From contig CBDVDR010000010.1 of the NCBI GenBank assembly GCA_965372795.1, positions 32,001 through 96,000 on the forward strand: a stretch of DNA of 64,000 nucleotides, given 5' to 3'. The stretch comes from an uncultured bacterium (GTDB taxonomy: Bacteria > Zixibacteria > MSB-5A5 > GN15 > FEB-12). The first letter of the stretch is position 1. Each line of letters starts with the position of its first letter. Positions 1 through 64,000 of the stretch are shown here, one piece after another. The notes below the pieces were generated by a model. The model saw only the letters and a list, made by a program, of their open reading frames with translations, was not told the origin of the DNA and searched no databases. The position numbers and the translations under genes are program-made.

Positions 1-321
1 TCTGCGTAGATCCAGACCTACAAAGGAGTAGGGTGTATCCGAGTTAGGAGTTTGCACGGCTTTGTCTTTGGGGGTGTAAACCCGCGGGACGTTGTGAATC
101 TTATTCCATTCCCCTTTGTATTCGGGACTCTCGCTATTTACAAAATAATCGTGCATGATGCGGTAGCCATCCACCATCGGATAGCCGTAGAGATAAGCTT
201 CCTTGGCGATGGATCGTACTTCATCTGGTGTGATAGAATTCTGTCCACACGAGAACTGGGACGAAATCACCAGCACCACAATCAACATCATGAATATTTT
301 GAATGAACGTATTTTCTTCAT
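1..321 (-). CDS. DUF1254-domain secreted protein (5' part only; runs off window edge)
   Basis: Not in ORF track. Manual translation from ATG at 321 (GGAG RBS upstream): MKKIRSF...IAKEAYLYGYPMVDGYRI...VYTPKDKAVQTPNSDTPYSFVGLDLR, typical DUF1254 N-terminus. Confidence 0.85.
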   Translation of the reverse strand, partial: MKKIRSFKIFMMLIVVLVISSQFSCGQNSITPDEVRSIAKEAYLYGYPMVDGYRIMHDYFVNSESPEYKGEWNKIHNVPRVYTPKDKAVQTPNSDTPYSFVGLDLRR

Positions 322-410
322 CTTTTCTCACTCCTAAAGAGATTCTTTTTTGCTTCATCTACTTACACAATGTATATCAGATTGGTGAATTACAGTCTCT
401 ATCCTGGTCA

Positions 411-1232
411 TTAGAACAGAACCAGAACTGAAATTCCCACGCCAAATTCATCGACATCGTAAAGGTACCAGTCAGTATCACCTTTTTCTTCATTTTCATA
501 TTCAATTATAGAGTATTTGAAGTTGGGACTAATTGTCCAGCTTTTTGATGGGTTCCAGGACAAACCAGTCTTAAAAGTGTAGGTACCTTCTGAGCCGCCA
601 AAACCAGCATCAGCTTGAAGGCTCCAAGTAACACCCGGAGAAATGACTAATCCCATTGAAGAGCCAATAAGAACATCAAACCATTTATTATCAACATCTT
701 CCTTTACCTCAATGGTGCTGGTCCCTTCGGTTATAGTTAAGTTTGTACCAAAATCATGTTTCATAAAGCGACCACCAACATAAGGGGTAACGACGAAGTT
801 TCTATCTTCGGAGCGGAAGGCTGTGTATCCTACAGTAGCTTCAGCAACAAAAGTTTTAAAAAATATTTCAGCTGTATATTCTCCATCTCCATCTCCATCT
901 TCATCAGTTAAATCACCTTCGACATCGTCACCTAGTTTAAGACCACCAAACGATCCTGCTATCATCCAACTGCCATCGGTTGCATAACCGCCCAATCCAA
1001 AAGCAGATTGAGTAAAGTCATTAAAATCTTCTGGACCCATATCGACTTCAAATTCAATAGTACCGGTTGAACTGAAATATAGACCTTGATCTCCTTCGGC
1101 ATTCATGAATGTAAATCCAGTACCGACACCATAAAACCACTTCTTCTGTGCATTTACGCTCGACACCCCAATGAGGCTTACTATGAAGACAGTCAACAAA
1201 GCAGCTTTAGTTCCTTTTAATAGTTTGTTCAT
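411..1232 (-). CDS. Outer-membrane beta-barrel protein
   Basis: Signal peptide, alternating aromatic/Gly beta-strands, C-terminal Phe. Confidence 0.7.
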   Translation of the reverse strand: MNKLLKGTKAALLTVFIVSLIGVSSVNAQKKWFYGVGTGFTFMNAEGDQGLYFSSTGTIEFEVDMGPEDFNDFTQSAFGLGGYATDGSWMIAGSFGGLKLGDDVEGDLTDEDGDGDGEYTAEIFFKTFVAEATVGYTAFRSEDRNFVVTPYVGGRFMKHDFGTNLTITEGTSTIEVKEDVDNKWFDVLIGSSMGLVISPGVTWSLQADAGFGGSEGTYTFKTGLSWNPSKSWTISPNFKYSIIEYENEEKGDTDWYLYDVDEFGVGISVLVLF

Positions 1233-1253
1233 GGTTGTTATTCTCCTTTTTAA

Positions 1254-1616
1254 TTACTTATTTATTTGTTCTTCTATTATTTCTACTACTTTTTCAAATT
1301 CCGTAGACTTGTCAAAGAAGTGGTCAGCGCCGTCCTTAGCAGCCTCCTTTCTAAACTTATCAGCGGAGTACTTGCTCAACATTATGGTAATCGGTGGCAC
1401 CTCAAATTTTTTCACCACTTGCAGAACATCAAACCCAGACCCTCCCGGCATCATGATATCAATGATGATCACGTCGGGTAGAATCTCCTTCGCCATACGA
1501 ATGCTTTCCGGCACATTAACAGCTTCGGATATTTGGAGATCGCCACGGATTCGATCTAATAATTTGATCAAGCTTCTTCGGACCAAAATTGAGTCATCGA
1601 CTATCAGTATTTTCAT
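1254..1616 (-). CDS. Single-domain response regulator (receiver)
   Basis: ILIVDD, DIMMPGGSG, FFDK motifs; ATG at 1616 with AGGA RBS preferred over 1649. Confidence 0.9.
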   Translation of the reverse strand: MKILIVDDSILVRRSLIKLLDRIRGDLQISEAVNVPESIRMAKEILPDVIIIDIMMPGGSGFDVLQVVKKFEVPPITIMLSKYSADKFRKEAAKDGADHFFDKSTEFEKVVEIIEEQINK

Positions 1617-1685
1617 TTTTTCCTCTGTGTAAAAAAAATGGTCATCCAATAAATATATTCACTTATATTCTGTCGTTTTGGCATG

Positions 1686-2411
1686 TCATTGATTCACTTG
1701 AAGGGGTTGAGTCATTCTAAATGATAGAAGCGATCTGACTGGAATAGAAATTTGATTTCCCGGGGTCAATACAGCGGCGGCAACTCCAATCTTAGCTCCA
1801 GTACGGGCACCTTTATTTTTGTCCATAGCGGCTCCAACGGCGGCTCCAGCAGCAATTTTTTTAAGCGCTCCAGATCGTTCGCCATCATAATTGATTTGAT
1901 CGGTCACGATTGGATACATTTGACCATCAATATTGATGTCTGTTACTTCAAGGACAAGTTTTGCCTTGGAAAGTCTCTTCCCTTCTTTAGCCTCTACAAC
2001 ACGACCATACACCTTGCTTCCCTTAGGGGCAATTACCTGCCCATCGACAACAAGATTAGCCTCAAGTGCCGTAGTAAATCGGTCTCCTTTCTTTATTCTC
2101 CCGGTAACAAGATTCGATTCATTACGTACCATCAACTGTGTTCCGGCGTTGATTGTTAGAGGACCTGTAGTGGCGGAGGCTGGCTTCGGACTGACCGATG
2201 GCACCGACCTCTGGAAAGTCAGTGAAATAATCGACTCCAATGGGTAAGTGTTTATAACTCCGTCAACTTCAAACTCAATGACGCTGACCGATCCGCTCAT
2301 ATACTTACCTGTTAACTCTCTGCCGTCTTTGAGTAGCAGGGTGTCCGCGCTTACAACCATCGCCATCAGAACTATTGTCCCGCCGATTATCCATAAAATT
2401 GATTTTGACAT
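1686..2411 (-). CDS. Exported hypothetical protein with VirB10/TrbI-like beta region and glycine zipper
   Basis: Signal peptide from MSKSILW (RBS AGGAG); LTINAGTQL...VIAPKGSKVYGRV; AAGAAVGAA zipper. Confidence 0.55.
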   Translation of the reverse strand: MSKSILWIIGGTIVLMAMVVSADTLLLKDGRELTGKYMSGSVSVIEFEVDGVINTYPLESIISLTFQRSVPSVSPKPASATTGPLTINAGTQLMVRNESNLVTGRIKKGDRFTTALEANLVVDGQVIAPKGSKVYGRVVEAKEGKRLSKAKLVLEVTDINIDGQMYPIVTDQINYDGERSGALKKIAAGAAVGAAMDKNKGARTGAKIGVAAAVLTPGNQISIPVRSLLSFRMTQPLQVNQ

Positions 2412-2720
2412 TTTATAAGTACTCCTAAGCATTAAGCGTTTGATTAGTATTTTCTTCAATCATATAACAAGAATTTATAGATCGCATTGAAATGGCGATG
2501 TAGTTCAAGCCATGAATCCGCCGTCACAGATTCTGCTACAATTATCACGTATCATAACCGGTCTCAGCAATTTAGCCTTAGGAAAGCCGAGCAGAGGAAG
2601 GCATTCAGGATGATGTTAAAGAATTATTCAAACTGGTGGAGGCAAGGTTTTGACAAGAGCGATAAGGGAAATAAGTTTTTTTTGGACTTGAATGGTCCTG
2701 GCGGATCAATGCCCATGGGT

Positions 2721-3353
2721 TCAGTTTACAAGTTTACCCTTAATGCAATATCGAATGAGTTCTTGATTGGATGACATGTTCATTTTCTGAAGGATTCTTT
2801 GTCGGTAGGTACTAATCGTACTCGGGCTTACTGAAAGAGTCTTCGTCATGTTCTGAGGAGACTCCCCAGATCCGATTAAAAGTAACACCTGGAACTCACG
2901 ATCCGACAGTTTCTCGTGCAGAATTTCGAATTGAGGCGACTCCAGTTCAAGTGCGAGACAATCAGCCACCATTTCACTAATATATCGACCACCCCTCCAA
3001 ATTCTATCAATTGCTTTGATTAATTCGGTTGATGCGGTTGATTTTGTCAAGTATCCCGCAGCCCCTGATTTTAGGGCACGCAAGGCGTACATTCGCTCAG
3101 GATGCATACTCAGGATAAGAACTTTCAAGTTCTTGTGTACTGCCCGAAGCTCTTTCAAAAGATCAAGTCCATTTTTATCGGGGAGATTGATATCTAAAAC
3201 CAGAACATCACAATCCACTTTCTTAACGGCGTCAAAGACTTCGAATGCTGAAGAGCACTCGGCAGTTACCTGCATGTCCATCCGTCCTTCGATAAGTTTT
3301 TTTAGACCTTCTCTTATTAAAGCATGATCGTCGGTTATTATTATATTGATCAC
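2721..3353 (-). CDS. NarL/UvrY-family response regulator (REC + LuxR HTH)
   Basis: DDHALIREG, LDINLP, LSDREFQVL, TISTYRQRILQK. Confidence 0.95.
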   Translation of the reverse strand: MINIIITDDHALIREGLKKLIEGRMDMQVTAECSSAFEVFDAVKKVDCDVLVLDINLPDKNGLDLLKELRAVHKNLKVLILSMHPERMYALRALKSGAAGYLTKSTASTELIKAIDRIWRGGRYISEMVADCLALELESPQFEILHEKLSDREFQVLLLIGSGESPQNMTKTLSVSPSTISTYRQRILQKMNMSSNQELIRYCIKGKLVN

Positions 3354-3363
3354 TATTCTATCC

Positions 3364-5478
3364 TCAAGATTTTATAGGTATTGTAATACGTATGGTTAAT
3401 CCTTCGCCAGAAGTTGAATCTATTTGTACGTTGCCATCGAGGGCGCTAGCCCTTTCTCTTATACCCAGCAAGCCGAATCTGTTTGTAGAGGTAAGCGCAT
3501 CCTTAGCTAAGCCAACTCCGTTGTCACTCACCTCAATAATCACAGTATTGTCATTCAGAATCAATTTTACTGTGGAGTTGCTTGCTTTAGAGTGACGGGA
3601 TATATTGGTTAAACACTCCTGAACAATCCGGTAGACAGCAATGGCAATCTCGTCGTTGATGGTTATGTGGTCTAACGCGCAAACGAAATCACACTTAATC
3701 CTGTGGGACTTGAAGAACTCTTCTGCTTGGTACTCAAGAGCAGCAATCAAACCAAGATTATCCAAAATTTCAGGTCTCAGTCTTCTCACAAACGCATGCA
3801 GCCTTTCGCTGGCTTTTTCCAAAGTCTCGCTCATTGCGGCCAGGTCTTCTGAAATAGAATCGGAATTGTCTGTGTCTTCTGAGTTGTGTACTTGACGCTC
3901 TACAATCGCAACGTCAATTTTCAATGAAGTAAGAACTTGTCCCAAATCGTCGTGCAAATCTCTGGCAATTGATTTTCGTTCTCGTTCGGTTATCTTTGTC
4001 ATGTGGTTCGTCAAATCACGCAACCGCTGTCTTGAGGCACTCAATTCATCAATGTACTTCTGATGCTCCCGAAGATCAGAAATTCCCACAAGGTATCGGT
4101 TTCCGAACAGCGTCTCCTGCAAATTCAAGCTGACATCAATAGGAATCTCCGAACCGTCTTTCTTCCGTCCTTTGATTTGCAGCCCGGAACCCATAGGTCT
4201 GGGCAAGGTTTGTTTTCTAATATTATCACGGAGCTTTCTATGCTTTTTATGCAAACTTGCAGGCACCAGCACTTCGATAGCACTTCCGATTAATTCTGAA
4301 TCGGTATACCCAAAGAGTCTGGAGCAGGTATTGTTTTGCATTTTGATTGTGCCATCTTCTAATGTAATGAGCATTGCACCAGGCGCCGCTTCTATAAGAT
4401 GCTCAAAAGTATTTGAGACGTGCAAGCGGTCAATGGCCAAAGCCGCCTGTAGTGTGATTGCTGAGATCAGTTCAATGTTTTCATCGCTCATCTCTTTTTT
4501 ATTAGGTGAATAAAAACAAAATACAGCCATTAAAGCACTATTCGTTTTTAATGGCACGCCCAGAGCTGTTTTGATTCCTAACCGGTGAAACACCTTGTCA
4601 CGAGGAATAACCAAGTTACTCTGCCAGTTTTCATTGGAATGCCACTCCAAATCTCCGGTGCTCCAAACGCTGCCCGCCACATCTTGTCCTTTTTCAAGAG
4701 TAAGGCCGACACTACAATCAGCAAATTGCTTCAAATCTTTAGTTACTGAACTCCATTGGTAATAAGCTTTGAGATTATTAGTGTCTTCCTGAGGTATCCA
4801 TATTTCAGCATACCGGTACTCAAAAAACTCAGAAAGTTCAATTAAGCATATTCTTAGAGCTTGCTCAATATCCTCAGCAGCAACAATATAATTTAACAAC
4901 TGGTGCTCAATTTGAGATGACAGATTGCGTGCTTGAATTTCAGAAGTGCGCTCTGCTACCAATGCTTCCAGGTGATTGTGATACTGTGAAAGTTCCTCTT
5001 TACTCTGATGGCGCTCAGTAATGTCCTCGATAAAGCAACTTACACCAATAACCGTTCCATCTTGCAGTTTATTTGGATAATAATTGTGTTCGAATAGCCT
5101 TTTTTCGCCTGGATGAGCGAGGGTTGCGGCATATACATGCCCTTTGATAATTGGATTACCTGTGTCGATGACCTGTTGAAACTGCGGCTCAATAGAGTCT
5201 GCCAAGTCCGGAAATAACTTGCGTATGGATTGTCCGATATGCTTTTCCGCAGGTAACCCATTGATGTCAGCAAGCCAATCATTAATATATGTATAGCGCA
5301 ATTTTGTATCCAAGTAGCAAAAACCCACTTTCGCAGTGCTCATTATATAAATGAGATTCGCTTCCCTTGCCTGCATATTTGTAATCTGTGCCTTGAGTGT
5401 TCTTAAAACTTCATCGCTAACATTGATATTCGTTTTCAAAATTTCCTCGTTACAAAATCTCTTGAATGTTCGTCTCAT
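3364..5478 (-). CDS. PAS-GAF-PAS sensor histidine kinase (HisKA_3/NarX-type)
   Basis: ERKSIARDLHDDLGQ, VQECLTNISRHS, DNGVG, FGLLGIRER; cognate regulator adjacent. Confidence 0.95.
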   Translation of the reverse strand: MRRTFKRFCNEEILKTNINVSDEVLRTLKAQITNMQAREANLIYIMSTAKVGFCYLDTKLRYTYINDWLADINGLPAEKHIGQSIRKLFPDLADSIEPQFQQVIDTGNPIIKGHVYAATLAHPGEKRLFEHNYYPNKLQDGTVIGVSCFIEDITERHQSKEELSQYHNHLEALVAERTSEIQARNLSSQIEHQLLNYIVAAEDIEQALRICLIELSEFFEYRYAEIWIPQEDTNNLKAYYQWSSVTKDLKQFADCSVGLTLEKGQDVAGSVWSTGDLEWHSNENWQSNLVIPRDKVFHRLGIKTALGVPLKTNSALMAVFCFYSPNKKEMSDENIELISAITLQAALAIDRLHVSNTFEHLIEAAPGAMLITLEDGTIKMQNNTCSRLFGYTDSELIGSAIEVLVPASLHKKHRKLRDNIRKQTLPRPMGSGLQIKGRKKDGSEIPIDVSLNLQETLFGNRYLVGISDLREHQKYIDELSASRQRLRDLTNHMTKITERERKSIARDLHDDLGQVLTSLKIDVAIVERQVHNSEDTDNSDSISEDLAAMSETLEKASERLHAFVRRLRPEILDNLGLIAALEYQAEEFFKSHRIKCDFVCALDHITINDEIAIAVYRIVQECLTNISRHSKASNSTVKLILNDNTVIIEVSDNGVGLAKDALTSTNRFGLLGIRERASALDGNVQIDSTSGEGLTIRITIPIKS

Positions 5479-6110
5479 GGATAGAGCATGGTTGTTTCGT
5501 TTTAAATTCGCTATTGGTCTCTATTTTATATTTGTTACAAAACACAAGAAACTCTTCTCACTGAGGTACGCCATATAGAAGAAAAGATATACATGCTCAC
5601 CTTTGTCCAGTTCTTTTCAACATACGAATTGTATCCTAATTTGAGCAACTAATTGTGAAAACAGCTCAGGAAAATACTCTTAGGTGTTCTTCAAAGTGAT
5701 TGATAGCGACGCAGTTACACTTACAATGAAATCTGTCGCAATTTTTATGACATCACTTACATAATTTCTACGACATCCAGTCATATCTCCAACCCGTTAT
5801 CATTTATATACAAACGTGGAGCCAGATAGTCATTGGAAATTCACAAAGATTTGACCGATAGTCTGACTTCTGGCATACAGTATAAATAATCAAAAGGTTG
5901 TCTGTGTTACATAGTCTTCACATATCAAGATTCGTATTTATTATAACAGTTGTATGCTTTGGATTAGGTCCGGGGATTTTTGCCAACGATGGATATTGGA
6001 TGTCGCGTCGACATTCTAATGAGCCAGTGGAGCTGTAGTATGAAAATGAATCACCATTTCAGGCTTTATGTAATGCGGTATCCCGAAGAAACTCGGAATT
6101 GTAGCGACTG

Positions 6111-7889
6111 ATGGGTATGAGCCTCTCAGCATGGATTCTAATAGGTGCCGTCATGGGACTTGCCTGTGGCTTGTTCTTTGGTGAGTATACCGCCCTGTTG
6201 TCAGTTGTTGGTGACGCCTGCGTGGGACTGCTTCAAATGACGGTGCTTCCCTATATCGCTATTGCTATCATCGCTAATATTGGAAAACTGTCGCCTAAAG
6301 TCGCTCTGCGATTTGTCCTCTATGTCTGTGGTTCCCTGTTAACCTCGGTCATCATAACGTTTGCAGTTGTTGTGTTCCTGCCCTTGTGCCTGCCGGATAA
6401 AGAAACAGCTTCTTTCTTCAGTTCAAGCACTCTCGCAGAATCAAGCCAGATTGACTTCCTCCAATTATTCATTCCCTCTAACCCTTTCTATTCATTGGCT
6501 AATAACATCGTACCCGCCGTGGTCCTGTTTTGTATTGCAATCGGGACTGCCATTATGACTATGGAAACCAAGAAACCTGCTCTGGAACAACTCGACTTTC
6601 TGTCAAAAGCTCTAGCTCGTATCAATCATTATCTCGTAAGATTAACTCCGATAGGCGTGTTTGCCTCCTGATTTGTTGACATTCCCATATCGATAAGTCA
6701 GTATCCTTCTTTTCTCGCCGCCGGAATGTTCAGCTTGTTCGGTAGTCCTCATGTCACCATACCTTTTCTACTGGATATGCTCCGACTTCCTGCTGACATG
6801 TTTCAACTGTATCTTGCCTCAGGCATTCTCGTAGATCGGATGGGAAATTTCCTGGGGGCGATCCATCTGCTGTTTGTAACGGTGCTGACGACCGCAGCCC
6901 TGTCTGGCAAACTGATTTTCCAATGGCGCAAGCTGATTTTCTCATTTGTTTTCATCATTGTATTTATAGCCGTAGCAACGATTTGTACAAAAGCATATTT
7001 GTCCGGCACACTTTCTGAGGAGTACAACAAGGATCAGACTGTTCGGAACATGCACTCGGCTATACATTCATCACAGGCTGTAATTCATCGATCTTTGCCT
7101 TCGGACTTTCCTGCTCTTGAGGTTTCAGCCATGCAACGCATATCAGAGAATGGCGTAATTCGCATTGGCTACAACCCGGACAATCTGCCAATGAGCTTCT
7201 TCAATGCATCTGACAAACTGGTCGGTTATGACATCGACATGGCTCACTTGTTGGCTCAACAGATGGCATGTCAGTTGGAATTTGTACCATTTGAGTTATC
7301 CACTCTTGTTGAACAACTAAACCGTGGGGATTTCGATATTGCAATGTCAGGTATTGTTATGCCACCGCCTCGTCTGACCCAAATAACCTTCTCTGAGCCT
7401 TACGGGCAGACAACCGCCGCCATAGTGATTCAGGATCATAGGCGCGATGAATTCATCCGGCGGCTATCAGAGGGAGACTTTCAGGGTATCCGACTTGCAC
7501 TCACAAACTCCAAAGATGCAGGCAGGATCGTAGCGAATCTCTTGCCCGGAGCAGTTTTCGTAGAGGTTTCTTCGCTCCGAGAATACTGTGAGTCCAGATA
7601 TAAAGAGGTTGATGGAATGATTTGGAGTGCAGAGAGCGGTTCTGCTTGGACACTGCTTTATCCGAATTTCAGTGTCGTACCGATACGCCCCCTTTACCGC
7701 GTACCAATCGGCTACGCAGTATCATACAATAACACCAGGTTAGCTGACTTCGTGAGCCAATGGATCAAAGTCGTTCAAGCCAGTCCGACTGATGAACTGC
7801 TATATGAACACTGGATTTTAGGGAAGAGTACGGAAGTGCATTTGCCTCGATGGAGCGTAATAAGGAACGTTCTGCACTGGGTAAAATAG
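6111..7889 (+). pseudogene. Disrupted dicarboxylate/amino acid:cation symporter fused to family-3 solute-binding domain
   Basis: ORFs 6111-6671 and 6726-7889 share one frame, split by TGA at 6669-6671. SDF motifs (LLQMTVLPYI, FIPSNPF, TPIGVFA) then SBP_bac_3 (GYDIDMA, GDFDIAMSG); central SDF helices appear missing. Confidence 0.75.
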
Positions 7890-8007
7890 GCGTGACGTGT
7901 ACTGAAGAAGCCACTAAGCTCTTCTGATGACTCTCAACATATTCCTGATTCTCACTTCCTGCCTTATTGCCAAGGTGATAGTAAACTGGAAATTGTAATC
8001 GCAGCAT

Positions 8008-8880
8008 TTACTGCCATCCGGCGAATCGTCCCGTTATCCAAACCGGATGATGGTCGCTCGCCTTGGTACCGGTCAGAACCCCGCTGCCCGTAATCATGAA
8101 CCCTCTTGTGTAAATATGATCAAGGTGCAATCTTATAATTCCTAACGGTCCGACATCGGAAGTCGATTCCACACCTTCAGAAGCGCGTATCAAGCCAATT
8201 CTCTCAAAAGAGCTATCGAACCTTTCCAGTACCTGGTGTAGCACAGTATTGAAATCTCCTCCCACGACAACATGTTCAAAGTTGGTGTCGATTGCTGATG
8301 CCAGCGAATCAATCTGATCGAGGCGAGACCGAAACCCCATGCGATACATTTCAGTGTGTGCCGAGATAACCCGAATTTCTCGTTCACCGATTACAACGGT
8401 GGCGGCAGTGCCTATGCGATTTTGTCGCCTAAGAAAATCGAGATGGGGAAGCACAATTTTAGTCGGCTCATTAAGCGGCCACGGTGAGAGTATAGCATTG
8501 CCAAAAGCAGACTTCCGTTTGGAATGTACCGCCGATGGGTAGTAAACATAATTAAGCCTGCGACTCCGGGCAATCTTCTCGACTCCCGGCAAATCCGCTT
8601 CCTGAAGTAGTACTATATCAGCCAAAAGCCAGATTGAATCCTCTCCCAACTCATGAATGACCAGGTCTAATTTCTCGCCAAGATGAATATTGTAAGAGAT
8701 TACTACAATTTCCTGCCCGTGATATGTGGGTGACTCTGTTGAAACATGCCAGTATAACGGACCATAAGGGTCTTCGTAATTCGTATAAGTTCCGCAGGCA
8801 CATAGACTACCGATAGTAGCAGTCGCCATGACAACTAATAGCGTATATCTGATATATCTCATTTGATTGAACTTGTGCAT
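8008..8880 (-). CDS. Endonuclease/exonuclease/phosphatase-family protein (probable lipoprotein)
   Basis: SYNIH, LLQE, GNAILS, GGDFN, LDHIY, SDHHP motifs; Cys-containing signal peptide. Confidence 0.92.
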   Translation of the reverse strand: MHKFNQMRYIRYTLLVVMATATIGSLCACGTYTNYEDPYGPLYWHVSTESPTYHGQEIVVISYNIHLGEKLDLVIHELGEDSIWLLADIVLLQEADLPGVEKIARSRRLNYVYYPSAVHSKRKSAFGNAILSPWPLNEPTKIVLPHLDFLRRQNRIGTAATVVIGEREIRVISAHTEMYRMGFRSRLDQIDSLASAIDTNFEHVVVGGDFNTVLHQVLERFDSSFERIGLIRASEGVESTSDVGPLGIIRLHLDHIYTRGFMITGSGVLTGTKASDHHPVWITGRFAGWQ

Positions 8881-8986
8881 AATATTAGATCTCTCGTTGC
8901 ATCGTGCGGACTCTGTATTTCATTTATTAATTCAACCTGCATCAATATCATTCGCCACCATAAATGTGGATATAAGGCACCAGTCA

Positions 8987-11900
8987 TCATAGCAGAAGCT
9001 TAATAAAATCCGCAAATTTTCTCTTTATTGCTCCCGGTGGAGTGATATATTGATCCAGTTCCTCCGTAGTTTCTATCCAGGTGCAAAGCCTGGGCAAAAT
9101 TATGAAATCAAAAAAACCGATTGTACTTAGCCAACCGCCCAATAGAATCATTACTTCACCATCTAGCAACATACTCCGGTAGTCTAAGTTAATACTGCCA
9201 ACGGTAAGGAAAAAAATGAGACGCTCACGATCCTGAGGCGAAGTATCTTCAAGTATGTCCTCCACTAATTGACGCCACGCTTCCAGTAGATCTTCGGGTA
9301 CATCCTGAACATCTGGCGTACGATCACCGGAGACCCCACCTGTGCTTTGCTTAGCGAGGTAAGCAATATATCTCTTGAATAGATCTGCCAGACCAGGGTG
9401 GCTGCAAATTTTTTCCCAGGCAATCGATGACGCCATAAAGTTCGCTTTAAGATGCAATTTCGGTTTGATATCACTGCTGTCATTGCCCAAGTACGAAACT
9501 GAATAGCCAATGGAATCAAGCAACGCAGAGATATTGGAGGCAACAGCAAGTACTTCCGGACTAAGTGGCCAGAGACGGTTCATCCATGGAGCCTTTGGAT
9601 CCGCAACATGTTTAACCCGGCCGGCTATATCTGCTACCCCCTGCTGAGGGTTATACAAACCAACCTTAAGTAATCCATCTATAGATTCTAACTCGGAGTG
9701 CATGATATTGGAAAATTCAACGAGCCTGCTCATCAATCCATGAGCACGAGCCATTGTGAGAGTACTGGAGCTAGGCGACGATTTGTTAGTCGGGTTGATT
9801 ATCAGCACCCGGCAACCACGTAGAGAACTACCTGCTAATAATGATGCATAAATATAGCTTTGCCAAAGAGAACTCGGTACAGTCAAGACTGATCCTTCGG
9901 GCATCAAACTGTACAATATCGCCTTGCCTATAGTCGCCTTCTTGTGTTGAAATCCTGTGCCGTTGTGCAGTTGTACTACCTCGCCCCAGTTAGGAATCCA
10001 CGATGGTGTTGTCTTATCATGCTCAGCTTTTATCTTGCTTTGGTAGTCTGCTGAATATGGTAACGGACGTAATGGAAACGGAATTTCATCCTCGGTCATA
10101 CCATTTGTAAGCAGTACTTTGCGACCGGCCTCCTTGATCGCCAGAGCAGCTGGTCCCTGAATTATAATCGCTCGATCCTCCCAGTTTGTTCCAACATAAT
10201 GCTCACCTATACCCATCCCTGTAAAAAGAGCCATCCCACGGTATGGATCTTCTTCTGTTAAATCATAAAAAGCAAGTTTTCTATGATCTCGCATATAATT
10301 GTCGGTAACGGGAAACACTCCCACTACATGGAAGCTATAAAAAGACGGGTCTGCTGGATAGGTTATGTTGACATTGACCCTTATCCGATCATTCAACCAC
10401 TTCTCACCATACTGTGATTTTTCAATTGCCAGAAGTGTTGAACTGTCAACAGCCATGCGAAGTCTGTCCTGTGCTTTTTTAAGTTGTATTGACCATTCTT
10501 CATATTCGGAGGGCAAATTAATCGTTTTTGTAAGAGGTTCTTGAAGAATACGAAGCCATCGCCTGGCTTTGTTAATTTCAAAATAATGCTGGTCAAGAAA
10601 TATGAAGTACGCCGGTAATTTGCCAGTCTGGTCATAAGCCTCGACTCGCTCTGCCAGAACCTCTAAATAATTTAAAGTGTGGCGAAAAGCGATTTTATCC
10701 GGTTTACCATTATCATTAACTCCGGCAATATCGTGTACCCACAAGACGTGATAATCCTCTGCAAGACGTACAGAACGAGCCAACTCCCACTGAAATTGCT
10801 CGTTGATAACATACCAAACCCTGTTATCAGCCGAAAAGGATTGTTTTGTTGCTCGTTGGATTATCTCGTTGATCTCCGATTGCTTATCATGTTGCTCAGG
10901 TTTCAATGCGAACTGCAATGGAAGCCATACGAATCTTGAATCTCTCCAACGCTTTCTAAGTTCACTACGATTTTCTTCCATTATATCACAAAGACTCTGA
11001 AAAACCCAATACACCCGACGAGCTTGTAAGATACTAATATCAGTCTGTGAGAGTAACCAACGAGCAAATTCGGTTCGAGCCACGGCGATCAGCCCGCTTA
11101 ATTTGTCATTCTTTTTACGTTGACCAAGCAGGTTGTTGTACGGTAAGATAACTTCATCCAGCAGGAGCGCACGAGCTTTTGCACTCAGGCGTCGTCCGAA
11201 ATCATCCCCTTCTTTGCCGAAATAGAGATGGGAAGAACCTGCTAAACTGAAAGCATGATCCAAGCTCTCGTGATAAACACGAATTTCTTCGTTCAAGCTG
11301 AGCCCCTTAGGGAATCTTATATCCGTACTGCCAATATGCTTTTTTAGATCTGAGAGATCTGATTCCATAACGACTGCTGTCTTACCGCCTTGATCTACAA
11401 ATGGCTGACTCATTCGGGTAATCCACATCGCTCTCTCTTGCACATCGGAAATTGCTTCAGATAATTTTAGTTCAGGATTTGCCAACACCAGACGTACAGA
11501 ATTTGGGAGCACTTTGAGTTGAACATTGTCATTTTGCGGGCGCGTCTTTCCCAATTTGGATCCCCACATAGGAACCGTTACACCAACTCCAATTGACTGA
11601 CCTCGAGACGGTATCCAATTTATTGAAACAGTTGAACCACGACCAAAAATGCCTGATCGCCTGATGGGAATGTCCAGCCTTAGCATGAAATTAAAATCAT
11701 CATCGGGAATATTGTAATCAATGCCAACACCAAAATCAAAAGTTGGTATCGATATTTCAGCTCGGACACCACCGTCCAACGCTTTGGATCGTATTCCAAA
11801 GTAACCCCTAAGTCCAATCGCGGTTAAACCCTGGATGGGACTACTGATGTTCCTGAAGACACCACCTATAGCAAGTATCGTTGGATCACTCGAGTCGGTC

Positions 11901-12109
11901 GAACGATACCATTGTAATTCTCCCCCAAGAAATCCTTTGTAAACTGGCGGCAGTCCCAGAGTTGAAAAGGTACCACCCTTATTTGGTGGAACGATCTGGG
12001 CAAGACCTACTTCACCCACTAAAACGATCATTATCAGAAGGCACCAGATTGCCCAAGACCAGATACCGAAAATTCGTTGTAATTTCCTTGTCACTCTAAA
12101 TAGCTCCAT
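8987..12109 (-). CDS. Large exported phospholipase D-superfamily-like protein
   Basis: HRKLAFYD (HxK-x4-D), second HLK, GSINLDYRS motif; signal peptide and beta-rich N-terminus. Confidence 0.6.
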   Translation of the reverse strand: MELFRVTRKLQRIFGIWSWAIWCLLIMIVLVGEVGLAQIVPPNKGGTFSTLGLPPVYKGFLGGELQWYRSTDSSDPTILAIGGVFRNISSPIQGLTAIGLRGYFGIRSKALDGGVRAEISIPTFDFGVGIDYNIPDDDFNFMLRLDIPIRRSGIFGRGSTVSINWIPSRGQSIGVGVTVPMWGSKLGKTRPQNDNVQLKVLPNSVRLVLANPELKLSEAISDVQERAMWITRMSQPFVDQGGKTAVVMESDLSDLKKHIGSTDIRFPKGLSLNEEIRVYHESLDHAFSLAGSSHLYFGKEGDDFGRRLSAKARALLLDEVILPYNNLLGQRKKNDKLSGLIAVARTEFARWLLSQTDISILQARRVYWVFQSLCDIMEENRSELRKRWRDSRFVWLPLQFALKPEQHDKQSEINEIIQRATKQSFSADNRVWYVINEQFQWELARSVRLAEDYHVLWVHDIAGVNDNGKPDKIAFRHTLNYLEVLAERVEAYDQTGKLPAYFIFLDQHYFEINKARRWLRILQEPLTKTINLPSEYEEWSIQLKKAQDRLRMAVDSSTLLAIEKSQYGEKWLNDRIRVNVNITYPADPSFYSFHVVGVFPVTDNYMRDHRKLAFYDLTEEDPYRGMALFTGMGIGEHYVGTNWEDRAIIIQGPAALAIKEAGRKVLLTNGMTEDEIPFPLRPLPYSADYQSKIKAEHDKTTPSWIPNWGEVVQLHNGTGFQHKKATIGKAILYSLMPEGSVLTVPSSLWQSYIYASLLAGSSLRGCRVLIINPTNKSSPSSSTLTMARAHGLMSRLVEFSNIMHSELESIDGLLKVGLYNPQQGVADIAGRVKHVADPKAPWMNRLWPLSPEVLAVASNISALLDSIGYSVSYLGNDSSDIKPKLHLKANFMASSIAWEKICSHPGLADLFKRYIAYLAKQSTGGVSGDRTPDVQDVPEDLLEAWRQLVEDILEDTSPQDRERLIFFLTVGSINLDYRSMLLDGEVMILLGGWLSTIGFFDFIILPRLCTWIETTEELDQYITPPGAIKRKFADFIKLLL

Positions 12110-12729
12110 TATGTGGTTTAGACATGTACGGAATCTGTCGGTTCGTCTGGTTTGCTCTTAACTAAACTGCTTTAGTGCTACTTGTTTTCGTTTGAAACAT
12201 CATTCCGATTATTTGGAAAGATGTTCTTTCTTCGACCGTGGGGCTATAGTCGATAATACAATGTTCTTGTAGCAAATTATGCTACGGATCCGGAGTTGAA
12301 TGTAGCAAGACAAGTTAGGTGGCTAATGCCCGAAGGTCACAGACAAAAGCGGCCTGAGCAGTTGTAACATTCCCCCCATAAATCGGTTCAGTTTAAGAGA
12401 TAGTTTTTTGTTCCATGTTCCACTCCCTATCTTTGGTCAAGTTCCAGAAGGGTAAGCGTTTTTTAGAGTGTGGTCAGGTTTGACACCATCGAATGCAGTT
12501 TTAACTCGATAGAGAGCTATCTAATGTTTTGGTATGATTCAATTGTATCGCGTGAAATCTGAGATAGATGTTTCAATTTAGGATAAAACATTTTAAGAAA
12601 GTTATCAGCATACTCCTGAAAAAACTTATCAATCCGTTTCTTATTGTCAGAGAATCTGAGCTTCTCTAAGTGAATTCATTAGACGAATGTGCGCTTGTTT
12701 ATGAGTTAGTACTTGAATATTTTAATAAT

Positions 12730-14079
12730 TTACGGACATATATGACAATCAACAGGATTGGGACCACTATTAAACATATAATCTACAAAATAAGTCAAAT
12801 CTGATATACCTAATGTACAGTTACCATCAATGTCAAATTCTTCTTCACAGACAGGAGCAGGACCACCAGTAAACATATAGGCAACGAAGTAAGTCAGGTC
12901 TGAAATATCAACATCAGCATCATTGTTACTGTCGCCTGGCGAATTGCAACAATTTGATGGAGAAGGATTAAAAATTGCCAACCCCTCATTGATTAGGCGG
13001 GTATGGCTGAAAATAGAAGTGTCATTTTCTGGAAGGTTAATAGGTGTAATCACACTTATAAGGTTGGTGTCTGAATACTGTGGCATTGCCCAGCTCTCAA
13101 AGATAAGATGATCTGGCTGTCCAATTGCTGAATTAACCTCGTTAATCCAATCAATCGCGCCCTCATAATAGACTTCATCAGTATACTGTCCATACAGAAA
13201 AAGTTGAGTAGTGAACGAAAGATCAATCAAGATGGGGGCAAAGGATATGTTATGGGCATGAAGAAAGGTCTCCAGTTCCAGCAGGTCTGCCTTTAGTTGG
13301 GCGAGGGTTACCCTGCCATAGATTGGTCCCGCATAGTCGATAATCCTGAGTCCATGTATATCCAGATGTATGAATGGAAGATTAATACCCAGGTTTTCCA
13401 ACTCTGCCACATATGTTTTAATTCCTTCAACATCCATCTCGGGATAGAGAATAATTTGTCCAACAATGATGGAGGGAGCTGCATTATTCATCCGGGTGAT
13501 AAAGTCCGCAACCATAGCAGCAATTTCAGCTAAACTTTCAGTTTTACATTCAGGGCCATCTAAAGGAGGGTAGATGGGAGAATACCATCTTCTGATTGGT
13601 TCATCTATAGCTACATAGCGGACTGTTCCCCCATTATCCTGAACATTGATAATTGCATCCACTGTCCAGTTGAAAGCATTTTGTGCGGCAATTTGCCTCT
13701 CTAAAATACAATCCACAGGTGTTCCTAATGGCGTTTGCGGTAAGATCCCTGCTCCCTCAATGCAAATATCAATTCCCCAGTCATCTAATTTTTTGAACGC
13801 CTGAACTTGAGCAAGATTGGCAAGGGTGTTTGAGTTGCACAAGCCACCCATGCAAGGCCATGAGTTAACATGGTGAGTAAGAAACTGAAAGACATCAATT
13901 CTTGATCTGGCAGAATCCCACTGGGCAGGGTTGGTGAATAACTGCAGCATATCGGTGCTCCCTAAGCTGGGTCCGTACCATACTTTGCTGCTTTCTGCAG
14001 GTTGGCTGCGGGTAACGGGGCAAACAATTGTGATTGCAAGCAGAAACAGCATGGCTGTTCGCGAAAATATTGTTTTCAT
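12730..14079 (-). CDS. Secreted protein, possible glycoside-hydrolase-like barrel, with C-terminal dockerin-like domain
   Basis: Signal peptide; paired GDSNNDADVDISDLTYFV / FDIDGNCTLGISDLTYFV Ca-binding repeats. Confidence 0.7.
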   Translation of the reverse strand: MKTIFSRTAMLFLLAITIVCPVTRSQPAESSKVWYGPSLGSTDMLQLFTNPAQWDSARSRIDVFQFLTHHVNSWPCMGGLCNSNTLANLAQVQAFKKLDDWGIDICIEGAGILPQTPLGTPVDCILERQIAAQNAFNWTVDAIINVQDNGGTVRYVAIDEPIRRWYSPIYPPLDGPECKTESLAEIAAMVADFITRMNNAAPSIIVGQIILYPEMDVEGIKTYVAELENLGINLPFIHLDIHGLRIIDYAGPIYGRVTLAQLKADLLELETFLHAHNISFAPILIDLSFTTQLFLYGQYTDEVYYEGAIDWINEVNSAIGQPDHLIFESWAMPQYSDTNLISVITPINLPENDTSIFSHTRLINEGLAIFNPSPSNCCNSPGDSNNDADVDISDLTYFVAYMFTGGPAPVCEEEFDIDGNCTLGISDLTYFVDYMFNSGPNPVDCHICP

Positions 14080-14364
14080 CTCTTCAAACTCAATTCATAG
14101 TCCCGTCGTTCCAAACACAGGAGAGAACTTCCCACAAAGATACGAGCAATGAAGTAAGTGACATCTGCTATGTTGAGAGTGTTATTCCCTCCAGGTGGAC
14201 CACACTTTGGATGGGTTATTCTCATGTCACTAAGATACAATGATTCGATAGATTTACAAGAAAGGAAATATCAGGCAATTAAACCAATTTTTTCAAATCG
14301 GTGGAAAAAGTTCGAAAGTTAGATAGGTATGCAATTGTAAGGTATTAGTAGGTAACGAATTAAA

Positions 14365-14691
14365 AAATGCGGGCTAGTTGGGATACATATCGAACCAACA
14401 TAGTTGGATTTATTTAAAAAAAATAGCATCATCAAAATGCCGTCAGGTCAAGCCATTTAAAATGGCGGGCCATCGTGGACTATTTTAGAACTGCGGCTTA
14501 AGTATAATTGATATAGTGAATTTTGAAATCAAGAATAATTTATTTGATTTCCAATTTAATCTCTTAGATTTTTGTCATTTTTTTCTTAAAATGTTTGAGA
14601 GGGGAATCGAAAGCATTGCCACTATAACTACTTGTGTAACATTGGATTATAATAATGCGGGCTATCGTGGACAATTTTGGAACTGCGGCAT
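14365..14691 (+). repeat. Three tandem att-like (attP'-type) half-sites at left island junction
   Basis: CGG cores at 14370, 14466, 14658, each followed by GC-n6-GGA-n8-GAAC; copies 2 and 3 identical at 30/33 nt; core matches TGCGG at the recombinase/tRNA junction (34151). Confidence 0.7.
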
Positions 14692-14754
14692 AGTAGATAA
14701 TTAATATAGACGAAAGCAACTCTTAATACTCTAAATTTGAATATGTTATCTGGA

Positions 14755-17700
14755 TTATCTAAAAGAAATCTCTTGTAGAAATTTCTTAACTGTTTGAGTA
14801 TGTGGATGTTTCTCACCAAAAACACTGAGAAGAATATCATAAGCTCTTTTCCACAGTTCCCTCGCTTTTTCAAGTTGACCCAAAGCTTGATATAACAAAG
14901 CTAAATTGGACTGACGTATTGCGACAGCGGGATGTCTGTCACCGTAGTTTTTAATATCTGTCTGCAAAACTTGTTCTAACAACTCTCTTGCTTTTTCATA
15001 TTCACCCAAATCTTTATATACCAAAGCTAAATTGGACTGACTTGATGCCATAGAAGGATGTTTGTCACCGAAGTTTTCAAAACTTGTTTGCAGAGCTAAT
15101 TCTAACAACTCTCTTGCTTTTTCATATTCACCCAAATCTCTATATACCAGCGCTAAATTGGACTGACGTATCGCAACAGTAGGATGCTTGTCACCATAAT
15201 TTTCGATATCAAGATGTAAGGCTTGTTCTAAAAGATCCCTTGCTTTTTCTAAATGACACAATTCTTGATATATTAAAGCCAAATTGAATTTATCTATTGC
15301 TACAGAAGGATGTTTTTCACCGGATATTTCTATTCCTGTACGTAAAGCTTGTTCTAATAACTCTCTTGCTTTTTCAAATTCACCCAAATCCTTATATATC
15401 ATCGCTAAATTGGACTGACTTGTTGCTACAGAAGAATGTTTTTCACCGTGTTTTTCAATATTTGTTTGCAAAGCTTGTTCTAACAACTCTCTTGCTTTTT
15501 CAAATTGACCCAACTCTATATATACCATAGCTAAATTGGACTGTAGACTTGCTGTTATATCAGTATGGTCACCCCTGAGTTGCTTTAAAAGAGCCTCACC
15601 AAAAGGAATGAAACGAAATTTATCTATTGGATTATCATTTGATTGTTCATAACTAAGTAGTCCTGCAACACTTTTGGAAAGAAGCTTCAAATCATCTATT
15701 GTAATATCCAGCCTAAAAATAAGTGCCTCAACCAGCACCGGGTGCATTTTGTAACTGTCGGTTTTATTATCCTTTAATACAAAACCTTGATCGCAAACAT
15801 TCTCAAGCATCCCCCCGAATTCATCACTCCAGTCAAGCTTATTCTTATCTAATAACCTTGATAAGAATTCAAAATCTATCCATTGATTAGGCAGGGCACT
15901 GAACTGTTTTAACAGATAAACTTCCTGCTCGCTAAGCCCGCTAATATCAAAAATACTCGTTATATATGATTTGATGCGATCAATTTTAGCAATTTTATTA
16001 ACATTATGTTTTACTTTAATCCCCGCTTTGGCATCTTTCGTGAAGGCACTTCTAACTGTTTCATATTTCCAGTGATTTCTGTGTGCCGACTTTGCCAGTA
16101 TTTCAATGGTAAGTGTGTGAAGCTCCACTCCCTTAACAATAGACCGTATTTCTTTAGTAGAAAAACTACTATGATATTTGTTAAATAATTCTATTGCTTC
16201 ATCTTCAGGAAGAAAATCCAAATCTATTATTTTGAAATTCTCGATACGTTCCCGCGATGTTACCAGAAGGTGCCATTCTGGTGCTTTAGGCAGCATGTCA
16301 AAATGTTCTGCCAGACTTTCATGAGCGTTATCTATTATAAGGAGTTTAGGTTTTTTACTTTGTAAAGTACGCAATTTATTCAAGCAGCTAATTAACGGTT
16401 CGCTCAGTTCTTCCTCTGCTATTTTTAAATTCTTTATAAGTGATGTATTTGCAATTATTGCTTCTTCCAAACTGTTCTCTATTGTCAGCAATACTATATG
16501 GTCATATTCATCATAAAACTCTGTCAGGTAGACAGCCGCTAAAGTTGTTTTACCAATTCCACCCATCCCATTAATAAGAGCCGTATCGTGGTTTTGCATA
16601 AGTGATTCACGCAGATTTTGCAAATCTATTTCTCTGCCCACAATATCTTTTTTGGGAATGCGTACCAATGCCGTAAGTTCTTTGGGATAAGAATTATCTG
16701 ACCCTGCAATAGCATCATCTAATTTATCAATAATTATCTTCGTATCTTTTTTAATTTCTGAAGTATCTACTTTTATTGCTTTTGAAAGATTGAACAGATC
16801 AAAAACATTATCTGAAATTGTAAATATTTCTTCTTGATAGTTTTCCCCAAAAGCGAGTTTTTTTAGTTCCTCATCTGCTTCGATATTTTTTTCAAAAATG
16901 TTAAAAAAATCGTGAATCTGCTCTTTTTCAGGTACTTTGATTTTGTCGTTATTTTTTAATTCAGACAAAATTATTTCATTTGTTTTATAACCTGCTTTAC
17001 AGAAAAAACGATGTTTTAAAAGTTCTACCAAAAATATCTTTGACTGATAGAACAAGAGCTTATCATCGAAATCGGCCACGGGATTTGCTCTGCTGTATTC
17101 TTCTATTGTATTGTCAATAATCTCTGTAAATATTGACTGAAGTTTATATCTATTCTCTTTTGTTATCCAGCCTATGCCTTTTTTTATACCATATGAAACA
17201 AATGTATTTGCTCCATTTTCTGAAAGTGTCATATAATTAGAGGATCGCTTACTATGAACTTCAGTATAATTTTCTGGGAAAACTGATAATTTCTCTTTCT
17301 GATTAACATTTAAATACAATTCATTGTACATTATATTTTTTGATTGATCATTGGTTGCTTTTAGAATTGTTTTTTCAATACGAGACAAATCATCAATCAA
17401 ATCATATACTCTAACCATTTCATAAGATTTAGGACATTGTAATTCTTTATAATTTTCTCTAAATCTCATCAAATCATCATATTTATAAAAAGTTGGTGAT
17501 TTAGATTTCAAACATACAACACATTTACAAGGTAAAAGTTTATTATATTTCAATCTGGAATAACTGTTATGTATTTCATCTAAAATAAATATAACTTCTG
17601 TATATAATTCTTTCCTACCATGCCCAGACACTTTGATTGACAATTCTCCCTTGCCCTGTTCTTCTATGATCTCAGCCCTATTTCCTTCACTCTCTAAGAC

Positions 17701-20193
17701 TACTCCTTCTCGCCATACTAATGCTTGATTCACTATGTAGTTATGCATACTGATTATAAATTGAGTTATGATCCCTTTTGGCATAAACTCATAAGAATAT
17801 TTCAACTGTAAATTATCTTGATAATTCCAATTATAATCTGGTTGTTCCCTACTTAATAACTGAGGTACAATATATTTTTTATCAGAAGAAGGAATTTCAT
17901 AACACAACATAAAATTCTTCATCAATTGCAACAACTCAAGATATTTATTATGTAATTTAGGTTCACTCCAAATCTCTTTAAGTTCGGCAAATGCAAAGTG
18001 TCCTTTGTTTGCTAATAAATACTTATGATCAAGAACTTTATACATAGTATTAATACACCATATAGGATTTAAAATAACAAACTCACTTAATATAGAGTCT
18101 TCTTGAAAATGGATAATAACACCAAGATCTTGTAAAAATTGACTGAAAAAAAGTTGATCTCTCTTTCCAGTTAAACCATTTTTATCACAGATAGTTAAAA
18201 ATTCATCTAAACTGATATAATTTCTATTATCACTATTCAATATCTCACGTACATTTTTCCAAGTTTTAGGTATAATAATTCCAATATGAGGAAGTTTTTG
18301 AATATTAGACTTGATTGCATTTATGATTTCTGATAAACCACGATTATTTTCTAAATTTGTTGAAAATGAGTTTTTGAAATTAGTAAACTCTTTATGAAGT
18401 ACAGATTCGTTGATATCTACTTTTCTATCACTCTTTTCATTCTTGATGATTAAAATCGGACTATCCGCACTGAATAATTTAATAGTATTCAACCAATAAT
18501 TAAGATCATTATCCTCATTCCGGCTATCAATCACAAGAAGAAATAGTGATCGATTGGTTAGAAAAAGCTGGTGAGTTTCATGATAAATCGGTTGGCCACC
18601 AAAGTCCCAAATATTAACACGTAATATCTCACCATCATCACTTTTAATAATCCATTTTAAATTGTTGATTCCTTTAGTAGGACTTTGATCTTGTTGTAAT
18701 ATCCAATCAGTATTTTCAATTTTTTTAGCAAGCGATGTTTTACCTACCCCTGCTTCCCCTAAGATAAATAAATTTGCTTCGTTTATATAATCAGATCCTG
18801 TTTCATTAAGTTGACGATAATACTCTTGAAGTGATTCTATTCCTTTAGATGCCACTTCATAAGGAGGATCTACAAGTAGATTATTCACGCAGTTAAATAC
18901 ACACAATGAATGAAGATTCACTATTTGTTCAGATATCTTTTCAATCGCATTGTGACTAATATCTAATTCTTTCATATTTGTTAATAAAAACAATGAATCT
19001 GGTAAAGTTTTTATTTTATTATTTGAACAATTTAAAGAAATAAGAGATTCTAATTTTTGTATTAAGTCTGGTATTCTTGTAATCAAATTATTACTAATAT
19101 TTAATGATCTTAGGTTTTTTAGTTGAAATATTTCTTTAGTTAATTCTTCTATGTTTGCATTACTTATATCTAATTCTATTATATTATTATGATTATCTGT
19201 TCTACATTTAACAAATCCCTTTCCTAACTTCTCCTCTAACACTTCAATTATTGATAAATCTTCTCCTGGCTTGCTCAAATTACATTCTTCAAATATGTAT
19301 TTTGTAAGATTGACTAATTCCTTCCCAACCATTCTTTTAGGATCTTTTTGGGGTGGTATTTCTTCTCCAAAACCATATTCAGGTTTATATGGAATTGACT
19401 GACTAATAATATATGTTAAAGCATCATTTTGATTCTCAACAGGTAAATAATCAAATAATTTTTCAGAGGCGTTCTGTTGCCATTTGATCAACAAATTTCC
19501 TTCTGCAGCTTGTTCAACTCTTGAAGGAAGAACAATAAGCTGAGGTGGATTTTTTTCTACTCGATAATTAGGTGAAATCTCATTTATATTATGAGCAATA
19601 TTTTTAATACCTTCTATATTTTGTTCATTTAGTGCAAACAACATTACGACTGCATCAGGTATTTGAATTGTACATATTCCACCTATATCAGTTGTGCCTG
19701 TTCGGCTGTCTATGAGACAAATATAATATTTCTTCTTTATTTCATTTTTTAAATACTCAATAAAATTGAAACCTTGCCAATTTTCGTATAGATCCTGCCA
19801 ATCAAAATCATTAACTTTTGAAGCATAATCGCTGTCAAATCTTCCACTTGGAAGTAAAGATATACTGCCCCCACCTTTAAATTTTTCTATATTTGGGAGA
19901 ACATACTTATCTAAGTTGATTAATTCATCTTCTTTAATAGGTTCATCACTTGTAAGTAATTTTTTATACTCATAAAATAAATCAATTAAACCAAAATCAA
20001 TATTATCATTTTTGATATCAAAAAAACGATGAATCCCAGGTGCTTCAAGATCCCAATCAATAACAAGTACATTTAAATTATAATCTTTAGCAAGTACCCA
20101 AGCTACACTTGCAAGAGACATACTTCGCCCTACTCCACCTTTATATGAATAAAATGTAAATATTTTTGAACTTTGCATTTTTAAACTAACCAT
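14755..20193 (-). CDS. ParA/MinD-like (KGGVGR) ATPase - LRR - Roc-COR GTPase - STAND/NB-ARC ATPase - TPR fusion, 1812 aa
   Basis: YSYKGGVGRS/IDWDLEAPG/IDSRTG; about 5 LRRs; GEAGVGKT/WDFGGQ Roc; COR; GMGGIGKT/LLIIDN/LVTSRE/MHPVL NB-ARC; six 42-aa TPRs. Confidence 0.9.
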   Translation of the reverse strand: MVSLKMQSSKIFTFYSYKGGVGRSMSLASVAWVLAKDYNLNVLVIDWDLEAPGIHRFFDIKNDNIDFGLIDLFYEYKKLLTSDEPIKEDELINLDKYVLPNIEKFKGGGSISLLPSGRFDSDYASKVNDFDWQDLYENWQGFNFIEYLKNEIKKKYYICLIDSRTGTTDIGGICTIQIPDAVVMLFALNEQNIEGIKNIAHNINEISPNYRVEKNPPQLIVLPSRVEQAAEGNLLIKWQQNASEKLFDYLPVENQNDALTYIISQSIPYKPEYGFGEEIPPQKDPKRMVGKELVNLTKYIFEECNLSKPGEDLSIIEVLEEKLGKGFVKCRTDNHNNIIELDISNANIEELTKEIFQLKNLRSLNISNNLITRIPDLIQKLESLISLNCSNNKIKTLPDSLFLLTNMKELDISHNAIEKISEQIVNLHSLCVFNCVNNLLVDPPYEVASKGIESLQEYYRQLNETGSDYINEANLFILGEAGVGKTSLAKKIENTDWILQQDQSPTKGINNLKWIIKSDDGEILRVNIWDFGGQPIYHETHQLFLTNRSLFLLVIDSRNEDNDLNYWLNTIKLFSADSPILIIKNEKSDRKVDINESVLHKEFTNFKNSFSTNLENNRGLSEIINAIKSNIQKLPHIGIIIPKTWKNVREILNSDNRNYISLDEFLTICDKNGLTGKRDQLFFSQFLQDLGVIIHFQEDSILSEFVILNPIWCINTMYKVLDHKYLLANKGHFAFAELKEIWSEPKLHNKYLELLQLMKNFMLCYEIPSSDKKYIVPQLLSREQPDYNWNYQDNLQLKYSYEFMPKGIITQFIISMHNYIVNQALVWREGVVLESEGNRAEIIEEQGKGELSIKVSGHGRKELYTEVIFILDEIHNSYSRLKYNKLLPCKCVVCLKSKSPTFYKYDDLMRFRENYKELQCPKSYEMVRVYDLIDDLSRIEKTILKATNDQSKNIMYNELYLNVNQKEKLSVFPENYTEVHSKRSSNYMTLSENGANTFVSYGIKKGIGWITKENRYKLQSIFTEIIDNTIEEYSRANPVADFDDKLLFYQSKIFLVELLKHRFFCKAGYKTNEIILSELKNNDKIKVPEKEQIHDFFNIFEKNIEADEELKKLAFGENYQEEIFTISDNVFDLFNLSKAIKVDTSEIKKDTKIIIDKLDDAIAGSDNSYPKELTALVRIPKKDIVGREIDLQNLRESLMQNHDTALINGMGGIGKTTLAAVYLTEFYDEYDHIVLLTIENSLEEAIIANTSLIKNLKIAEEELSEPLISCLNKLRTLQSKKPKLLIIDNAHESLAEHFDMLPKAPEWHLLVTSRERIENFKIIDLDFLPEDEAIELFNKYHSSFSTKEIRSIVKGVELHTLTIEILAKSAHRNHWKYETVRSAFTKDAKAGIKVKHNVNKIAKIDRIKSYITSIFDISGLSEQEVYLLKQFSALPNQWIDFEFLSRLLDKNKLDWSDEFGGMLENVCDQGFVLKDNKTDSYKMHPVLVEALIFRLDITIDDLKLLSKSVAGLLSYEQSNDNPIDKFRFIPFGEALLKQLRGDHTDITASLQSNLAMVYIELGQFEKARELLEQALQTNIEKHGEKHSSVATSQSNLAMIYKDLGEFEKARELLEQALRTGIEISGEKHPSVAIDKFNLALIYQELCHLEKARDLLEQALHLDIENYGDKHPTVAIRQSNLALVYRDLGEYEKARELLELALQTSFENFGDKHPSMASSQSNLALVYKDLGEYEKARELLEQVLQTDIKNYGDRHPAVAIRQSNLALLYQALGQLEKARELWKRAYDILLSVFGEKHPHTQTVKKFLQEISFR
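14790..15550 (-). repeat. 126-bp tandem TPR-coding repeats (6 units)
   Basis: CTAAATTGGACTG-type anchor recurs at about 14901, 15027, 15153, 15279, 15405, 15531. Confidence 0.9.
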
Positions 20194-20204
20194 AATTTCA
20201 TATC

Positions 20205-20870
20205 CTACCCAGGAGGACGAAGATTTTTGCTTTTAATCTCATTATGATTAAAGTATTTATCAGAAGTTTCCAACATTCTCACATTAGTAGGAGCATCTTT
20301 TCTATCCTTTAGATATTTATCTAATAGTGATAGCTCCATGAAGTTATGAAGATCATCCTCTCTTGTAACAATTCTACATTTCAACCCATTGAAATATTTT
20401 TTGGGAATTGATTCTAATTGTTGAGTATACAATTCATATAATGCTCCTTGAATGCCTGTAGGTTTTTTAGAACAGAATAAAAAACAAGAACAATGAGATT
20501 CAGAATCACAACAAGTATCAATAGTAGGTATTAGCTTTGAATACTTTTCATGAAGTAGAGCAAAATTATCAATTATATATAAGGATGCTCTTTCTAAAAA
20601 AGAAACACGATTACGATCATCATCAAAATCAACATCTTCATTTGCGCATATAAATTTATTTTCTTTTGATTTTAATATTTCTATTATAGATTTGTCAGAA
20701 AAAGGTTTCCAATCTTCTGATACATTTCCATAAAGAGTGTCCTTATTTCGATCAAGCCATATAGCTATTGACGATTTCCCCTTCCCCTTTAGTATTTCAC
20801 ACACTTCTGCAACTTCACTATGCCTAAGTGCAACAATAATGTAATTTAATGTCTTTTCAGTATTTTCCAT
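20205..20870 (-). CDS. Hypothetical protein resembling the FxsC C-terminal domain
   Basis: LYGNVSEDWKPF and YIIDNFALLHEKY recall FxsC motifs (from memory); directly upstream of the KGGVGR protein. Confidence 0.5.
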   Translation of the reverse strand: MENTEKTLNYIIVALRHSEVAEVCEILKGKGKSSIAIWLDRNKDTLYGNVSEDWKPFSDKSIIEILKSKENKFICANEDVDFDDDRNRVSFLERASLYIIDNFALLHEKYSKLIPTIDTCCDSESHCSCFLFCSKKPTGIQGALYELYTQQLESIPKKYFNGLKCRIVTREDDLHNFMELSLLDKYLKDRKDAPTNVRMLETSDKYFNHNEIKSKNLRPPG

Positions 20871-21702
20871 TACAAAGTCTATTTATAGATTCTAATTTTC
20901 CGATTACATCTTCTTGAGATCTCCTAAATTGATTATCTTCACTTAATTTTTTTATAGGGTAAAAATAGAAGCGCCATTTAATTTCAATATCATCGACACT
21001 ATCATAATTGAGAATCTTTTTAAAAATTTCAATCAAACCATTTAAATCTTCAAGTAATTTTGCAATATCATAATATAGTATTTTACTGTAATTATTTAAA
21101 TCTTCATTTTGTATATTTTCTATCGTCTTTAATGCTACTGAGTAAATCCCTGATAATTCATCTTTGTTAAATACATTATTAATGTTTGATTTTTTTATCT
21201 TTATAAGAAGGTGATTAACTTGCCTTGTAATTTGTAAAAAACTTGATGCGGGAAATGCAGGCAAACTATCTCTATATTTAATCAAAAAACTCAGAAATAA
21301 AGTAGATGGAATTAACAGTATAATTAAAATCTTAAATAATAATTCTGCCACTACTTCTAATAAACCTTGAAAAGATGTTAAACCAAAGATGTAGATATCT
21401 TCTTGAATACCTATATATCCACACATCAATAAATTTATAGTTAAAATAATAAACAACATTAACAAAGGTCTCATTATTTGACCTCTGAATGCAAAATAGC
21501 AATCCCTTTGAAAATGATTTATCAAAATATAGACAGTAAATAAAAAAATTATTGTAAAAGGAAGACTTAATGCAGGATTTAGATTGAATATCTCAATTTT
21601 TGAAATACCATAATAACTCATCATCACTGTTACAAGGCTAATTAAATATAGTCCCCACAACCGAAATCCTAAGTAGTAATCTAACGTAAGAAGTTTACCC
21701 AA
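20857..21702 (-). CDS. Membrane protein (about 4 N-terminal TM helices + helical soluble domain)
   Basis: Hydrophobic segments in first 140 aa; overlaps next ORF; TTG start uncertain. Confidence 0.7.
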   Translation of the reverse strand: MGKLLTLDYYLGFRLWGLYLISLVTVMMSYYGISKIEIFNLNPALSLPFTIIFLFTVYILINHFQRDCYFAFRGQIMRPLLMLFIILTINLLMCGYIGIQEDIYIFGLTSFQGLLEVVAELLFKILIILLIPSTLFLSFLIKYRDSLPAFPASSFLQITRQVNHLLIKIKKSNINNVFNKDELSGIYSVALKTIENIQNEDLNNYSKILYYDIAKLLEDLNGLIEIFKKILNYDSVDDIEIKWRFYFYPIKKLSEDNQFRRSQEDVIGKLESINRLCNGKY

Positions 21703-21915
21703 AGTATATCCCTGATTTCCTTTAAATAAAAATGAGTAATTTATTATTAACCTAAAATGGCATAATATGTCAATATATTAATAATTTTTAAAAACTGCAA
21801 TATTTACTAATTCTTATGTAAATCATGATAGATGCTGGTTAGTTGTATAGAAACGCACTCTAAGTCTCCCACAATTCTTAAGTAAACCTAATTCATATAG
21901 TATTTTTTATACTCG

Positions 21916-24318
21916 TCATATCACTGCCCTACTCTCATATAAAGATGCTTGGAAGCCTATGAATGTATCCCGAATTGAACTAATATCACCCAATTCTCGT
22001 TTCGCATCAGGAATCGCTTTGTATTTTAGAATCAATAGATCAGGAAGTTTCTTTACATCAAGCTCACTTACGCCAGATTCCACATACTGCTTTAAAACAA
22101 AATCCAAAAATATTCGCTGTTTGGATTCATAACCATCATAATGTGACTTTGCAAATTCCGCTCTTTGACTTCGTTTTACAGGATTGGTACTAAATGCCAC
22201 AAAAGACAACACATCATACAAATCACTATCTTCCGCATGAATCATTTGTTGTAAATCTTGTAATTGGTTTGGAGTAAAGCCATGCTCATTCAATTCTTGT
22301 AAGAGTTGTTTTCGAGTATCTGGGTTGCTCCAAATAGCACGTAATTCATCTTCATCCTTGAAAAAATCAGGCAAGGCATCAAACATTGACTTTAAAAATT
22401 CTTCTGCTGAGATAGGTTTCCCATCAGGACTCCAAAAAGATGTCTGCACCATAAAATCTAATTCACGTACTTTATTATCTGATAATTTAACTTTTATCAT
22501 CTTTCGAGGTGGCTGTTTATCACATTCACAAGGTGCTTTTCCGCAAAACTCACATCGTTCAGGTGGGTCAGTATCGCACACACAAGGTCTCTCACCACAT
22601 GTTTGGCATACTTTTGGAGGTTCGTCTACACAAATACATACAACCTTTCCGCATTTTTCACAGGGTAAAGCATCGCCATCCCATTCAGGATCAAAAAAAT
22701 GATAATGCGCTCCGACAAAATCATATATTGTAAAATAATCCTTACCCTCAAATAAGCGGGTTCCACGACCAATAATCTGCTTGAACTCGATCATCGAATT
22801 TACTTTACGCATGAGAATAATATTTTTAAGCTCAGGAGCATCTACACCGGTACTTAATTTCTGTGACGTTGTTAGAATCGTAGGGATGATTTTCTCGTTA
22901 TCCTGAAAATCCCGTAAATGCTGTTCACCCCGCTTGGCATCATCAGCTGTAACTCTATGGCAATAGTTAGGATTGGTGCTGACAGACTGTTGGTTGATCA
23001 AATTTCGAACCCCAAGAGCATGTAGCTGGGTGTCACAAAACACAATCGTCTTTTGGTTTTGATTCATCATTTCCAAAAACAGTTTTACCCTATACTTTTC
23101 CCGTTCCATTATTTCAATCACACGATTCATTTCATTCTCGGTGTAAATCTTTTCCTTATCAATCTTACCCTCTAATATTATATCATCAGAAGTATAGATA
23201 TAATCATCAACTGTCGTACGTATCTGCTTCACTCTAAATGGTGTCAGAAAACCGTCATTGATTCCTTCTTTGAGAGAATAAATATAGACAGGTTCACCGA
23301 AATACTTATAAGTATCAATATTCTTATCCCGCTTTGGAGTTGCCGTAAGACCTAACTGCACTGCGGGACTAAAATATTCCATAATCGCTCGCCAGGTGCT
23401 TTCATCATTGGCACCACCACGATGACACTCATCTATAACGATAAAATCAAAATAATCTTTTGGGTATTCTCCAAAGTATGGTTCGCCATTATCACCGCTC
23501 ATAAAGGTTTGGAAGATTGTAAAGAAAATAGAACCGTTGGTAGGCACTTTCCCTTTTTTACGAATATCGTCTGGGCGGATTCGCACCAAAGCATCTTCTT
23601 CAAAGGAAGAGAAAGCATTAAAAGCCTGGTCTGCTAAAATATTTCTATCTGCTAAAAACAATATACGAGGAAGCCGCTTACCATCTCTTCGTAAATTCCA
23701 TCTACTATGGAATAATTTCCAGGCAATCTGAAAAGCAATTGCGGTTTTTCCTGTTCCGGTAGCAAGAGTAAGCAGTATACGATTTTCACCTTTAGCAATA
23801 GCTTCCAATGCTTTTGTAATGGCATTTTCCTGATAGTAGCGAGGTTGCCAGGTGCCACCCCGATCTTCAAAGGGAACCGTATGTAATTTATCCCGCCATT
23901 CTCCTGCTTCTTTATTGATGCTATCTTCTTCGGCAAAGGTCATCGCCCACAATTCATCTGGTGATGGAAATTTATCTACATCCGCTTCTTTACCTTCCAG
24001 CATATCGATACCATAAATCTTCAACCCGTTACTGCTGTAAGTATAGCGTACCTGTAACCTGCCAGCATAATCTTTGGCTTGCCCAACCCCTTCGGTATAA
24101 GGTTTTTCATCAGACTTAGCTTCAATAACTGCAAGATTACGGTTTTTATATTGTAAGACATAGTCGGCAAAGTCAGGTTTACTTCGTTTCCCGTTTCCGA
24201 TTAAACGACCCTTTGAGATAGGGAACTCCATGCGGATACGAGATCCATCCACAACACCCCATCCTGCTTGTTTTAAGGCTGGGTCAATATAGGTTGCTTT
24301 AGTTTCCGCTTCGTTCAT
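21916..24318 (-). CDS. hsdR: Type I restriction enzyme R subunit (EcoAI/EcoEI-like)
   Basis: ADYVL..VIEAK nuclease motif, ATGTGKT, DECHRG, LTATP, QIIGRGTR, EcoEI-type C-terminus. Confidence 0.95.
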   Translation of the reverse strand: MNEAETKATYIDPALKQAGWGVVDGSRIRMEFPISKGRLIGNGKRSKPDFADYVLQYKNRNLAVIEAKSDEKPYTEGVGQAKDYAGRLQVRYTYSSNGLKIYGIDMLEGKEADVDKFPSPDELWAMTFAEEDSINKEAGEWRDKLHTVPFEDRGGTWQPRYYQENAITKALEAIAKGENRILLTLATGTGKTAIAFQIAWKLFHSRWNLRRDGKRLPRILFLADRNILADQAFNAFSSFEEDALVRIRPDDIRKKGKVPTNGSIFFTIFQTFMSGDNGEPYFGEYPKDYFDFIVIDECHRGGANDESTWRAIMEYFSPAVQLGLTATPKRDKNIDTYKYFGEPVYIYSLKEGINDGFLTPFRVKQIRTTVDDYIYTSDDIILEGKIDKEKIYTENEMNRVIEIMEREKYRVKLFLEMMNQNQKTIVFCDTQLHALGVRNLINQQSVSTNPNYCHRVTADDAKRGEQHLRDFQDNEKIIPTILTTSQKLSTGVDAPELKNIILMRKVNSMIEFKQIIGRGTRLFEGKDYFTIYDFVGAHYHFFDPEWDGDALPCEKCGKVVCICVDEPPKVCQTCGERPCVCDTDPPERCEFCGKAPCECDKQPPRKMIKVKLSDNKVRELDFMVQTSFWSPDGKPISAEEFLKSMFDALPDFFKDEDELRAIWSNPDTRKQLLQELNEHGFTPNQLQDLQQMIHAEDSDLYDVLSFVAFSTNPVKRSQRAEFAKSHYDGYESKQRIFLDFVLKQYVESGVSELDVKKLPDLLILKYKAIPDAKRELGDISSIRDTFIGFQASLYESRAVI

Positions 24319-24319
24319 G

Positions 24320-25213
24320 TTAAAATAAATCCATTAGTTCTTTTGCGGATATTAATTTCTCATAAGTAGTATATTTTATGCTTTGCATCAATCCTTTTGG
24401 TGCTTTGCTATATTCTAATGGTCCAATTGGTTTTGCTGGAGCCACAAAATTCAATCGATATTTCCCCCCATCACCATAAGGCTCAATCGATTCGACTTCA
24501 GCAAAATGAGTAACTGCAGATATTGGTGCGGTCTGATATACCGCTATATACTTAATTTCACCAAGTCTACCACCACCAATTCTAATTGCGTACCAACAGT
24601 GTTCCCTAAGAAATACTTCTTTGAATCCATCTTCTTGAGCGGGTACTACAATTGTATCCTGAATACTTTTTTCTTCAATCGGCAGATTAGGTACCACATC
24701 TATTTTCGTGGCTTTTTCAAATACTCTTATTTCAACCAATGGTAATATACTCAAAATTTCATTTAGAAATTCTTGTGTATCAGCCTTTTCAGACTCAGTA
24801 AGAATTGGTTCATTTGGTGTAGTTGAGTTGTTTAATTTACATCGACTTGCATTTTTTGCTTGTTGAATAAGTGCCCATTCAAGCCAAGTAATGTGCGCTC
24901 GGTTTAGACCACCATTGCTTGAAACGAATACCAGAACTTTGTTCCAAAATTTCTTATTCTTACTGTGATCTTCTATTCGTTTCTTAATTCCATCACCTTG
25001 CCCCACATAAATAGTTGGGAAGTCATCCTCTTCCTCATAGCCAGCTAAGATATAGATACCCGCTTCATCAAGCTCTTTTCTATTCTTATATTTATCCCAT
25101 GCTGCACGAGATATTTCCAGACCGATACCTGTCCAGTTCATCTTGGTAATCATCTTGAAATCTTGCGGGTCTCCATCGGGTACAAATAAACGAATAGTAT
25201 AAGGTTTAGCCAT
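24320..25213 (-). CDS. GIY-YIG nuclease-family protein (DUF4357-like N-terminus) with C-terminal beta domain
   Basis: AGIYIL...IYVGQG..RI..H, WLEWALI; probable start MAKPYTIRLF at 25213. Confidence 0.8.
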   Translation of the reverse strand: MAKPYTIRLFVPDGDPQDFKMITKMNWTGIGLEISRAAWDKYKNRKELDEAGIYILAGYEEEDDFPTIYVGQGDGIKKRIEDHSKNKKFWNKVLVFVSSNGGLNRAHITWLEWALIQQAKNASRCKLNNSTTPNEPILTESEKADTQEFLNEILSILPLVEIRVFEKATKIDVVPNLPIEEKSIQDTIVVPAQEDGFKEVFLREHCWYAIRIGGGRLGEIKYIAVYQTAPISAVTHFAEVESIEPYGDGGKYRLNFVAPAKPIGPLEYSKAPKGLMQSIKYTTYEKLISAKELMDLF

Positions 25214-25268
25214 GCGTCTTAATCCTTTCTTGTTTCCTAAGAGCCAATTGCTCTGGTTCCCGCATCGT

Positions 25269-25793
25269 TCATTTCGGCAATTTCCGATCGCCATTCACAC
25301 AGAGTATGGGGTTATGAGTTGTCAGTCTGAAATCTTTCCAGCGTATCTTTTTTGGTATTGGTAGTTCTATATTTAGATATTTCTCGTATGTGTTTCTCGC
25401 ACGAAGAAAAATCCATTCCGATTCAGCCAATTCGATTCCCATTGTTCTAACTTTGTCTCTTAACTTGGGAATGTGGGTTATCAAATACTGTTCGTTTGCC
25501 TGGTTATTTCTAATCCGTTTTGGTTCATCCAATATATCTATTAGGAAAATACCCTGCTGTTTTAGTTCAACCAAGAACTTGTCATACTCCTCTATTGATT
25601 CCGGTCGCTTGTCAAAATAGTGATTAAATATAGTAGAAGGTAAGCTCGTGTCATCTTCAATTTTCTTACCAATAGCAAGCTTTTGTGGAACATAAAAGAA
25701 TGTTCTCCCACTTGATGGCGGAGCTTCACCGATCAACAGAGTTTTAATCACTTCTGGTCTGTATTTATTCCTCTCTCGTTCGTAATCAATCAT
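25269..25793 (-). CDS. Hypothetical protein, uracil-DNA glycosylase-superfamily-like
   Basis: LLIGEAPP..G..FFY and IFLID resemble UDG-fold motifs. Confidence 0.5.
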   Translation of the reverse strand: MIDYERERNKYRPEVIKTLLIGEAPPSSGRTFFYVPQKLAIGKKIEDDTSLPSTIFNHYFDKRPESIEEYDKFLVELKQQGIFLIDILDEPKRIRNNQANEQYLITHIPKLRDKVRTMGIELAESEWIFLRARNTYEKYLNIELPIPKKIRWKDFRLTTHNPILCVNGDRKLPK

Positions 25794-25820
25794 ACAATTA
25801 TGATTTCCCCTCAGATAGTC

Positions 25821-26981
25821 TCATGCTACTGCTCCTTCTGCTGTGGTCAGTTCGCCGTTGAATGCTTTTTGCAGGATAGATTTTTTCAAATCGTCTAATG
25901 AATCTAATTCTTTTTCGTATTGAGATTCAAGGACTTCGGTTTGTTTTTTTAAAATTTCAAGTTTTTCAATAATTTTTAATTGTGCATTCACTTTAGGAAA
26001 TGAGATAAAATAATTTTCAATAAACTCTTTTGATACACGTTTATGACCAACAGCACCGGTCATTACCATTTTTCCTTCTACTCTAAACTGATCTCTCGAA
26101 AGAAAGTAAAAAAGAAAATCAGACTTAATATCACCTAATGATCGAAAGACGATATATTCACTTGAACCAAATCCAATCCCATTTACTAAGTTACGTGCCA
26201 CACCAAGTTTTCCATTTTCAAAACAAGGCGTTATTTTTGCCATTAAAACATCATCATCTGCAAAATACGTATAACTTCCTGCAACTTCATTTAATTTTTT
26301 TTGCTGAGCAATAGGGATGTCTTTTTGTAATACCTTTAAATCAGTCATTGGTAGAAATGTCACCATATCTGATTGATTTAGTTTATCTTTTGCTTCTTTT
26401 TTCGGTGGTTTAATGAGAAACACTTCCCCTAACTTCTTTTCCACCCAACCGTCACCTTTTTGGGTGAAGATTTGGTTCAGTTCGCTTTGGAAGAGGTCTT
26501 TAGTGTTTTGCAGGTTGCGTTCTACATTGGCTTTGGCTTTGTCGATTGCTTCAAAGCATCTGTCCAATATGGCAACAATGCGTTTCTGTTCAGGAAGAAG
26601 TGGGATTAAAGTTTCAATTGCATAAACATCATTCCTGTTAATTCCCGGTTTTACACCTTTGGCAAGAGCTGGAAGTTCAAGTAAAGACAGCAGGTGATAC
26701 AAGAAATTAAGATTCAGTTCAGTTTTGTCAAACTTGACAAAGTAGGTAACATCAAGCGGCCAGAACTTTTCTTCTGTATAGTTGATTTCACCTGCTGATC
26801 CTTTTCTTCCAACAATAATGCTTGGTTCATCTGAATAATACTCGTTGGTTCTATCCTTAACACCATTCGCACCATAGACTGGATACAATCCTTCCGATGT
26901 TCGTTTATCTTTTGAAAGAGGCTTCCCATACTCTAACGAGAGGATATCTCCAATCTTTTTGCTTTCCCAACTCTGTTTCAT
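25821..26981 (-). CDS. hsdS: Type I R-M specificity subunit
   Basis: Two TRDs, PEQKRIVAILD and LKKSILQKAFNGEL conserved helices. Confidence 0.95.
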   Translation of the reverse strand: MKQSWESKKIGDILSLEYGKPLSKDKRTSEGLYPVYGANGVKDRTNEYYSDEPSIIVGRKGSAGEINYTEEKFWPLDVTYFVKFDKTELNLNFLYHLLSLLELPALAKGVKPGINRNDVYAIETLIPLLPEQKRIVAILDRCFEAIDKAKANVERNLQNTKDLFQSELNQIFTQKGDGWVEKKLGEVFLIKPPKKEAKDKLNQSDMVTFLPMTDLKVLQKDIPIAQQKKLNEVAGSYTYFADDDVLMAKITPCFENGKLGVARNLVNGIGFGSSEYIVFRSLGDIKSDFLFYFLSRDQFRVEGKMVMTGAVGHKRVSKEFIENYFISFPKVNAQLKIIEKLEILKKQTEVLESQYEKELDSLDDLKKSILQKAFNGELTTAEGAVA

Positions 26982-28435
26982 AGCAACTCTTTAATACTTT
27001 CTAAAATCTCTTTGGTCTCGTTGTCCAGCGTTGCCATCTCAGTCAATATTTCCTTTGGACTTCGTAATGGTGCCTCTTCTGGTGTATTTGGGTTTTTCAC
27101 ACTTAGATCATAGGTTTCAGTGTTGATATTGGCAATATTCACGCTCCAACATCTTTCATTCTCCGGTTTACTCTTTTGCAGTTTTACAAACTCTGCCATA
27201 TCATTATCATTGAGCGGATTGGTCTTGCCCATATTGCGACCCGGATCAAGCTGGTAGTACCAAATCTTCTTGGTCGGTTCACCTTTGTTAAAAAACAGTA
27301 CTACCGTTTTCACACCTGCCCCTAAAAACGTCCCACCTGGCATATCTAAAATTGTATGCAGGTTACAGTTTTCCAGTAGATGTTTCCTCAGAGAGATAGA
27401 GGCATTGTCGGTATTGCTCAAGAATGTATTTTTGATAACTATCCCGGCACGACCGCCGGCTTTGAGGGTTTTGATAAAGTGCTGCAAAAACAGAAAAGCG
27501 GTCTCACTGGTTTTAATATTAAAATTCTGCTGAACTTCTTTGTGCTCTTTAGCACCAAAGGGTGGGTTTGCCATTATCACTTTGTATCTATCTTTTTCCT
27601 GAATATCCCGAATGTTCTCACTTAGAGTATTTGTGTGGCTAATATTGGGGGCCTCTATGCCATGAAGAATCATATTCATAATACCGATGATATACGCCAG
27701 ATTTTTCTTTTCCTTACCGTAGAAGGTTTTTTCCTGAAGAGTTTTTAAATCGGTAGTGGATAATGAATCTCTGTCCTTTGTCATATGAGCGAAGGCTTCA
27801 CACAGGAAGCCTGCTGAACCCACCGCACCATCATAGATGGTTTCCCCTATCTGTGGGTTTACAACCTCAATGATAGCCCTAATAAGTGGTCTGGGAGTGT
27901 AATACTGCCCGCCGTTACGCCCGGCATTACCCATATTCTTAATTTTACTCTCATAGAGATGCGAAAGCTCGTGCTTGTCTTTAGTCGTTCGAAATTGTAT
28001 TTCATCGATATGATCTATGATTTCACGGAGATTATAACCGCTTTGTATTTTGTTTTTGAGTTCAGAGAATATTTCACCAATTTTATATTCGATAGTTTTT
28101 GAATTGTCAGCCTTTTCTTTGAATTTTGAGAGATATGGGAAAAGTTTGCCGTTGACAAACTGAACCAAATCGGGACCACTCATAGCTTTGTGATGATCGA
28201 GTTTACCATCGGATGTTTTTGGCATCGCCCAGTTTGCCCAGCGGTATTCTTCATCTAATATGAAAGTGTATTTTTTACCCTTAAGTTCGGCTGAATCTTT
28301 CTTATCGAGTTCCAGATCATCCAGATACCGCAAAAACAAAATCCATGAGGTTTGCCCGATATAGTCTAACTCACTATCGGCACCAGCGTCTTTATAAAGG
28401 ACATCATCAATATTTTTAAAAGTCTGTTCAAACAT
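26978..28435 (-). CDS. hsdM: Type I R-M N6-adenine methyltransferase
   Basis: GQYYTPR, DGAVGSAGFL, ANPPF; ATG 28435 with AGGAG RBS; overlaps hsdS start. Confidence 0.95.
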   Translation of the reverse strand: MFEQTFKNIDDVLYKDAGADSELDYIGQTSWILFLRYLDDLELDKKDSAELKGKKYTFILDEEYRWANWAMPKTSDGKLDHHKAMSGPDLVQFVNGKLFPYLSKFKEKADNSKTIEYKIGEIFSELKNKIQSGYNLREIIDHIDEIQFRTTKDKHELSHLYESKIKNMGNAGRNGGQYYTPRPLIRAIIEVVNPQIGETIYDGAVGSAGFLCEAFAHMTKDRDSLSTTDLKTLQEKTFYGKEKKNLAYIIGIMNMILHGIEAPNISHTNTLSENIRDIQEKDRYKVIMANPPFGAKEHKEVQQNFNIKTSETAFLFLQHFIKTLKAGGRAGIVIKNTFLSNTDNASISLRKHLLENCNLHTILDMPGGTFLGAGVKTVVLFFNKGEPTKKIWYYQLDPGRNMGKTNPLNDNDMAEFVKLQKSKPENERCWSVNIANINTETYDLSVKNPNTPEEAPLRSPKEILTEMATLDNETKEILESIKELL

Positions 28436-28682
28436 TCGATGCAACTCCTAATAGCTTATGATATGATTACTGTCTGAATTATTTCACCCACAGCGTTCAA
28501 TTGTTTACATTTAATTAGATTTCGAGCCTTTCAAAGACCTTTCCCCTAAGTTGTTGTTACGTTTCAAATAATATGATAAATATATCATTGTATGTCAAAT
28601 GAATAAGAATACGATTGATTTTGAAGATTTACATGCCTATTTTTAAAATATTAAGTAAATAGATAAATTAACGGAGGATTTA

Positions 28683-29144
28683 GTGGGCTTGATTGATTCA
28701 AAGAAATTTGGTCTAAATCCAATAATTGATTCAAATACTAAAGTAATGATTTTGGGATCGTTACCTGGAGATGAATCTATTAGATTACAAGAATACTATG
28801 CTAACAATAATAATGACTTCTGGAAGTTAACCAGTCATGCTATTAGTGAAGATATTACTAAATTTAGCTATAAAGAAAAAATACAAAAACTATTAAAAAA
28901 CAATATTGGTTTGTGGGATGTTTTTAAATTAGCTAATCGACCAGGAAGCTTGGATTCAGATATAAATTATGAAGAAATTAACGATTTCAAATGGCTTAAG
29001 AATAATTATCCTAAAATTAAATTAATTTCCTTTAATGGCAAAAAAGCCGGAAAATATACGAGAGCTTTAAATGATATTGGCTATGAAACAATAGTCATCC
29101 CATCTTCAAGTTGTGCAAAAATAAAAATAAAAAATCGTGCATAA
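28683..29144 (+). CDS. DNA-deoxyinosine (hypoxanthine) glycosylase, UDG superfamily; possibly truncated at C-terminus
   Basis: ILGSLPG..S...YY...NDFW, GLWDV, FNGKKA, PSSS motifs. Confidence 0.85.
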   Translation: MGLIDSKKFGLNPIIDSNTKVMILGSLPGDESIRLQEYYANNNNDFWKLTSHAISEDITKFSYKEKIQKLLKNNIGLWDVFKLANRPGSLDSDINYEEINDFKWLKNNYPKIKLISFNGKKAGKYTRALNDIGYETIVIPSSSCAKIKIKNRA

Positions 29145-29210
29145 ATTTGGCAATCATCAATCAGTTTAATAAAATAATTTCTTAAAATCATAGATATCTT
29201 TAATTGAATC

Positions 29211-30587
29211 ATGGATGAGAAAAACAAAAACAAATCTTCCATAGCTGAATCTGAAAATTACAGACAAGTATACGCATATCTATTAGGTACAGGGGAATCA
29301 CCACTATCATCTGTTAAAAGTGTAGTTATTACTGCAAAACGATTTGATTTAAAGCTTAATATCACAGGTGAAAAAGGATCTGTTTATAATCGAATAATTA
29401 CGCTTCTGAAAAAAAATAAGTTGCAATTTACTGAAATAGAATATTCTCCGAAGATACGAAACAAACCGGATGAGTGGTATTGTGATACTGATAATACAAG
29501 TTTGCATATTTGGGTGCCAGAATCAAAACATCGTATTGCAGACATTGGACTTTTGGTTTCGTTTTATATTAATTATCATCTTACCAAACTTAGAGAGAAC
29601 GTAACTGATTTCCCAAAACCAAAAATTGACATCTTGTACTTATTACTATTAATGGAAATTTTCGCTGATACAAATGAAAAATCTTTGAGCAATAGATTGT
29701 TTAGAGATTTACTTAATTCTGAAAACAATTCTGTTATTTCTGTTTCAAACAATATAGATACTTACTACAACGAAATGCATGCTGTTAATGGCATAGCAAA
29801 AAATTTATCTGAGTACACTCTGTTATATCTTGGATTTACTTCAGATTATGACCTTATGAAAGAACTGATTGCTAATTCTCATTTAAAGGATCATCCTCTA
29901 AATAAAAATTTTAAGTCCTTCATATTACCTGATGTCAAATATGTCTGGTATCTTAAATCAAGCGAATGGGATGTAGATAGCCTTAGGCTGATTCTCCAAA
30001 ATTCAGTTTATCTCAACTCTATTAAGAATCAACAAATCCCCGAGAAACAGAAAGAATGTTTGGTCTTAAGACTCAAAGGATTACCGGAAGATAAAATAGC
30101 AGATCAGTTAGGATTCGAAACATTTGATGAATATCAAACTTGGCTCAATAAGAATCATCTTTCTATAACACCGTTACAAAAAGAGAATCAATATCAACTT
30201 TGGCTTGAAGCATGCGACTATTTTGAGATTGAGCCAGATCTTGTTGATGTAGGAATAGAAGATTCTTGTGCTATAGAAAATCCAATCCAATATGATACAG
30301 AGGGATCTTCCCCAAATTTTAGAATAGGTCTGGGATTTAGCTCATTTTTCATCGAAGGAAAAGGTTCTTTCTCTCTTACACCAAGACAATCTGATGTTTT
30401 AAGAATATTATATGAAGGATATTTAGATAAAACATATGACATACACCAAAGTATTATAATCCAAGAAGTTTATGGTGAGGTTTCTGAAACCAGCTTAAAA
30501 AAACTATTTGGTTATAATACTGTTTGGGATTTATTGATTGAACCTGGTAAACGAAAAGGCCAGTTTCGTTTAAAAGATCTATTCTAA
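29211..30587 (+). CDS. Hypothetical protein with internal HTH and C-terminal winged-HTH
   Basis: IPEKQKECLVLRLKGLPEDKIADQLG; LTPRQSDVLRIL...GQFRL. Confidence 0.55.
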   Translation: MDEKNKNKSSIAESENYRQVYAYLLGTGESPLSSVKSVVITAKRFDLKLNITGEKGSVYNRIITLLKKNKLQFTEIEYSPKIRNKPDEWYCDTDNTSLHIWVPESKHRIADIGLLVSFYINYHLTKLRENVTDFPKPKIDILYLLLLMEIFADTNEKSLSNRLFRDLLNSENNSVISVSNNIDTYYNEMHAVNGIAKNLSEYTLLYLGFTSDYDLMKELIANSHLKDHPLNKNFKSFILPDVKYVWYLKSSEWDVDSLRLILQNSVYLNSIKNQQIPEKQKECLVLRLKGLPEDKIADQLGFETFDEYQTWLNKNHLSITPLQKENQYQLWLEACDYFEIEPDLVDVGIEDSCAIENPIQYDTEGSSPNFRIGLGFSSFFIEGKGSFSLTPRQSDVLRILYEGYLDKTYDIHQSIIIQEVYGEVSETSLKKLFGYNTVWDLLIEPGKRKGQFRLKDLF

Positions 30588-30679
30588 ATAAGTAAATCAC
30601 CTACTAAACTCCCTTATTATTTTTAAAATCACTATATATACCCCCACTTAGCTCCCAATAACAATTCATTTATTGGAGC

Positions 30680-30892
30680 ATGCTATATAAGACAACTGAT
30701 AATCCAAGTAACAAAGAACAACAGACTGATAGAAGTGAGCATTGCATTGAGTCTAAGAAAATAATATTTCTTGGTAAGAAAATGACTACTAATGAATATC
30801 AGGAATCATGTCGTAATTTAGAAGAATTTTTTAAGATTCTCATAAAATGGCAAAAGAAGGAGGGTCTTAATGAAAAAGAAACGAACTTATGA
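30680..30892 (+). CDS. Small hypothetical protein of mobile module
   Basis: GGAG RBS, overlaps next ORF. Confidence 0.5.
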   Translation: MLYKTTDNPSNKEQQTDRSEHCIESKKIIFLGKKMTTNEYQESCRNLEEFFKILIKWQKKEGLNEKETNL

Positions 30893-31415
30893 TCTTCGAT
30901 TGATAAAAAAAAGACATTCCTACTCAACGTCTGAATTATCCAAAAAAATAAGTGTACACCCTCGAACAATTCAAGAATGGCGCAAACAAGGGATGAAACC
31001 AATTGAGATAAATAATAGAAATTTTTTATTTATGGGATATGATATAGTTAGATTCATTTCAGAAAAGCAGCAGAAGAGGAAGCAAAAATTAGAAGTAAAC
31101 GAATTTTTCTGCCCAAAATGTAAATCACCTCAAACTTCTACTTTAAATAATATAACTATATTAGTAACTAATAAAAAAATTGGAAAAGATAATCTCTCCA
31201 TCCACATAAAAGGTGTTTGCACAAAGTGCAGATGCATACTCACTCGTTTTTCTTCTAAAACAATGCTCAAAAACTCCTATTGGGGGCTGAAGTTAAAAGA
31301 AGGTCATGTAAGATTAAAGGGTTATCCACCATCTGCTTTAAACACTGACATCAAGCAGGAGATTTTAGACTCTTTAAAACTTATAAAAGAAACTGAGGGA
31401 AATAATGAAAACTAA
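30870..31415 (+). CDS. HTH DNA-binding (excisionase-like) protein with zinc ribbon
   Basis: YSTSELSKKISVHPRTIQEWRKQG; CPKC...CTKC. Confidence 0.75.
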   Translation: MKKKRTYDLRLIKKRHSYSTSELSKKISVHPRTIQEWRKQGMKPIEINNRNFLFMGYDIVRFISEKQQKRKQKLEVNEFFCPKCKSPQTSTLNNITILVTNKKIGKDNLSIHIKGVCTKCRCILTRFSSKTMLKNSYWGLKLKEGHVRLKGYPPSALNTDIKQEILDSLKLIKETEGNNEN

Positions 31416-32493
31416 TTCAAAAAACGAAAGTGTTAAAAGGAAATATTTTAAATGGTTAAAAGAAGCCAGAGGATATGCAGAATCTACAATAGATATTATT
31501 GAAAAAAGTATATTACTGTATGAGGATTTTACACATTTTGAAGATTATTCCGCTTTCACTCAAAAAAAAGCTATTGGATTCAAAAAATGGTTACAATCAA
31601 AAACTTATAAGAATAAACCGGTCTCGGTTACAACAAATTATCATTACTTGAGACATTTAAAGGACTTCTTTATTTGGTTATCGGGACAAGCAGGTTATAA
31701 ATCAAAAATTGATTTGGATACTGTTTCATACTTATCACTGGATAAAAAACAAGTCAGATTGGCTACAGCACCTAAACCTGTCAAATTCCCATCATTGGAA
31801 TATGTTAAAAAACTAACAGATTCAATTGAAATAATAACAGAGATAGATAAAAGAGACCGTGCTTTGATCGCATTCCTATTATTGAGTGGAATGAGAGATA
31901 AAGCAATTTGCACTTTACCAATATGTTGTTTTGATAGAAATACGCTTGAAATCAACCAAGACCCAAAATTTGGAGTTGAAACTAAATTCGGAAAAGCTAT
32001 TTATTCAAAGATACTTAGAATCGATAACAAATTGTTAGAATATATTCTTAATTGGTCAGAGTATCTTGAAAAAGATAAATTATTCAGTTCCACTGATCCG
32101 CTATTTCCAAGAAATAAAGTACATATGTCTGAAAATAGCTATTGTTTTGAATCAAGTGAAATAGAGCCTTATTATTGGAAATCCACAAATAGTATCCGTA
32201 AAATATTAATAAATCGAAGTGAAAAAGCAGGCTTGAAGTATTATAATCCGCATTCATTTAGACATTCGACTGTAAATCTTGCTTTTAAAGCTTGCCGAAA
32301 TGGTGAGGAATTAAAAGCCATCAGTCAACTCGTCGGGCATGAAAATCTTAAGACAACTATGATGAGTTATGGAACTTTAGATCAACATAGGCTTAATGAA
32401 GTTGTAGATGATTTAGATTTCTCTGAATCTTCTGACAATGATCAAGAAATGTTTGAAGAATATAAGAAGTTTATTAGAAAAATAAAGAAATAA
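31405..32493 (+). CDS. Tyrosine recombinase / site-specific integrase
   Basis: SGMR, TKFGK, HSFRH, VGH, SYG catalytic residues present. Confidence 0.92.
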   Translation: MKTNSKNESVKRKYFKWLKEARGYAESTIDIIEKSILLYEDFTHFEDYSAFTQKKAIGFKKWLQSKTYKNKPVSVTTNYHYLRHLKDFFIWLSGQAGYKSKIDLDTVSYLSLDKKQVRLATAPKPVKFPSLEYVKKLTDSIEIITEIDKRDRALIAFLLLSGMRDKAICTLPICCFDRNTLEINQDPKFGVETKFGKAIYSKILRIDNKLLEYILNWSEYLEKDKLFSSTDPLFPRNKVHMSENSYCFESSEIEPYYWKSTNSIRKILINRSEKAGLKYYNPHSFRHSTVNLAFKACRNGEELKAISQLVGHENLKTTMMSYGTLDQHRLNEVVDDLDFSESSDNDQEMFEEYKKFIRKIKK

Positions 32494-32530
32494 TACTTGA
32501 CTGATGATATATTATGATATACTTTGAGGC

Positions 32531-32719
32531 ATGGATAATTTGTTAGAAAAACTTGAAGAATACCGGCTCGAACATCGCATTACTCAAAAGCAATTAGCTG
32601 AACTTCTTGGAGTTGCCTTTGTTACAGTAAGTCGTTGGCTGAATGGGCATACGAAACCGAATAAGATTCAAACATTTCACATTAAAAAGCTTTTATCTAA
32701 AAAGGTAAAAAAACGATGA
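32531..32719 (+). CDS. XRE/Cro-family HTH regulator
   Basis: ITQKQLAELLGVAFVTVSRWLNG; ATGA-coupled to recombinase. Confidence 0.92.
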   Translation: MDNLLEKLEEYRLEHRITQKQLAELLGVAFVTVSRWLNGHTKPNKIQTFHIKKLLSKKVKKR

Positions 32720-34164
32720 ATTGTGTAATCTATACTCGAGTCTCATCCAAAGAACAAGAAAAGAGTGGATTTTCAATTCCGGCTCAAAGAAAACTTCTTA
32801 TGGATTATGCCCAATCTCATGGTTACAAAATTATTCAAGAGTTTTCGGATGTAGAAACTGCTAAATCAAGCGGTAGAACACAATTTGAAAAATTACAATC
32901 TTTTCTAAAAGAAAACAAAGAAGTTAAAATTATTCTTGTTGAAAAAACAGATCGATTATACCGCAACTTTACTGACTATGTTTCTCTTGAAATGCTTGAT
33001 GTAGAACTTCATTTAGTCAAAGAAAATGAGATAATTAGTAAAGAGAGTAAATCTCATGCAAAATTAATTCATGGAATCAAAGTAGTATTAGCTAAAAACT
33101 ATATCGATAATTTGTCAGAAGAAGTAAAGAAAGGTCTTAAAGAAAAAGCCGAACAGGGTGAATGGCCACACAGAGCACCATTAGGGTATCTTAATGACCG
33201 TGACTCTCAAAAAATAGTTGTAGATCGAGAACGAGGTCCAATAATTAAAATGCTTTTTGAATTGTATGCAACTGGACAATACTCAATTTCGCTATTGCAG
33301 AAGGAAGCTAAGATATTAGGACTCAAATATCGAGGTAAAGGACAATATGTAAGTCGATCCTGGATTGAAAAACTTTTAAAGAACCCTATTTATACAGGCC
33401 GATTTAGATGGAAAAAGGAAATGTATCAAGGATCTCATGAACCATTGATTACATATGAATTATTTGACCAAGTGCAGAAGATAATTTCAAATAAAAGTAA
33501 GCCGAAACCAAGAACACATAATTTTGCTTTTCGAGGCTTGTTAACATGTGGTTATTGTGGATGTGCAATAACGGCTGAGATAAAAAAAGATAAGTATATT
33601 TACTATCGATGCACCAATGGGAAGGGTAAATGTTCTCAAGCTTATATTCCAGAGTCAAAACTATCATCACTTTTAGCAGAAACGGTTAAACAAGTAACAA
33701 TTGATTCTAATTCTGCAGAAGAAATTAGAACGGCACTAAAAGATAGTCTTGATAAAATACAACAATTTCGTGAACAAGAATTAAAAAAATTGAATAGTAA
33801 ACGACAACAAATCCAATCTCGCATTGATAATTGTTACCGTGATAGATTAGATGGTAGAATTGATATTGAGTTTTGGCAGAACACCCACAAACAACTTTTG
33901 GAAGAACAGAATAACTTGAATGAACGATATAAAAAATTAGATGAAGCTAACGAAGATTATTATCAGGCTGGATTAAGCTTCTTAGAACTCTCACAAACTG
34001 CTTACTCTGAATATCTTAATCGTAATTCACTTGAACAAGCAACACTATTAAAACAAATACTTTCGAACTGCAAAATAAAGGATGTAACTCTTTATCCTAC
34101 ATATAGAACGCCATTTAATTTACTACTTGATATACCTAAAAGTGAATTAATGCGGAGGAGGTAG
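32716..34164 (+). CDS. Large serine recombinase (resolvase + recombinase + zinc-ribbon/coiled-coil)
   Basis: YTRVSS, DRLYRN, APLGY, NPIYTG, CGYCG...YYRC...C; ORF stop lies within the tRNA. Confidence 0.95.
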
Positions 34165-34237
34165 GATTCGAACCCACGGTACCTTGCGGCACAACGGTTT
34201 TCAAGACCGCCGCTTTCGACCACTCAGCCACTCCTCC
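34153..34237 (-). tRNA. tRNA-Ser(TGA)
   Basis: Minus strand GGAGGAGTGGCTGAGTGGTCGAAAGCGGCGGTCTTGAAAACCGTTGTGCCGCAAGGTACCGTGGGTTCGAATCCTACCTCCTCCG; long variable arm; CCA not encoded. Confidence 0.97.
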
Positions 34238-34323
34238 GTAATATATCGCACCCAATTACATCTAAAACAGGTGTCCTGTCAAGGATTTTGTCTTCTCCGC
34301 CCTAAAATTCAGAAAGAATTTAC

Positions 34324-35232
34324 TTACCAGAGCGGTTTTAAAGATGTCTCTCCGCAAAGCTCAGTTGTGGTCCAGCGGGTAGTTGAGTTTTCAACCACAA
34401 TATCGACTCCGGTAGAATTAAAGGTTTGGCTAATAAACCAGGTATCGCTGAAACTAAGGATCGACTCACCGGTACATGCTAATGAGATAGTACCGTTATG
34501 AGTCAGACTGCCACTTGTAGGGCAATCATCATTGCCGTCATCATCATCAAGGTCATCAATAGTTGTCACAATATCAACTGCCTCGCCCGTTATAGCCATT
34601 GTAGAATTACAGCCTTCTGAAATACTAAGAGCACTAAGAGAGATACCGTTATTACCATTAATGGTAATTGTACCATCGGTGAGAATATCGCCAACAATAT
34701 TAAACTTCTGATTAGCAGCAACATTCAGGCTAATCTCCGGAGAAGTCATTGCCAGATCAAGGTCAGCACCGGTGTTGATTCCGGTTAATTGTAATGAATC
34801 GGGCCATTGCACCGCCGTTGTACCATGTAGAAATTGAATCGAATCCTGAATAATCGATGAAGTAACAATCATCTGTTCCCCTGTTCCCAGAGTGTCATTA
34901 ACACTGACATAAAAATACCAGTATTGAGAATTGGTATGATAAGCCAGCAACACCGAATCAGAAAGAGCGCGCATGTTGGAATACTTACTTGTTAATTTCC
35001 CGGGTGATTGCGACATCGTTGACATAACCGTATCAATCAGCCAAAACATAGATTCAAACATTTCACTTGTAAACTCATCCATGCTTTCAATCGTGCTTTC
35101 AACCTGTAAGTACGATGTGTCGGTTAACTCGCCGACTTGTTTCTGCGAACTGGTGCTGTCATCGCTGCAACCAATTACAAAGAGAAGTAAAGCCACAGTC
35201 ATCATCAAAATTATAAATTGTTTTGTATGCAT
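34324..35232 (-). CDS. Hypothetical lipoprotein
   Basis: Lipobox VIGC, Ser/Thr/Asp-rich beta content, GGAGG RBS. Confidence 0.75.
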   Translation of the reverse strand: MHTKQFIILMMTVALLLFVIGCSDDSTSSQKQVGELTDTSYLQVESTIESMDEFTSEMFESMFWLIDTVMSTMSQSPGKLTSKYSNMRALSDSVLLAYHTNSQYWYFYVSVNDTLGTGEQMIVTSSIIQDSIQFLHGTTAVQWPDSLQLTGINTGADLDLAMTSPEISLNVAANQKFNIVGDILTDGTITINGNNGISLSALSISEGCNSTMAITGEAVDIVTTIDDLDDDDGNDDCPTSGSLTHNGTISLACTGESILSFSDTWFISQTFNSTGVDIVVENSTTRWTTTELCGETSLKPLW

Positions 35233-35330
35233 AAATCCTCCAAGATTACTTTTATATATATATCGGATATATTCACAAGAGAATTATTTATTTATAAAGT
35301 TTCCCAATTTGCGTTTGTAAATCAATTAAA

Positions 35331-36494
35331 ATGTTGCAAAAATATTTAAATAGTCCAATATTTAGCTATAACAGGGGAATAAGGGATATAATGGAAAATT
35401 TCAATAATCAAAATTATGCTACAATTTTACTCTCAAGACAGTCTTTGCGACCTTGCGGTAAAGACCTTTGGGTAAAACAAACCGTCGGGGCTGTCACTTG
35501 GGTCAAAGAAAATAATCTGACCCTTATAACATCCGTTGGGATGAAAACCTGGGAACTGATAACTTCGATCGCATCAAGTTTATCAATCCCTATGGTTTTA
35601 GCAATACCATACGATCAAAATATTTGTGAAAATGAAATCGAAGAAATACTGATTCAAGAATTTTCTTTAAATGACAAAAATGTTCAATTTCAAATTCTAA
35701 ACTCAAGCGATAAACATTCATTCATGAAACTTCGGGATGAATGGATTATTTCTAATTCGAATATTTTATTACCCGTCTCGCTTAATCCAAAAGGGAATCT
35801 CAACCGTTTGATAAATAAATATCAAGATGAAAAAGAGATTATTAAATCATTCAGTACAAAATATACAACAAGTAACGACAAGCTGTCATATTTAATAAAA
35901 AACTCTGACCTGTCTACGGACATAAAGAAAATCAGGACCGAATATTTATTTCACTGGACAAAAACAACCAATAGCAAATGGCAGGACGAAAGATTGTTTG
36001 ATTATTACAAAGCTATTATCAGCACAGATAAGTATCCACGCCTGGCGATTGATAATTTAAATCAGATAATAAAATCTCAAACAATAATAGCCTCATCAAA
36101 AAACATTAAAGGCAATAACAGAGTCGTTTCGTTTTCGGGATTACATCCGGCAAATGCCATAAGTTTAATGAGATGGCGTAGCCGATATAAAGAGATGACT
36201 ATCGAACCGTATGCAATTGGAATTGAAAAAAGCTTTGCTCTTGATTATGGGATTAAACCGGTGATTTATTATTCCGGGGCAGAACCAATAAACTTCCCTG
36301 CCGAAAATGAATGGCTTTATCAAGCTCAGGGAAAAATTACTGATTGGCGGACTGAAAATGAATTTCGCTATCCGGGTGATTTCTGTTTAACCAAAATCCC
36401 AAAAGATAAAATAATATTTATCACCCGGACAGAGGCGGAAGCTATTCAGCTTGCCAAAAAGACCGATATAAAAACCACTGCTTTATGCCGTTAG
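35331..36494 (+). CDS. Hypothetical protein: SLOG/DprA-like N-terminus + ADP-ribosyltransferase/AbiGi-like C-terminus
   Basis: LITSVG..TWEL, RDEWII..S; FHWTK, VVSFS, PYAIGI.K, GIKPVIY, ENEFR; start may be 35391. Confidence 0.5.
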   Translation: MLQKYLNSPIFSYNRGIRDIMENFNNQNYATILLSRQSLRPCGKDLWVKQTVGAVTWVKENNLTLITSVGMKTWELITSIASSLSIPMVLAIPYDQNICENEIEEILIQEFSLNDKNVQFQILNSSDKHSFMKLRDEWIISNSNILLPVSLNPKGNLNRLINKYQDEKEIIKSFSTKYTTSNDKLSYLIKNSDLSTDIKKIRTEYLFHWTKTTNSKWQDERLFDYYKAIISTDKYPRLAIDNLNQIIKSQTIIASSKNIKGNNRVVSFSGLHPANAISLMRWRSRYKEMTIEPYAIGIEKSFALDYGIKPVIYYSGAEPINFPAENEWLYQAQGKITDWRTENEFRYPGDFCLTKIPKDKIIFITRTEAEAIQLAKKTDIKTTALCR

Positions 36495-39479
36495 TTATTT
36501 CAGGAGCAACATCTTTTTTGAAACTCTAAACTCTCCGGCAATTATCCGATACAGATATACTCCGGATGAAACCGAAGAACCGGTATCATCTCTGCCATCC
36601 CATTCGATTTTATAGTTTCCAGCCGATTGGGTTTTATTAATCAATTGCCGAACTTCCTGACCAAGAATATTAAACACAGAAATAGAAACAGCTGATCGTT
36701 CTGGCAGTGAATAAGCAATAGTCGTTACCGGATTGAACGGGTTGGGGTAATTCTGGGCTAATTCAATCGTTTTAGGAAGAATCTCAATTAATTCATCTTC
36801 TTCAACATCAGTTAAGATCGAACTGTTTTGATAAGCAGTACGGGCAGCCAGGACACTTTCGGCAAACTCTGTCGAATCAATTCCGGCAATTACCGCAAAG
36901 ACAAAAGTATAGGAATCATCGGCTCCCAAAATTATCGGTCCCACCGCCATAGTCTGATTTAAATCATCACGGGCGTTTACATAAGTACTCGCACTGCGGG
37001 TACCATCGGTTAATGATTTTATTTTTTCAGCCTCAGTGAAGCCATCAATATCACAGCCGGTGACAAATACCGATTGAGTTTGTGCTGATGATAAATTCCC
37101 ATTAAGTAAAACCATGCCTCGATAACTGGAATTGGTTGTGTCGGTATCTTTGTGTGCCATCCATAGATACTGCCCGGCAAAGTTATATCCCCCGCAGTTA
37201 TTGGCATAATTAATTATATCCCAATCAAAATATAAACCAAAATTGACATCGGATATTGTCTGGGCGGTTGGATTATGAATCTTATATTTTAATATCACAA
37301 AGTTTTGATTTGGAGGAGTTGTATAAGCATAGGTACTCTGAGTAATTGTCAGCCCGATTGGTTGTTCGGCTCGCTGATCAGAGAACAGGGAGGATGTTTC
37401 CTCGTCGGCAACTTCTGGAGAACCTGCCATTTCAATATTACCTCCCGGAAGAATATTAAAATCACTATCAGGATCACAGATAAAATTATGCACCGCATCC
37501 GATACATAATTACCCTCCGCGGAAACCATCACTCCCCCCAGCCAGAGATCATTCAAACCGCCTTCAAATTTAAAACCTGCACCGCCCGTAGCCGGATAAA
37601 AGGAATCATCACCAAACCCGAAAAGTCCATAGTTCGAAACTGAAATTTGTATAGCGCCCGTGTTATGGGTCAGGATTGATCGTTCAAGGTTCGGTTCTAC
37701 CTGAAAATAAATTGTCGTCGCCTGACTGTAGCCAGTACCGCTGATTTCCATATCCAACGATAGTATCGTTCCCTCTGTTACCGTATCAGCGATTACAACT
37801 TTTAAACTGTCGGACGAACGAATAGTATCGCCCTCATTAAAATTACCAAATGAGATTGAACCGCTCAAAAGCGTCAATGAAGGATCAACAGTGCCCGGAA
37901 TAAGAGTGACCAGATCAACGGAGCTGCCAAGATTTTGTAATACAACTGTTCCGGAAATTGTATCGCCGGCTATCACCGGATTATGATCATATTTGTATAC
38001 TCTGACATTGGGTAAATTATTTGTTCCTGACAAAGCATTTAAAGCGCCAACACAATCAACAACGCCCCAGCCAAAATTATTATCAGGTAACACATTTCCG
38101 AAATCACGAGCCGAGACTAAAATTGCAGTTTTAATTTCATCGACAGTTGCATTAGGATTTTTTTCTCGCAACAAGGGTACCATTCCGGAAACATGCGGTG
38201 CTGCCATTGAAGTTCCGCCCTTGATTCCATAATTCCCGTCTATCAAAGCAGATCGTATGATTGATCCCGGCGCCACAACATTCGGTTTAAAGGCGCCATT
38301 GCAATCTGAGGGTCCTCTTGATGAAGAATTTTCAACTTTAGGGGTATCTACAACAGTTATGGATATGGACCCGATGGCAAAGCAGTCAATTGAATCCAAA
38401 GCTCGATTAGCCGGATTTCGAATCGAAGCTATACCGCCTTCATTGCCTGCCGCAAAAATATTTACTATTCCCAAGGCTTCAAGATTATCTGAGAGTCTAT
38501 AAAAAATATCGGCACATTCAACTTCCGGTACGCCCCAGCTATGGTTGATAACATCAGGAATATCCCCGACAGAATTCAGATCGCCATCCGGATTGGCTGC
38601 CCATTCAAAAGCATCTATCAAGGAAGTTCCTTGAATATCAAGCACGCCCGCCGAGATCCACTTCGCACCCGGAGCCACGCCAATTGTATCACCTAAAACA
38701 TCATCATGACCAACCATCGTTCCCATTGTATGGGAGCCATGGTTTACATCAAAAGTTCCCGGGTTGGTACCATCATCGCTTGAAAAAGAATGTGGAAACG
38801 GTTCGCCATACCTGCCGTCAAACCAGGCCGCAGCGGAATCACCATCGTGACCTTTCCAATTGCTAAACAAGGCCGGATGGGTTCCTTCAACCCCGGTATC
38901 AAAATTGCAGACAACTCTTCCATTGCCGGTATATCCCATCTGCCAGGCGCCATCAGCGTTCATGTATTTAATATTGTCACCGACACCAACATCTTGAGTA
39001 GAAGCCGAGTATGATTTTGTCGGTTCAATAAAGGTTGCTTTGTGAGGGAGAATAATTTTTTCTATCGCGGAATTGTTTGAAAGAATTTCCAACTGATCTT
39101 TTGTGATTTCTGCTTCAATAACATTTATCAGCCAGTGTGTTTTTATTCGGGAAACTTTGCCCCTCTTTTTCAGATCACGTAACTCCGAAAGAATTTGCTT
39201 CTGAGCTATAAGATGTGACGTTTTTAAACGGGCAACACCACTACGGTATCGGGTAGCATGAGTAGAGGTCGAAACCTTTAGAGCGGATTTTAATTGAGAT
39301 GCCGATTGGACTTCGGGAAGTTTAATCCATACTTCAATTTTTTCATCAGCCGAAGAATTGTTAATTCGATCCTGTAAATCCATAGATAATTCTGCTGAAT
39401 TAACTGAGATCGTAGCTAGTATCATAATTACTATAAATAATATCTGTTTTTTCATAATACGATTAAGTTTTTCTTTCAT
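36495..39479 (-). CDS. Secreted S8 (subtilisin) serine peptidase with C-terminal FlgD-Ig/T9SS-like tail
   Basis: FDTG, HGSHTMG, GTSMAAPHV triad; QNYPNPFNP...WDGRD...SGVYLYR. Confidence 0.95.
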   Translation of the reverse strand: MKEKLNRIMKKQILFIVIMILATISVNSAELSMDLQDRINNSSADEKIEVWIKLPEVQSASQLKSALKVSTSTHATRYRSGVARLKTSHLIAQKQILSELRDLKKRGKVSRIKTHWLINVIEAEITKDQLEILSNNSAIEKIILPHKATFIEPTKSYSASTQDVGVGDNIKYMNADGAWQMGYTGNGRVVCNFDTGVEGTHPALFSNWKGHDGDSAAAWFDGRYGEPFPHSFSSDDGTNPGTFDVNHGSHTMGTMVGHDDVLGDTIGVAPGAKWISAGVLDIQGTSLIDAFEWAANPDGDLNSVGDIPDVINHSWGVPEVECADIFYRLSDNLEALGIVNIFAAGNEGGIASIRNPANRALDSIDCFAIGSISITVVDTPKVENSSSRGPSDCNGAFKPNVVAPGSIIRSALIDGNYGIKGGTSMAAPHVSGMVPLLREKNPNATVDEIKTAILVSARDFGNVLPDNNFGWGVVDCVGALNALSGTNNLPNVRVYKYDHNPVIAGDTISGTVVLQNLGSSVDLVTLIPGTVDPSLTLLSGSISFGNFNEGDTIRSSDSLKVVIADTVTEGTILSLDMEISGTGYSQATTIYFQVEPNLERSILTHNTGAIQISVSNYGLFGFGDDSFYPATGGAGFKFEGGLNDLWLGGVMVSAEGNYVSDAVHNFICDPDSDFNILPGGNIEMAGSPEVADEETSSLFSDQRAEQPIGLTITQSTYAYTTPPNQNFVILKYKIHNPTAQTISDVNFGLYFDWDIINYANNCGGYNFAGQYLWMAHKDTDTTNSSYRGMVLLNGNLSSAQTQSVFVTGCDIDGFTEAEKIKSLTDGTRSASTYVNARDDLNQTMAVGPIILGADDSYTFVFAVIAGIDSTEFAESVLAARTAYQNSSILTDVEEDELIEILPKTIELAQNYPNPFNPVTTIAYSLPERSAVSISVFNILGQEVRQLINKTQSAGNYKIEWDGRDDTGSSVSSGVYLYRIIAGEFRVSKKMLLLK

Positions 39480-39651
39480 TTTTACAAATTATAAATTTTA
39501 TAAAATATATACGATTAACAGTTCAATTTATTCTAACCAATTACCATCAATCTATGAATAATTCTCGTAATTTTTAGTACAATATATTATATTTAAGTTA
39601 ATTTCAGGTAATTTGTACAGTAAAAAGAGTATTTGTAAATATGGAGGTTTC

Positions 39652-40164
39652 ATGCAGCAAATAAAAAATCTCGACCGCGAGACGCTTGAAATTATGCTCT
39701 CAGATTTTGCTAAAAACTGGCTGGCTCATGACGGGCTCTGGTTTCAAGCGACGGAAAAGTCTTATGGGATAGAGGAAGCTATTAAACTCGATACCGAAGC
39801 CTGGGAAAAATTTACAATTGTCGAAGCCAGGAGAATTATGAAATTGCATAAAATCTCGGAGAACAGCGGTTTGGAAGGTTTAAAAAAAGCTCTCGGTTTT
39901 AGGTTGTACGCTGTCTTAAACGAACAGGTGATCGGCAACGAAACAGATAAGTCGTTTGAATTTTTTATGGTAGATTGTCGGGTGCAATCAGCCCGATGCC
40001 GTAAACAACTGCCCCTCTTCCCTTGCAAATCTGTCGGACTGGTTGAATACGAAGGCTTTGCCCGAACTATTGACCCGAGGATTAAAACCGAGTGTATCGG
40101 CTGCCCCCCGGATGAACAAGCCGGTAAAGATTATTTTTGCGGATGGAAATTTTTCATTGAATAA
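39652..40164 (+). CDS. DUF6125-like protein
   Basis: WLAHDGLWF, CRVQSAR, FPCK, C..CPPD, CGWKF; ATG 39652 with GGAGG. Confidence 0.75.
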   Translation: MQQIKNLDRETLEIMLSDFAKNWLAHDGLWFQATEKSYGIEEAIKLDTEAWEKFTIVEARRIMKLHKISENSGLEGLKKALGFRLYAVLNEQVIGNETDKSFEFFMVDCRVQSARCRKQLPLFPCKSVGLVEYEGFARTIDPRIKTECIGCPPDEQAGKDYFCGWKFFIE

Positions 40165-40166
40165 AA

Positions 40167-40194
40167 AAAGCAGTCCGCCTGGGCGGACTGCTTT
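40167..40194. terminator. Bidirectional intrinsic terminator
   Basis: AAAGCAGTCCGCC-TG-GGCGGACTGCTTT between convergent genes. Confidence 0.8.
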
Positions 40195-40247
40195 GATTAT
40201 AGAAAATTACAATAGTATTTATTGACGTCACACTAGAATTTACTAAA

Positions 40248-40274
40248 GTCACACTGAGCGGAGTCGAAGTGTGA
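40248..40274. repeat. REP-like palindromic element
   Basis: GTCACACTGAGCGGAGTCGAAGTGTGA resembles the GTCxCCCTGAGCGGAGTCGAAGG intergenic repeat type; partial GTCACACT at 40227. Confidence 0.55.
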
Positions 40275-40285
40275 TCTATGTACTT

Positions 40286-41206
40286 TTATTCAAATGATGC
40301 TACGGTGCGTTTTAAGCCTTCGTCAAAGTCAATTTCACCTTTGTAACCAAGCTTTTTAATTTTATCAATATCCGCATAGGAATGTTTGATATCACCGGCG
40401 CGTTCGTCAGCATAAATGGCTTCGACATCAACTTTCAGGATTACTTTTAATTTATCAATCAGATCGTTCAATGTAAACTGGGCTCCGCAAGCAACATTAA
40501 AACTATCACCAACCATTTCATCACTGGTCGCCGCAAGGATATTAGCCTCTATTGCGTTCTGGACATAAGTAAAATCACGCGATTGTAAACCATCACCATA
40601 GACGGTTGGTTTCTTGCCTTGTTTCATCAAAGTGATAAATTTTGGAATAACCGCCGCATAGTCAGATTTTGGATCCTGTCTCGGACCAAAAATATTAAAA
40701 TATCTGATTGAAACAGTCGGGAGTTTATACAATTCCCAAAAAACTTTCAGATAATATTCACCGGTCAATTTTGTGATCGCATAAGGTGACAATGGTGAGG
40801 GAGTCATCGCTTCATGTTTCGGTAACACTTCCGATTCTCCATAAACCGAAGAAGAAGATGCCAACACAACTTTTTTAACTTTTGCTTCACGAGCAGCATA
40901 TAAAACATTCAGCAGACCATTTAGGTTGACCTCATTCGAGGTCAGCGGATTCTCAACCGAACGTGGTACCGATGGCAAAGCCGCCTGATGGAGAATATAA
41001 TCAACTCCTTTGACGGCCTGGGTAACTGTCCATAAATCGCGAATATCACCTTCGATAAATTCAACCTGATCAATAATCGGCTCAATATTTTCAATTCTAC
41101 CGGTTGATAAATTATCAAGGATTCGAACCTGTTCACCTTTTTCAAGTAAATGATGAGCAATGTTTGACCCGATAAATCCGGAGCCGCCGGTTATAAGATA
41201 TTTCAT
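40286..41206 (-). CDS. NAD-dependent nucleotide-sugar epimerase/dehydratase (WbpP/TviC-like SDR)
   Basis: TGGSGFIG, HQAALPSVPRS, YAITK, RYFNIFGPRQDP. Confidence 0.93.
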   Translation of the reverse strand: MKYLITGGSGFIGSNIAHHLLEKGEQVRILDNLSTGRIENIEPIIDQVEFIEGDIRDLWTVTQAVKGVDYILHQAALPSVPRSVENPLTSNEVNLNGLLNVLYAAREAKVKKVVLASSSSVYGESEVLPKHEAMTPSPLSPYAITKLTGEYYLKVFWELYKLPTVSIRYFNIFGPRQDPKSDYAAVIPKFITLMKQGKKPTVYGDGLQSRDFTYVQNAIEANILAATSDEMVGDSFNVACGAQFTLNDLIDKLKVILKVDVEAIYADERAGDIKHSYADIDKIKKLGYKGEIDFDEGLKRTVASFE

Positions 41207-41312
41207 TTAAAATTATTCCATCTGGTTTTAAGTTCTTTAAATTATATCGACAATAAAGCTGTTTGTTAATAGTTATTATAGAATATAAAAGTATAATAAA
41301 ACATATCTCTTT

Positions 41313-42731
41313 TTAGTCCAGCTTTATAATTATTTTTTTTTCGAAAATTGAATAGCTGATATCTTGCCCGTCACTATATCTTTTTTTTAATTGATACTTT
41401 GATATAAATAGTTGGCTGTTATAAAATCCAGAAATGGGACTATTTTCTGAAACAACCACCCAATCAGGCTTATAATCATAAATTAATTGAACATAATTCC
41501 CTGACCGGTTGTATGGTACAGCACTGGGCGATACCAAACCGTCACGGTCCAGAATTATTTTACGTGAATAATAGCCAATATATCCGATATCCTCGGCGGC
41601 TATTTTTGCAGATTCATCAGCATGAGCATACAAATAATCCCCAATTTGTTTATGCACCGCTTCAAGGCTCTTCTGCTGGGTTTTATATGAGATAACCGTT
41701 GGCACGTTTCCGACCAATAACCCGCCAATCAATAATCCATAAAGCAGATTTTGTACTTTTTGTTTTTTAATAAATTCAAACCTATCTCGTAAATCAGCAA
41801 AGCCACCCCCGATAAAGAGAAAATAGATCGGATAAATCGGAACAATGTACCAGAAGAACAGATGAGTACGGCTGAAAGTAAAAAATAGAATCATCCCGAC
41901 CAGCCAGAGAATTTCTTTCTGACCAAAATTCTGCTTTTTGTTAAGCCAGATGGCTCCCCATATAACAAGTGGTAATAAAATCCAACCGGCCGGATTATGA
42001 AAAGCCATTAAATATTTAAAATGATCAAGAAATGACTCTCCCCCGATTTGGGTATATAGGGCAAGTTTCGCTGTTATTGTATGCGGAATTATCGAACCGA
42101 AATAAAATTGACAAAACGCAAACCAGGGCAATAATATCCCCGCCGGGATAGATAAATAACTCTTTACACAATGACGGTTTTTAAAACAGTTCACAAGTAA
42201 TATAATTATCAGAAGCAAAGCTCCTTCATAACGGCACAAAGTTGCCATCGTTGCCAGAGCTATCGCATAGAAATTCTTCGAACGAAATTGATAATAAAAT
42301 GAAGCCGTAATCAACATCGTAAATAAAGCGGTTTCCATCCCGCAACTATCACCGACTATCGAACGAGGCCATAAGATATAAAAGATAACCGGAACAAACG
42401 CCATTGAAGTCATCCGAAGCAGTAAAGAAAAACGATATATTATCATCGCTGTAATACCGGAGGCTGCCAGAGAAATCATCAATGATGCCTTTATAGGTAC
42501 AACCGTAAGAATATAGAACATGCTTAAAAGCAAAGTATATAACGGCGTCGAACTTCCAAATACCGGTTCAGCTTTGTTGTAAACAAAGCCCTCGCCCAAA
42601 GCAAGGTTTTCAGCATACCTAAAAGTTATAAAAGCATCATCAGCGGTAAAGTTTGTTAAAGCATGGAAAATAATCCGTACTGTTACCGCACAAAAAAAGA
42701 TGATAACTGTATTTCGATAGGTTGAAGTCAT
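41313..42731 (-). CDS. Polytopic membrane GT-C-fold glycosyltransferase-like protein
   Basis: DDAFITFRYAENL, GMET, RYEG, DIGYIGY; many TM helices. Confidence 0.7.
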   Translation of the reverse strand: MTSTYRNTVIIFFCAVTVRIIFHALTNFTADDAFITFRYAENLALGEGFVYNKAEPVFGSSTPLYTLLLSMFYILTVVPIKASLMISLAASGITAMIIYRFSLLLRMTSMAFVPVIFYILWPRSIVGDSCGMETALFTMLITASFYYQFRSKNFYAIALATMATLCRYEGALLLIIILLVNCFKNRHCVKSYLSIPAGILLPWFAFCQFYFGSIIPHTITAKLALYTQIGGESFLDHFKYLMAFHNPAGWILLPLVIWGAIWLNKKQNFGQKEILWLVGMILFFTFSRTHLFFWYIVPIYPIYFLFIGGGFADLRDRFEFIKKQKVQNLLYGLLIGGLLVGNVPTVISYKTQQKSLEAVHKQIGDYLYAHADESAKIAAEDIGYIGYYSRKIILDRDGLVSPSAVPYNRSGNYVQLIYDYKPDWVVVSENSPISGFYNSQLFISKYQLKKRYSDGQDISYSIFEKKIIIKLD

Positions 42732-42800
42732 ACTATAAAATACTTTTTTTTAATATCATATTCAAGAAAGATATTTCATGGAGATAATCATTATACCATA

Positions 42801-42827
42801 AAAAAACGGGGTAAATACCCCGTTTTT
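42801..42827 (-). terminator. Intrinsic terminator after symporter
   Basis: AAAAAACGGGGTA-AA-TACCCCGTTTTT. Confidence 0.8.
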
Positions 42828-42860
42828 ATCTCTAACAAAACATAAATTAAAATCGTTGAG

Positions 42861-44273
42861 CTATTTCATAACCTGTTTTTTTAAATCCTTAAACGGCACA
42901 TGCTCTCTTGAATAATATTCATTGGTCATTTTTTTCAGCATCCCCGATAAAGCAACAATAGCTATCAGATTTGGAATTGCCATAACACCAAGAGCTAAAT
43001 CTCCAAAGGTCCATACTGTTTCAAGTTCCATAATTGCGCCCACAAAAATCATAACACAAAACAGTAGGCGGTAAGGCACTACAACTTTATTCCCAAACAG
43101 ATATTGAATCGACCTGTCACCGTAATAAGACCAGGCGATCATAGTTGAAGTGGCAAATAAAAGCACGGCTGCCGTTACAATATAATTACCGCCTCCTCCC
43201 AAAAAGGGCAGACCCTGCTGGAAAGCATAAGCTGTCATTGGTGACCCGTTCAAGGTTTCCCCGTCAATAACAACTTTCCAGGCATCGGTCACAATAATTG
43301 CTAAACCGGTCAGAGTACAAATTGTCAGGGTATCAATATATGGTCCCATCATTGCCACGGTTCCTTCACGAACCGGCTCATCGGTTTTTGCGGCTGCATG
43401 AGCTATCGGCGCCGAACCCTGCCCCGCTTCATTTGAGAACAGACCTCGTTTTATACCCCAGATAAGCGTGAACATAAATGTCGAACCGGCAAATCCTCCG
43501 ATAGCACCCGGAGGAGTAAAAGCCATACTAAAAATATCACTGAATGCTTGAGGAATTCTTTCAAAATTATAAATTAGTACCGTCACGGCACCAAGCACAT
43601 ATATAACCGTCATGAATGGCGACAGAATTGCTGTAACCTTACCGATTCTCTTCACACCGCCTATAATAACCACTCCGACCAGTACCGAGATTACCAGACC
43701 GGTTATCCATACCGGAATTGCAAAATCTGTATGAAGTTGATCGGCTACGGTAAATGCCTGAATCGCATTACCGGTTGCTAAGGCACATAAAGATGCAGCC
43801 CCGGCAAAAACTATTCCAAGCCATTTCCACCCCAGAGCTTTCTCCATATAATACATCGGTCCACCTGATGATGAACCATCCGGATTAATTTTCCTATATT
43901 TCATTGAAAGAGTACATTCGGCATATTTCAAAGAGGTTCCCAAAATACCGGTTACCCACATCCAGAACAATGCCCCGGGTCCGCCATAATGAATAGCAGT
44001 AGCAACCCCGGCAATATTGCCAATACCGATTGTTGCTGAAAGTGCGGTTGATAACGCCTGAAAATGCGAGATATCACCTTCATGACTGGGATCATCAAAT
44101 TTTCCGCGGGTAATATCAATAGCATGTTTTATACGCCTGAGTTGTATCCAACCCAATCGAAGTGATATAAAAAGGCCGGTGCCTAAAAGTAAGGCTATCA
44201 TAGCGGGGAAAATATCGGGCCAGCCCCACACGAACGATGATAAAGTGTTTATTATTTCTTTGATGAATTCCAC
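42861..44273 (-). CDS. Sodium:alanine/glycine symporter (AGCS family)
   Basis: GIGNIAGVA, GGPGALFWMW, FSNEAGQGS, IDTLTICT. Confidence 0.95.
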   Translation of the reverse strand: MEFIKEIINTLSSFVWGWPDIFPAMIALLLGTGLFISLRLGWIQLRRIKHAIDITRGKFDDPSHEGDISHFQALSTALSATIGIGNIAGVATAIHYGGPGALFWMWVTGILGTSLKYAECTLSMKYRKINPDGSSSGGPMYYMEKALGWKWLGIVFAGAASLCALATGNAIQAFTVADQLHTDFAIPVWITGLVISVLVGVVIIGGVKRIGKVTAILSPFMTVIYVLGAVTVLIYNFERIPQAFSDIFSMAFTPPGAIGGFAGSTFMFTLIWGIKRGLFSNEAGQGSAPIAHAAAKTDEPVREGTVAMMGPYIDTLTICTLTGLAIIVTDAWKVVIDGETLNGSPMTAYAFQQGLPFLGGGGNYIVTAAVLLFATSTMIAWSYYGDRSIQYLFGNKVVVPYRLLFCVMIFVGAIMELETVWTFGDLALGVMAIPNLIAIVALSGMLKKMTNEYYSREHVPFKDLKKQVMK

Positions 44274-44490
44274 AATGCCTCACTATCTTTTTTAATATTT
44301 ATATACCTGATGGGTAATCACCAACATAAATAATTGCCCGCATTGAAAGTTTGTTTATCTAATAAGTACATTATTGTTTTTTACAATAATATATTGCCAT
44401 TCAATTACGCAAGAAAAAATTATTTTTAATTTTTTAAGATTGCTCTATTTTATTAGTTATCACAGACTTAACCACCTACCATCGAACGCC

Positions 44491-44518
44491 TTGACAAATT
44501 TAGATTTATCGGTATATT
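44491..44518 (+). promoter_or_regulatory. Sigma70-type promoter of M4 peptidase
   Basis: TTGACA-N16-TATATT. Confidence 0.55.
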
Positions 44519-44574
44519 ATTTTTTACAGCACTATTTTTTATAATTTTGAATTTAATAAAAGGGACGGTACTAA

Positions 44575-47500
44575 ATGGGTAATCATCTACGGGTTATTGT
44601 ATCTATTTTTCTATTAACTTTTTTTTATTCAAATCTATCACAAGCGGCAAGTTCTCCCGACGCACAGAATAAGTTGGTTGCAAAAGTCACTTATCGAAGC
44701 CATTGGAACACAGCCGAGACTATTTCTGGCGCTTATTATGTTACTGATAAACTTTCCAAACCGATGGCGGCGATTGAGTTTTTGACCTCCAAAAAAGATC
44801 TGCTCAAAATGCAAAGCCCGGTTGATGAATTAGAAGTAATAAATGAACTGACAGACAATTTGGGCAAGACCCACATCAAATTTAAGCAAATTTATCAAAA
44901 CCTTGAGATATTCGGCTGTCAGACCGTTGTTCATTTTGAAAATGACCAAATGATATACCTTGTCGCAGGTCAAACCGTGCCGACTCCGACAGTTTCTACT
45001 AACCCAACTATCACTTCATTCTCTGCATCTGAAACAGCCAAAAAATATTTGGATGATAAAAATATTCCCGATGATTCAAAAACCGAAACAAAACTGATGC
45101 TTTTCCCTCATGACGGTACAACCTATCTGGTTTACTTAGTTGATGTGCTCGGCAATGATACCCATATCATGAGACAAAAAGTATTCATTGATGCTCATTC
45201 CGGTGAAGTTATTCACGCTTATAACAATATGCAAAATGAAGGTCCGGCTATCGGTTCCGGTCCGGATGTTCATGGAACTGTTCGCTCCTTCGGTACCTAT
45301 GATATTGGCGGCACCTTTTACATGATTGATGCTTCTTTCCCAATGTACACTCCTCCGGTAGAAAACCACCAGGGTGTCATCACTACCAACATGGTTGGCT
45401 ATCCAAATTTAATGAATGATTTCAATAACGATAACTATTGGGATGATTTTTTTCTCCACCCGGAAGGTGTCTCAAGCCAGTACAATTTAGCTATAGCTTT
45501 TAATTACTTTTATGACAGATTCGGTCGAAACAGTTACGATGATTTAGGCGGCTCAATTCATGGCAGTGTCCATTATGTTGATCCCAATGGTGATGTCAAT
45601 AACGCCTTTTATGTCGGGGATGGTCAGATTCTATTTGGACCGGGTGAAGAACGCTACTATCTCCCCTGGTGTGGCTCGCTGGATGTTGTAACTCATGAAC
45701 TTGCCCACGGAGTAACAGCAACTACTGCCGGTTTGATTTATTCTTTTCAATCCGGTGCCCTCAATGAACATTACTCTGATTTTTTCGGTGCTATGTCAGA
45801 CCCTGAAGACTGGTTAATTGCAGAAGATATAAAATTAACATCTCCCGGATTTCTTAGAAATATGGCTGACCCACATCAAGGTGCGGTTCCTGATTACTTT
45901 GAATTCGGTTATCAGCCTGATCATATGGATGAATTTGTTGTCTGGCACGAAGATTCTGATAATGGAGCGGTCCATTTTAATTCAGGTATACCTAACAAAG
46001 CCTCTTATTTGACTGCCACCGAAATCGGAAATTACGCCACCGAAGAAATCTGGTATCGTACTCTTACAACTTATTTAACCCAGGGATCAAATTTCAATTT
46101 CTGGGGAAATATGACCATTCAATCAGCAATGGATCTATATGGTTTTCCAAGCCCTGAAGTTACTGCTGTACAAAATGCTCTTGACGCTGTTGGAATTACA
46201 AGTGTCTATGCTGAACAAGATGAAATCACTATGGGAGTATCTATTGGTGAAATTGCTGACACAAGTATTGTTATATTAAAAGGGTACTCAGATTCACTTA
46301 TTATTTTAAGCGCCAGTGCTGTCTTTGGCAGTGTTGAAATTTCAGGTACTTTTCCTGACACCCTTACCGAATCTGATCAGGGGTTAGTAACTTTTTCTTT
46401 TGATGCGACCATGCTTGAACTTTGCGATATGGGAGTATTTCAGGATACGATAGTAATAACTACTTCTGATCCAAGTGTCTCTGAAATAAAAATACTTATA
46501 ACAATTAATGTTGGTGGTGAGACTTCAGAATCAGATCGTGGAACAATTTGTCGAGCCGGAACATGCAATTATACCTATTGTGGAATCTTATTTTATAATA
46601 ATACCCAGATATCAAGATTCATGAGAAATGATTTAAATGGTCTGTTTAATGCTACCCTTATGATAGGTATTGTAGATGGAGTCGATACATCAATCTACCG
46701 TCAATTTGATATTGAAAACGGGTTTGCACCTACCAGTTTCATGAGGGATTCAGTAAATCAGCGAACCGGCTTCCATTCAATATATTCAGATATCGCAACT
46801 AATGATTCAAGAATACAAGGGACTCAGGAATATTTCTACAGATATGGTGAAGATTACTGTGGCGAATTTATCAGCCAATATAAACTTTACAATGTTTGTG
46901 ATACACCCCTGACAATTGTTACCGGAATTTATGCCGATTTTGATCCTAATGATAATGGGTATGATAACTTTGCCGGTATCATTGAAGAAGATAATATTAT
47001 TTATACTGTTAGCAACAATGGTCAAACTGCCGTGGGTCTTGCACCTCTTAACGGCATCGTTAGAAATCTTCGTACTATCAATAATCCAGACGTAATCTGG
47101 TATGACAAATTCCCATTTGGCCTTTGTTATAATGAAATGATGCAGACAACAAATACTATAGGAAGTTCATCCGACGATTGGTCATCAATTCTGACCTTTG
47201 AAACAACAACCCTCGCACCAGGTGATACTGTTGTATACCGGGCTGCCTGGTTGTATTCCTTGGCAGGTGTTAATGGATTATCAACTATCCTTCACAATAT
47301 TGATATGTTTGCGGATTCGGCTCTTCTTTTATTAGATATAAATAAAAATTTCAAACATTGTCTCACAGATAATATATATGATAATGATACAAGTTTTATT
47401 ATTAATTATGTCGTAGGTTACAACGGATCTAAATCATTCCCTTGGACAGCGACTCATAAATCAAACTGGATGCAATTAAGCTCTTATTCAGGAATGACTG

Positions 47501-48648
47501 ATGATATTGTTTCAATCTCCTATGATTTAACCGGTTTTGAACAGGGTAAATATTTTGATACTATCGTAGTAAGGTGCGATTCGGCTGTTAATCTTTTTCA
47601 AAATCTGGCTATTGAATTATGGGTGAATGACAGCTCTGGTAGAATTGAAGTCCCGGCAACTTTTTTACCTGAAATCCAGGATGGTATTGACATTGCTTTT
47701 GAAGGGGATACAATTATTGTTGATAATGGCTCTTATCCGGTGGCCCTCAGTGTTGATGAAAAAGCTGTTATCTTAAAATCAAAAAACGGACCCTCTGCAA
47801 CAACTCTTACTCCTGTTGCTAATTTATCTCCAGTAATAGATATTTATAAAAATCTAAACGGAATCATAGATATTTCAGGGTTTACTTTTTCAGGAACAAA
47901 TAGACATGCCACGATAAACATCGAAAGATCAAATTCTGTCTTTATAAGAAATAACATATTTACTAAAATTACTCATATTGGTCCGTCAAATAAATGGATG
48001 GTTAATTTTTATCTAAGTTCCGGAACGGCTGAAAACAATATATTCTATGACAATAACGCCCAGGGTATTCGTTCATACTTTTGGACTGTATCTATTTTGA
48101 ATAATACTTTTAACAAGAATATTTTTGGTGTAACAAGCAATACCTTGAATACAACTCTAAAAAATAATATTATTATAAATTCCAGTAGTTTTGGAATCAG
48201 TGGTTCTTTTACAGATATCGACTGTAACAATATTTGGAATAACACCGGTGGTGATTATGTAGATGGTGCGACACCGGGAGTAAATGATCTTTCGGCGAAT
48301 CCATACTTCTGCTACCCTGGTGCTTTGGATTACAGTATTGCTTCTTACTCAGTTTGTGCCCCGGAAAATAATGCCTGCAACATACTCATTGGTGCCGCCG
48401 AGGTTGGCAATTGTGATGTTCTCTGTGAAAACCGTGGTGATATCAACCATTCCGGAGGAACCATTCCGGTCGATATTTCTGATTTAACTCAATTTGTGGA
48501 ATATATGTTTGCAGGCGGTCCGGCACCAAATTCTTATGAAGAAGGCGATATTGATTCAAGCGGGGAACATAGTATCTCAGATCTTACCTTTTTGGTGGAC
48601 TTCCTTTTTGTAAACGGATCCGCCCCGCAACCATGTTCTATAAAGTAA
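44575..48648 (+). CDS. Secreted M4 (thermolysin) metallopeptidase with beta-helix region and C-terminal dockerin-like domain
   Basis: FTP/PepSY propeptide, NNAF, HELAH, GALNEHYSD, VHFNSG; beta-helix repeats; GDINH...DISDL x2. Confidence 0.92.
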   Translation: MGNHLRVIVSIFLLTFFYSNLSQAASSPDAQNKLVAKVTYRSHWNTAETISGAYYVTDKLSKPMAAIEFLTSKKDLLKMQSPVDELEVINELTDNLGKTHIKFKQIYQNLEIFGCQTVVHFENDQMIYLVAGQTVPTPTVSTNPTITSFSASETAKKYLDDKNIPDDSKTETKLMLFPHDGTTYLVYLVDVLGNDTHIMRQKVFIDAHSGEVIHAYNNMQNEGPAIGSGPDVHGTVRSFGTYDIGGTFYMIDASFPMYTPPVENHQGVITTNMVGYPNLMNDFNNDNYWDDFFLHPEGVSSQYNLAIAFNYFYDRFGRNSYDDLGGSIHGSVHYVDPNGDVNNAFYVGDGQILFGPGEERYYLPWCGSLDVVTHELAHGVTATTAGLIYSFQSGALNEHYSDFFGAMSDPEDWLIAEDIKLTSPGFLRNMADPHQGAVPDYFEFGYQPDHMDEFVVWHEDSDNGAVHFNSGIPNKASYLTATEIGNYATEEIWYRTLTTYLTQGSNFNFWGNMTIQSAMDLYGFPSPEVTAVQNALDAVGITSVYAEQDEITMGVSIGEIADTSIVILKGYSDSLIILSASAVFGSVEISGTFPDTLTESDQGLVTFSFDATMLELCDMGVFQDTIVITTSDPSVSEIKILITINVGGETSESDRGTICRAGTCNYTYCGILFYNNTQISRFMRNDLNGLFNATLMIGIVDGVDTSIYRQFDIENGFAPTSFMRDSVNQRTGFHSIYSDIATNDSRIQGTQEYFYRYGEDYCGEFISQYKLYNVCDTPLTIVTGIYADFDPNDNGYDNFAGIIEEDNIIYTVSNNGQTAVGLAPLNGIVRNLRTINNPDVIWYDKFPFGLCYNEMMQTTNTIGSSSDDWSSILTFETTTLAPGDTVVYRAAWLYSLAGVNGLSTILHNIDMFADSALLLLDINKNFKHCLTDNIYDNDTSFIINYVVGYNGSKSFPWTATHKSNWMQLSSYSGMTDDIVSISYDLTGFEQGKYFDTIVVRCDSAVNLFQNLAIELWVNDSSGRIEVPATFLPEIQDGIDIAFEGDTIIVDNGSYPVALSVDEKAVILKSKNGPSATTLTPVANLSPVIDIYKNLNGIIDISGFTFSGTNRHATINIERSNSVFIRNNIFTKITHIGPSNKWMVNFYLSSGTAENNIFYDNNAQGIRSYFWTVSILNNTFNKNIFGVTSNTLNTTLKNNIIINSSSFGISGSFTDIDCNNIWNNTGGDYVDGATPGVNDLSANPYFCYPGALDYSIASYSVCAPENNACNILIGAAEVGNCDVLCENRGDINHSGGTIPVDISDLTQFVEYMFAGGPAPNSYEEGDIDSSGEHSISDLTFLVDFLFVNGSAPQPCSIK

Positions 48649-48805
48649 ACAAGTTAATATCAGTATTGTTATAACACAGTTCGCAGATATTGCTTTGTAG
48701 TCGATTATTCTTGACAGGATTATCGACTGTGATGTATATTATATATAGATCACATATCTTGAATGACACCCAAAGCCCTTTATTTTTTTTATAGGAGGGA
48801 CTATA

Positions 48806-50170
48806 ATGAAAAGGTGTTATTTAAAAAAAACACTACTGCCGTTATTATTGATAATATTTATAATCACCTTAAGCGATCATCCGTCAATTAATAGCACAAC
48901 TTTTATATGTGGAGACATGGACAATAGTAATACTCCATTCAATATTTCAGATATCACCTATTTTGTAAACTGGCTTTTTCTAAACGGTGCTCCCCCCCTT
49001 CCTTTAGAAACAGCCGATTGTGACGGTGACGGATCGCTTACGATTTCTGATCTTACCTGTTTTATTGATTATCTATTTCGTAATGGTTCTGCCCCCGCCT
49101 GTCCGGTATACATACATGATGATATTATCGGAAGCTGTTTGGGTAACACCTGGGTTGCAGACTCAGGCAATACTGCACCCTCATTAGCTACAAGTTCAGG
49201 CTGTTTAACAAGCATGCCAATGGACACTTTTGAATATATGTATGCTGAATTCATTGGAAACAATCTGCATATCTACCATAACAATGCCTTCTATAATTGT
49301 TGTCTGGAATATCAAGTTGCTTTTGAACTCATACCACAATCAGATGGTTTACATATTATTGCTACGGAACAAGATTTTGGTCCACCTTGTGATTGTTTAT
49401 GTTTCTTCAATCTTGAATCAGTTGTTAACGATTTGGATATCAGTCAGGAATCAACTTTCTATATTACTTTAATAGGTCTTGAAGGAAATATCGTTGGAGT
49501 TGATACGGTTAAAATGGGACCTTATGGTTACATGTACTGTGAGGTTGAAAATAATAACATTAATATATATCATAATAATGCCCTTCTAAATTGCTGCCCT
49601 GATTTTTTTATGGATTATGAAATTAACGGTAACCAAATAACAGCAATCGAACGGGACACTCTTTATGCCTGTCATTGTCTTTGTAATTATAACTTAAAAT
49701 CGACCCTCTTCTATATGCCTCCCGGAGGCTATATTGTAACGCTTATAGGAGGTTCGTTTACTCCTTATGATGGTAAAGTGATAGGAGTTGACACAGTTAC
49801 AATTGGGGTTATTGGAGGTCCTTGCTCTTACAATGAATTCTCAGGGACAGCGATTATAACCTCAGTATCTCCTGCTCCTCCAGAAAGTTATAGTTGCAAC
49901 AACGGTGTTGTAGTTGAATATGATTTTATTCCAGATGACCCCAACGCCCCAAACAACTACTCATTTCCAAACTGGTCAGATAGTAGTCGGAATCTCAAAG
50001 TCGGAGGAGGTCTAAATCCATCAGCCAGTTGGGCGTTATCTCAGGGACTTACTGTTGGAAGTCTGCACCCTTGTAAGAGAATGGAAATTTACGAAGGCAC
50101 CTGTACCCCGGTTATTTTTGAACTGCTTGATGTAGACTATATCTCATATGTTGACGATTGTTTTGATTAA
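48806..50170 (+). CDS. Secreted Cys-rich protein with N-terminal dockerin-like domain
   Basis: CGDMD...NISDITY / DCDGDGSLTISDL; duplicated HNNA..NCC...CxCLC units. Confidence 0.7.
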   Translation: MKRCYLKKTLLPLLLIIFIITLSDHPSINSTTFICGDMDNSNTPFNISDITYFVNWLFLNGAPPLPLETADCDGDGSLTISDLTCFIDYLFRNGSAPACPVYIHDDIIGSCLGNTWVADSGNTAPSLATSSGCLTSMPMDTFEYMYAEFIGNNLHIYHNNAFYNCCLEYQVAFELIPQSDGLHIIATEQDFGPPCDCLCFFNLESVVNDLDISQESTFYITLIGLEGNIVGVDTVKMGPYGYMYCEVENNNINIYHNNALLNCCPDFFMDYEINGNQITAIERDTLYACHCLCNYNLKSTLFYMPPGGYIVTLIGGSFTPYDGKVIGVDTVTIGVIGGPCSYNEFSGTAIITSVSPAPPESYSCNNGVVVEYDFIPDDPNAPNNYSFPNWSDSSRNLKVGGGLNPSASWALSQGLTVGSLHPCKRMEIYEGTCTPVIFELLDVDYISYVDDCFD

Positions 50171-50171
50171 T

Positions 50172-50198
50172 AAAAAAAGGAGCCGTCGAAGCGGCTCC
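50172..50198. terminator. Hairpin terminator candidate
   Basis: AGGAGCCG-TCGAAG-CGGCTCCT after A-tract. Confidence 0.55.
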
Positions 50199-50399
50199 TA
50201 AGCCAGATAACTTTTAATCCACTGGCTAATCGAATATCTTTTGGTAACAAATATCTTTGTTTCACTAAATTATACTACAAATTTCATGCCACTCTCAAAT
50301 TACACTTTTTTAAGTATTTTACAGCACTTTAACATACACCACGACCATTACTCTATTGGATTCCCCCTATACTTATAGGATTAAGTCCATAAAAATTAA

Positions 50400-51764
<1,365 letters not shown>

Positions 51765-51779
51765 AATCACTGCACTAAT

Positions 51780-51811
51780 AAAAAAAGCAGGCATCTTGCC
51801 TGCTTTTTTTT
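51780..51811. terminator. Bidirectional intrinsic terminator
   Basis: AAAAAAAGCAGGCA-TCT-TGCCTGCTTTTTTTT. Confidence 0.9.
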
Positions 51812-51841
51812 ATTCAAATCAAATTAAACTGTCGATACCAC

Positions 51842-52282
51842 TCACTTCGGGGCTTTGGAAGGATCAAAATCGGCAACGTTTGTTGCAAAGGCCCACTGGT
51901 GACCTTCAGGACATTCCATATGACACATCCTATCGCCCCAGAACTGATCAGTCGGTTCGCAATGAGGTGATGCTCCTGCAGTTTTTGCCTTTTCAAAAAA
52001 CTCATCGACATTATCAACATACAGAAACATTGATACCGGAGAGCCACCCAATGATTTTGGAGATTTGCTATTTTGTTCTAAATTTTCCGTACCCATCATG
52101 ATAACAGTATTCTTATGCGTCATCTCGGCGTGCATAAAATTCCCTTTTTCATCAGGCAATGTTAATCGGGTTTCAAATCCGAAAGCTTTTTCATAAAATT
52201 CAATCGACTTTTTAAGATCTTTAACAATTATATAGGCGTTTACCCATCCCATTCCTTCAGGTTTAGCTGGTCTGTCTGACAT
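51842..52282 (-). CDS. VOC/glyoxalase (PhnB-like) protein
   Basis: IEFYEKAFG, HAEM, DQFWGDR, PEGHQW. Confidence 0.9.
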   Translation of the reverse strand: MSDRPAKPEGMGWVNAYIIVKDLKKSIEFYEKAFGFETRLTLPDEKGNFMHAEMTHKNTVIMMGTENLEQNSKSPKSLGGSPVSMFLYVDNVDEFFEKAKTAGASPHCEPTDQFWGDRMCHMECPEGHQWAFATNVADFDPSKAPK

Positions 52283-52416
52283 TTTATTCTCCTATTTAAT
52301 GGATTTGTTTTTCTCTATGTATTCTCTAAACGAAAAGTAAGGATAAATGTTTTGGTTTTATATCACAAATTCCGATTATATTTGCCAATGTGATACAACT
52401 CAATTCTGAAGTAGAG

Positions 52417-53169
52417 TTAAATAATTGGCAAGATAGTATTGGGGTCGAATTTCTTTTTGATCTTCCGTGAATAAACCGCATCGGTCTCAAGATTTTTCTC
52501 ATCCAGCCCCGCAAGAAAATTACCTCGATCAATTTCATTCTGGCGCATTGATTCAAACTCATGTTCGGCTGTTACCGGCATCACTCGAAAAGTCGCGGAC
52601 ACGATCAATCCCAACAGACCCCACGATCCGGCAAAAATTTTGACTATATCATACCCCGATACCGATTTAAAACAGGTCGACCCGGGAGTAATTATCTCAC
52701 CATCCGGCGTCACAATTTCCGCCTGGATAAAATATTTTTTTAAAGGAAAATCCTGATCGTGATAAACAGTTGTCAACCCGACCGCTAATGCCCCGCCGAC
52801 CGAACCGACATAGGCAAGATTTGATTGCGGCAAAAAGAGATTGGCTCTTTTTATTTTTTTATTTATCTCTTTTAAGGGAAACCCTCCCCCGACTTTGACA
52901 TAATAATCATCCGGGGCAGTTTCGATCAATTTATTCAACCGATCTGTCCGTACTGAAATCATATTGACAAACGGTTCATCAATCGGATCAATATTATTTC
53001 CAAATCCGGTTATAAATAATTTCTGGGCGTGTTGATTGGCAAGTTTGAATAACTTTGAAGTCTCTTCGGCATTCTCAGGATGAAAGGTAGCGATGGTTTT
53101 TTGAAAGGTCAGCCGGTCATCAGGGAACTCGCTTCTGATTATATCCAGAAATTTATTTATATCAGTCAT
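52417..53169 (-). CDS. FAD-binding oxidoreductase (GlcD/GlcE-like, FAD_binding_4)
   Basis: GSVGGALA, KSVSGYDI, GSWGLLGLI, KFDPNTIL. Confidence 0.85.
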   Translation of the reverse strand: MTDINKFLDIIRSEFPDDRLTFQKTIATFHPENAEETSKLFKLANQHAQKLFITGFGNNIDPIDEPFVNMISVRTDRLNKLIETAPDDYYVKVGGGFPLKEINKKIKRANLFLPQSNLAYVGSVGGALAVGLTTVYHDQDFPLKKYFIQAEIVTPDGEIITPGSTCFKSVSGYDIVKIFAGSWGLLGLIVSATFRVMPVTAEHEFESMRQNEIDRGNFLAGLDEKNLETDAVYSRKIKKKFDPNTILPII

Positions 53170-53364
53170 GTCGTGAAGATATAACTGTCAATCGTTTCTG
53201 TCAACTGCGGATTTTCGGTGGATTTTACAAATCCGAAAACATAATTCAAATATTTATATTAAAAAATTCAAAATACTTAAACTAATCGAATATCAAAATT
53301 TGTCGATTAATAAATTAGGGTTTAAAAAAATAATAATAGAGCACAAATATGGTTTGGATACTTA

Positions 53365-55377
53365 ATGAGAAGGATAAATCTACTCATTAATATTAGTATT
53401 TTAACGAATGTGCTAATATTTGTTGTTATCTCATACTTTGAATTTGAATGGGCATGGGGAATTAACCATCTTCTATTTTTACCTGACAATTTTACTTACA
53501 TATACTATTTTTGTATAGTAATTATATTAATAATTCTTTTTTCTTCATTAAAAACTAATTCACTGGAAAATGTATTTCAATGGTTTGGAGAAATCTTCTT
53601 TAAGAACAAATACGTTTATAGATATTTGCTAATCATTTTTTTAATTTTTATTTTCATTCTATTTCGATCCAAAACTTTTTTTCTGGGGGATGGCTACACA
53701 TGGATTGGTAATTTTGGAAATGATAAAATTCTGATCTTTAAATGGACGGAATCTTTATCCATCTATCTAATCAGATTAATTCAAAATATCTTAAACAGTA
53801 CCGACAGCAAAACAGCCCTTCTGTCATTTCAAATAATCTCAATAATTTCCGGTGGAGTTTTTATTTATAATATTGTTGAAGTTATAAAAGAAATTTGCCA
53901 AAATAACAACATCCGAATTTTCTGCTTCTTCTCTATTCTTCTATCCGGTTCTATTATGCTATTCTTTGGCTATGTTGAATTCTATCCGGCTCTCTGGGCG
54001 ATATTAAGTATTTTCCTGAATTTCTCCATCAAATATTTAAATAATAAATCAAAAATAATAGGTGTTATAATAATTTATCTGATAGCTATCAGTATTCATG
54101 CACAGACGTTATTTTTAATTTTAGGTTTTCTCTTTGTTATTACACACAAAACTCTAAATGTAAAGAAATTCATAAAATATAATAAATATGTTAAATATTC
54201 TTTAGGGTGTTTATTGTTAATATTCCCCATAGCCTACTACTTGCTTCATGAAAACATTTTATCATTCAGTTTGACTTTCCTACCATTATTTAGCACAAAA
54301 CTCTCTTATTACGTTTTTAGCCCATCGCATTTATTAGACATATTGAATCTATTATTTTTATTATTCCCAAGTTTGATAATTATTACTTCAATTTTAATTA
54401 TTTATAGAGCAAAATTTTCTAAAGATAATGTTTTTTATTTTTTACTTACTTTGTCAATCGGTTCTTTATCTTTTTTGATATTCGTTGATCCAAAACTAGG
54501 GATCGGCAGAGATTGGGATTTAATGTCTTTTACATTATTACCACCTTTCTTACTTTTATTTAAGGGATTGGATGCTTGTGCTAACAAGATTGGAATTAAA
54601 ACTATTCTTTGTAGTATAATTATATGTTTTATATCAACATCTTTTTTTATCACAATAAATCAAAATAAAAACTTTTCTGAAAAAAGATTTTACACGCTAT
54701 TAAAATCCTCAGGGAAAAAAGAAAGAAACGGGTGGGAAATCCTTTCAAATTATTATGAAAAAAGTGGTTATATTGAGAAAGGTAAATCAATTGCCTATGA
54801 ATCAGAAATATTATTCCCTGAATATTCTTTACATTTAAAAGGATTTAAATACCTTCAACAAGGCGAGATATCTAAAGCTTTTCAAATTGCTCAACATCTA
54901 ATTGCGCTTGATTCAAATAATACAAATTATCTCAACCTATTAGGACAGGTTTATGCATCAAAAGGAGATTTAATTCATGCCGAAAAAACTTTAAAGAAAG
55001 CTCTCAAAATTAGTCCCTTAGATTCAGGCGTACTTTTATCAATAAGTCAAATTTATATCGCTTTAAATCAAAATGACGTGGCATTGTCTAATTTGAGCAT
55101 GGCTTTCAAATTAAATCCCAGAAGAGAAACTTATGCTACTATTGGGTTAGTAAATTTTAAATTAGGAAAGTTTGAACGAACAACTCAAATTTGTGATACT
55201 TTGTTATATGACAATCCAAATTCCCCCGAAGGTCATATGCTTCGGATGATGATTTATTTATTTAAAAAAAACTACGAGTCTGCAAAATTTCATTATTTGG
55301 AATACTGTAAACATGGAGTTGGAAGACAAGAATATAAAAGTATAATTCAAAAATACAAATTCCTTGAATCTAAATAA
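53365..55377 (+). CDS. Polytopic membrane protein with C-terminal TPRs (GT-C-like)
   Basis: FLGDGY, FFGYVEFY, RDWDL; about 12 TM; TPR-like helices; very AT-rich. Confidence 0.7.
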   Translation: MRRINLLINISILTNVLIFVVISYFEFEWAWGINHLLFLPDNFTYIYYFCIVIILIILFSSLKTNSLENVFQWFGEIFFKNKYVYRYLLIIFLIFIFILFRSKTFFLGDGYTWIGNFGNDKILIFKWTESLSIYLIRLIQNILNSTDSKTALLSFQIISIISGGVFIYNIVEVIKEICQNNNIRIFCFFSILLSGSIMLFFGYVEFYPALWAILSIFLNFSIKYLNNKSKIIGVIIIYLIAISIHAQTLFLILGFLFVITHKTLNVKKFIKYNKYVKYSLGCLLLIFPIAYYLLHENILSFSLTFLPLFSTKLSYYVFSPSHLLDILNLLFLLFPSLIIITSILIIYRAKFSKDNVFYFLLTLSIGSLSFLIFVDPKLGIGRDWDLMSFTLLPPFLLLFKGLDACANKIGIKTILCSIIICFISTSFFITINQNKNFSEKRFYTLLKSSGKKERNGWEILSNYYEKSGYIEKGKSIAYESEILFPEYSLHLKGFKYLQQGEISKAFQIAQHLIALDSNNTNYLNLLGQVYASKGDLIHAEKTLKKALKISPLDSGVLLSISQIYIALNQNDVALSNLSMAFKLNPRRETYATIGLVNFKLGKFERTTQICDTLLYDNPNSPEGHMLRMMIYLFKKNYESAKFHYLEYCKHGVGRQEYKSIIQKYKFLESK

Positions 55378-55384
55378 TCTTATT

Positions 55385-55414
55385 AAAAAACCCCGACTCA
55401 ATAAATCGGGGTTT
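55385..55414. terminator. Bidirectional intrinsic terminator
   Basis: AAAACCCCGA...TCGGGGTTTT between convergent genes. Confidence 0.8.
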
Positions 55415-55495
55415 TCTATATATAAATCTCTTTGATAAATTACTAAGTAATCATCAATTAGTTCAGCCATAGGCTGAAAAAAGCAACTTCGTTGC

Positions 55496-57172
<1,677 letters not shown>

Positions 57173-57466
57173 TTAGCTGTTTTGAATGACAGCGAAAATC
57201 TCTGATTCTTTCATAATAATTAATTCATCACCTGCGATTAAAACTTCTGTACCTGCATATTTACCATACAGAACTTTGTCACCTTTTTTAACTTCAAGCG
57301 GTAAAACTTTGCCATCTTCTGTCATACGTCCAACGCCGACTTCAATAATTTCACCTTCCATAGGTTTTTCTTTAGCAGTATCAGGAATAATAATTCCCCC
57401 TGCTGTTACATCAGCGGCTTCAATCGGTTTGACCACAACTCGGTCACCTAATGGTTTAAAATTCAT
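57173..57466 (-). CDS. groS: Co-chaperonin GroES
   Basis: [27 protein letters not shown]. Confidence 0.99.
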
Positions 57467-57532
57467 CTCAATCTCCTATTTAATAATTGTTTGTTTTTTA
57501 TTTTTTAAAAAAAATACAGGCAACGCCTGTTG

Positions 57533-57559
57533 TTAGCACTCTACACTAATGAGTGCTAA
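57533..57559. promoter_or_regulatory. CIRCE element (HrcA operator)
   Basis: Perfect TTAGCACTC-N9-GAGTGCTAA upstream of groES. Confidence 0.97.
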
Positions 57560-57568
57560 TAAGCAATC

Positions 57569-57596
57569 AATATAGATTTAACGGTGATTTTGTCAA
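57569..57596 (-). promoter_or_regulatory. Sigma70-type groESL promoter
   Basis: Minus strand TTGACA-N16-TATATT just upstream of CIRCE. Confidence 0.7.
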
Positions 57597-57693
57597 GAAG
57601 TTTCAGTTTTTTTTTCAAAAAGAGGAGTTTTTTTATGGTGTATATATCACCCTGCGTAAGTCGTTAATAAACAATAATAAAGGTGATATTTCT

Positions 57694-57876
57694 TTATGTG
57701 CTATTGCTTAAGAGATATACCACCCACACTACCATACTTAAAAATGCTGTTAAGGGAATAAAATAATAAAACGGCAGTTCTATTCCAAGATAGCGTAATC
57801 TCAGTATTATACAGTAAAGAATTAGCCATATAAAAACGCATCCTATGCAAAATCCAATTATAAGTTTTAATTCCAT
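57694..57876 (-). CDS. Small two-TM membrane protein
   Basis: Two hydrophobic helices; AAGGAA RBS. Confidence 0.5.
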   Translation of the reverse strand: MELKLIIGFCIGCVFIWLILYCIILRLRYLGIELPFYYFIPLTAFLSMVVWVVYLLSNST

Positions 57877-58346
57877 TTAAAAAAATTCCTTTATTTATAA
57901 AATGATTATTATTGTTATGTCGACTGTTTTTAATTAAACTTTAGCCTTGTTATATATATTATCGGCTTAATTCGAGAATTTTGTATTAAATGGTTCATTT
58001 TATTTAAAAATAAATCGTAATCGATTATAAGACATAACATTAGTTTATTATTTAAATAATATCTTGTATTAAATAATCAATTTAATCAATAATTAACCTC
58101 TGTCACCAACTCCATTTAACATTACAAAGTTCTCCTATTTCTGGCATCTCTATATATTCTACCTACATAACATTATACGTATTTCAACTTTTTACGTATT
58201 TCAACTTTTTATCTTTCTTATGCTTTTTGTAATTACATTTTTATATTAGAATTAATAGTGATTGCTGAACCAGAACTATTTGTAAAGGGGTTTGTTAAGG
58301 AAATATGAATCGAATTGGAATGATTTTAAAATGAAATGGAGACTAT

Positions 58347-58727
58347 ATGACCAAAGCTGACCAAAACTCAAATGTTGCCGTACTCGGTGCTTCGCCCAAA
58401 GAAGAAAGATATTCGTTCAAAGCAGTTAAAATGCTCAAAGAGCACAACCATAACCCAATCCCGGTTCACCCGGTCGGACATACGGTTGACGGAACCCCCG
58501 GACTTAGGAATCTGGGCGAAATCGACAAAGAGATTGATACCCTGACCATGTATGTCAGCGCCAAAATCTCAAACGGTTCATTTGATGAAATTATAAAACT
58601 GAAACCTCGACGGGTAATTTTTAACCCCGGCTCTGAAAACCCTGAGTTGGCTGAAAAACTAAAATCCGAGGGAATTGAAATTGTCGAAGCCTGTACTTTG
58701 GTAATGCTTCAAACCGGACAATATTAA
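58347..58727 (+). CDS. CoA-binding protein (YccU-like)
   Basis: VAVLGAS, PVHP, IFNPGSEN, ACTLVML. Confidence 0.9.
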   Translation: MTKADQNSNVAVLGASPKEERYSFKAVKMLKEHNHNPIPVHPVGHTVDGTPGLRNLGEIDKEIDTLTMYVSAKISNGSFDEIIKLKPRRVIFNPGSENPELAEKLKSEGIEIVEACTLVMLQTGQY

Positions 58728-58734
58728 CTGACAT

Positions 58735-59067
58735 AGCAGGCGAAGCCTGTATATTCCTGACGAAGCACATAGAATCAGACAATTATATAAAGCAGGCGAA
58801 GCCTGTTAATTGCTGACGAAGCACATAGTTCAAGTAGGGTGGGATCCCTGTGATCCCGCCAAAAAGTAGCCAGTAGGGCAGAACCCCACCTTTGGCGGAC
58901 TATTAGCCTTTAGTGGTTCTGCCAATGTGTCAGGAGCACAGGGCTCACTGACCTACTCAAGACTGACGAAACAGATAGAATCAGACAATTATATAAGCAG
59001 GCGAAGCCTGTTAATTGCTGACGAAGCACATAGAATCAAACAATTATATAAAGCAGGCGAAGCCTGT
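58735..59067. repeat. 56-bp tandem repeat interrupted by three GTAG-type REP hairpins
   Basis: AGCAGGCGAAGCCTGT at 58735, 58791, 58996, 59052; REPs at 58834, 58873 and (minus) 58927-58956. Confidence 0.85.
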
Positions 59068-59101
59068 GGAGAAACTTTAAATATGGTCGATATTAGATAT
59101 T

Positions 59102-59944
59102 ATGGCTAAAAAAAATAAACAAAAAGTAGCATTCCAGGGTGAACGCGGAGCCTTCTCAGAAGTTGCCGCCCGAGACCTTCTGGGTAAATCAACCGTACCG
59201 ATTCCCTGTCAATCATTTGAGGAACTCTTTGACCGCGTCGAATCCCGCAAAGCAGATTTCGGCGTGATCCCGATTGAAAATTCACTGGTCGGATCAATCC
59301 ATAAAAATTATGATCTTCTTCTTGAACGCAATCTCCAAGTTATTGGTGAAACCCAGCTTCGAATTGTCCATTGTCTGATTGCCCCGAAAAAAGTCGGCTT
59401 CTCTAAAATCAGTAAAGTCTATTCTCATCCGGTTGCTCTTGACCAGTGCCGTAATTTTTTCAATAAACATACCAAAATTGCCCCTATCTCATATTACGAT
59501 ACTGCCGGATCGGTGAAGATGCTTTCTGAATCAGGTCTGAAAAATTCTGCCGCGGTGGCGGCTCCGTATGCGGCTGATATTTACAAGATGAATATTTTAA
59601 AAAAATCGATTGAAGATGAAAAAACAAACTTCACCCGATTTTTATTGCTCGCCAAAAAACCGGTAACTTTTAAAGGCAAAGCCAAAACTTCGATAGTTTT
59701 CTCGATGAAAAACCAGCCGGGAATTTTATTTAAAGTTCTTTCGGTTTTTGCTCTTAGAGATATCAACTTGACAAAAATCGAATCGCGTCCGGTTCGCAAA
59801 AAAGTCTGGCAATATCATTTCTATATTGATTTTGAAGGTTCGATTCAGGAATCCCGCGTTAAATTCGCGCTTGACCATTTAGGTGAAATAACTCATTTCA
59901 TCAAGATACTCGGAACGTATCCCAAAACAGTAAACGGGGTTTAA
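59102..59944 (+). CDS. pheA: Prephenate dehydratase (PDT + ACT)
   Basis: FQGERGAFSE, PIENS, SHPVALDQC, NFTRF, LTKIESRP. Confidence 0.95.
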   Translation: MAKKNKQKVAFQGERGAFSEVAARDLLGKSTVPIPCQSFEELFDRVESRKADFGVIPIENSLVGSIHKNYDLLLERNLQVIGETQLRIVHCLIAPKKVGFSKISKVYSHPVALDQCRNFFNKHTKIAPISYYDTAGSVKMLSESGLKNSAAVAAPYAADIYKMNILKKSIEDEKTNFTRFLLLAKKPVTFKGKAKTSIVFSMKNQPGILFKVLSVFALRDINLTKIESRPVRKKVWQYHFYIDFEGSIQESRVKFALDHLGEITHFIKILGTYPKTVNGV

Positions 59945-59951
59945 AAATAAC

Positions 59952-60653
59952 TTAAGCAATATGAGCCAGTTTCATAAATTTGGCTTCAACCGCTTTTTGT
60001 ACTGTTCCCAGTAAATCCTCAATATCCATATAAGCCGAATTGACCACCATGTCATAATGGTGCGGTTCATCAATATCCTCAGAAAATAGTTTCCGGACCA
60101 ATTCCGAACGATGTTTGTCAGATTCTTGCATTTCTCTTTCTGCCTGTTTTGGAGAAAGGTTACAATATTTCATTAAATTTGTTAATCGAATTTCAGGGGG
60201 TGCCACAAACCGGATATGGAATCCCTGCCTTGGACCTAAAATAAAATTACCACCCCGCCCTAATAAAATAACCCCGCCAAGTTTCGACATTGAAAGCACA
60301 ACCTTAAAAAGATGTTTGAAATAATCCTGATGATCAACCGAACGACCGCCAAACAAAGATTCAACCATCAGTTCAATATCGTTTCGGAATGTCTGGTCCA
60401 GGGACGCCACGATTCTTTTTCGATACCCCGATGATTTACAGATTGAATCTATTATTTCTTTATGAAGTTTTTGATAGCCGAGTTCCTCCGATAAACGGGT
60501 TGCAAAATATGAACCACGACTGCCTCGCTGACGGCTGACCGTTATAATCGGCGGAATAACAGAAATTGTTTTTGGTTCTTCTTCGAGTTGCTTTTTACGC
60601 TGGATTTCCCATTGAAGAAGTTGGCGATTTATTAATGCCTCAATAGATGACAT
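59952..60653 (-). CDS. Cytidylate kinase-like family protein
   Basis: ITVSRQRGSRG, VILLGRGG, YDMVVNS; ATG 60653 with AGGAGG. Confidence 0.85.
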   Translation of the reverse strand: MSSIEALINRQLLQWEIQRKKQLEEEPKTISVIPPIITVSRQRGSRGSYFATRLSEELGYQKLHKEIIDSICKSSGYRKRIVASLDQTFRNDIELMVESLFGGRSVDHQDYFKHLFKVVLSMSKLGGVILLGRGGNFILGPRQGFHIRFVAPPEIRLTNLMKYCNLSPKQAEREMQESDKHRSELVRKLFSEDIDEPHHYDMVVNSAYMDIEDLLGTVQKAVEAKFMKLAHIA

Positions 60654-60727
60654 AACTGACCACCTCCTTATATATATTATACGAACCAATCTATTATTTG
60701 GTTAATTATCTTTTGATGGAACTGAAT

Positions 60728-60971
60728 GGGGCAGACGAGGACGTCTGCCGCCCACACACAATAATCTTTTTTAGAAGAAGGAGTAGGTCGAAACCCCTGT
60801 GGTTTCGACATTTTTTTTGAATCCAAGGATATACTACAAATCAAACCACGAAGTGGATGTCTAACCCACGAAGTTTGTAGGGATCAGGCATGCCTGATCC
60901 AATAAAAGAATAAAAAATAATTACACAAAGAAAATAAACACACTTAGTGTGTCAAACCCACGAAGTGGGTT
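60728..60971. repeat. Cluster of REP-like hairpins
   Basis: GTGG-type (60728-60755, minus), GTAG-type (60783, 60877), CCACGAAGT(GG) units at about 60846, 60866, 60955. Confidence 0.8.
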
Positions 60972-62163
60972 AACCTAAGGCTGACTTTATTTTATCGGCA
61001 TAAAGAGATGCAAGTTCGGATGAGGAATACTTTTTATTAGCGATCAAATAGCCATTCTCAGCAATATTATTTCTTTTTTCATCATCGGTTAATAAACTAA
61101 TAATCGACTCGGCCAAATTCTGGCTGTCATCTATTTTTACTAACAAGCCTGTTTCATTATGTTTGATAATATCTTTGATTCCCCCCGAATCAGTTCCAAT
61201 AACCGCCGTACCGCACATCATCGCCTCTGATAAAGTCAACCCGAATCCCTCAAGATACGAATTCAAGACCACAATTGTTGATCGGTTATAAATCGAACGT
61301 AATTCGGATTGATCAACTGCCGGAAAAATAGTTACCTTTTCCTGCAAACCAAATTTATGAATCAAACTTTCAATCTCCGGTTGTAAATCACCTTCGCCAT
61401 ATATATGAAGTTTCGCATCCGGTAATTTTTCATTCACCAGCGCAAAAGCCTTGATAAGATAATCGACCCGTTTCTGTTCGGTAAAACGGGTGACCGAGGT
61501 TACCAGATTTTTATCTTTAGAAATTAAATCATCTTTGTAAAAAATTGTTTCATCATGCGGCAGCGGGAGCACTTTTAGAATATCTTTAAGAGTTGGATCT
61601 AAACTCAAAATTTCATCTTTTAAATAATTTGAGACCATCGTCCAGGAATACAATGAATGACAGAAAGATTTCAAATACCTATAGGCGGCATTAAAATATT
61701 TATGGATCAACCGGATATCGGTTCCATGCGAAGACAAAATCATCGGCAGTCCGGTTTTTTTCTTAATTGTTTTCATAATCAACCCGGCCGGAACCAGCCA
61801 GTGCCCGCTGACAATATCAATAGACTCTTTATCGATTACTTCAAAAGCAGCTTGTCGGAATTTATCAAGAAAATTTTTGAATTGAAAAATTCCTGAGACC
61901 GATCCCAGCACCAGTTTGTGCATCTGTCCCCGATAAGCGATGTTTTCATTTTCATCTGTATCAGCATAGCGAAACCGATATATTTTGACCCCGTCCCATT
62001 CTTCATATTCTTTTACCCCGGGATCATGAGGTGCCAATATTACCGGCTGGATATTAAAATCGACCAGTTTCCGGCAAAGCAGATGGATAAAAACACCGGC
62101 AAAATCTCCTTTAAATCGGGGGTAATTGTGGGTCAGAACCAGCAGGTTTATTTTTTCAACCAT
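60970..62163 (-). CDS. GT4-family glycosyltransferase
   Basis: HGTD, KRVD, EGFGLTLSEAM, SGGIKDII. Confidence 0.92.
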   Translation of the reverse strand: MVEKINLLVLTHNYPRFKGDFAGVFIHLLCRKLVDFNIQPVILAPHDPGVKEYEEWDGVKIYRFRYADTDENENIAYRGQMHKLVLGSVSGIFQFKNFLDKFRQAAFEVIDKESIDIVSGHWLVPAGLIMKTIKKKTGLPMILSSHGTDIRLIHKYFNAAYRYLKSFCHSLYSWTMVSNYLKDEILSLDPTLKDILKVLPLPHDETIFYKDDLISKDKNLVTSVTRFTEQKRVDYLIKAFALVNEKLPDAKLHIYGEGDLQPEIESLIHKFGLQEKVTIFPAVDQSELRSIYNRSTIVVLNSYLEGFGLTLSEAMMCGTAVIGTDSGGIKDIIKHNETGLLVKIDDSQNLAESIISLLTDDEKRNNIAENGYLIANKKYSSSELASLYADKIKSALG

Positions 62164-62243
62164 ATCATTATCTTAAAATAAATTATTTCTTTGTAAAATA
62201 GATTCTTTTCATATTCTTATAGTATTATATTCAAATTAAGATT

Positions 62244-63182
62244 ATGAGCATACAAAAAAACATAAAACTAGATTTTACCGCTGAAATCGACTTTAGTAAG
62301 ATTCTTACCAACCCTATTCTGGATATTGCCGCCCGGGTTTGGGAGGATGATCAATATCAGGCTTTTAAATCCTGCTATCGGTCGATGCGAATTATCGATG
62401 ATTTAATTGATGAGAGAAAATCAACCGGCAAAAAATTTTCCTTCCTTGAAAAAGGAAAATATAAAAAAGAGATCAATAACTGGATTGCTAATTTAACCGC
62501 AAAAACTCCGGTTGATGATTTCCAAAAAGAACTGCTTGAGATTATCGAACAATTCAAAATCCCATTCACGCCCTGGATTCGTCTTTCTCAAGCTATGATT
62601 TATGATATTTACAATAACGGTTACTCCTCGTTTATTTCTTTTTTACGCTACACCGAAGGGGCCGCCATTGCTCCGGCATCAATTTTTATGCACTTGTGCG
62701 GTGTCAAAAAAGAGATAACTTCGTTTTCTGCTCCGCCTTATGATATTCGACAAGCTGCCCGACCTCTGGCAATATTTTCATATCTGGTTCATATTATCCG
62801 TGATTTTCAAAAAGACCGCCTCGCCGGGTTGAATTATTTCCCTGATGAATTTCTCCGCGAATTTCAATTAGATGACCAGACCCTTTTTAAGACAGCCAAT
62901 GAAAACGAAATCCCGGATAATTTCAGAAAATTAGTAACTCGTTATAAAACAATTGCCAATCGTTATAAACAGATTGCAAGACAGCAAATAGATTCTTTAT
63001 CTCCTTGCCTTGAACCAAGATACCAGCTTAGCCTGGAACTGATCTATAATTTATATCTTCAGATTTATGAGAAAATCGATCCCGAAAACGGTTTATTTAC
63101 AACCGAAGAATTAAATCCAACCAAAACTGAAGTGCAAAACAGGATAGAATTTACCGTAAGTTCTTTTCAGAGAAAAATTTAA
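62244..63182 (+). CDS. Squalene/phytoene synthase-family prenyltransferase
   Basis: RIIDDLID and HIIRDFQKD..G..YFP motifs. Confidence 0.8.
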   Translation: MSIQKNIKLDFTAEIDFSKILTNPILDIAARVWEDDQYQAFKSCYRSMRIIDDLIDERKSTGKKFSFLEKGKYKKEINNWIANLTAKTPVDDFQKELLEIIEQFKIPFTPWIRLSQAMIYDIYNNGYSSFISFLRYTEGAAIAPASIFMHLCGVKKEITSFSAPPYDIRQAARPLAIFSYLVHIIRDFQKDRLAGLNYFPDEFLREFQLDDQTLFKTANENEIPDNFRKLVTRYKTIANRYKQIARQQIDSLSPCLEPRYQLSLELIYNLYLQIYEKIDPENGLFTTEELNPTKTEVQNRIEFTVSSFQRKI

Positions 63183-63285
63183 AACTTTTCTGGAAGAATA
63201 TTTCCCCTAATTTGTAAATCAAATGAAATAATTTTTCAGACGGATAGTTTTCTTCGTCTAATTGTATAAACAAATGAGGTTTGAT

Positions 63286-64000
63286 ATGATAAAAAGTTTT
63301 TCCACTCTAATTACATTACTTCTTTTGGGATCAGTTTTATTCGCCAATGAAATTTCCGTTACGGTTTATAACAGCAATCTTGGCGTTGTGTCCGAATCAA
63401 GATCGCTGTCATTTGATAAAGGAACCGGTCGGCTTGCTTTTACCGATGTACCTTCAATGATTGATCCCAACTCGGTTAGATTCGAACTCAAAGAATCATC
63501 CGGCAAGGTTACTATCCTCGAACAAAACTATGCTTACGATCTGGTTAGCCCGACTCAGATTTATTCAAAATATATTGATCATGAAATTGAACTTTACGAT
63601 CAGGATGGAAAACTATATACCGGAATTCTTTTAGCCTTTAGTAAAGGTGAAGTTACGCTCAAAGAAAAATCCGGTAAAATTAAAATTATCCTGCTCTCAA
63701 ATATCAGCGAAGTAAGTTTCCCTTCTTTACCTGAAGGATTAATTACCAAGCCGACTTTGTTCTGGCTCTATAATTCTGATATCTCAGGCAATAAAAACTG
63801 TCAGGTCAGCTACCAGACCGGCGGTCTTTCGTGGAATGCTGAATATGTGGGAGTCTTAAATGCCGACGAGAATTTTCTTAATCTATCGGGCTGGGCATCA
63901 ATTAATAATTCATCGGGTAAAATGTATCACAACGCTTCCTTAAAACTTGTTGCCGGCGATATCAATCGGGCAACAAAAGCAAGAGGAAGAGGTGAAGCAA
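63286..64000 (+). CDS. DUF4139/DUF4140-domain exported protein (runs off window edge)
   Basis: Not in ORF track. MIKSF...ISVTVYNSNLGVVSESR...IDPNSV...LEQNYAYDL...SYQTGGLSWNAEY. Confidence 0.85.
   Translation, partial: MIKSFSTLITLLLLGSVLFANEISVTVYNSNLGVVSESRSLSFDKGTGRLAFTDVPSMIDPNSVRFELKESSGKVTILEQNYAYDLVSPTQIYSKYIDHEIELYDQDGKLYTGILLAFSKGEVTLKEKSGKIKIILLSNISEVSFPSLPEGLITKPTLFWLYNSDISGNKNCQVSYQTGGLSWNAEYVGVLNADENFLNLSGWASINNSSGKMYHNASLKLVAGDINRATKARGRGEA

Follow-up and report, generated by a model that had tools for sequence, protein, structure and literature searches.

Tandem attP'-type half-sites, probably of a tRNA-directed large serine recombinase, at the far end of a tRNA-Ser island

The window (the whole stretch of DNA analysed, 64,000 nucleotides) contains three short sites, starting at 14369, 14465 and 14657, which are very probably P' half-sites of a clade of large serine recombinases (LSR) by which phages and islands are inserted at the 3' ends of tRNA and tmRNA genes; sites 1 and 2 would mark earlier units, since pushed outward. 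The geometry of the sites is fixed and specific genome-wide, and the sites are linked with LSR islands and with tRNA genes. The main features are the following.

34152-34237, minus strand: tRNA-Ser(UGA) gene (anticodon tga), the sole tRNA gene in the window and the proposed integration target
14657..34151, strand not given: low-GC island, 19.5 kb
32716-34164, plus strand: LSR gene, 482 aa (Pfam Resolvase, Recombinase and Zn_ribbon_recom)
14369..14395, plus strand: site 1, P'-type half-site, type 1 (GCGGGCTAGTTGGGATACATATCGAAC)
14465..14491, plus strand: site 2, P'-type half-site, type 2/3 (GCGGGCCATCGTGGACTATTTTAGAAC)
14657..14693, plus strand: site 3, proposed P' half-site of the resident island (GCGGGCTATCGTGGACAATTTTGGAAC)
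34122..34151, plus strand: proposed P arm, the left half of the present attR, from the 3' end of the LSR coding sequence
34152..34173, plus strand: proposed B' half-site, the acceptor 3' strand and T arm of tRNA-Ser (GCGGAGGAGGTAGGATTCGAAC)

Geometry of the Sites

All three sites, which have the same orientation, read GCGG-N8-GGA-N8-GAAC, and the tRNA-Ser arm, which starts at 34152, reads GCGG-N8-GGA-N3-GAAC. In the sites, CGG is found at 14370-72, 14466-68 and 14658-60, with spacings of 96 and 192 bp, GGA at 14381-83, 14477-79 and 14669-71, and GAAC at 14392-95, 14488-91 and 14680-83, 19 nt after CGG. The tRNA-Ser arm has CGG at 34153-55, GGA at 34164-66, with the same offset as in the sites, and GAAC at 34170-73, 14 nt after CGG, which is five closer. 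Counted from the G of GCGG, the offsets of GGA and GAAC are +13 and +24 at the three sites, +13 and +19 in the tRNA. A preliminary description of this DNA had already given the cores (14370, 14466 and 14658), their 96 and 192 bp spacing, the GGA and GAAC offsets and the 5 nt difference with the tRNA arm, and every one of these coordinates is exact. It had also pointed out that site 3 and the LSR end share the string ACTACTTG-N20-ATGCGG, which is indeed found at 14627-14660 and at 34122-34155.

The sites are no copies of the tRNA arm, with which they have few bases in common besides GCGG, GGA and GAAC. Over 43 nt, site 2 is 84% like site 3, and site 1 is a second sequence type: the identical +5 spacing is found in two unrelated types of sequence. 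The P arm of the element in the window has no GTTC at the mirrored place, hence P and P' are not mirror images of each other; a mirrored GTTCTA is present in one viral lineage. Pseudo-palindromic symmetry of att sites is usual among serine integrases, it is not obligatory.

Abundance and Distribution of the Motif

When up to three mismatches are allowed, GCGGGCYATCGTGGAC has three matches in the window, compared with 0.14 expected. We have scanned the 3.35-Mb genome for GCGG-N8-GGA-Nx-GAAC with different spacings. There are 11 matches at x = 8, all of them members of one repeat family, and eight at x = 3, which correspond to five tRNA-Ser/SeC ends, one truncated tRNA-Ser fragment and two unrelated sequences; each of the eleven other spacings tried gives 0-3 matches. 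Since the counts are concentrated at x = 8 and x = 3, the spacing of the repeat goes beyond chance. Tandem Repeats Finder detects no tandem repeat over the array region and no Rfam family covers it, so the fact that 192 is twice 96 does not come from a hidden tandem repeat.

Besides site 1, type-1 sites are found at C4:15564 (the far end of the LSR island of contig C4), four times on contig C3 and once on C13, and relatives have ten of them in eight genomes. The strict P' pattern has 44 matches in 107 genomes from this family, versus 14 for the reversed control. Eighteen of the 44 plainly belong to the two sequence types of the window, and four more form a third type. This third P'-spaced type, GCGGG(T/C)GGGATCGGATTCGATTGGAAC, is found in G100, G101, G103 and G105 (for example, L105 1433), all of one genus. 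An LSR is found in 10 of the 14 relatives with a strict-pattern P' and in 39 of the 93 without it, numbers which include kin and are not independent; across relatives, the presence of the LSR and that of the strict-pattern P' appear to be linked only loosely.

The LSR Gene and Its Product

The final 13 nt of the LSR gene, stop codon included, fall within the tRNA-Ser gene. Its product has the catalytic resolvase, recombinase and zinc-ribbon domains of a large serine recombinase (PF00239, PF07508 and PF13408 in Pfam). In an AlphaFold model, made from a 12-sequence alignment (pLDDT 83), the zinc-ribbon strands are followed by long paired helices (331-378 and 384-410), as expected of a coiled-coil insert. 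With this model, Foldseek finds the full-length SPbeta, Bxb1 and PhiC31 integrases, and also the LI integrase-DNA complex, with E values from 1e-21 to 1e-14; a sequence search of solved structures with the LSR reached catalytic domains only. R8, V9, S10 and S11 are invariant across the 12 aligned relatives, and by analogy we take S10 to be the nucleophile.

The LSR reading frame crosses the att core (34150-34164 and 14655-14693), and integrated copies continue into antisense tRNA, so integration would swap the C-terminus of the enzyme. When the gene end (ORF 32716-34164) is joined to site 3, the frame continues for 12 codons up to a TAG at 14691-14693. The integrated tail ends in ...MRRR, the tail predicted for the free form in ...MRAIVDNFGTAA. 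Free viral copies of the LSR encode a conserved extra tail which ends in ...AA.

LSR Islands in This Genome and in Relatives

There are four LSR genes in the genome, each of which terminates at, or no more than about 70 nt from, the 3' end of an opposite-strand tRNA. The tRNAs are Ser-tga, Ser-gct, Asp and Asn. On the island side of the four LSRs, P'-spaced sites in matching orientation are found at 9.5, 12.4, 19 and 19.5 kb. All junctions have the form A/T-rich|GCGG, where GCGG continues into the tRNA on the tRNA side and as GCGGGC... on the far side. The site on contig C7 (Asn) is situated past ordinary-looking chromosomal genes (transporters, regulators), an arrangement which suggests that it may belong to another element and not be the end of the one carrying the C7 LSR. 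Rolling-circle-type Rep genes (REP_ORF2-G2P/Rep_1) are found in two of the other LSR islands, at C4:22352-23302 and C7:37613-38458, and the C7 island also has Thoeris-like TIR genes.

In genomes of the same family, eight P' sites at seven loci lie 89 bp to 25 kb from tRNA 3' ends, with the right orientation; the tRNAs are tRNA-Ser (tga, gct, cga) or tRNA-Gln. At one additional locus the tRNA has the wrong orientation, and eight P' stretches, mostly at contig ends, have no tRNA. A co-linear arrangement P'...LSR|tRNA is found in G094 (13 kb, tRNA-Ser tga, with an LSR at 63% identity), G114 (23 kb, tRNA-Gln), G044 and G077, and G001 has an arm homologous to the P arm at 34122..34151. Type 2/3 sites go with the closest relatives of the LSR (G094, G099, G118 and G114). 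The P' of G114 starts with GCTGG, as does tRNA-Gln, in place of GCGGG: the core co-varies with the target.

A species-level genome collection has 27 related LSR loci, 23 of which were examined, the four with partial LSR matches being omitted. A convergent tRNA (Gln, Asp, Arg, Pro, Asn, Ile or Ala) is found within 400 nt of the LSR end in 19 of these 23 loci, which belong to several other phyla. A scan for far ends with G[AG]-N8-GAAC, over 10 kb upstream of 21 LSR loci of other phyla, gave nothing convincing; by itself the motif is too weak for such a scan, and some islands may exceed the flank which was fetched.

Viral contigs gave no matches in a scan with the single protein, and 51 loci in a scan based on the alignment, 38 of which were examined. 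In integrated viral loci, the LSR gene is followed by a tRNA or tmRNA-like end. In free loci, the LSR frame traverses the site and stops 25-45 codons later. We have compared five lineage groups with a common left arm, grouped by eye among the 38 loci. In 10 of 10 free forms, the distance between the common left arm and GAAC exceeds that in the six integrated relatives by 5 nt (27 versus 22, or 24 versus 19). The attP of these unintegrated relatives lies beside the LSR gene, whose end runs into the P'-spaced arm; this shows directly that, before integration, the end of the LSR gene and the P'-spaced arm are contiguous. The comparison also shows that the entire LSR clade has the 5-bp shift. The preliminary description had interpreted the three sites as attP'-like half-sites 5 bp out of register. 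That interpretation is borne out by the presence of such sites at the distal ends of further LSR islands, both in this genome and in relatives, and by the unintegrated viral forms.

Proposed Mechanism

In an element which is free and circular, attP would be formed by the P arm, which is the 3' end of the LSR gene, and the P' arm joined to it, and in the attB target the acceptor and T-arm of the tRNA would serve as B' arm. GCGG and GGA, placed alike in both arms, are presumed contacts of the recombinase domain. The zinc ribbon would presumably contact (T)NGAAC, which is present in both arms and situated 5 bp further out in P', and this offset would be the feature that distinguishes attP from attB. 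Strand exchange would take place within or beside the common GCGG, probably at GG (tRNA positions 71-72). After integration, the junction beside the tRNA (34151|34152) would be P|B', and that on the other side of the element flank|P'. Site 3 would then be the P' arm of the resident 19.5-kb island, and sites 1 and 2 the P' arms of two older units, now 96 and 192 bp, which were pushed outward by later elements inserted beside the tRNA. From the sequences we infer where the protein makes its contacts and where exactly the crossover takes place, in what order the events occurred, and that an occupied P|B' junction can be used again as a target.

The zinc-ribbon motif is placed at half-site positions 16-24 in attP and 11-19 in attB in the accessible text of Rutherford et al. 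(PMC3783163). If the crossover is set at GG, the GAAC motif ends at position 24 in P' and at 19 in B'. GG is the only non-palindromic dinucleotide in the shared GCGG core. Both junctions have only GCGG in common (GCTGG in the tRNA-Gln element).

Canonical serine integrases recombine attP with attB only, they do not use their own attR with attP. The stacking of elements thus needs a left arm which is either unimportant or heterologous. At both kinds of junction, the left arm is no more than A/T-rich sequence, and the requirement for a left arm could possibly be weak or absent.

Mini Units

The intervals between the sites have their own structure.

14369..14464, plus strand: mini unit 1, 96 bp, with a type-1 P' arm, a small hairpin CCAACATAGTTGG and the right end GCCATTTAAAATG
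14465..14656, plus strand: mini unit 2, 192 bp, with a left end like the C7 site and, as right end, an apparent P-arm remnant (14598-14656)

Unit 1 has copies with 85-90% identity at C3:82293-82191, C3:83369-83270 and C13:49951-50048. At all these loci the P' start and the right end (GCCATTTAWAATG) are identical in kind. In addition, units of 90-170 bp with a type-1 P' directly abut tRNA-Ser or tRNA-Gln in G057, G111, G117 and contig C1 of the genome itself. There are two loci in G111, and in G057 two such units are found in tandem, 107 bp apart; G099 has two type-2/3 P' sites, 91 bp apart. In unit 1 there is a terminator-like hairpin at 14395-14407, and the units contain short hairpins, such as CATAC-GAA-GTATG and GCCATTT-AAAATGGC.

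In unit 2, the sequence 14461-14520 is 92% identical over 60 nt to C7:53006-52947. Its right end resembles the last ~55 nt of the LSR gene, and recurs at C10:21803-21860, outside the window, and in G058 (C92), joined to a P' in each case. A left end like that of C7 and a right end like an LSR tail are what is expected of an internally deleted element. Both intervals are recurrent mini units without a recombinase and with defined ends, which agrees with the earlier suggestion that they are either deleted remnants or minimal non-autonomous elements. It had also been proposed that joining site 2 to the tRNA would give it an encoded CCA. The arithmetic is correct, and the form ...ATG|GCGG, which encodes CCA, is found at tRNA-Ser(tga) in six of the 11 loci of relatives and at the three closest LSR junctions (G118, G094 and G099).

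The neighbours of unit 1 are unlike on both sides from one locus to another, and the breaks are exactly at GCGG, which fits site-specific joining at each junction. This argues against another origin of the array, in which the sites would still be P' arms of the LSR, and yet the array would not be a local record of three insertions: it would have come as a block, or been built by recombination between arrays. For example, an element excising from the outer site could have carried the inner scars along. Such an origin would account for unit 1 being present at four loci with partly shared flanks. The left flank of the C13 copy is also found at C3:82293, and the right one at C3:83369, which shows that shuffling or copying between arrays does occur. 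It would also agree with the further P-arm|P' joint located 24.5 kb to the left, at C10:21861, and it would avoid the problem that canonical LSRs are unable to use an occupied junction. On the other hand, tandem mini units are found independently in G057 and G099. We consider import as a block or shuffling between arrays, although it agrees with the same identity of the sites, rather unlikely, and successive insertions beside tRNA-Ser, with the older units pushed outward, likely but unproven.

The joint on the left is part of C10:21803-21886 (10 kb left of the window start; L030 about 9800-9890), where a P arm like that of site 3 is joined to a degenerate type-1 P'. The stack at tRNA-Ser may once have reached 44 kb, in which case it spanned all of the window from 1 to 14368.

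Empty Sites and Junctions

That at least three integrations followed one another at this tRNA, as the preliminary description had proposed, remains inferred, since no empty-site allele, circle junction or polymorphism was obtained. No empty-site allele was found among the 41 genomes searched. The left flank (13300-14366) has matches in only three of 40 relatives, none of them with a tRNA nearby, and the right flank matches relatives only through the tRNA itself. In the 11 tRNA-Ser(tga) loci of relatives, the downstream flanks are unrelated and two of them are LSR ends. No empty allele emerged from these comparisons. In three public metagenome runs (each with 0.05 of sampled words), none of which contains this genome, no contig has a joint at any site. 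The contigs cover 13000-14312, where they are related to the neighbouring gene, and also include a short P'-like stretch at about 14414-14514; they speak neither for nor against excision.

This neighbouring gene, just left of site 1, is a 449-aa ORF (12730-14277) with no Pfam match. Its DNA is 89% identical to G035, which is from another family, and 79% to G028, and contigs from marine and cold-seep metagenomes match it at about 85-95%. The ORF has likely moved horizontally itself.

Contents of the Island

The GC content of the island is 0.26-0.39 (14.7-34.15 kb), compared with 0.38 for the whole genome. The island contains a ROCO/NB-ARC/TPR protein, a type I restriction-modification system, a UDG-like gene, a tyrosine recombinase and HTH proteins, with the LSR at its right edge. 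The largest item is a protein of 1812 aa (14755-20193, minus strand), with ParA/MinD-like ATPase, LRR, Roc-COR (ROCO), NB-ARC and TPR domains; it adjoins the type I restriction-modification system and looks defence-like. Immediately 5' of the LSR, the region 30870-32719 codes for a MerR-like HTH protein, a 362-aa tyrosine recombinase and a small HTH_3 protein.

In a classical tRNA island of a tyrosine integrase, the integrase lies beside the tRNA and a displaced copy of the tRNA 3' end is found at the far end. We have rejected this arrangement for the island in the window: there is no displaced tRNA copy, and the gene adjoining the tRNA is the LSR. The tyrosine recombinase (PF00589) is located at 31405-32493, 1.7 kb inward from the tRNA, and the genome spacing scan finds no N3-spaced copy of the tRNA at 14.3-14.7 kb.

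A related explanation takes the repeats as degenerate copies of the tRNA 3' end, left by islands of tyrosine integrases such as the one at 31405-32493. The presence of this recombinase in the island agrees with such an origin, as does the fact that other places in the genome (C13:50049, C13:40303 and C1:68303) have genuine truncated pieces of tRNA 3' ends, 18-22 bp in length. The sites, however, resemble the tRNA arm in GCGG, GGA and GAAC and little else, and two unrelated sequence types keep the +5 spacing. Furthermore, of the four LSR islands only that of the window has a tyrosine recombinase, the other three lack one, and in the free viral relatives the end of the LSR gene is joined directly to the P'-spaced arm. 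A tyrosine-integrase origin is therefore very improbable. Less probable still is the idea of a dispersed intergenic repeat (terminator or REP/MITE-like) with no role in recombination and a coincidental spacing. The terminator-like hairpin of unit 1 and the short hairpins of the units would suit it, but the motif, although dispersed, is tied to tRNA 3' ends and LSR islands, in contrast to the unrelated repeat that the preliminary description had considered fatal to its proposal. Here as in the related genomes, the place of the motif and the way it points with respect to LSR genes and the 3' ends of tRNAs speak against an unrelated repeat, as does the bimodal N3/N8 spacing.

Truncated tRNA 3' fragments of 18-22 bp with N3 spacing are also found at C3:83270 and in G118 (C275). 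The fragments adjoin P-type ends, and a CCATGCGGYAT-like sequence follows three of them. They are probably the end of another family of elements, which would recombine in the T-loop.

A Possible Platform at tRNA Genes

Contig C3 has a further array, at C3:79000-83400 (L026 8000-12400): mostly single-gene units are found between type-1 P' sites, which are situated at 83369, 82293, 80397 and 80306. The genes are a nitroreductase, a DUF2200 protein and a zinc-ADH, the latter two sharing one 1.9-kb interval, and an ORF of 151 aa with no known function. The array has no recombinase, it lies 8-12 kb from tRNA-Ser(gga), and its layout is integron-like. An integron has an IntI-type tyrosine recombinase, an attI site and hairpin attC sites between its cassettes. 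The resemblance is one of layout in the C3 array; the window island gives only a generic PF00589 match.

A broader proposal, which we put forward as tentative and somewhat doubtful, is that the LSRs run an open-ended, integron-like platform at tRNA genes, where the right arm alone would set the identity of a site, junctions would be reused and units would be moved in trans. The tRNA-like right arm would be the target and its +5-bp mimic the donor. If any A/T-rich left arm were tolerated, the junction formed by an insertion would again be a target. Units without a recombinase, from minis of 96 bp to single-gene cassettes like those of C3, would be movable in trans, and the swap of the C-terminal tail on integration might add to directionality.

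Comparison with Known Systems

The enzyme family and the 5-bp rule for attP and attB are already established. In the literature searched, with subscription journals outside, we have found no description of a P' arm which mimics a tRNA with a 5-bp shift, of 96-192-bp units without a recombinase bounded by P' arms, or of the reuse of an occupied tRNA by an LSR. Serine integrases are main tools for the insertion of large DNA, and their natural targets are usually protein-coding genes, with one site each. A widespread clade aimed at conserved tRNA ends would have its landing sites already in place in many organisms. The donor arm of this clade, which resembles a tRNA lengthened by 5 bp, would be a natural test of the structural model of attP and attB, replicated many times. 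Such a clade would also explain islands of accessory and defence genes, poor in recombinases, which are stacked at tRNA genes.

The phage-type large serine integrases (Listeria A118/LI, Bxb1, PhiC31 and SPbeta) have the same set of domains and a similar fold. As in our case, their att sites are short and lie beside the integrase gene, only a few bases are common at the crossover, and the zinc-ribbon motif of attP is 5 bp further from it, according to the accessible part of PMC3783163. There are also clear differences: Their target is a protein-coding gene, while here it is the 3' end of a tRNA or tmRNA gene and the P' arm imitates the tRNA acceptor and T-arm. In addition, the LSR frame crosses attP here, so that integration would swap the C-terminal tail, the left arms have little or no symmetry, and several P' arms are found in tandem.

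The closest published precedent, to the extent that the available text of PMC3146451 covers them, are the ssrA islands of Dehalococcoides, with the CcrB-like serine recombinase DsiB. In them, too, islands with a serine recombinase are found in tandem downstream of a tRNA-like gene, and the 3' end of the recombinase gene overlaps the 3' end of the target, as does the LSR stop inside the tRNA. Some of these islands have no integration module, and that text reads them as cis-mobilizable and gained by accretion (PMC3146451). On the other hand, their boundaries are 20-bp direct repeats of the ssrA end, in place of non-identical P' arms with a +5-bp shift, the insertion is placed in the T-loop, and the module described there includes a second, small serine recombinase, DsiA (PMC3146451). 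Pfam finds no second protein with a resolvase domain in the window island. Units which shrink to 96-192 bp are a further difference with the Dehalococcoides islands as described in that text, and the likeness is one of layout.

A review of integrative mobilizable elements (IMEs) states, in the sections available, that the characterised serine-recombinase IMEs disrupt dispensable genes and that tyrosine recombinases use tRNA 3' ends (PMC5704250). Among the tycheposon-like elements, 910 of 937 have a tyrosine recombinase and 27 an LSR, whose sites are not analysed in the accessible text of that study (bioRxiv 10.1101/2020.12.28.424599). Tycheposons, and the accretion of islands at tRNA genes in general, are nevertheless similar to what we propose: new arrivals at the tRNA push the older elements outward, as set out in the same text (bioRxiv 10.1101/2020.12.28.424599). 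In CIME-type elements, as here, remnants and units without a recombinase, bounded by att sites, accumulate, according to the available sections of the review (PMC5704250). The difference lies in what is left behind: In the tycheposon and CIME systems, as far as these sources describe them, partial copies of the tRNA, and in the array of the window, shifted half-sites.

Follow-up and report, generated by a model that had tools for sequence, protein, structure and literature searches.

A putative membrane-protein form of the Arg-P-loop ParA conflict cassettes with three P-loop NTPases in one chain

Grafts of an Arg-P-loop ParA domain onto STAND NTPases, with an FxsC gene upstream, are described in the available text of Kaur et al. 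(2020; PMC7159879), which calls the Arg-P-loop domains inactive, and likewise in the accessible part of Li, Burroughs & Aravind (2026; bioRxiv 10.64898/2026.10.19.760177), where in October 2026 the ConB2 or 'TIR-ParA' class was given a computational description. The same preprint, as far as its accessible text goes, describes the PCTM systems, which combine ParA and a C-terminal transmembrane (TM) segment with an upstream effector (SLATT, 2TM, caspase or CPPC-4h). Here we analyse a three-gene cassette from a 64,000-nt stretch of DNA (the window), which, as judged from its sequence, belongs to the ConB2/'TIR-ParA' class and is a rare variant in which the gene for the NADase TIR is replaced by a membrane-protein gene. 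Since immune-type systems built around ParA are as yet known from prediction alone, a cassette of just three genes whose membrane partner is non-enzymatic would offer a simple test case. The questions that it poses are whether it is protective and whether its Arg-P-loop ParA domain is a true switch.

Organization and genomic setting of the locus

The three genes (Table 1) are co-directional, lie exactly where the original prediction had placed them and are as tightly coupled as it had claimed, with a 14-nt overlap followed by an 11-nt gap. The GC content of the cassette (28–31%, vs ∼ 40% in the rest of the window) makes its composition foreign-looking. Type I restriction–modification (R-M) genes are found directly upstream, in agreement with the adjacency noted before, and a homologue of PDC-S14 is also adjacent to the cassette. 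As to the suggested integrated island, there are two integrases/recombinases and a tRNA-Ser at 31.4–34.2 kb, but the ends of the island were not found. Repeats of at least 13 nt from the tRNA-Ser region, sought elsewhere, yielded none but one 13-mer inside P0003, which was taken as a chance match. Scans for promoters and terminators used a consensus other than the Bacteroidota one and found sites no more often than in shuffled sequences, or less often.

Table 1. Coordinates of the cassette genes and of the parts of P0001 in the window
Feature	Position	Strand	Extent	Source
P0003	20857..21702	(-)	281 aa, TTG start	ORF list
P0002	20205..20870	(-)	221 aa	ORF list
P0001	14755..20193	(-)	1812 aa	ORF list
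ParA/MinD-like domain, Arg-P-loop (KGGVGR, 'ConB2') clade	19279..20193	(-)	P0001 aa 1-305	
Roco module: LRR 336-445, Roc GTPase 470-630, COR-A/COR-B 642-935	17389..19188	(-)	P0001 aa 336-935	
Fusion joint Roco/STAND, without homology to either kind of relative	17233..17388	(-)	P0001 aa 936-987	
Complete STAND protein	14755..17232	(-)	P0001 aa 988-1812	

The conserved cassette and its two small proteins

A check of neighbourhood conservation, proposed along with the original prediction, had a positive outcome: genes for a four-TM (4TM) protein, an FxsC-C-like protein and a KGGVGR ParA protein recur as a conserved cassette, also found in a further Bacteroidota genome, in a Chloroflexota MAG and on 11 metagenome contigs. 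The gene order in locus L015 is that of the window, as is the order in G239, where overlapping genes encode proteins of 283 aa (4TM), 225 aa (P0002-like) and 809 aa (KGGVGR). A 17-row subset of the P0002 family alignment served as the query for the metagenome loci, so that the P0002 family is present there by construction. Among these 17 loci, a KGGVGR gene directly follows the P0002-family gene in all 14 that have DNA at that place, and a P0003-family gene directly precedes it in 11 of the 13 with room for one; in the other two (L107 and L111) no P0003-like gene was found. Across 80 genome loci, KGGVGR genes have 77 direct upstream neighbours, of which 57 carry FxsC_Cterm and 61 a TIR-like domain. 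Beside a second KGGVGR gene, on contig C7, two ORFs were considered as paralogues and rejected: a 281-aa TTG-start ORF (E 0.88 to P0003) is a Rep-like protein and a 214-aa ORF (E 5.4 to P0002) is a TIR protein.

The ParA tails of the relatives are hypervariable and include TM segments with an outside domain, multi-TM regions, TPR, HSP20, Lcl_C and a P-loop domain. L105 and L109 have a C-terminal TM segment after the ParA domain, and so do L095, L097, L100, L107 and L014, which add an outside domain.

P0002 had been called 'FxsC-like', which proved correct for the C-terminal domain of FxsC, whereas the TIR-like N-terminal half is absent. Alignment of the P0002 family with FxsC C-terminal domains gave an hhalign probability of 95.1% (E 3.1e-8, 116 columns), and TIGR04276 (FxsC_Cterm) is matched by 17 of 50 family members, P0002 itself not being among them. 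P0002 has no NCBIfam match at E ≤ 0.01, and FxsC_Nterm (NF040588) is absent; at the sequence level, its relationship to FxsC appears to be a remote one. A full HMMER scan assembled a family of 59 representatives at E ≤ 1e-3, with Y47, W54, P56 and D101 invariant, and word-index searches with P0002 and P0003 retrieved only the window's own copies. P0002 is an alpha/beta protein (AlphaFold2, AF2, model with pLDDT 86.3) of a generic flavodoxin/TIR/REC/GTPase-like fold: a wide structure search returned GTPase, REC, TIR and SEFIR folds at Z 7.4–9.2, none of them outstanding, a Foldseek search of PDB had no match at E ≤ 1e-3, and the best score in the protein atlas, 0.85, is under the recognition level. 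The modelled fold would be compatible with the 'inactive TIR' reading of Li et al., and P0002 is predicted to be an adaptor.

Apart from the genome studied here, the P0002 family is absent from all 107 genomes of the same family and occurs in one of 284 in the phylum sample. This distribution bears on a non-immune explanation, which we regard as improbable: the cassette would serve ParA-type positioning or signalling and localise a membrane complex, for example in cell-envelope or developmental signalling, the Roco and STAND parts providing regulatory inputs. Positioning is indeed given as the classical role of ParA/MinD in the accessible text of Li et al. (bioRxiv 10.64898/2026.10.19.760177), bacterial Roco proteins have, as far as a limited literature listing shows, no proven immune role, and the immune role of the cassette members is predicted only. 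However, the sporadic distribution (2 of 285 phylum genomes for the P0002 family), foreign composition and hypervariable tail, the neighbouring R-M, PDC-S14 and recombinase genes and the existence of sister systems with NADase-type TIR genes are hallmarks of a conflict system, not of housekeeping. The designation 'candidate conflict system' is sustained by context, namely the conserved cassette, the hypervariable ParA tail, the 28–31% GC and the nearby genes for type I R-M and for a homologue of PDC-S14. For this cassette, as for the wider TIR-ParA class, the immune role is argued entirely from architecture and neighbourhood.

P0003 is, as predicted originally, a membrane protein with 3–4 hydrophobic helices according to hydropathy and the AF2 model (pLDDT 74.8, from a 13-row alignment). 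The four predicted TM helices span aa 13–30, 43–68, 77–100 and 111–142, and aa 153–277 are predicted to form a cytoplasmic helical bundle. Syntenic homologues are encoded in L014 (26% identity, E 2e-7), L015 (24%, E 1e-9) and 11 metagenome loci. P0003 matches nothing in Pfam, NCBIfam or PADLOC, its model has no Foldseek match against PDB at E ≤ 1e-3, and no CP-PC motif was seen in the family alignment. A recognisable killing enzyme is absent from all three cassette proteins. P0003 is a candidate effector or anchor; the effector role is suggested by its gene position and TM helices, its fold being no known one.

Were P0003 an anchor or co-sensor, with family and immune role unchanged, killing or blocking would be due to multimerisation of the ParA, STAND or FxsC-C parts, or to an unrecognised activity of the helical domain at P0001 aa 988–1180. 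Most cassette relatives have a ParA protein that is itself anchored in the membrane and carries an outside domain, so that sensing may take place at the membrane. Li et al. propose, in the accessible text, that ParA is a 'multimerizing effector' and that inactive TIR domains are multimerisers (bioRxiv 10.64898/2026.10.19.760177), and the helical domain occupies the effector position of STAND proteins and is conserved in P0006 and in a paralogue. We nevertheless consider this explanation unlikely: P0003 sits exactly at the gene position of the canonical NADase TIR, the 4TM gene has been kept although P0001 itself lacks TM helices, and the helical domain offers no family or atlas lead.

Three P-loop NTPases in one chain

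Profile searches bore out the claim that P0001 contains three different P-loop NTPases, a ParA-like domain, a Roc-COR module with LRR and an NB-ARC–TPR protein. The first of these matches the KGGVGR AAA domain (NF047398) at aa 10–203 with 155.4 bits (cut-off 90). In its Walker A motif (KGGxGR), YKGGVGRS at aa 17–24, Arg replaces the second Lys; the motif is invariant in two ParA alignments. The PG after sensor-1, a ConB2 criterion, is found in DWDLEAPG (aa 46–53), of which D46, W47, D48, P52 and G53 are invariant across the ParA alignments, and the Walker B motif is LIDSRTG. Given the replacement of the P-loop Lys by Arg and the verdict of inactivity (Kaur et al., 2020), the ParA 'switch' may only bind nucleotide.

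The ParA domain is 44% identical to that of the G239 cassette and 51% identical to that of L015. The cassette ParA domains, including the window's, fall into one group (SH-aLRT 96), which holds all 10 rows labelled as 4TM + FxsC-C-only plus L107, where no 4TM gene was found; this is a quick tree with a midpoint root, and the AT-rich rows, the window's among them, were flagged as odd in amino-acid composition. Co-folding of the ParA domain with P0002 gave a score of 0.51 (0.50–0.52 in three runs) vs 0.00 for the best of three controls, for a verdict of 'weak support'. At scores of 0.60 or lower, the mark is reached by 18 of the 157 solved complexes and by 2 of the 215 mismatched pairs. The runs share at least 84% of contacts, with a partner pLDDT of at least 68.

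The expectation that PADLOC would give no hit was nearly right, as P0002 and P0003 match no model, but the ParA domain (aa 7–242) matches PDC-M28B with 93.2 bits over profile positions 126–355 of 438. None of the curated anti-phage STAND models in PADLOC (Avs and others) was matched, the matches being PDC-M28B, a weak mad8, PDC-M29B and PtuA.

The Roco module is represented by Pfam matches to LRR (LRR_8, aa 340–440), Roc (aa 475–586, 86.2 bits), COR-A (aa 642–780, 136.9 bits) and COR-B (aa 793–935, 120.5 bits), with all Roco scores above the cut-offs. Its G1/Walker A motif is GEAGVGKT (aa 479–486) and its G3 motif is DFGGQ. The Cys cluster reported before is present as C889/C891/C894/C920 (CxCxxC...C, aa 889–920), a motif shared with P0007, P0022 and P0073. 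Stand-alone Roco relatives in the phylum sample reach 47% identity at best, and in this genome only (1 of 285) did a match extend across the ParA part as well as the Roco part.

The STAND part consists of an N-terminal helical domain (aa 988–1180), NB-ARC (aa 1190–1350 and beyond) and about six TPRs (aa 1540–1805). NB-ARC (Pfam, aa 1190–1349) scores 46.6 bits (cut-off 23.5) and TPR_12 180.3 bits, TPR_10 being matched as well; the Walker A motif is GMGGIGKT (aa 1209–1216) and Walker B is LLIIDNA. The helical domain has no family match, and the protein atlas (aa 985–1185) gave no usable match. No TM helices are predicted in P0001 by hydropathy.

Over its full length, the STAND part is 68% identical to a stand-alone 864-aa paralogue encoded elsewhere in the same genome. 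The dN/dS ratio of ∼ 0.35 between the two (dN 0.15, dS 0.44) indicates selection on the STAND part, and a nearly identical tract at aa ∼ 1190–1285 (dS 0.12) points to recombination between the copies. Segmental duplication was considered as well and rejected: the SDF-transporter neighbour of the paralogue and the SDF fragments at 6.1–7.9 kb of the window are only 20% identical. COR-B ends at aa 935, whereas the alignment with the paralogue starts at aa 988 and that with P0006 at aa 995.

Among 5.8 billion clusters, no other protein covers more than 45% of the ParA tail of the window, which makes this combination of LRR-Roc-COR with a whole STAND protein unique among them. A triple fusion seen in one lineage only could be a recent, little-tested accident. 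In the stronger form of this argument, P0001 would be a recent accidental read-through fusion of a ParA-Roco protein and the STAND paralogue, or an assembly artefact, functionless as a single protein. It would account for the equivalence of aa 988–1812 to a whole stand-alone protein, for a 52-residue joint without homology to either side, for the recombined tract and for the singleton status of the fusion. We find it very improbable, as two assemblies that differ in 2 of 1812 residues both keep the frame open: a second public assembly (731,993-nt contig) encodes a protein of the same length, 1812 aa, that agrees with P0001 at 1810 positions. The P0001 frame contains its terminal stop only, compared with 85–249 stops in each of the other five frames, and the longest stop-free run in 200 shuffles was 116 codons, vs 1812 open in DNA of 31% GC. 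The joint lies outside the homology with the paralogue, so that a repeat-mediated misjoin would not create it. Further points against an accident are the dN/dS of 0.35 on the STAND part and the existence of each pairwise fusion elsewhere: ParA + Roco + TIR in P0022, ParA + NB-ARC + TPR in P0025 and Roco + NB-ARC in P0007 and P0073.

Proposed mode of action and comparison with known systems

We put at somewhat better than even the chances that the locus belongs to a family of cassettes, encoding a 4TM protein, an FxsC-C-like protein and an Arg-P-loop ParA protein with a variable tail, that represents the membrane-protein form of the TIR-ParA conflict systems. The cassette is most likely an abortive-infection or conflict system, as yet a predicted one. 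The variable tail of the ParA protein would sense the invader, and since the window's tail consists of LRR-Roc-COR and NB-ARC–TPR, its LRR repeats, its TPRs or both would presumably bind the trigger. NTP-dependent switching would proceed in series, from the NB-ARC ATPase via the Roc GTPase to the ParA domain, which should result in a high firing threshold. The ParA domain would then act, through P0002 as an inactive-TIR-like adaptor, on the 4TM protein, the gene for which takes the NADase TIR position of the canonical systems, and damage to or depolarisation of the membrane by this protein would abort the infection.

A more specific version is possible but doubtful: the triad would be a distinct, undescribed membrane-acting abortive-infection system, in which a nucleotide-bound ParA dimer, via the inactive-TIR-like adaptor, opens or assembles a 4TM pore, and the window's member would be a three-checkpoint receptor whose STAND, Roco and ParA-like parts fire serially within one polypeptide before cell death.

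By joining a SIMIBI ParA, a Ras-like Roc and an AAA+-like STAND NTPase with two repeat sensors in one chain, P0001 presents a natural experiment on the chaining of switches to set an activation threshold, a question that applies equally to the NLRs of animals and plants and to the Roco protein LRRK2. Its 68%-identical paralogue in the same genome is evidence that an imported cassette can take up a STAND gene of its host.

The description of the locus as 'undescribed' was too strong, as ParA-STAND grafts with an upstream FxsC have been published, but the 4TM form of the cassette, the ParA-Roco fusion and the three-NTPase chain do not appear in the available texts of Kaur et al. (2020) and Li et al. 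(bioRxiv 10.64898/2026.10.19.760177). The main text of the latter contains neither 'Roco' nor 'LRR' and uses 'AP-GTPase' as an analogy only.

To judge from that text, the cassette shares with the TIR-ParA 'apoptosis' systems the Arg-for-Lys Walker A motif, the PG after sensor-1, the FxsC-C domain in the upstream partner, the strongly conserved gene order and the joining of ParA to a STAND NTPase or other sensors, in the window NB-ARC + TPR. Unlike these systems, it has no TIR (P0002 and P0003 have no TIR match in Pfam, NCBIfam or PADLOC), the place of the NADase TIR is taken by the 4TM gene, FxsC-C forms a separate small protein, and the tail combines a Roco module with a whole STAND protein.

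The likeness to the FxSxx-COOH (FxsC/FxsT) system lies in an FxsC-type gene directly upstream of a KGGVGR-ParA + NB-ARC + TPR gene, as in most of the 80 loci. However, the TPR part of P0001 scores 227.6 bits with NF040586, under the equivalog cut-off of 300, P0002 lacks FxsC_Nterm and stays below the TIGR04276 cut-off of 55, and the 19 ORFs scanned at 3.3–39.5 kb include no radical-SAM match. With the PCTM systems, as they are set out in the accessible text, the cassette has in common the ConB2 ParA clade and an upstream membrane or helical protein, and several cassette relatives have ParA + TM + an outside domain, whereas P0001 has no TM and an extra FxsC-C-like gene separates the membrane and ParA genes. 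The likeness to the PADLOC candidate PDC-M28 consists of the partial PDC-M28B match in the ParA domain, while no PADLOC model picks up the P0002 or the P0003 family; literature searches under 'PDC-M28' and 'KGGVGR' found nothing relevant.

Both modules of the tail are complete and typical, the first when set beside bacterial Roco proteins such as that of Chlorobium tepidum (cited in the available text of Kaur et al., 2020) and the second when set beside NLR-like NB-ARC–TPR STAND proteins, and stand-alone Roco and STAND relatives are encoded in the same genome. In contrast to these separate proteins, in P0001 both modules form the tails of a ParA-like protein within one chain.

The operon and its 1812-residue product

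The three genes originally predicted to be tightly coupled match open reading frames on the minus strand, with a 14-nt overlap between the genes for the membrane protein P0003 and the FxsC-C-like protein P0002 and an 11-nt gap between the latter and the gene for the giant chain P0001 (see table). Assignments with Pfam and NCBIfam, together with the P-loops YKGGVGRS, GEAGVGKT and GMGGIGKT, bear out the proposal that P0001 joins three different P-loop NTPases: a ParA-like domain, an LRR-Roc-COR module with a Cys cluster, and NB-ARC-TPR. The Cys cluster (CxCxxC...C) is also present in three bacterial Roco relatives (P0007, P0022 and P0073) and may be a metal site of the Roco clade to which P0001 belongs.

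The P0001 coding DNA has a GC content of 30.9%. Its frame contains a terminal stop only, compared with 85–249 stops in the remaining five, and the longest stop-free run in 200 shuffles was 116 codons, so the long frame is not due to chance. The public gene call (P0004, 1788 aa) is 24 residues shorter (window 20122–20193); from the lengths we infer that it would start at Met25, just past the KGGVGRS P-loop of the ParA domain. As the residues ahead of Met25 are kept in alignments of homologues, the longer, 1812-aa start is likely to be the right one.

Features of the window, of P0001 and of related loci in the same genome
Feature	Position	Strand	Details
P0003 (4-TM protein)	20857–21702	-	ORF, 281 aa, TTG start
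P0002 (FxsC-C-like protein)	20205–20870	-	ORF, 221 aa
P0001 (giant chain)	14755–20193	-	ORF, 1812 aa
KGGVGR-motif AAA domain	P0001 aa 10–203		NF047398, 155.4 bits, cut-off 90
LRR	P0001 aa 340–440		Pfam/NCBIfam
Roc	P0001 aa 475–586		Pfam/NCBIfam
COR-A	P0001 aa 642–780		Pfam/NCBIfam
COR-B	P0001 aa 793–935		Pfam/NCBIfam
Cys cluster	17434–17529		C889/C891/C894/C920, COR-B end
NB-ARC	P0001 aa 1190–1349		Pfam/NCBIfam
TPRs	P0001 aa 1540–1805		Pfam/NCBIfam
Sodium:dicarboxylate symporter, seemingly split	6111–7889	+	
hsdR	21916–24318		type I R-M
PADLOC candidate PDC-S14 homologue	24320–25294	-	324 aa, 188.4 bits, between hsdR and hsdS
ORF overlapping PDC-S14 homologue	25269–25793	-	174 aa
hsdS	25821–26981		type I R-M
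hsdM	26978–28444		type I R-M
DNA-deoxyinosine glycosylase	28683–29144	+	TIGR04274, 157.9 bits, cut-off 80
Tyrosine integrase	31405–32493		just upstream of serine recombinase
Serine recombinase	32716–34164	+	
tRNA-Ser(tga)	34152–34237	-	
Helical-domain + NB-ARC + TPR paralogue	contig C4, L009 8493–11087	-	864 aa
TIR-ParA-type set	contig C7, L011 7108–10117	+	three genes:
ThsB-like TIR	contig C7, L011	+	158 aa
TIR_2 protein	contig C7, L011	+	214 aa, 4-nt overlap with next gene
KGGVGR ParA with pentapeptide repeats	contig C7, L011	+	619 aa

Origin and rarity of the ParA-Roco-STAND chain

A second public assembly (731,993-nt contig) encodes an 1812-aa protein that shares 1810 residues with P0001 and a P0002 in which 220 of 221 residues are the same; the open 1812-codon frame has therefore been found in two slightly differing sequences. 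The C-terminal 825 residues of P0001 (aa 988–1812) correspond to a whole stand-alone protein: the paralogue on contig C4 of the same genome aligns with them from its own residue 19 (68% identity), and the alignment of P0006, an unrelated relative, starts at the same point. The fusion joint (aa 936–987) lies outside this homology, so that repeat-driven misassembly would not have made it. The STAND part and the paralogue have diverged with dN/dS = 0.15/0.44, and a near-identical tract of ~100 codons (~aa 1180–1280; dS 0.12, compared with 0.37–0.81 in other 100-codon windows) suggests gene conversion between them. The paralogue adjoins sodA, with no cassette partners beside it. This genome further encodes, as a separate protein, a Roco of 945 aa (36% identity) and, on contig C7, another KGGVGR protein, which has 619 aa and carries pentapeptide repeats.

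In a search of 5.8 billion protein clusters with words spread over the full length of P0001, only the window's own protein gave full-length coverage among the 8000 candidates scored, and the best other match covered 45%. Every pair of modules was found in other proteins: ParA-like with LRR-Roc-COR and TIR in P0022 (1278 aa), ParA-like with NB-ARC and TPR in P0025, and Roco with NB-ARC, with or without TPR, in P0007 and P0073. Among 285 genomes of the phylum, 23 matched aa 1–940 at E<=1e-20, and outside the window's genome none of these matches had the ParA and Roco parts in one frame.

The conserved cassette, its partner proteins and its surroundings

Neither P0002 nor P0003 matched Pfam, NCBIfam or PADLOC, and word-index searches returned the window's own copies only. 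A HMMER scan of 1.84 billion representatives gave a P0002 family of 59 proteins at E<=1e-3 (P0002 included), nearly all 200–225 aa long, with Y47, W54, P56 and D101 invariant in a 50-row alignment. TIGR04276 (FxsC_Cterm) matched 17 of these 50, and profile-profile comparison with 18 FxsC C-terminal domains (95.1% probability, E 3.1e-8) aligned the motifs YG...DW.P[FY] and hhhhD.[FW]; the designation 'FxsC-like' is thus right for the C-terminal domain of FxsC only. The AF2 model of P0002 (pLDDT 86.3) is a five-stranded alpha/beta sandwich about equally similar to GTPase, REC, TIR and SEFIR domains (Z 7.4–9.2). P0003, correctly called a membrane protein, has 3–4 hydrophobic helices; its AF2 model (13 homologues, pLDDT 74.8) places four TM helices ahead of a helical bundle in the cytoplasm.

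The P0002 profile matched two genomes among the 285 of the phylum, namely that of the window and one further Bacteroidota genome, G239; it matched none of the 107 other members of the window's family. The P0002-like gene of G239 lies, with overlapping ends, between a 4TM gene (283 aa, 26% identical to P0003, E 2e-7) and a ParA gene (809 aa) that shares 44% identity with the P0001 ParA domain over its first 335 residues and has a tail made up of a TM helix and an Lcl_C domain. An Anaerolineales MAG contig (L015) carries this gene trio as well, there with a TPR tail. A metagenome search with 17 rows of the P0002 family alignment, followed by a profile scan, yielded 17 loci: a KGGVGR gene directly follows the P0002-like gene in 14, the remaining three contigs ending there, and a P0003-family gene directly precedes it in 11. 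Four of the 17 have <240 nt upstream, leaving no room to judge, and in L107 and L111 the profile scan matched no P0003-family gene upstream despite sufficient room. The ParA tails vary by locus (single TM with an outside region, multi-TM, TPR, HSP20 or a P-loop domain).

The cassette lies in a stretch of 28–35% GC, compared with ~40% nearby, and, as originally noted, stands next to a type I R-M operon (21916–28444). The PDC-S14 homologue looks like a defence candidate embedded in that operon; the ORF overlapping it has no family match. The glycosylase gene separates the R-M operon from the integrase block, and the 3' ends of the serine recombinase and tRNA-Ser(tga) genes overlap by 13 nt. No att repeat was found for the island. 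At the seemingly split symporter, the match between a 186-aa ORF and the SDF model is confined to the first half of the latter (positions 1–187 of 387), and the next ORF (387 aa) carries an SBP_bac_3 domain; a frameshift or rearrangement may have affected the gene.

Relation to TIR-ParA systems and a proposed mechanism

A genome scan with the ParA domain gave at least 597 relatives, the best 80 loci being mostly from Actinomycetota. Three of these 80 gave no ORF directly upstream of the ParA gene. The other 77 upstream ORFs encode FxsC_Cterm with the TIR-like FxsC_Nterm (54), FxsC_Cterm only (3), a TIR-like domain only (7), an HTH protein (2), another FxsT-like protein (1) or no match (10), some of the last probably reflecting wrong ORF choice where GC is high. 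A quick maximum-likelihood tree of 90 ParA domains (midpoint root, without L015 and loci with <200 residues of the domain, odd composition flagged for AT-rich rows) places the ten rows with 4TM and FxsC-C-only genes and L107 in one group (SH-aLRT 96), within which the window's domain branches first. This placement makes a derived addition to an ordinary cassette member the simplest reading of the giant tail. Another set of the TIR-ParA type, a canonical one, is found on contig C7 of the same genome, adjoining a serine recombinase, an HTH/M78 pair and a Rep-like gene.

In conflict systems, a variable tail is usually the sensor and the constant parts provide the output. Here the 4TM protein, the FxsC-C-like protein and the ParA domain are constant and the ParA tail is variable, so the tail would sense and the constant parts would give the output. 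The position of the NADase TIR gene is taken here by the 4TM gene, and no killing enzyme was recognised anywhere in the cassette, which makes membrane damage, by P0003, the simplest putative output; P0002 would be a likely adaptor. Folding of the ParA domain with P0002 scored 0.51 (runs 0.50–0.52; run agreement >=84%, partner pLDDT >=68) versus 0.00 for the best of three controls, which the tool rates as weak support for the pairing; in a benchmark at <=0.60 the mark was reached by 18 of 157 pairs from solved complexes and by 2 of 215 mismatched ones. In the window, the TPR and/or LRR arrays would be the sensing end, with NB-ARC, Roc and ParA serving as successive NTP-dependent checkpoints. 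The original interpretation as a defence or signalling system is partly supported.

'Inactive' MinD/ParA-like domains have been noted in effector positions and, beside peptide-processing systems, as fusions to AP-ATPases (Kaur et al., 2020; PMC7159879). A 'ConB2' ParA clade, marked by Arg in place of the Walker A Lys and PG after sensor-1, was defined by Li, Burroughs and Aravind (22 Oct 2026; bioRxiv 10.64898/2026.10.19.760177), and P0001 carries both marks (including DWDLEAPG). Their 'TIR-ParA apoptosis systems' have an active TIR (FxsC) encoded upstream, often as a fusion with FxsC-C, a domain regarded by them as an inactive TIR, and a ParA joined to STAND NTPases, ligand-binding domains or receptor-like tails; rarely, EADs, DrHyd, trypsin or caspase take the place of the TIR. 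Their PCTM systems pair a ParA that has a C-terminal TM domain with an effector encoded upstream (SLATT, 2TM, caspase or CPPC-4h). Both accounts are computational. The main text of Li et al. contains neither 'Roco' nor 'LRR', mentions AP-GTPase as an analogy only and is not known to feature a 4-TM gene with a stand-alone FxsC-C gene; its supplements may show more. The two-step cascade proposed there for ParA-STAND fusions would be extended by a three-checkpoint chain. Judged by its sequence, the operon is a variant of the recently described, predicted TIR-ParA-type systems. It was put forward as an undescribed system, a description that no longer applies to its kind; the two new points are the pairing of a 4TM gene with an FxsC-C-only gene in the cassette and the unique fusion of ParA, Roco and STAND in a single chain.
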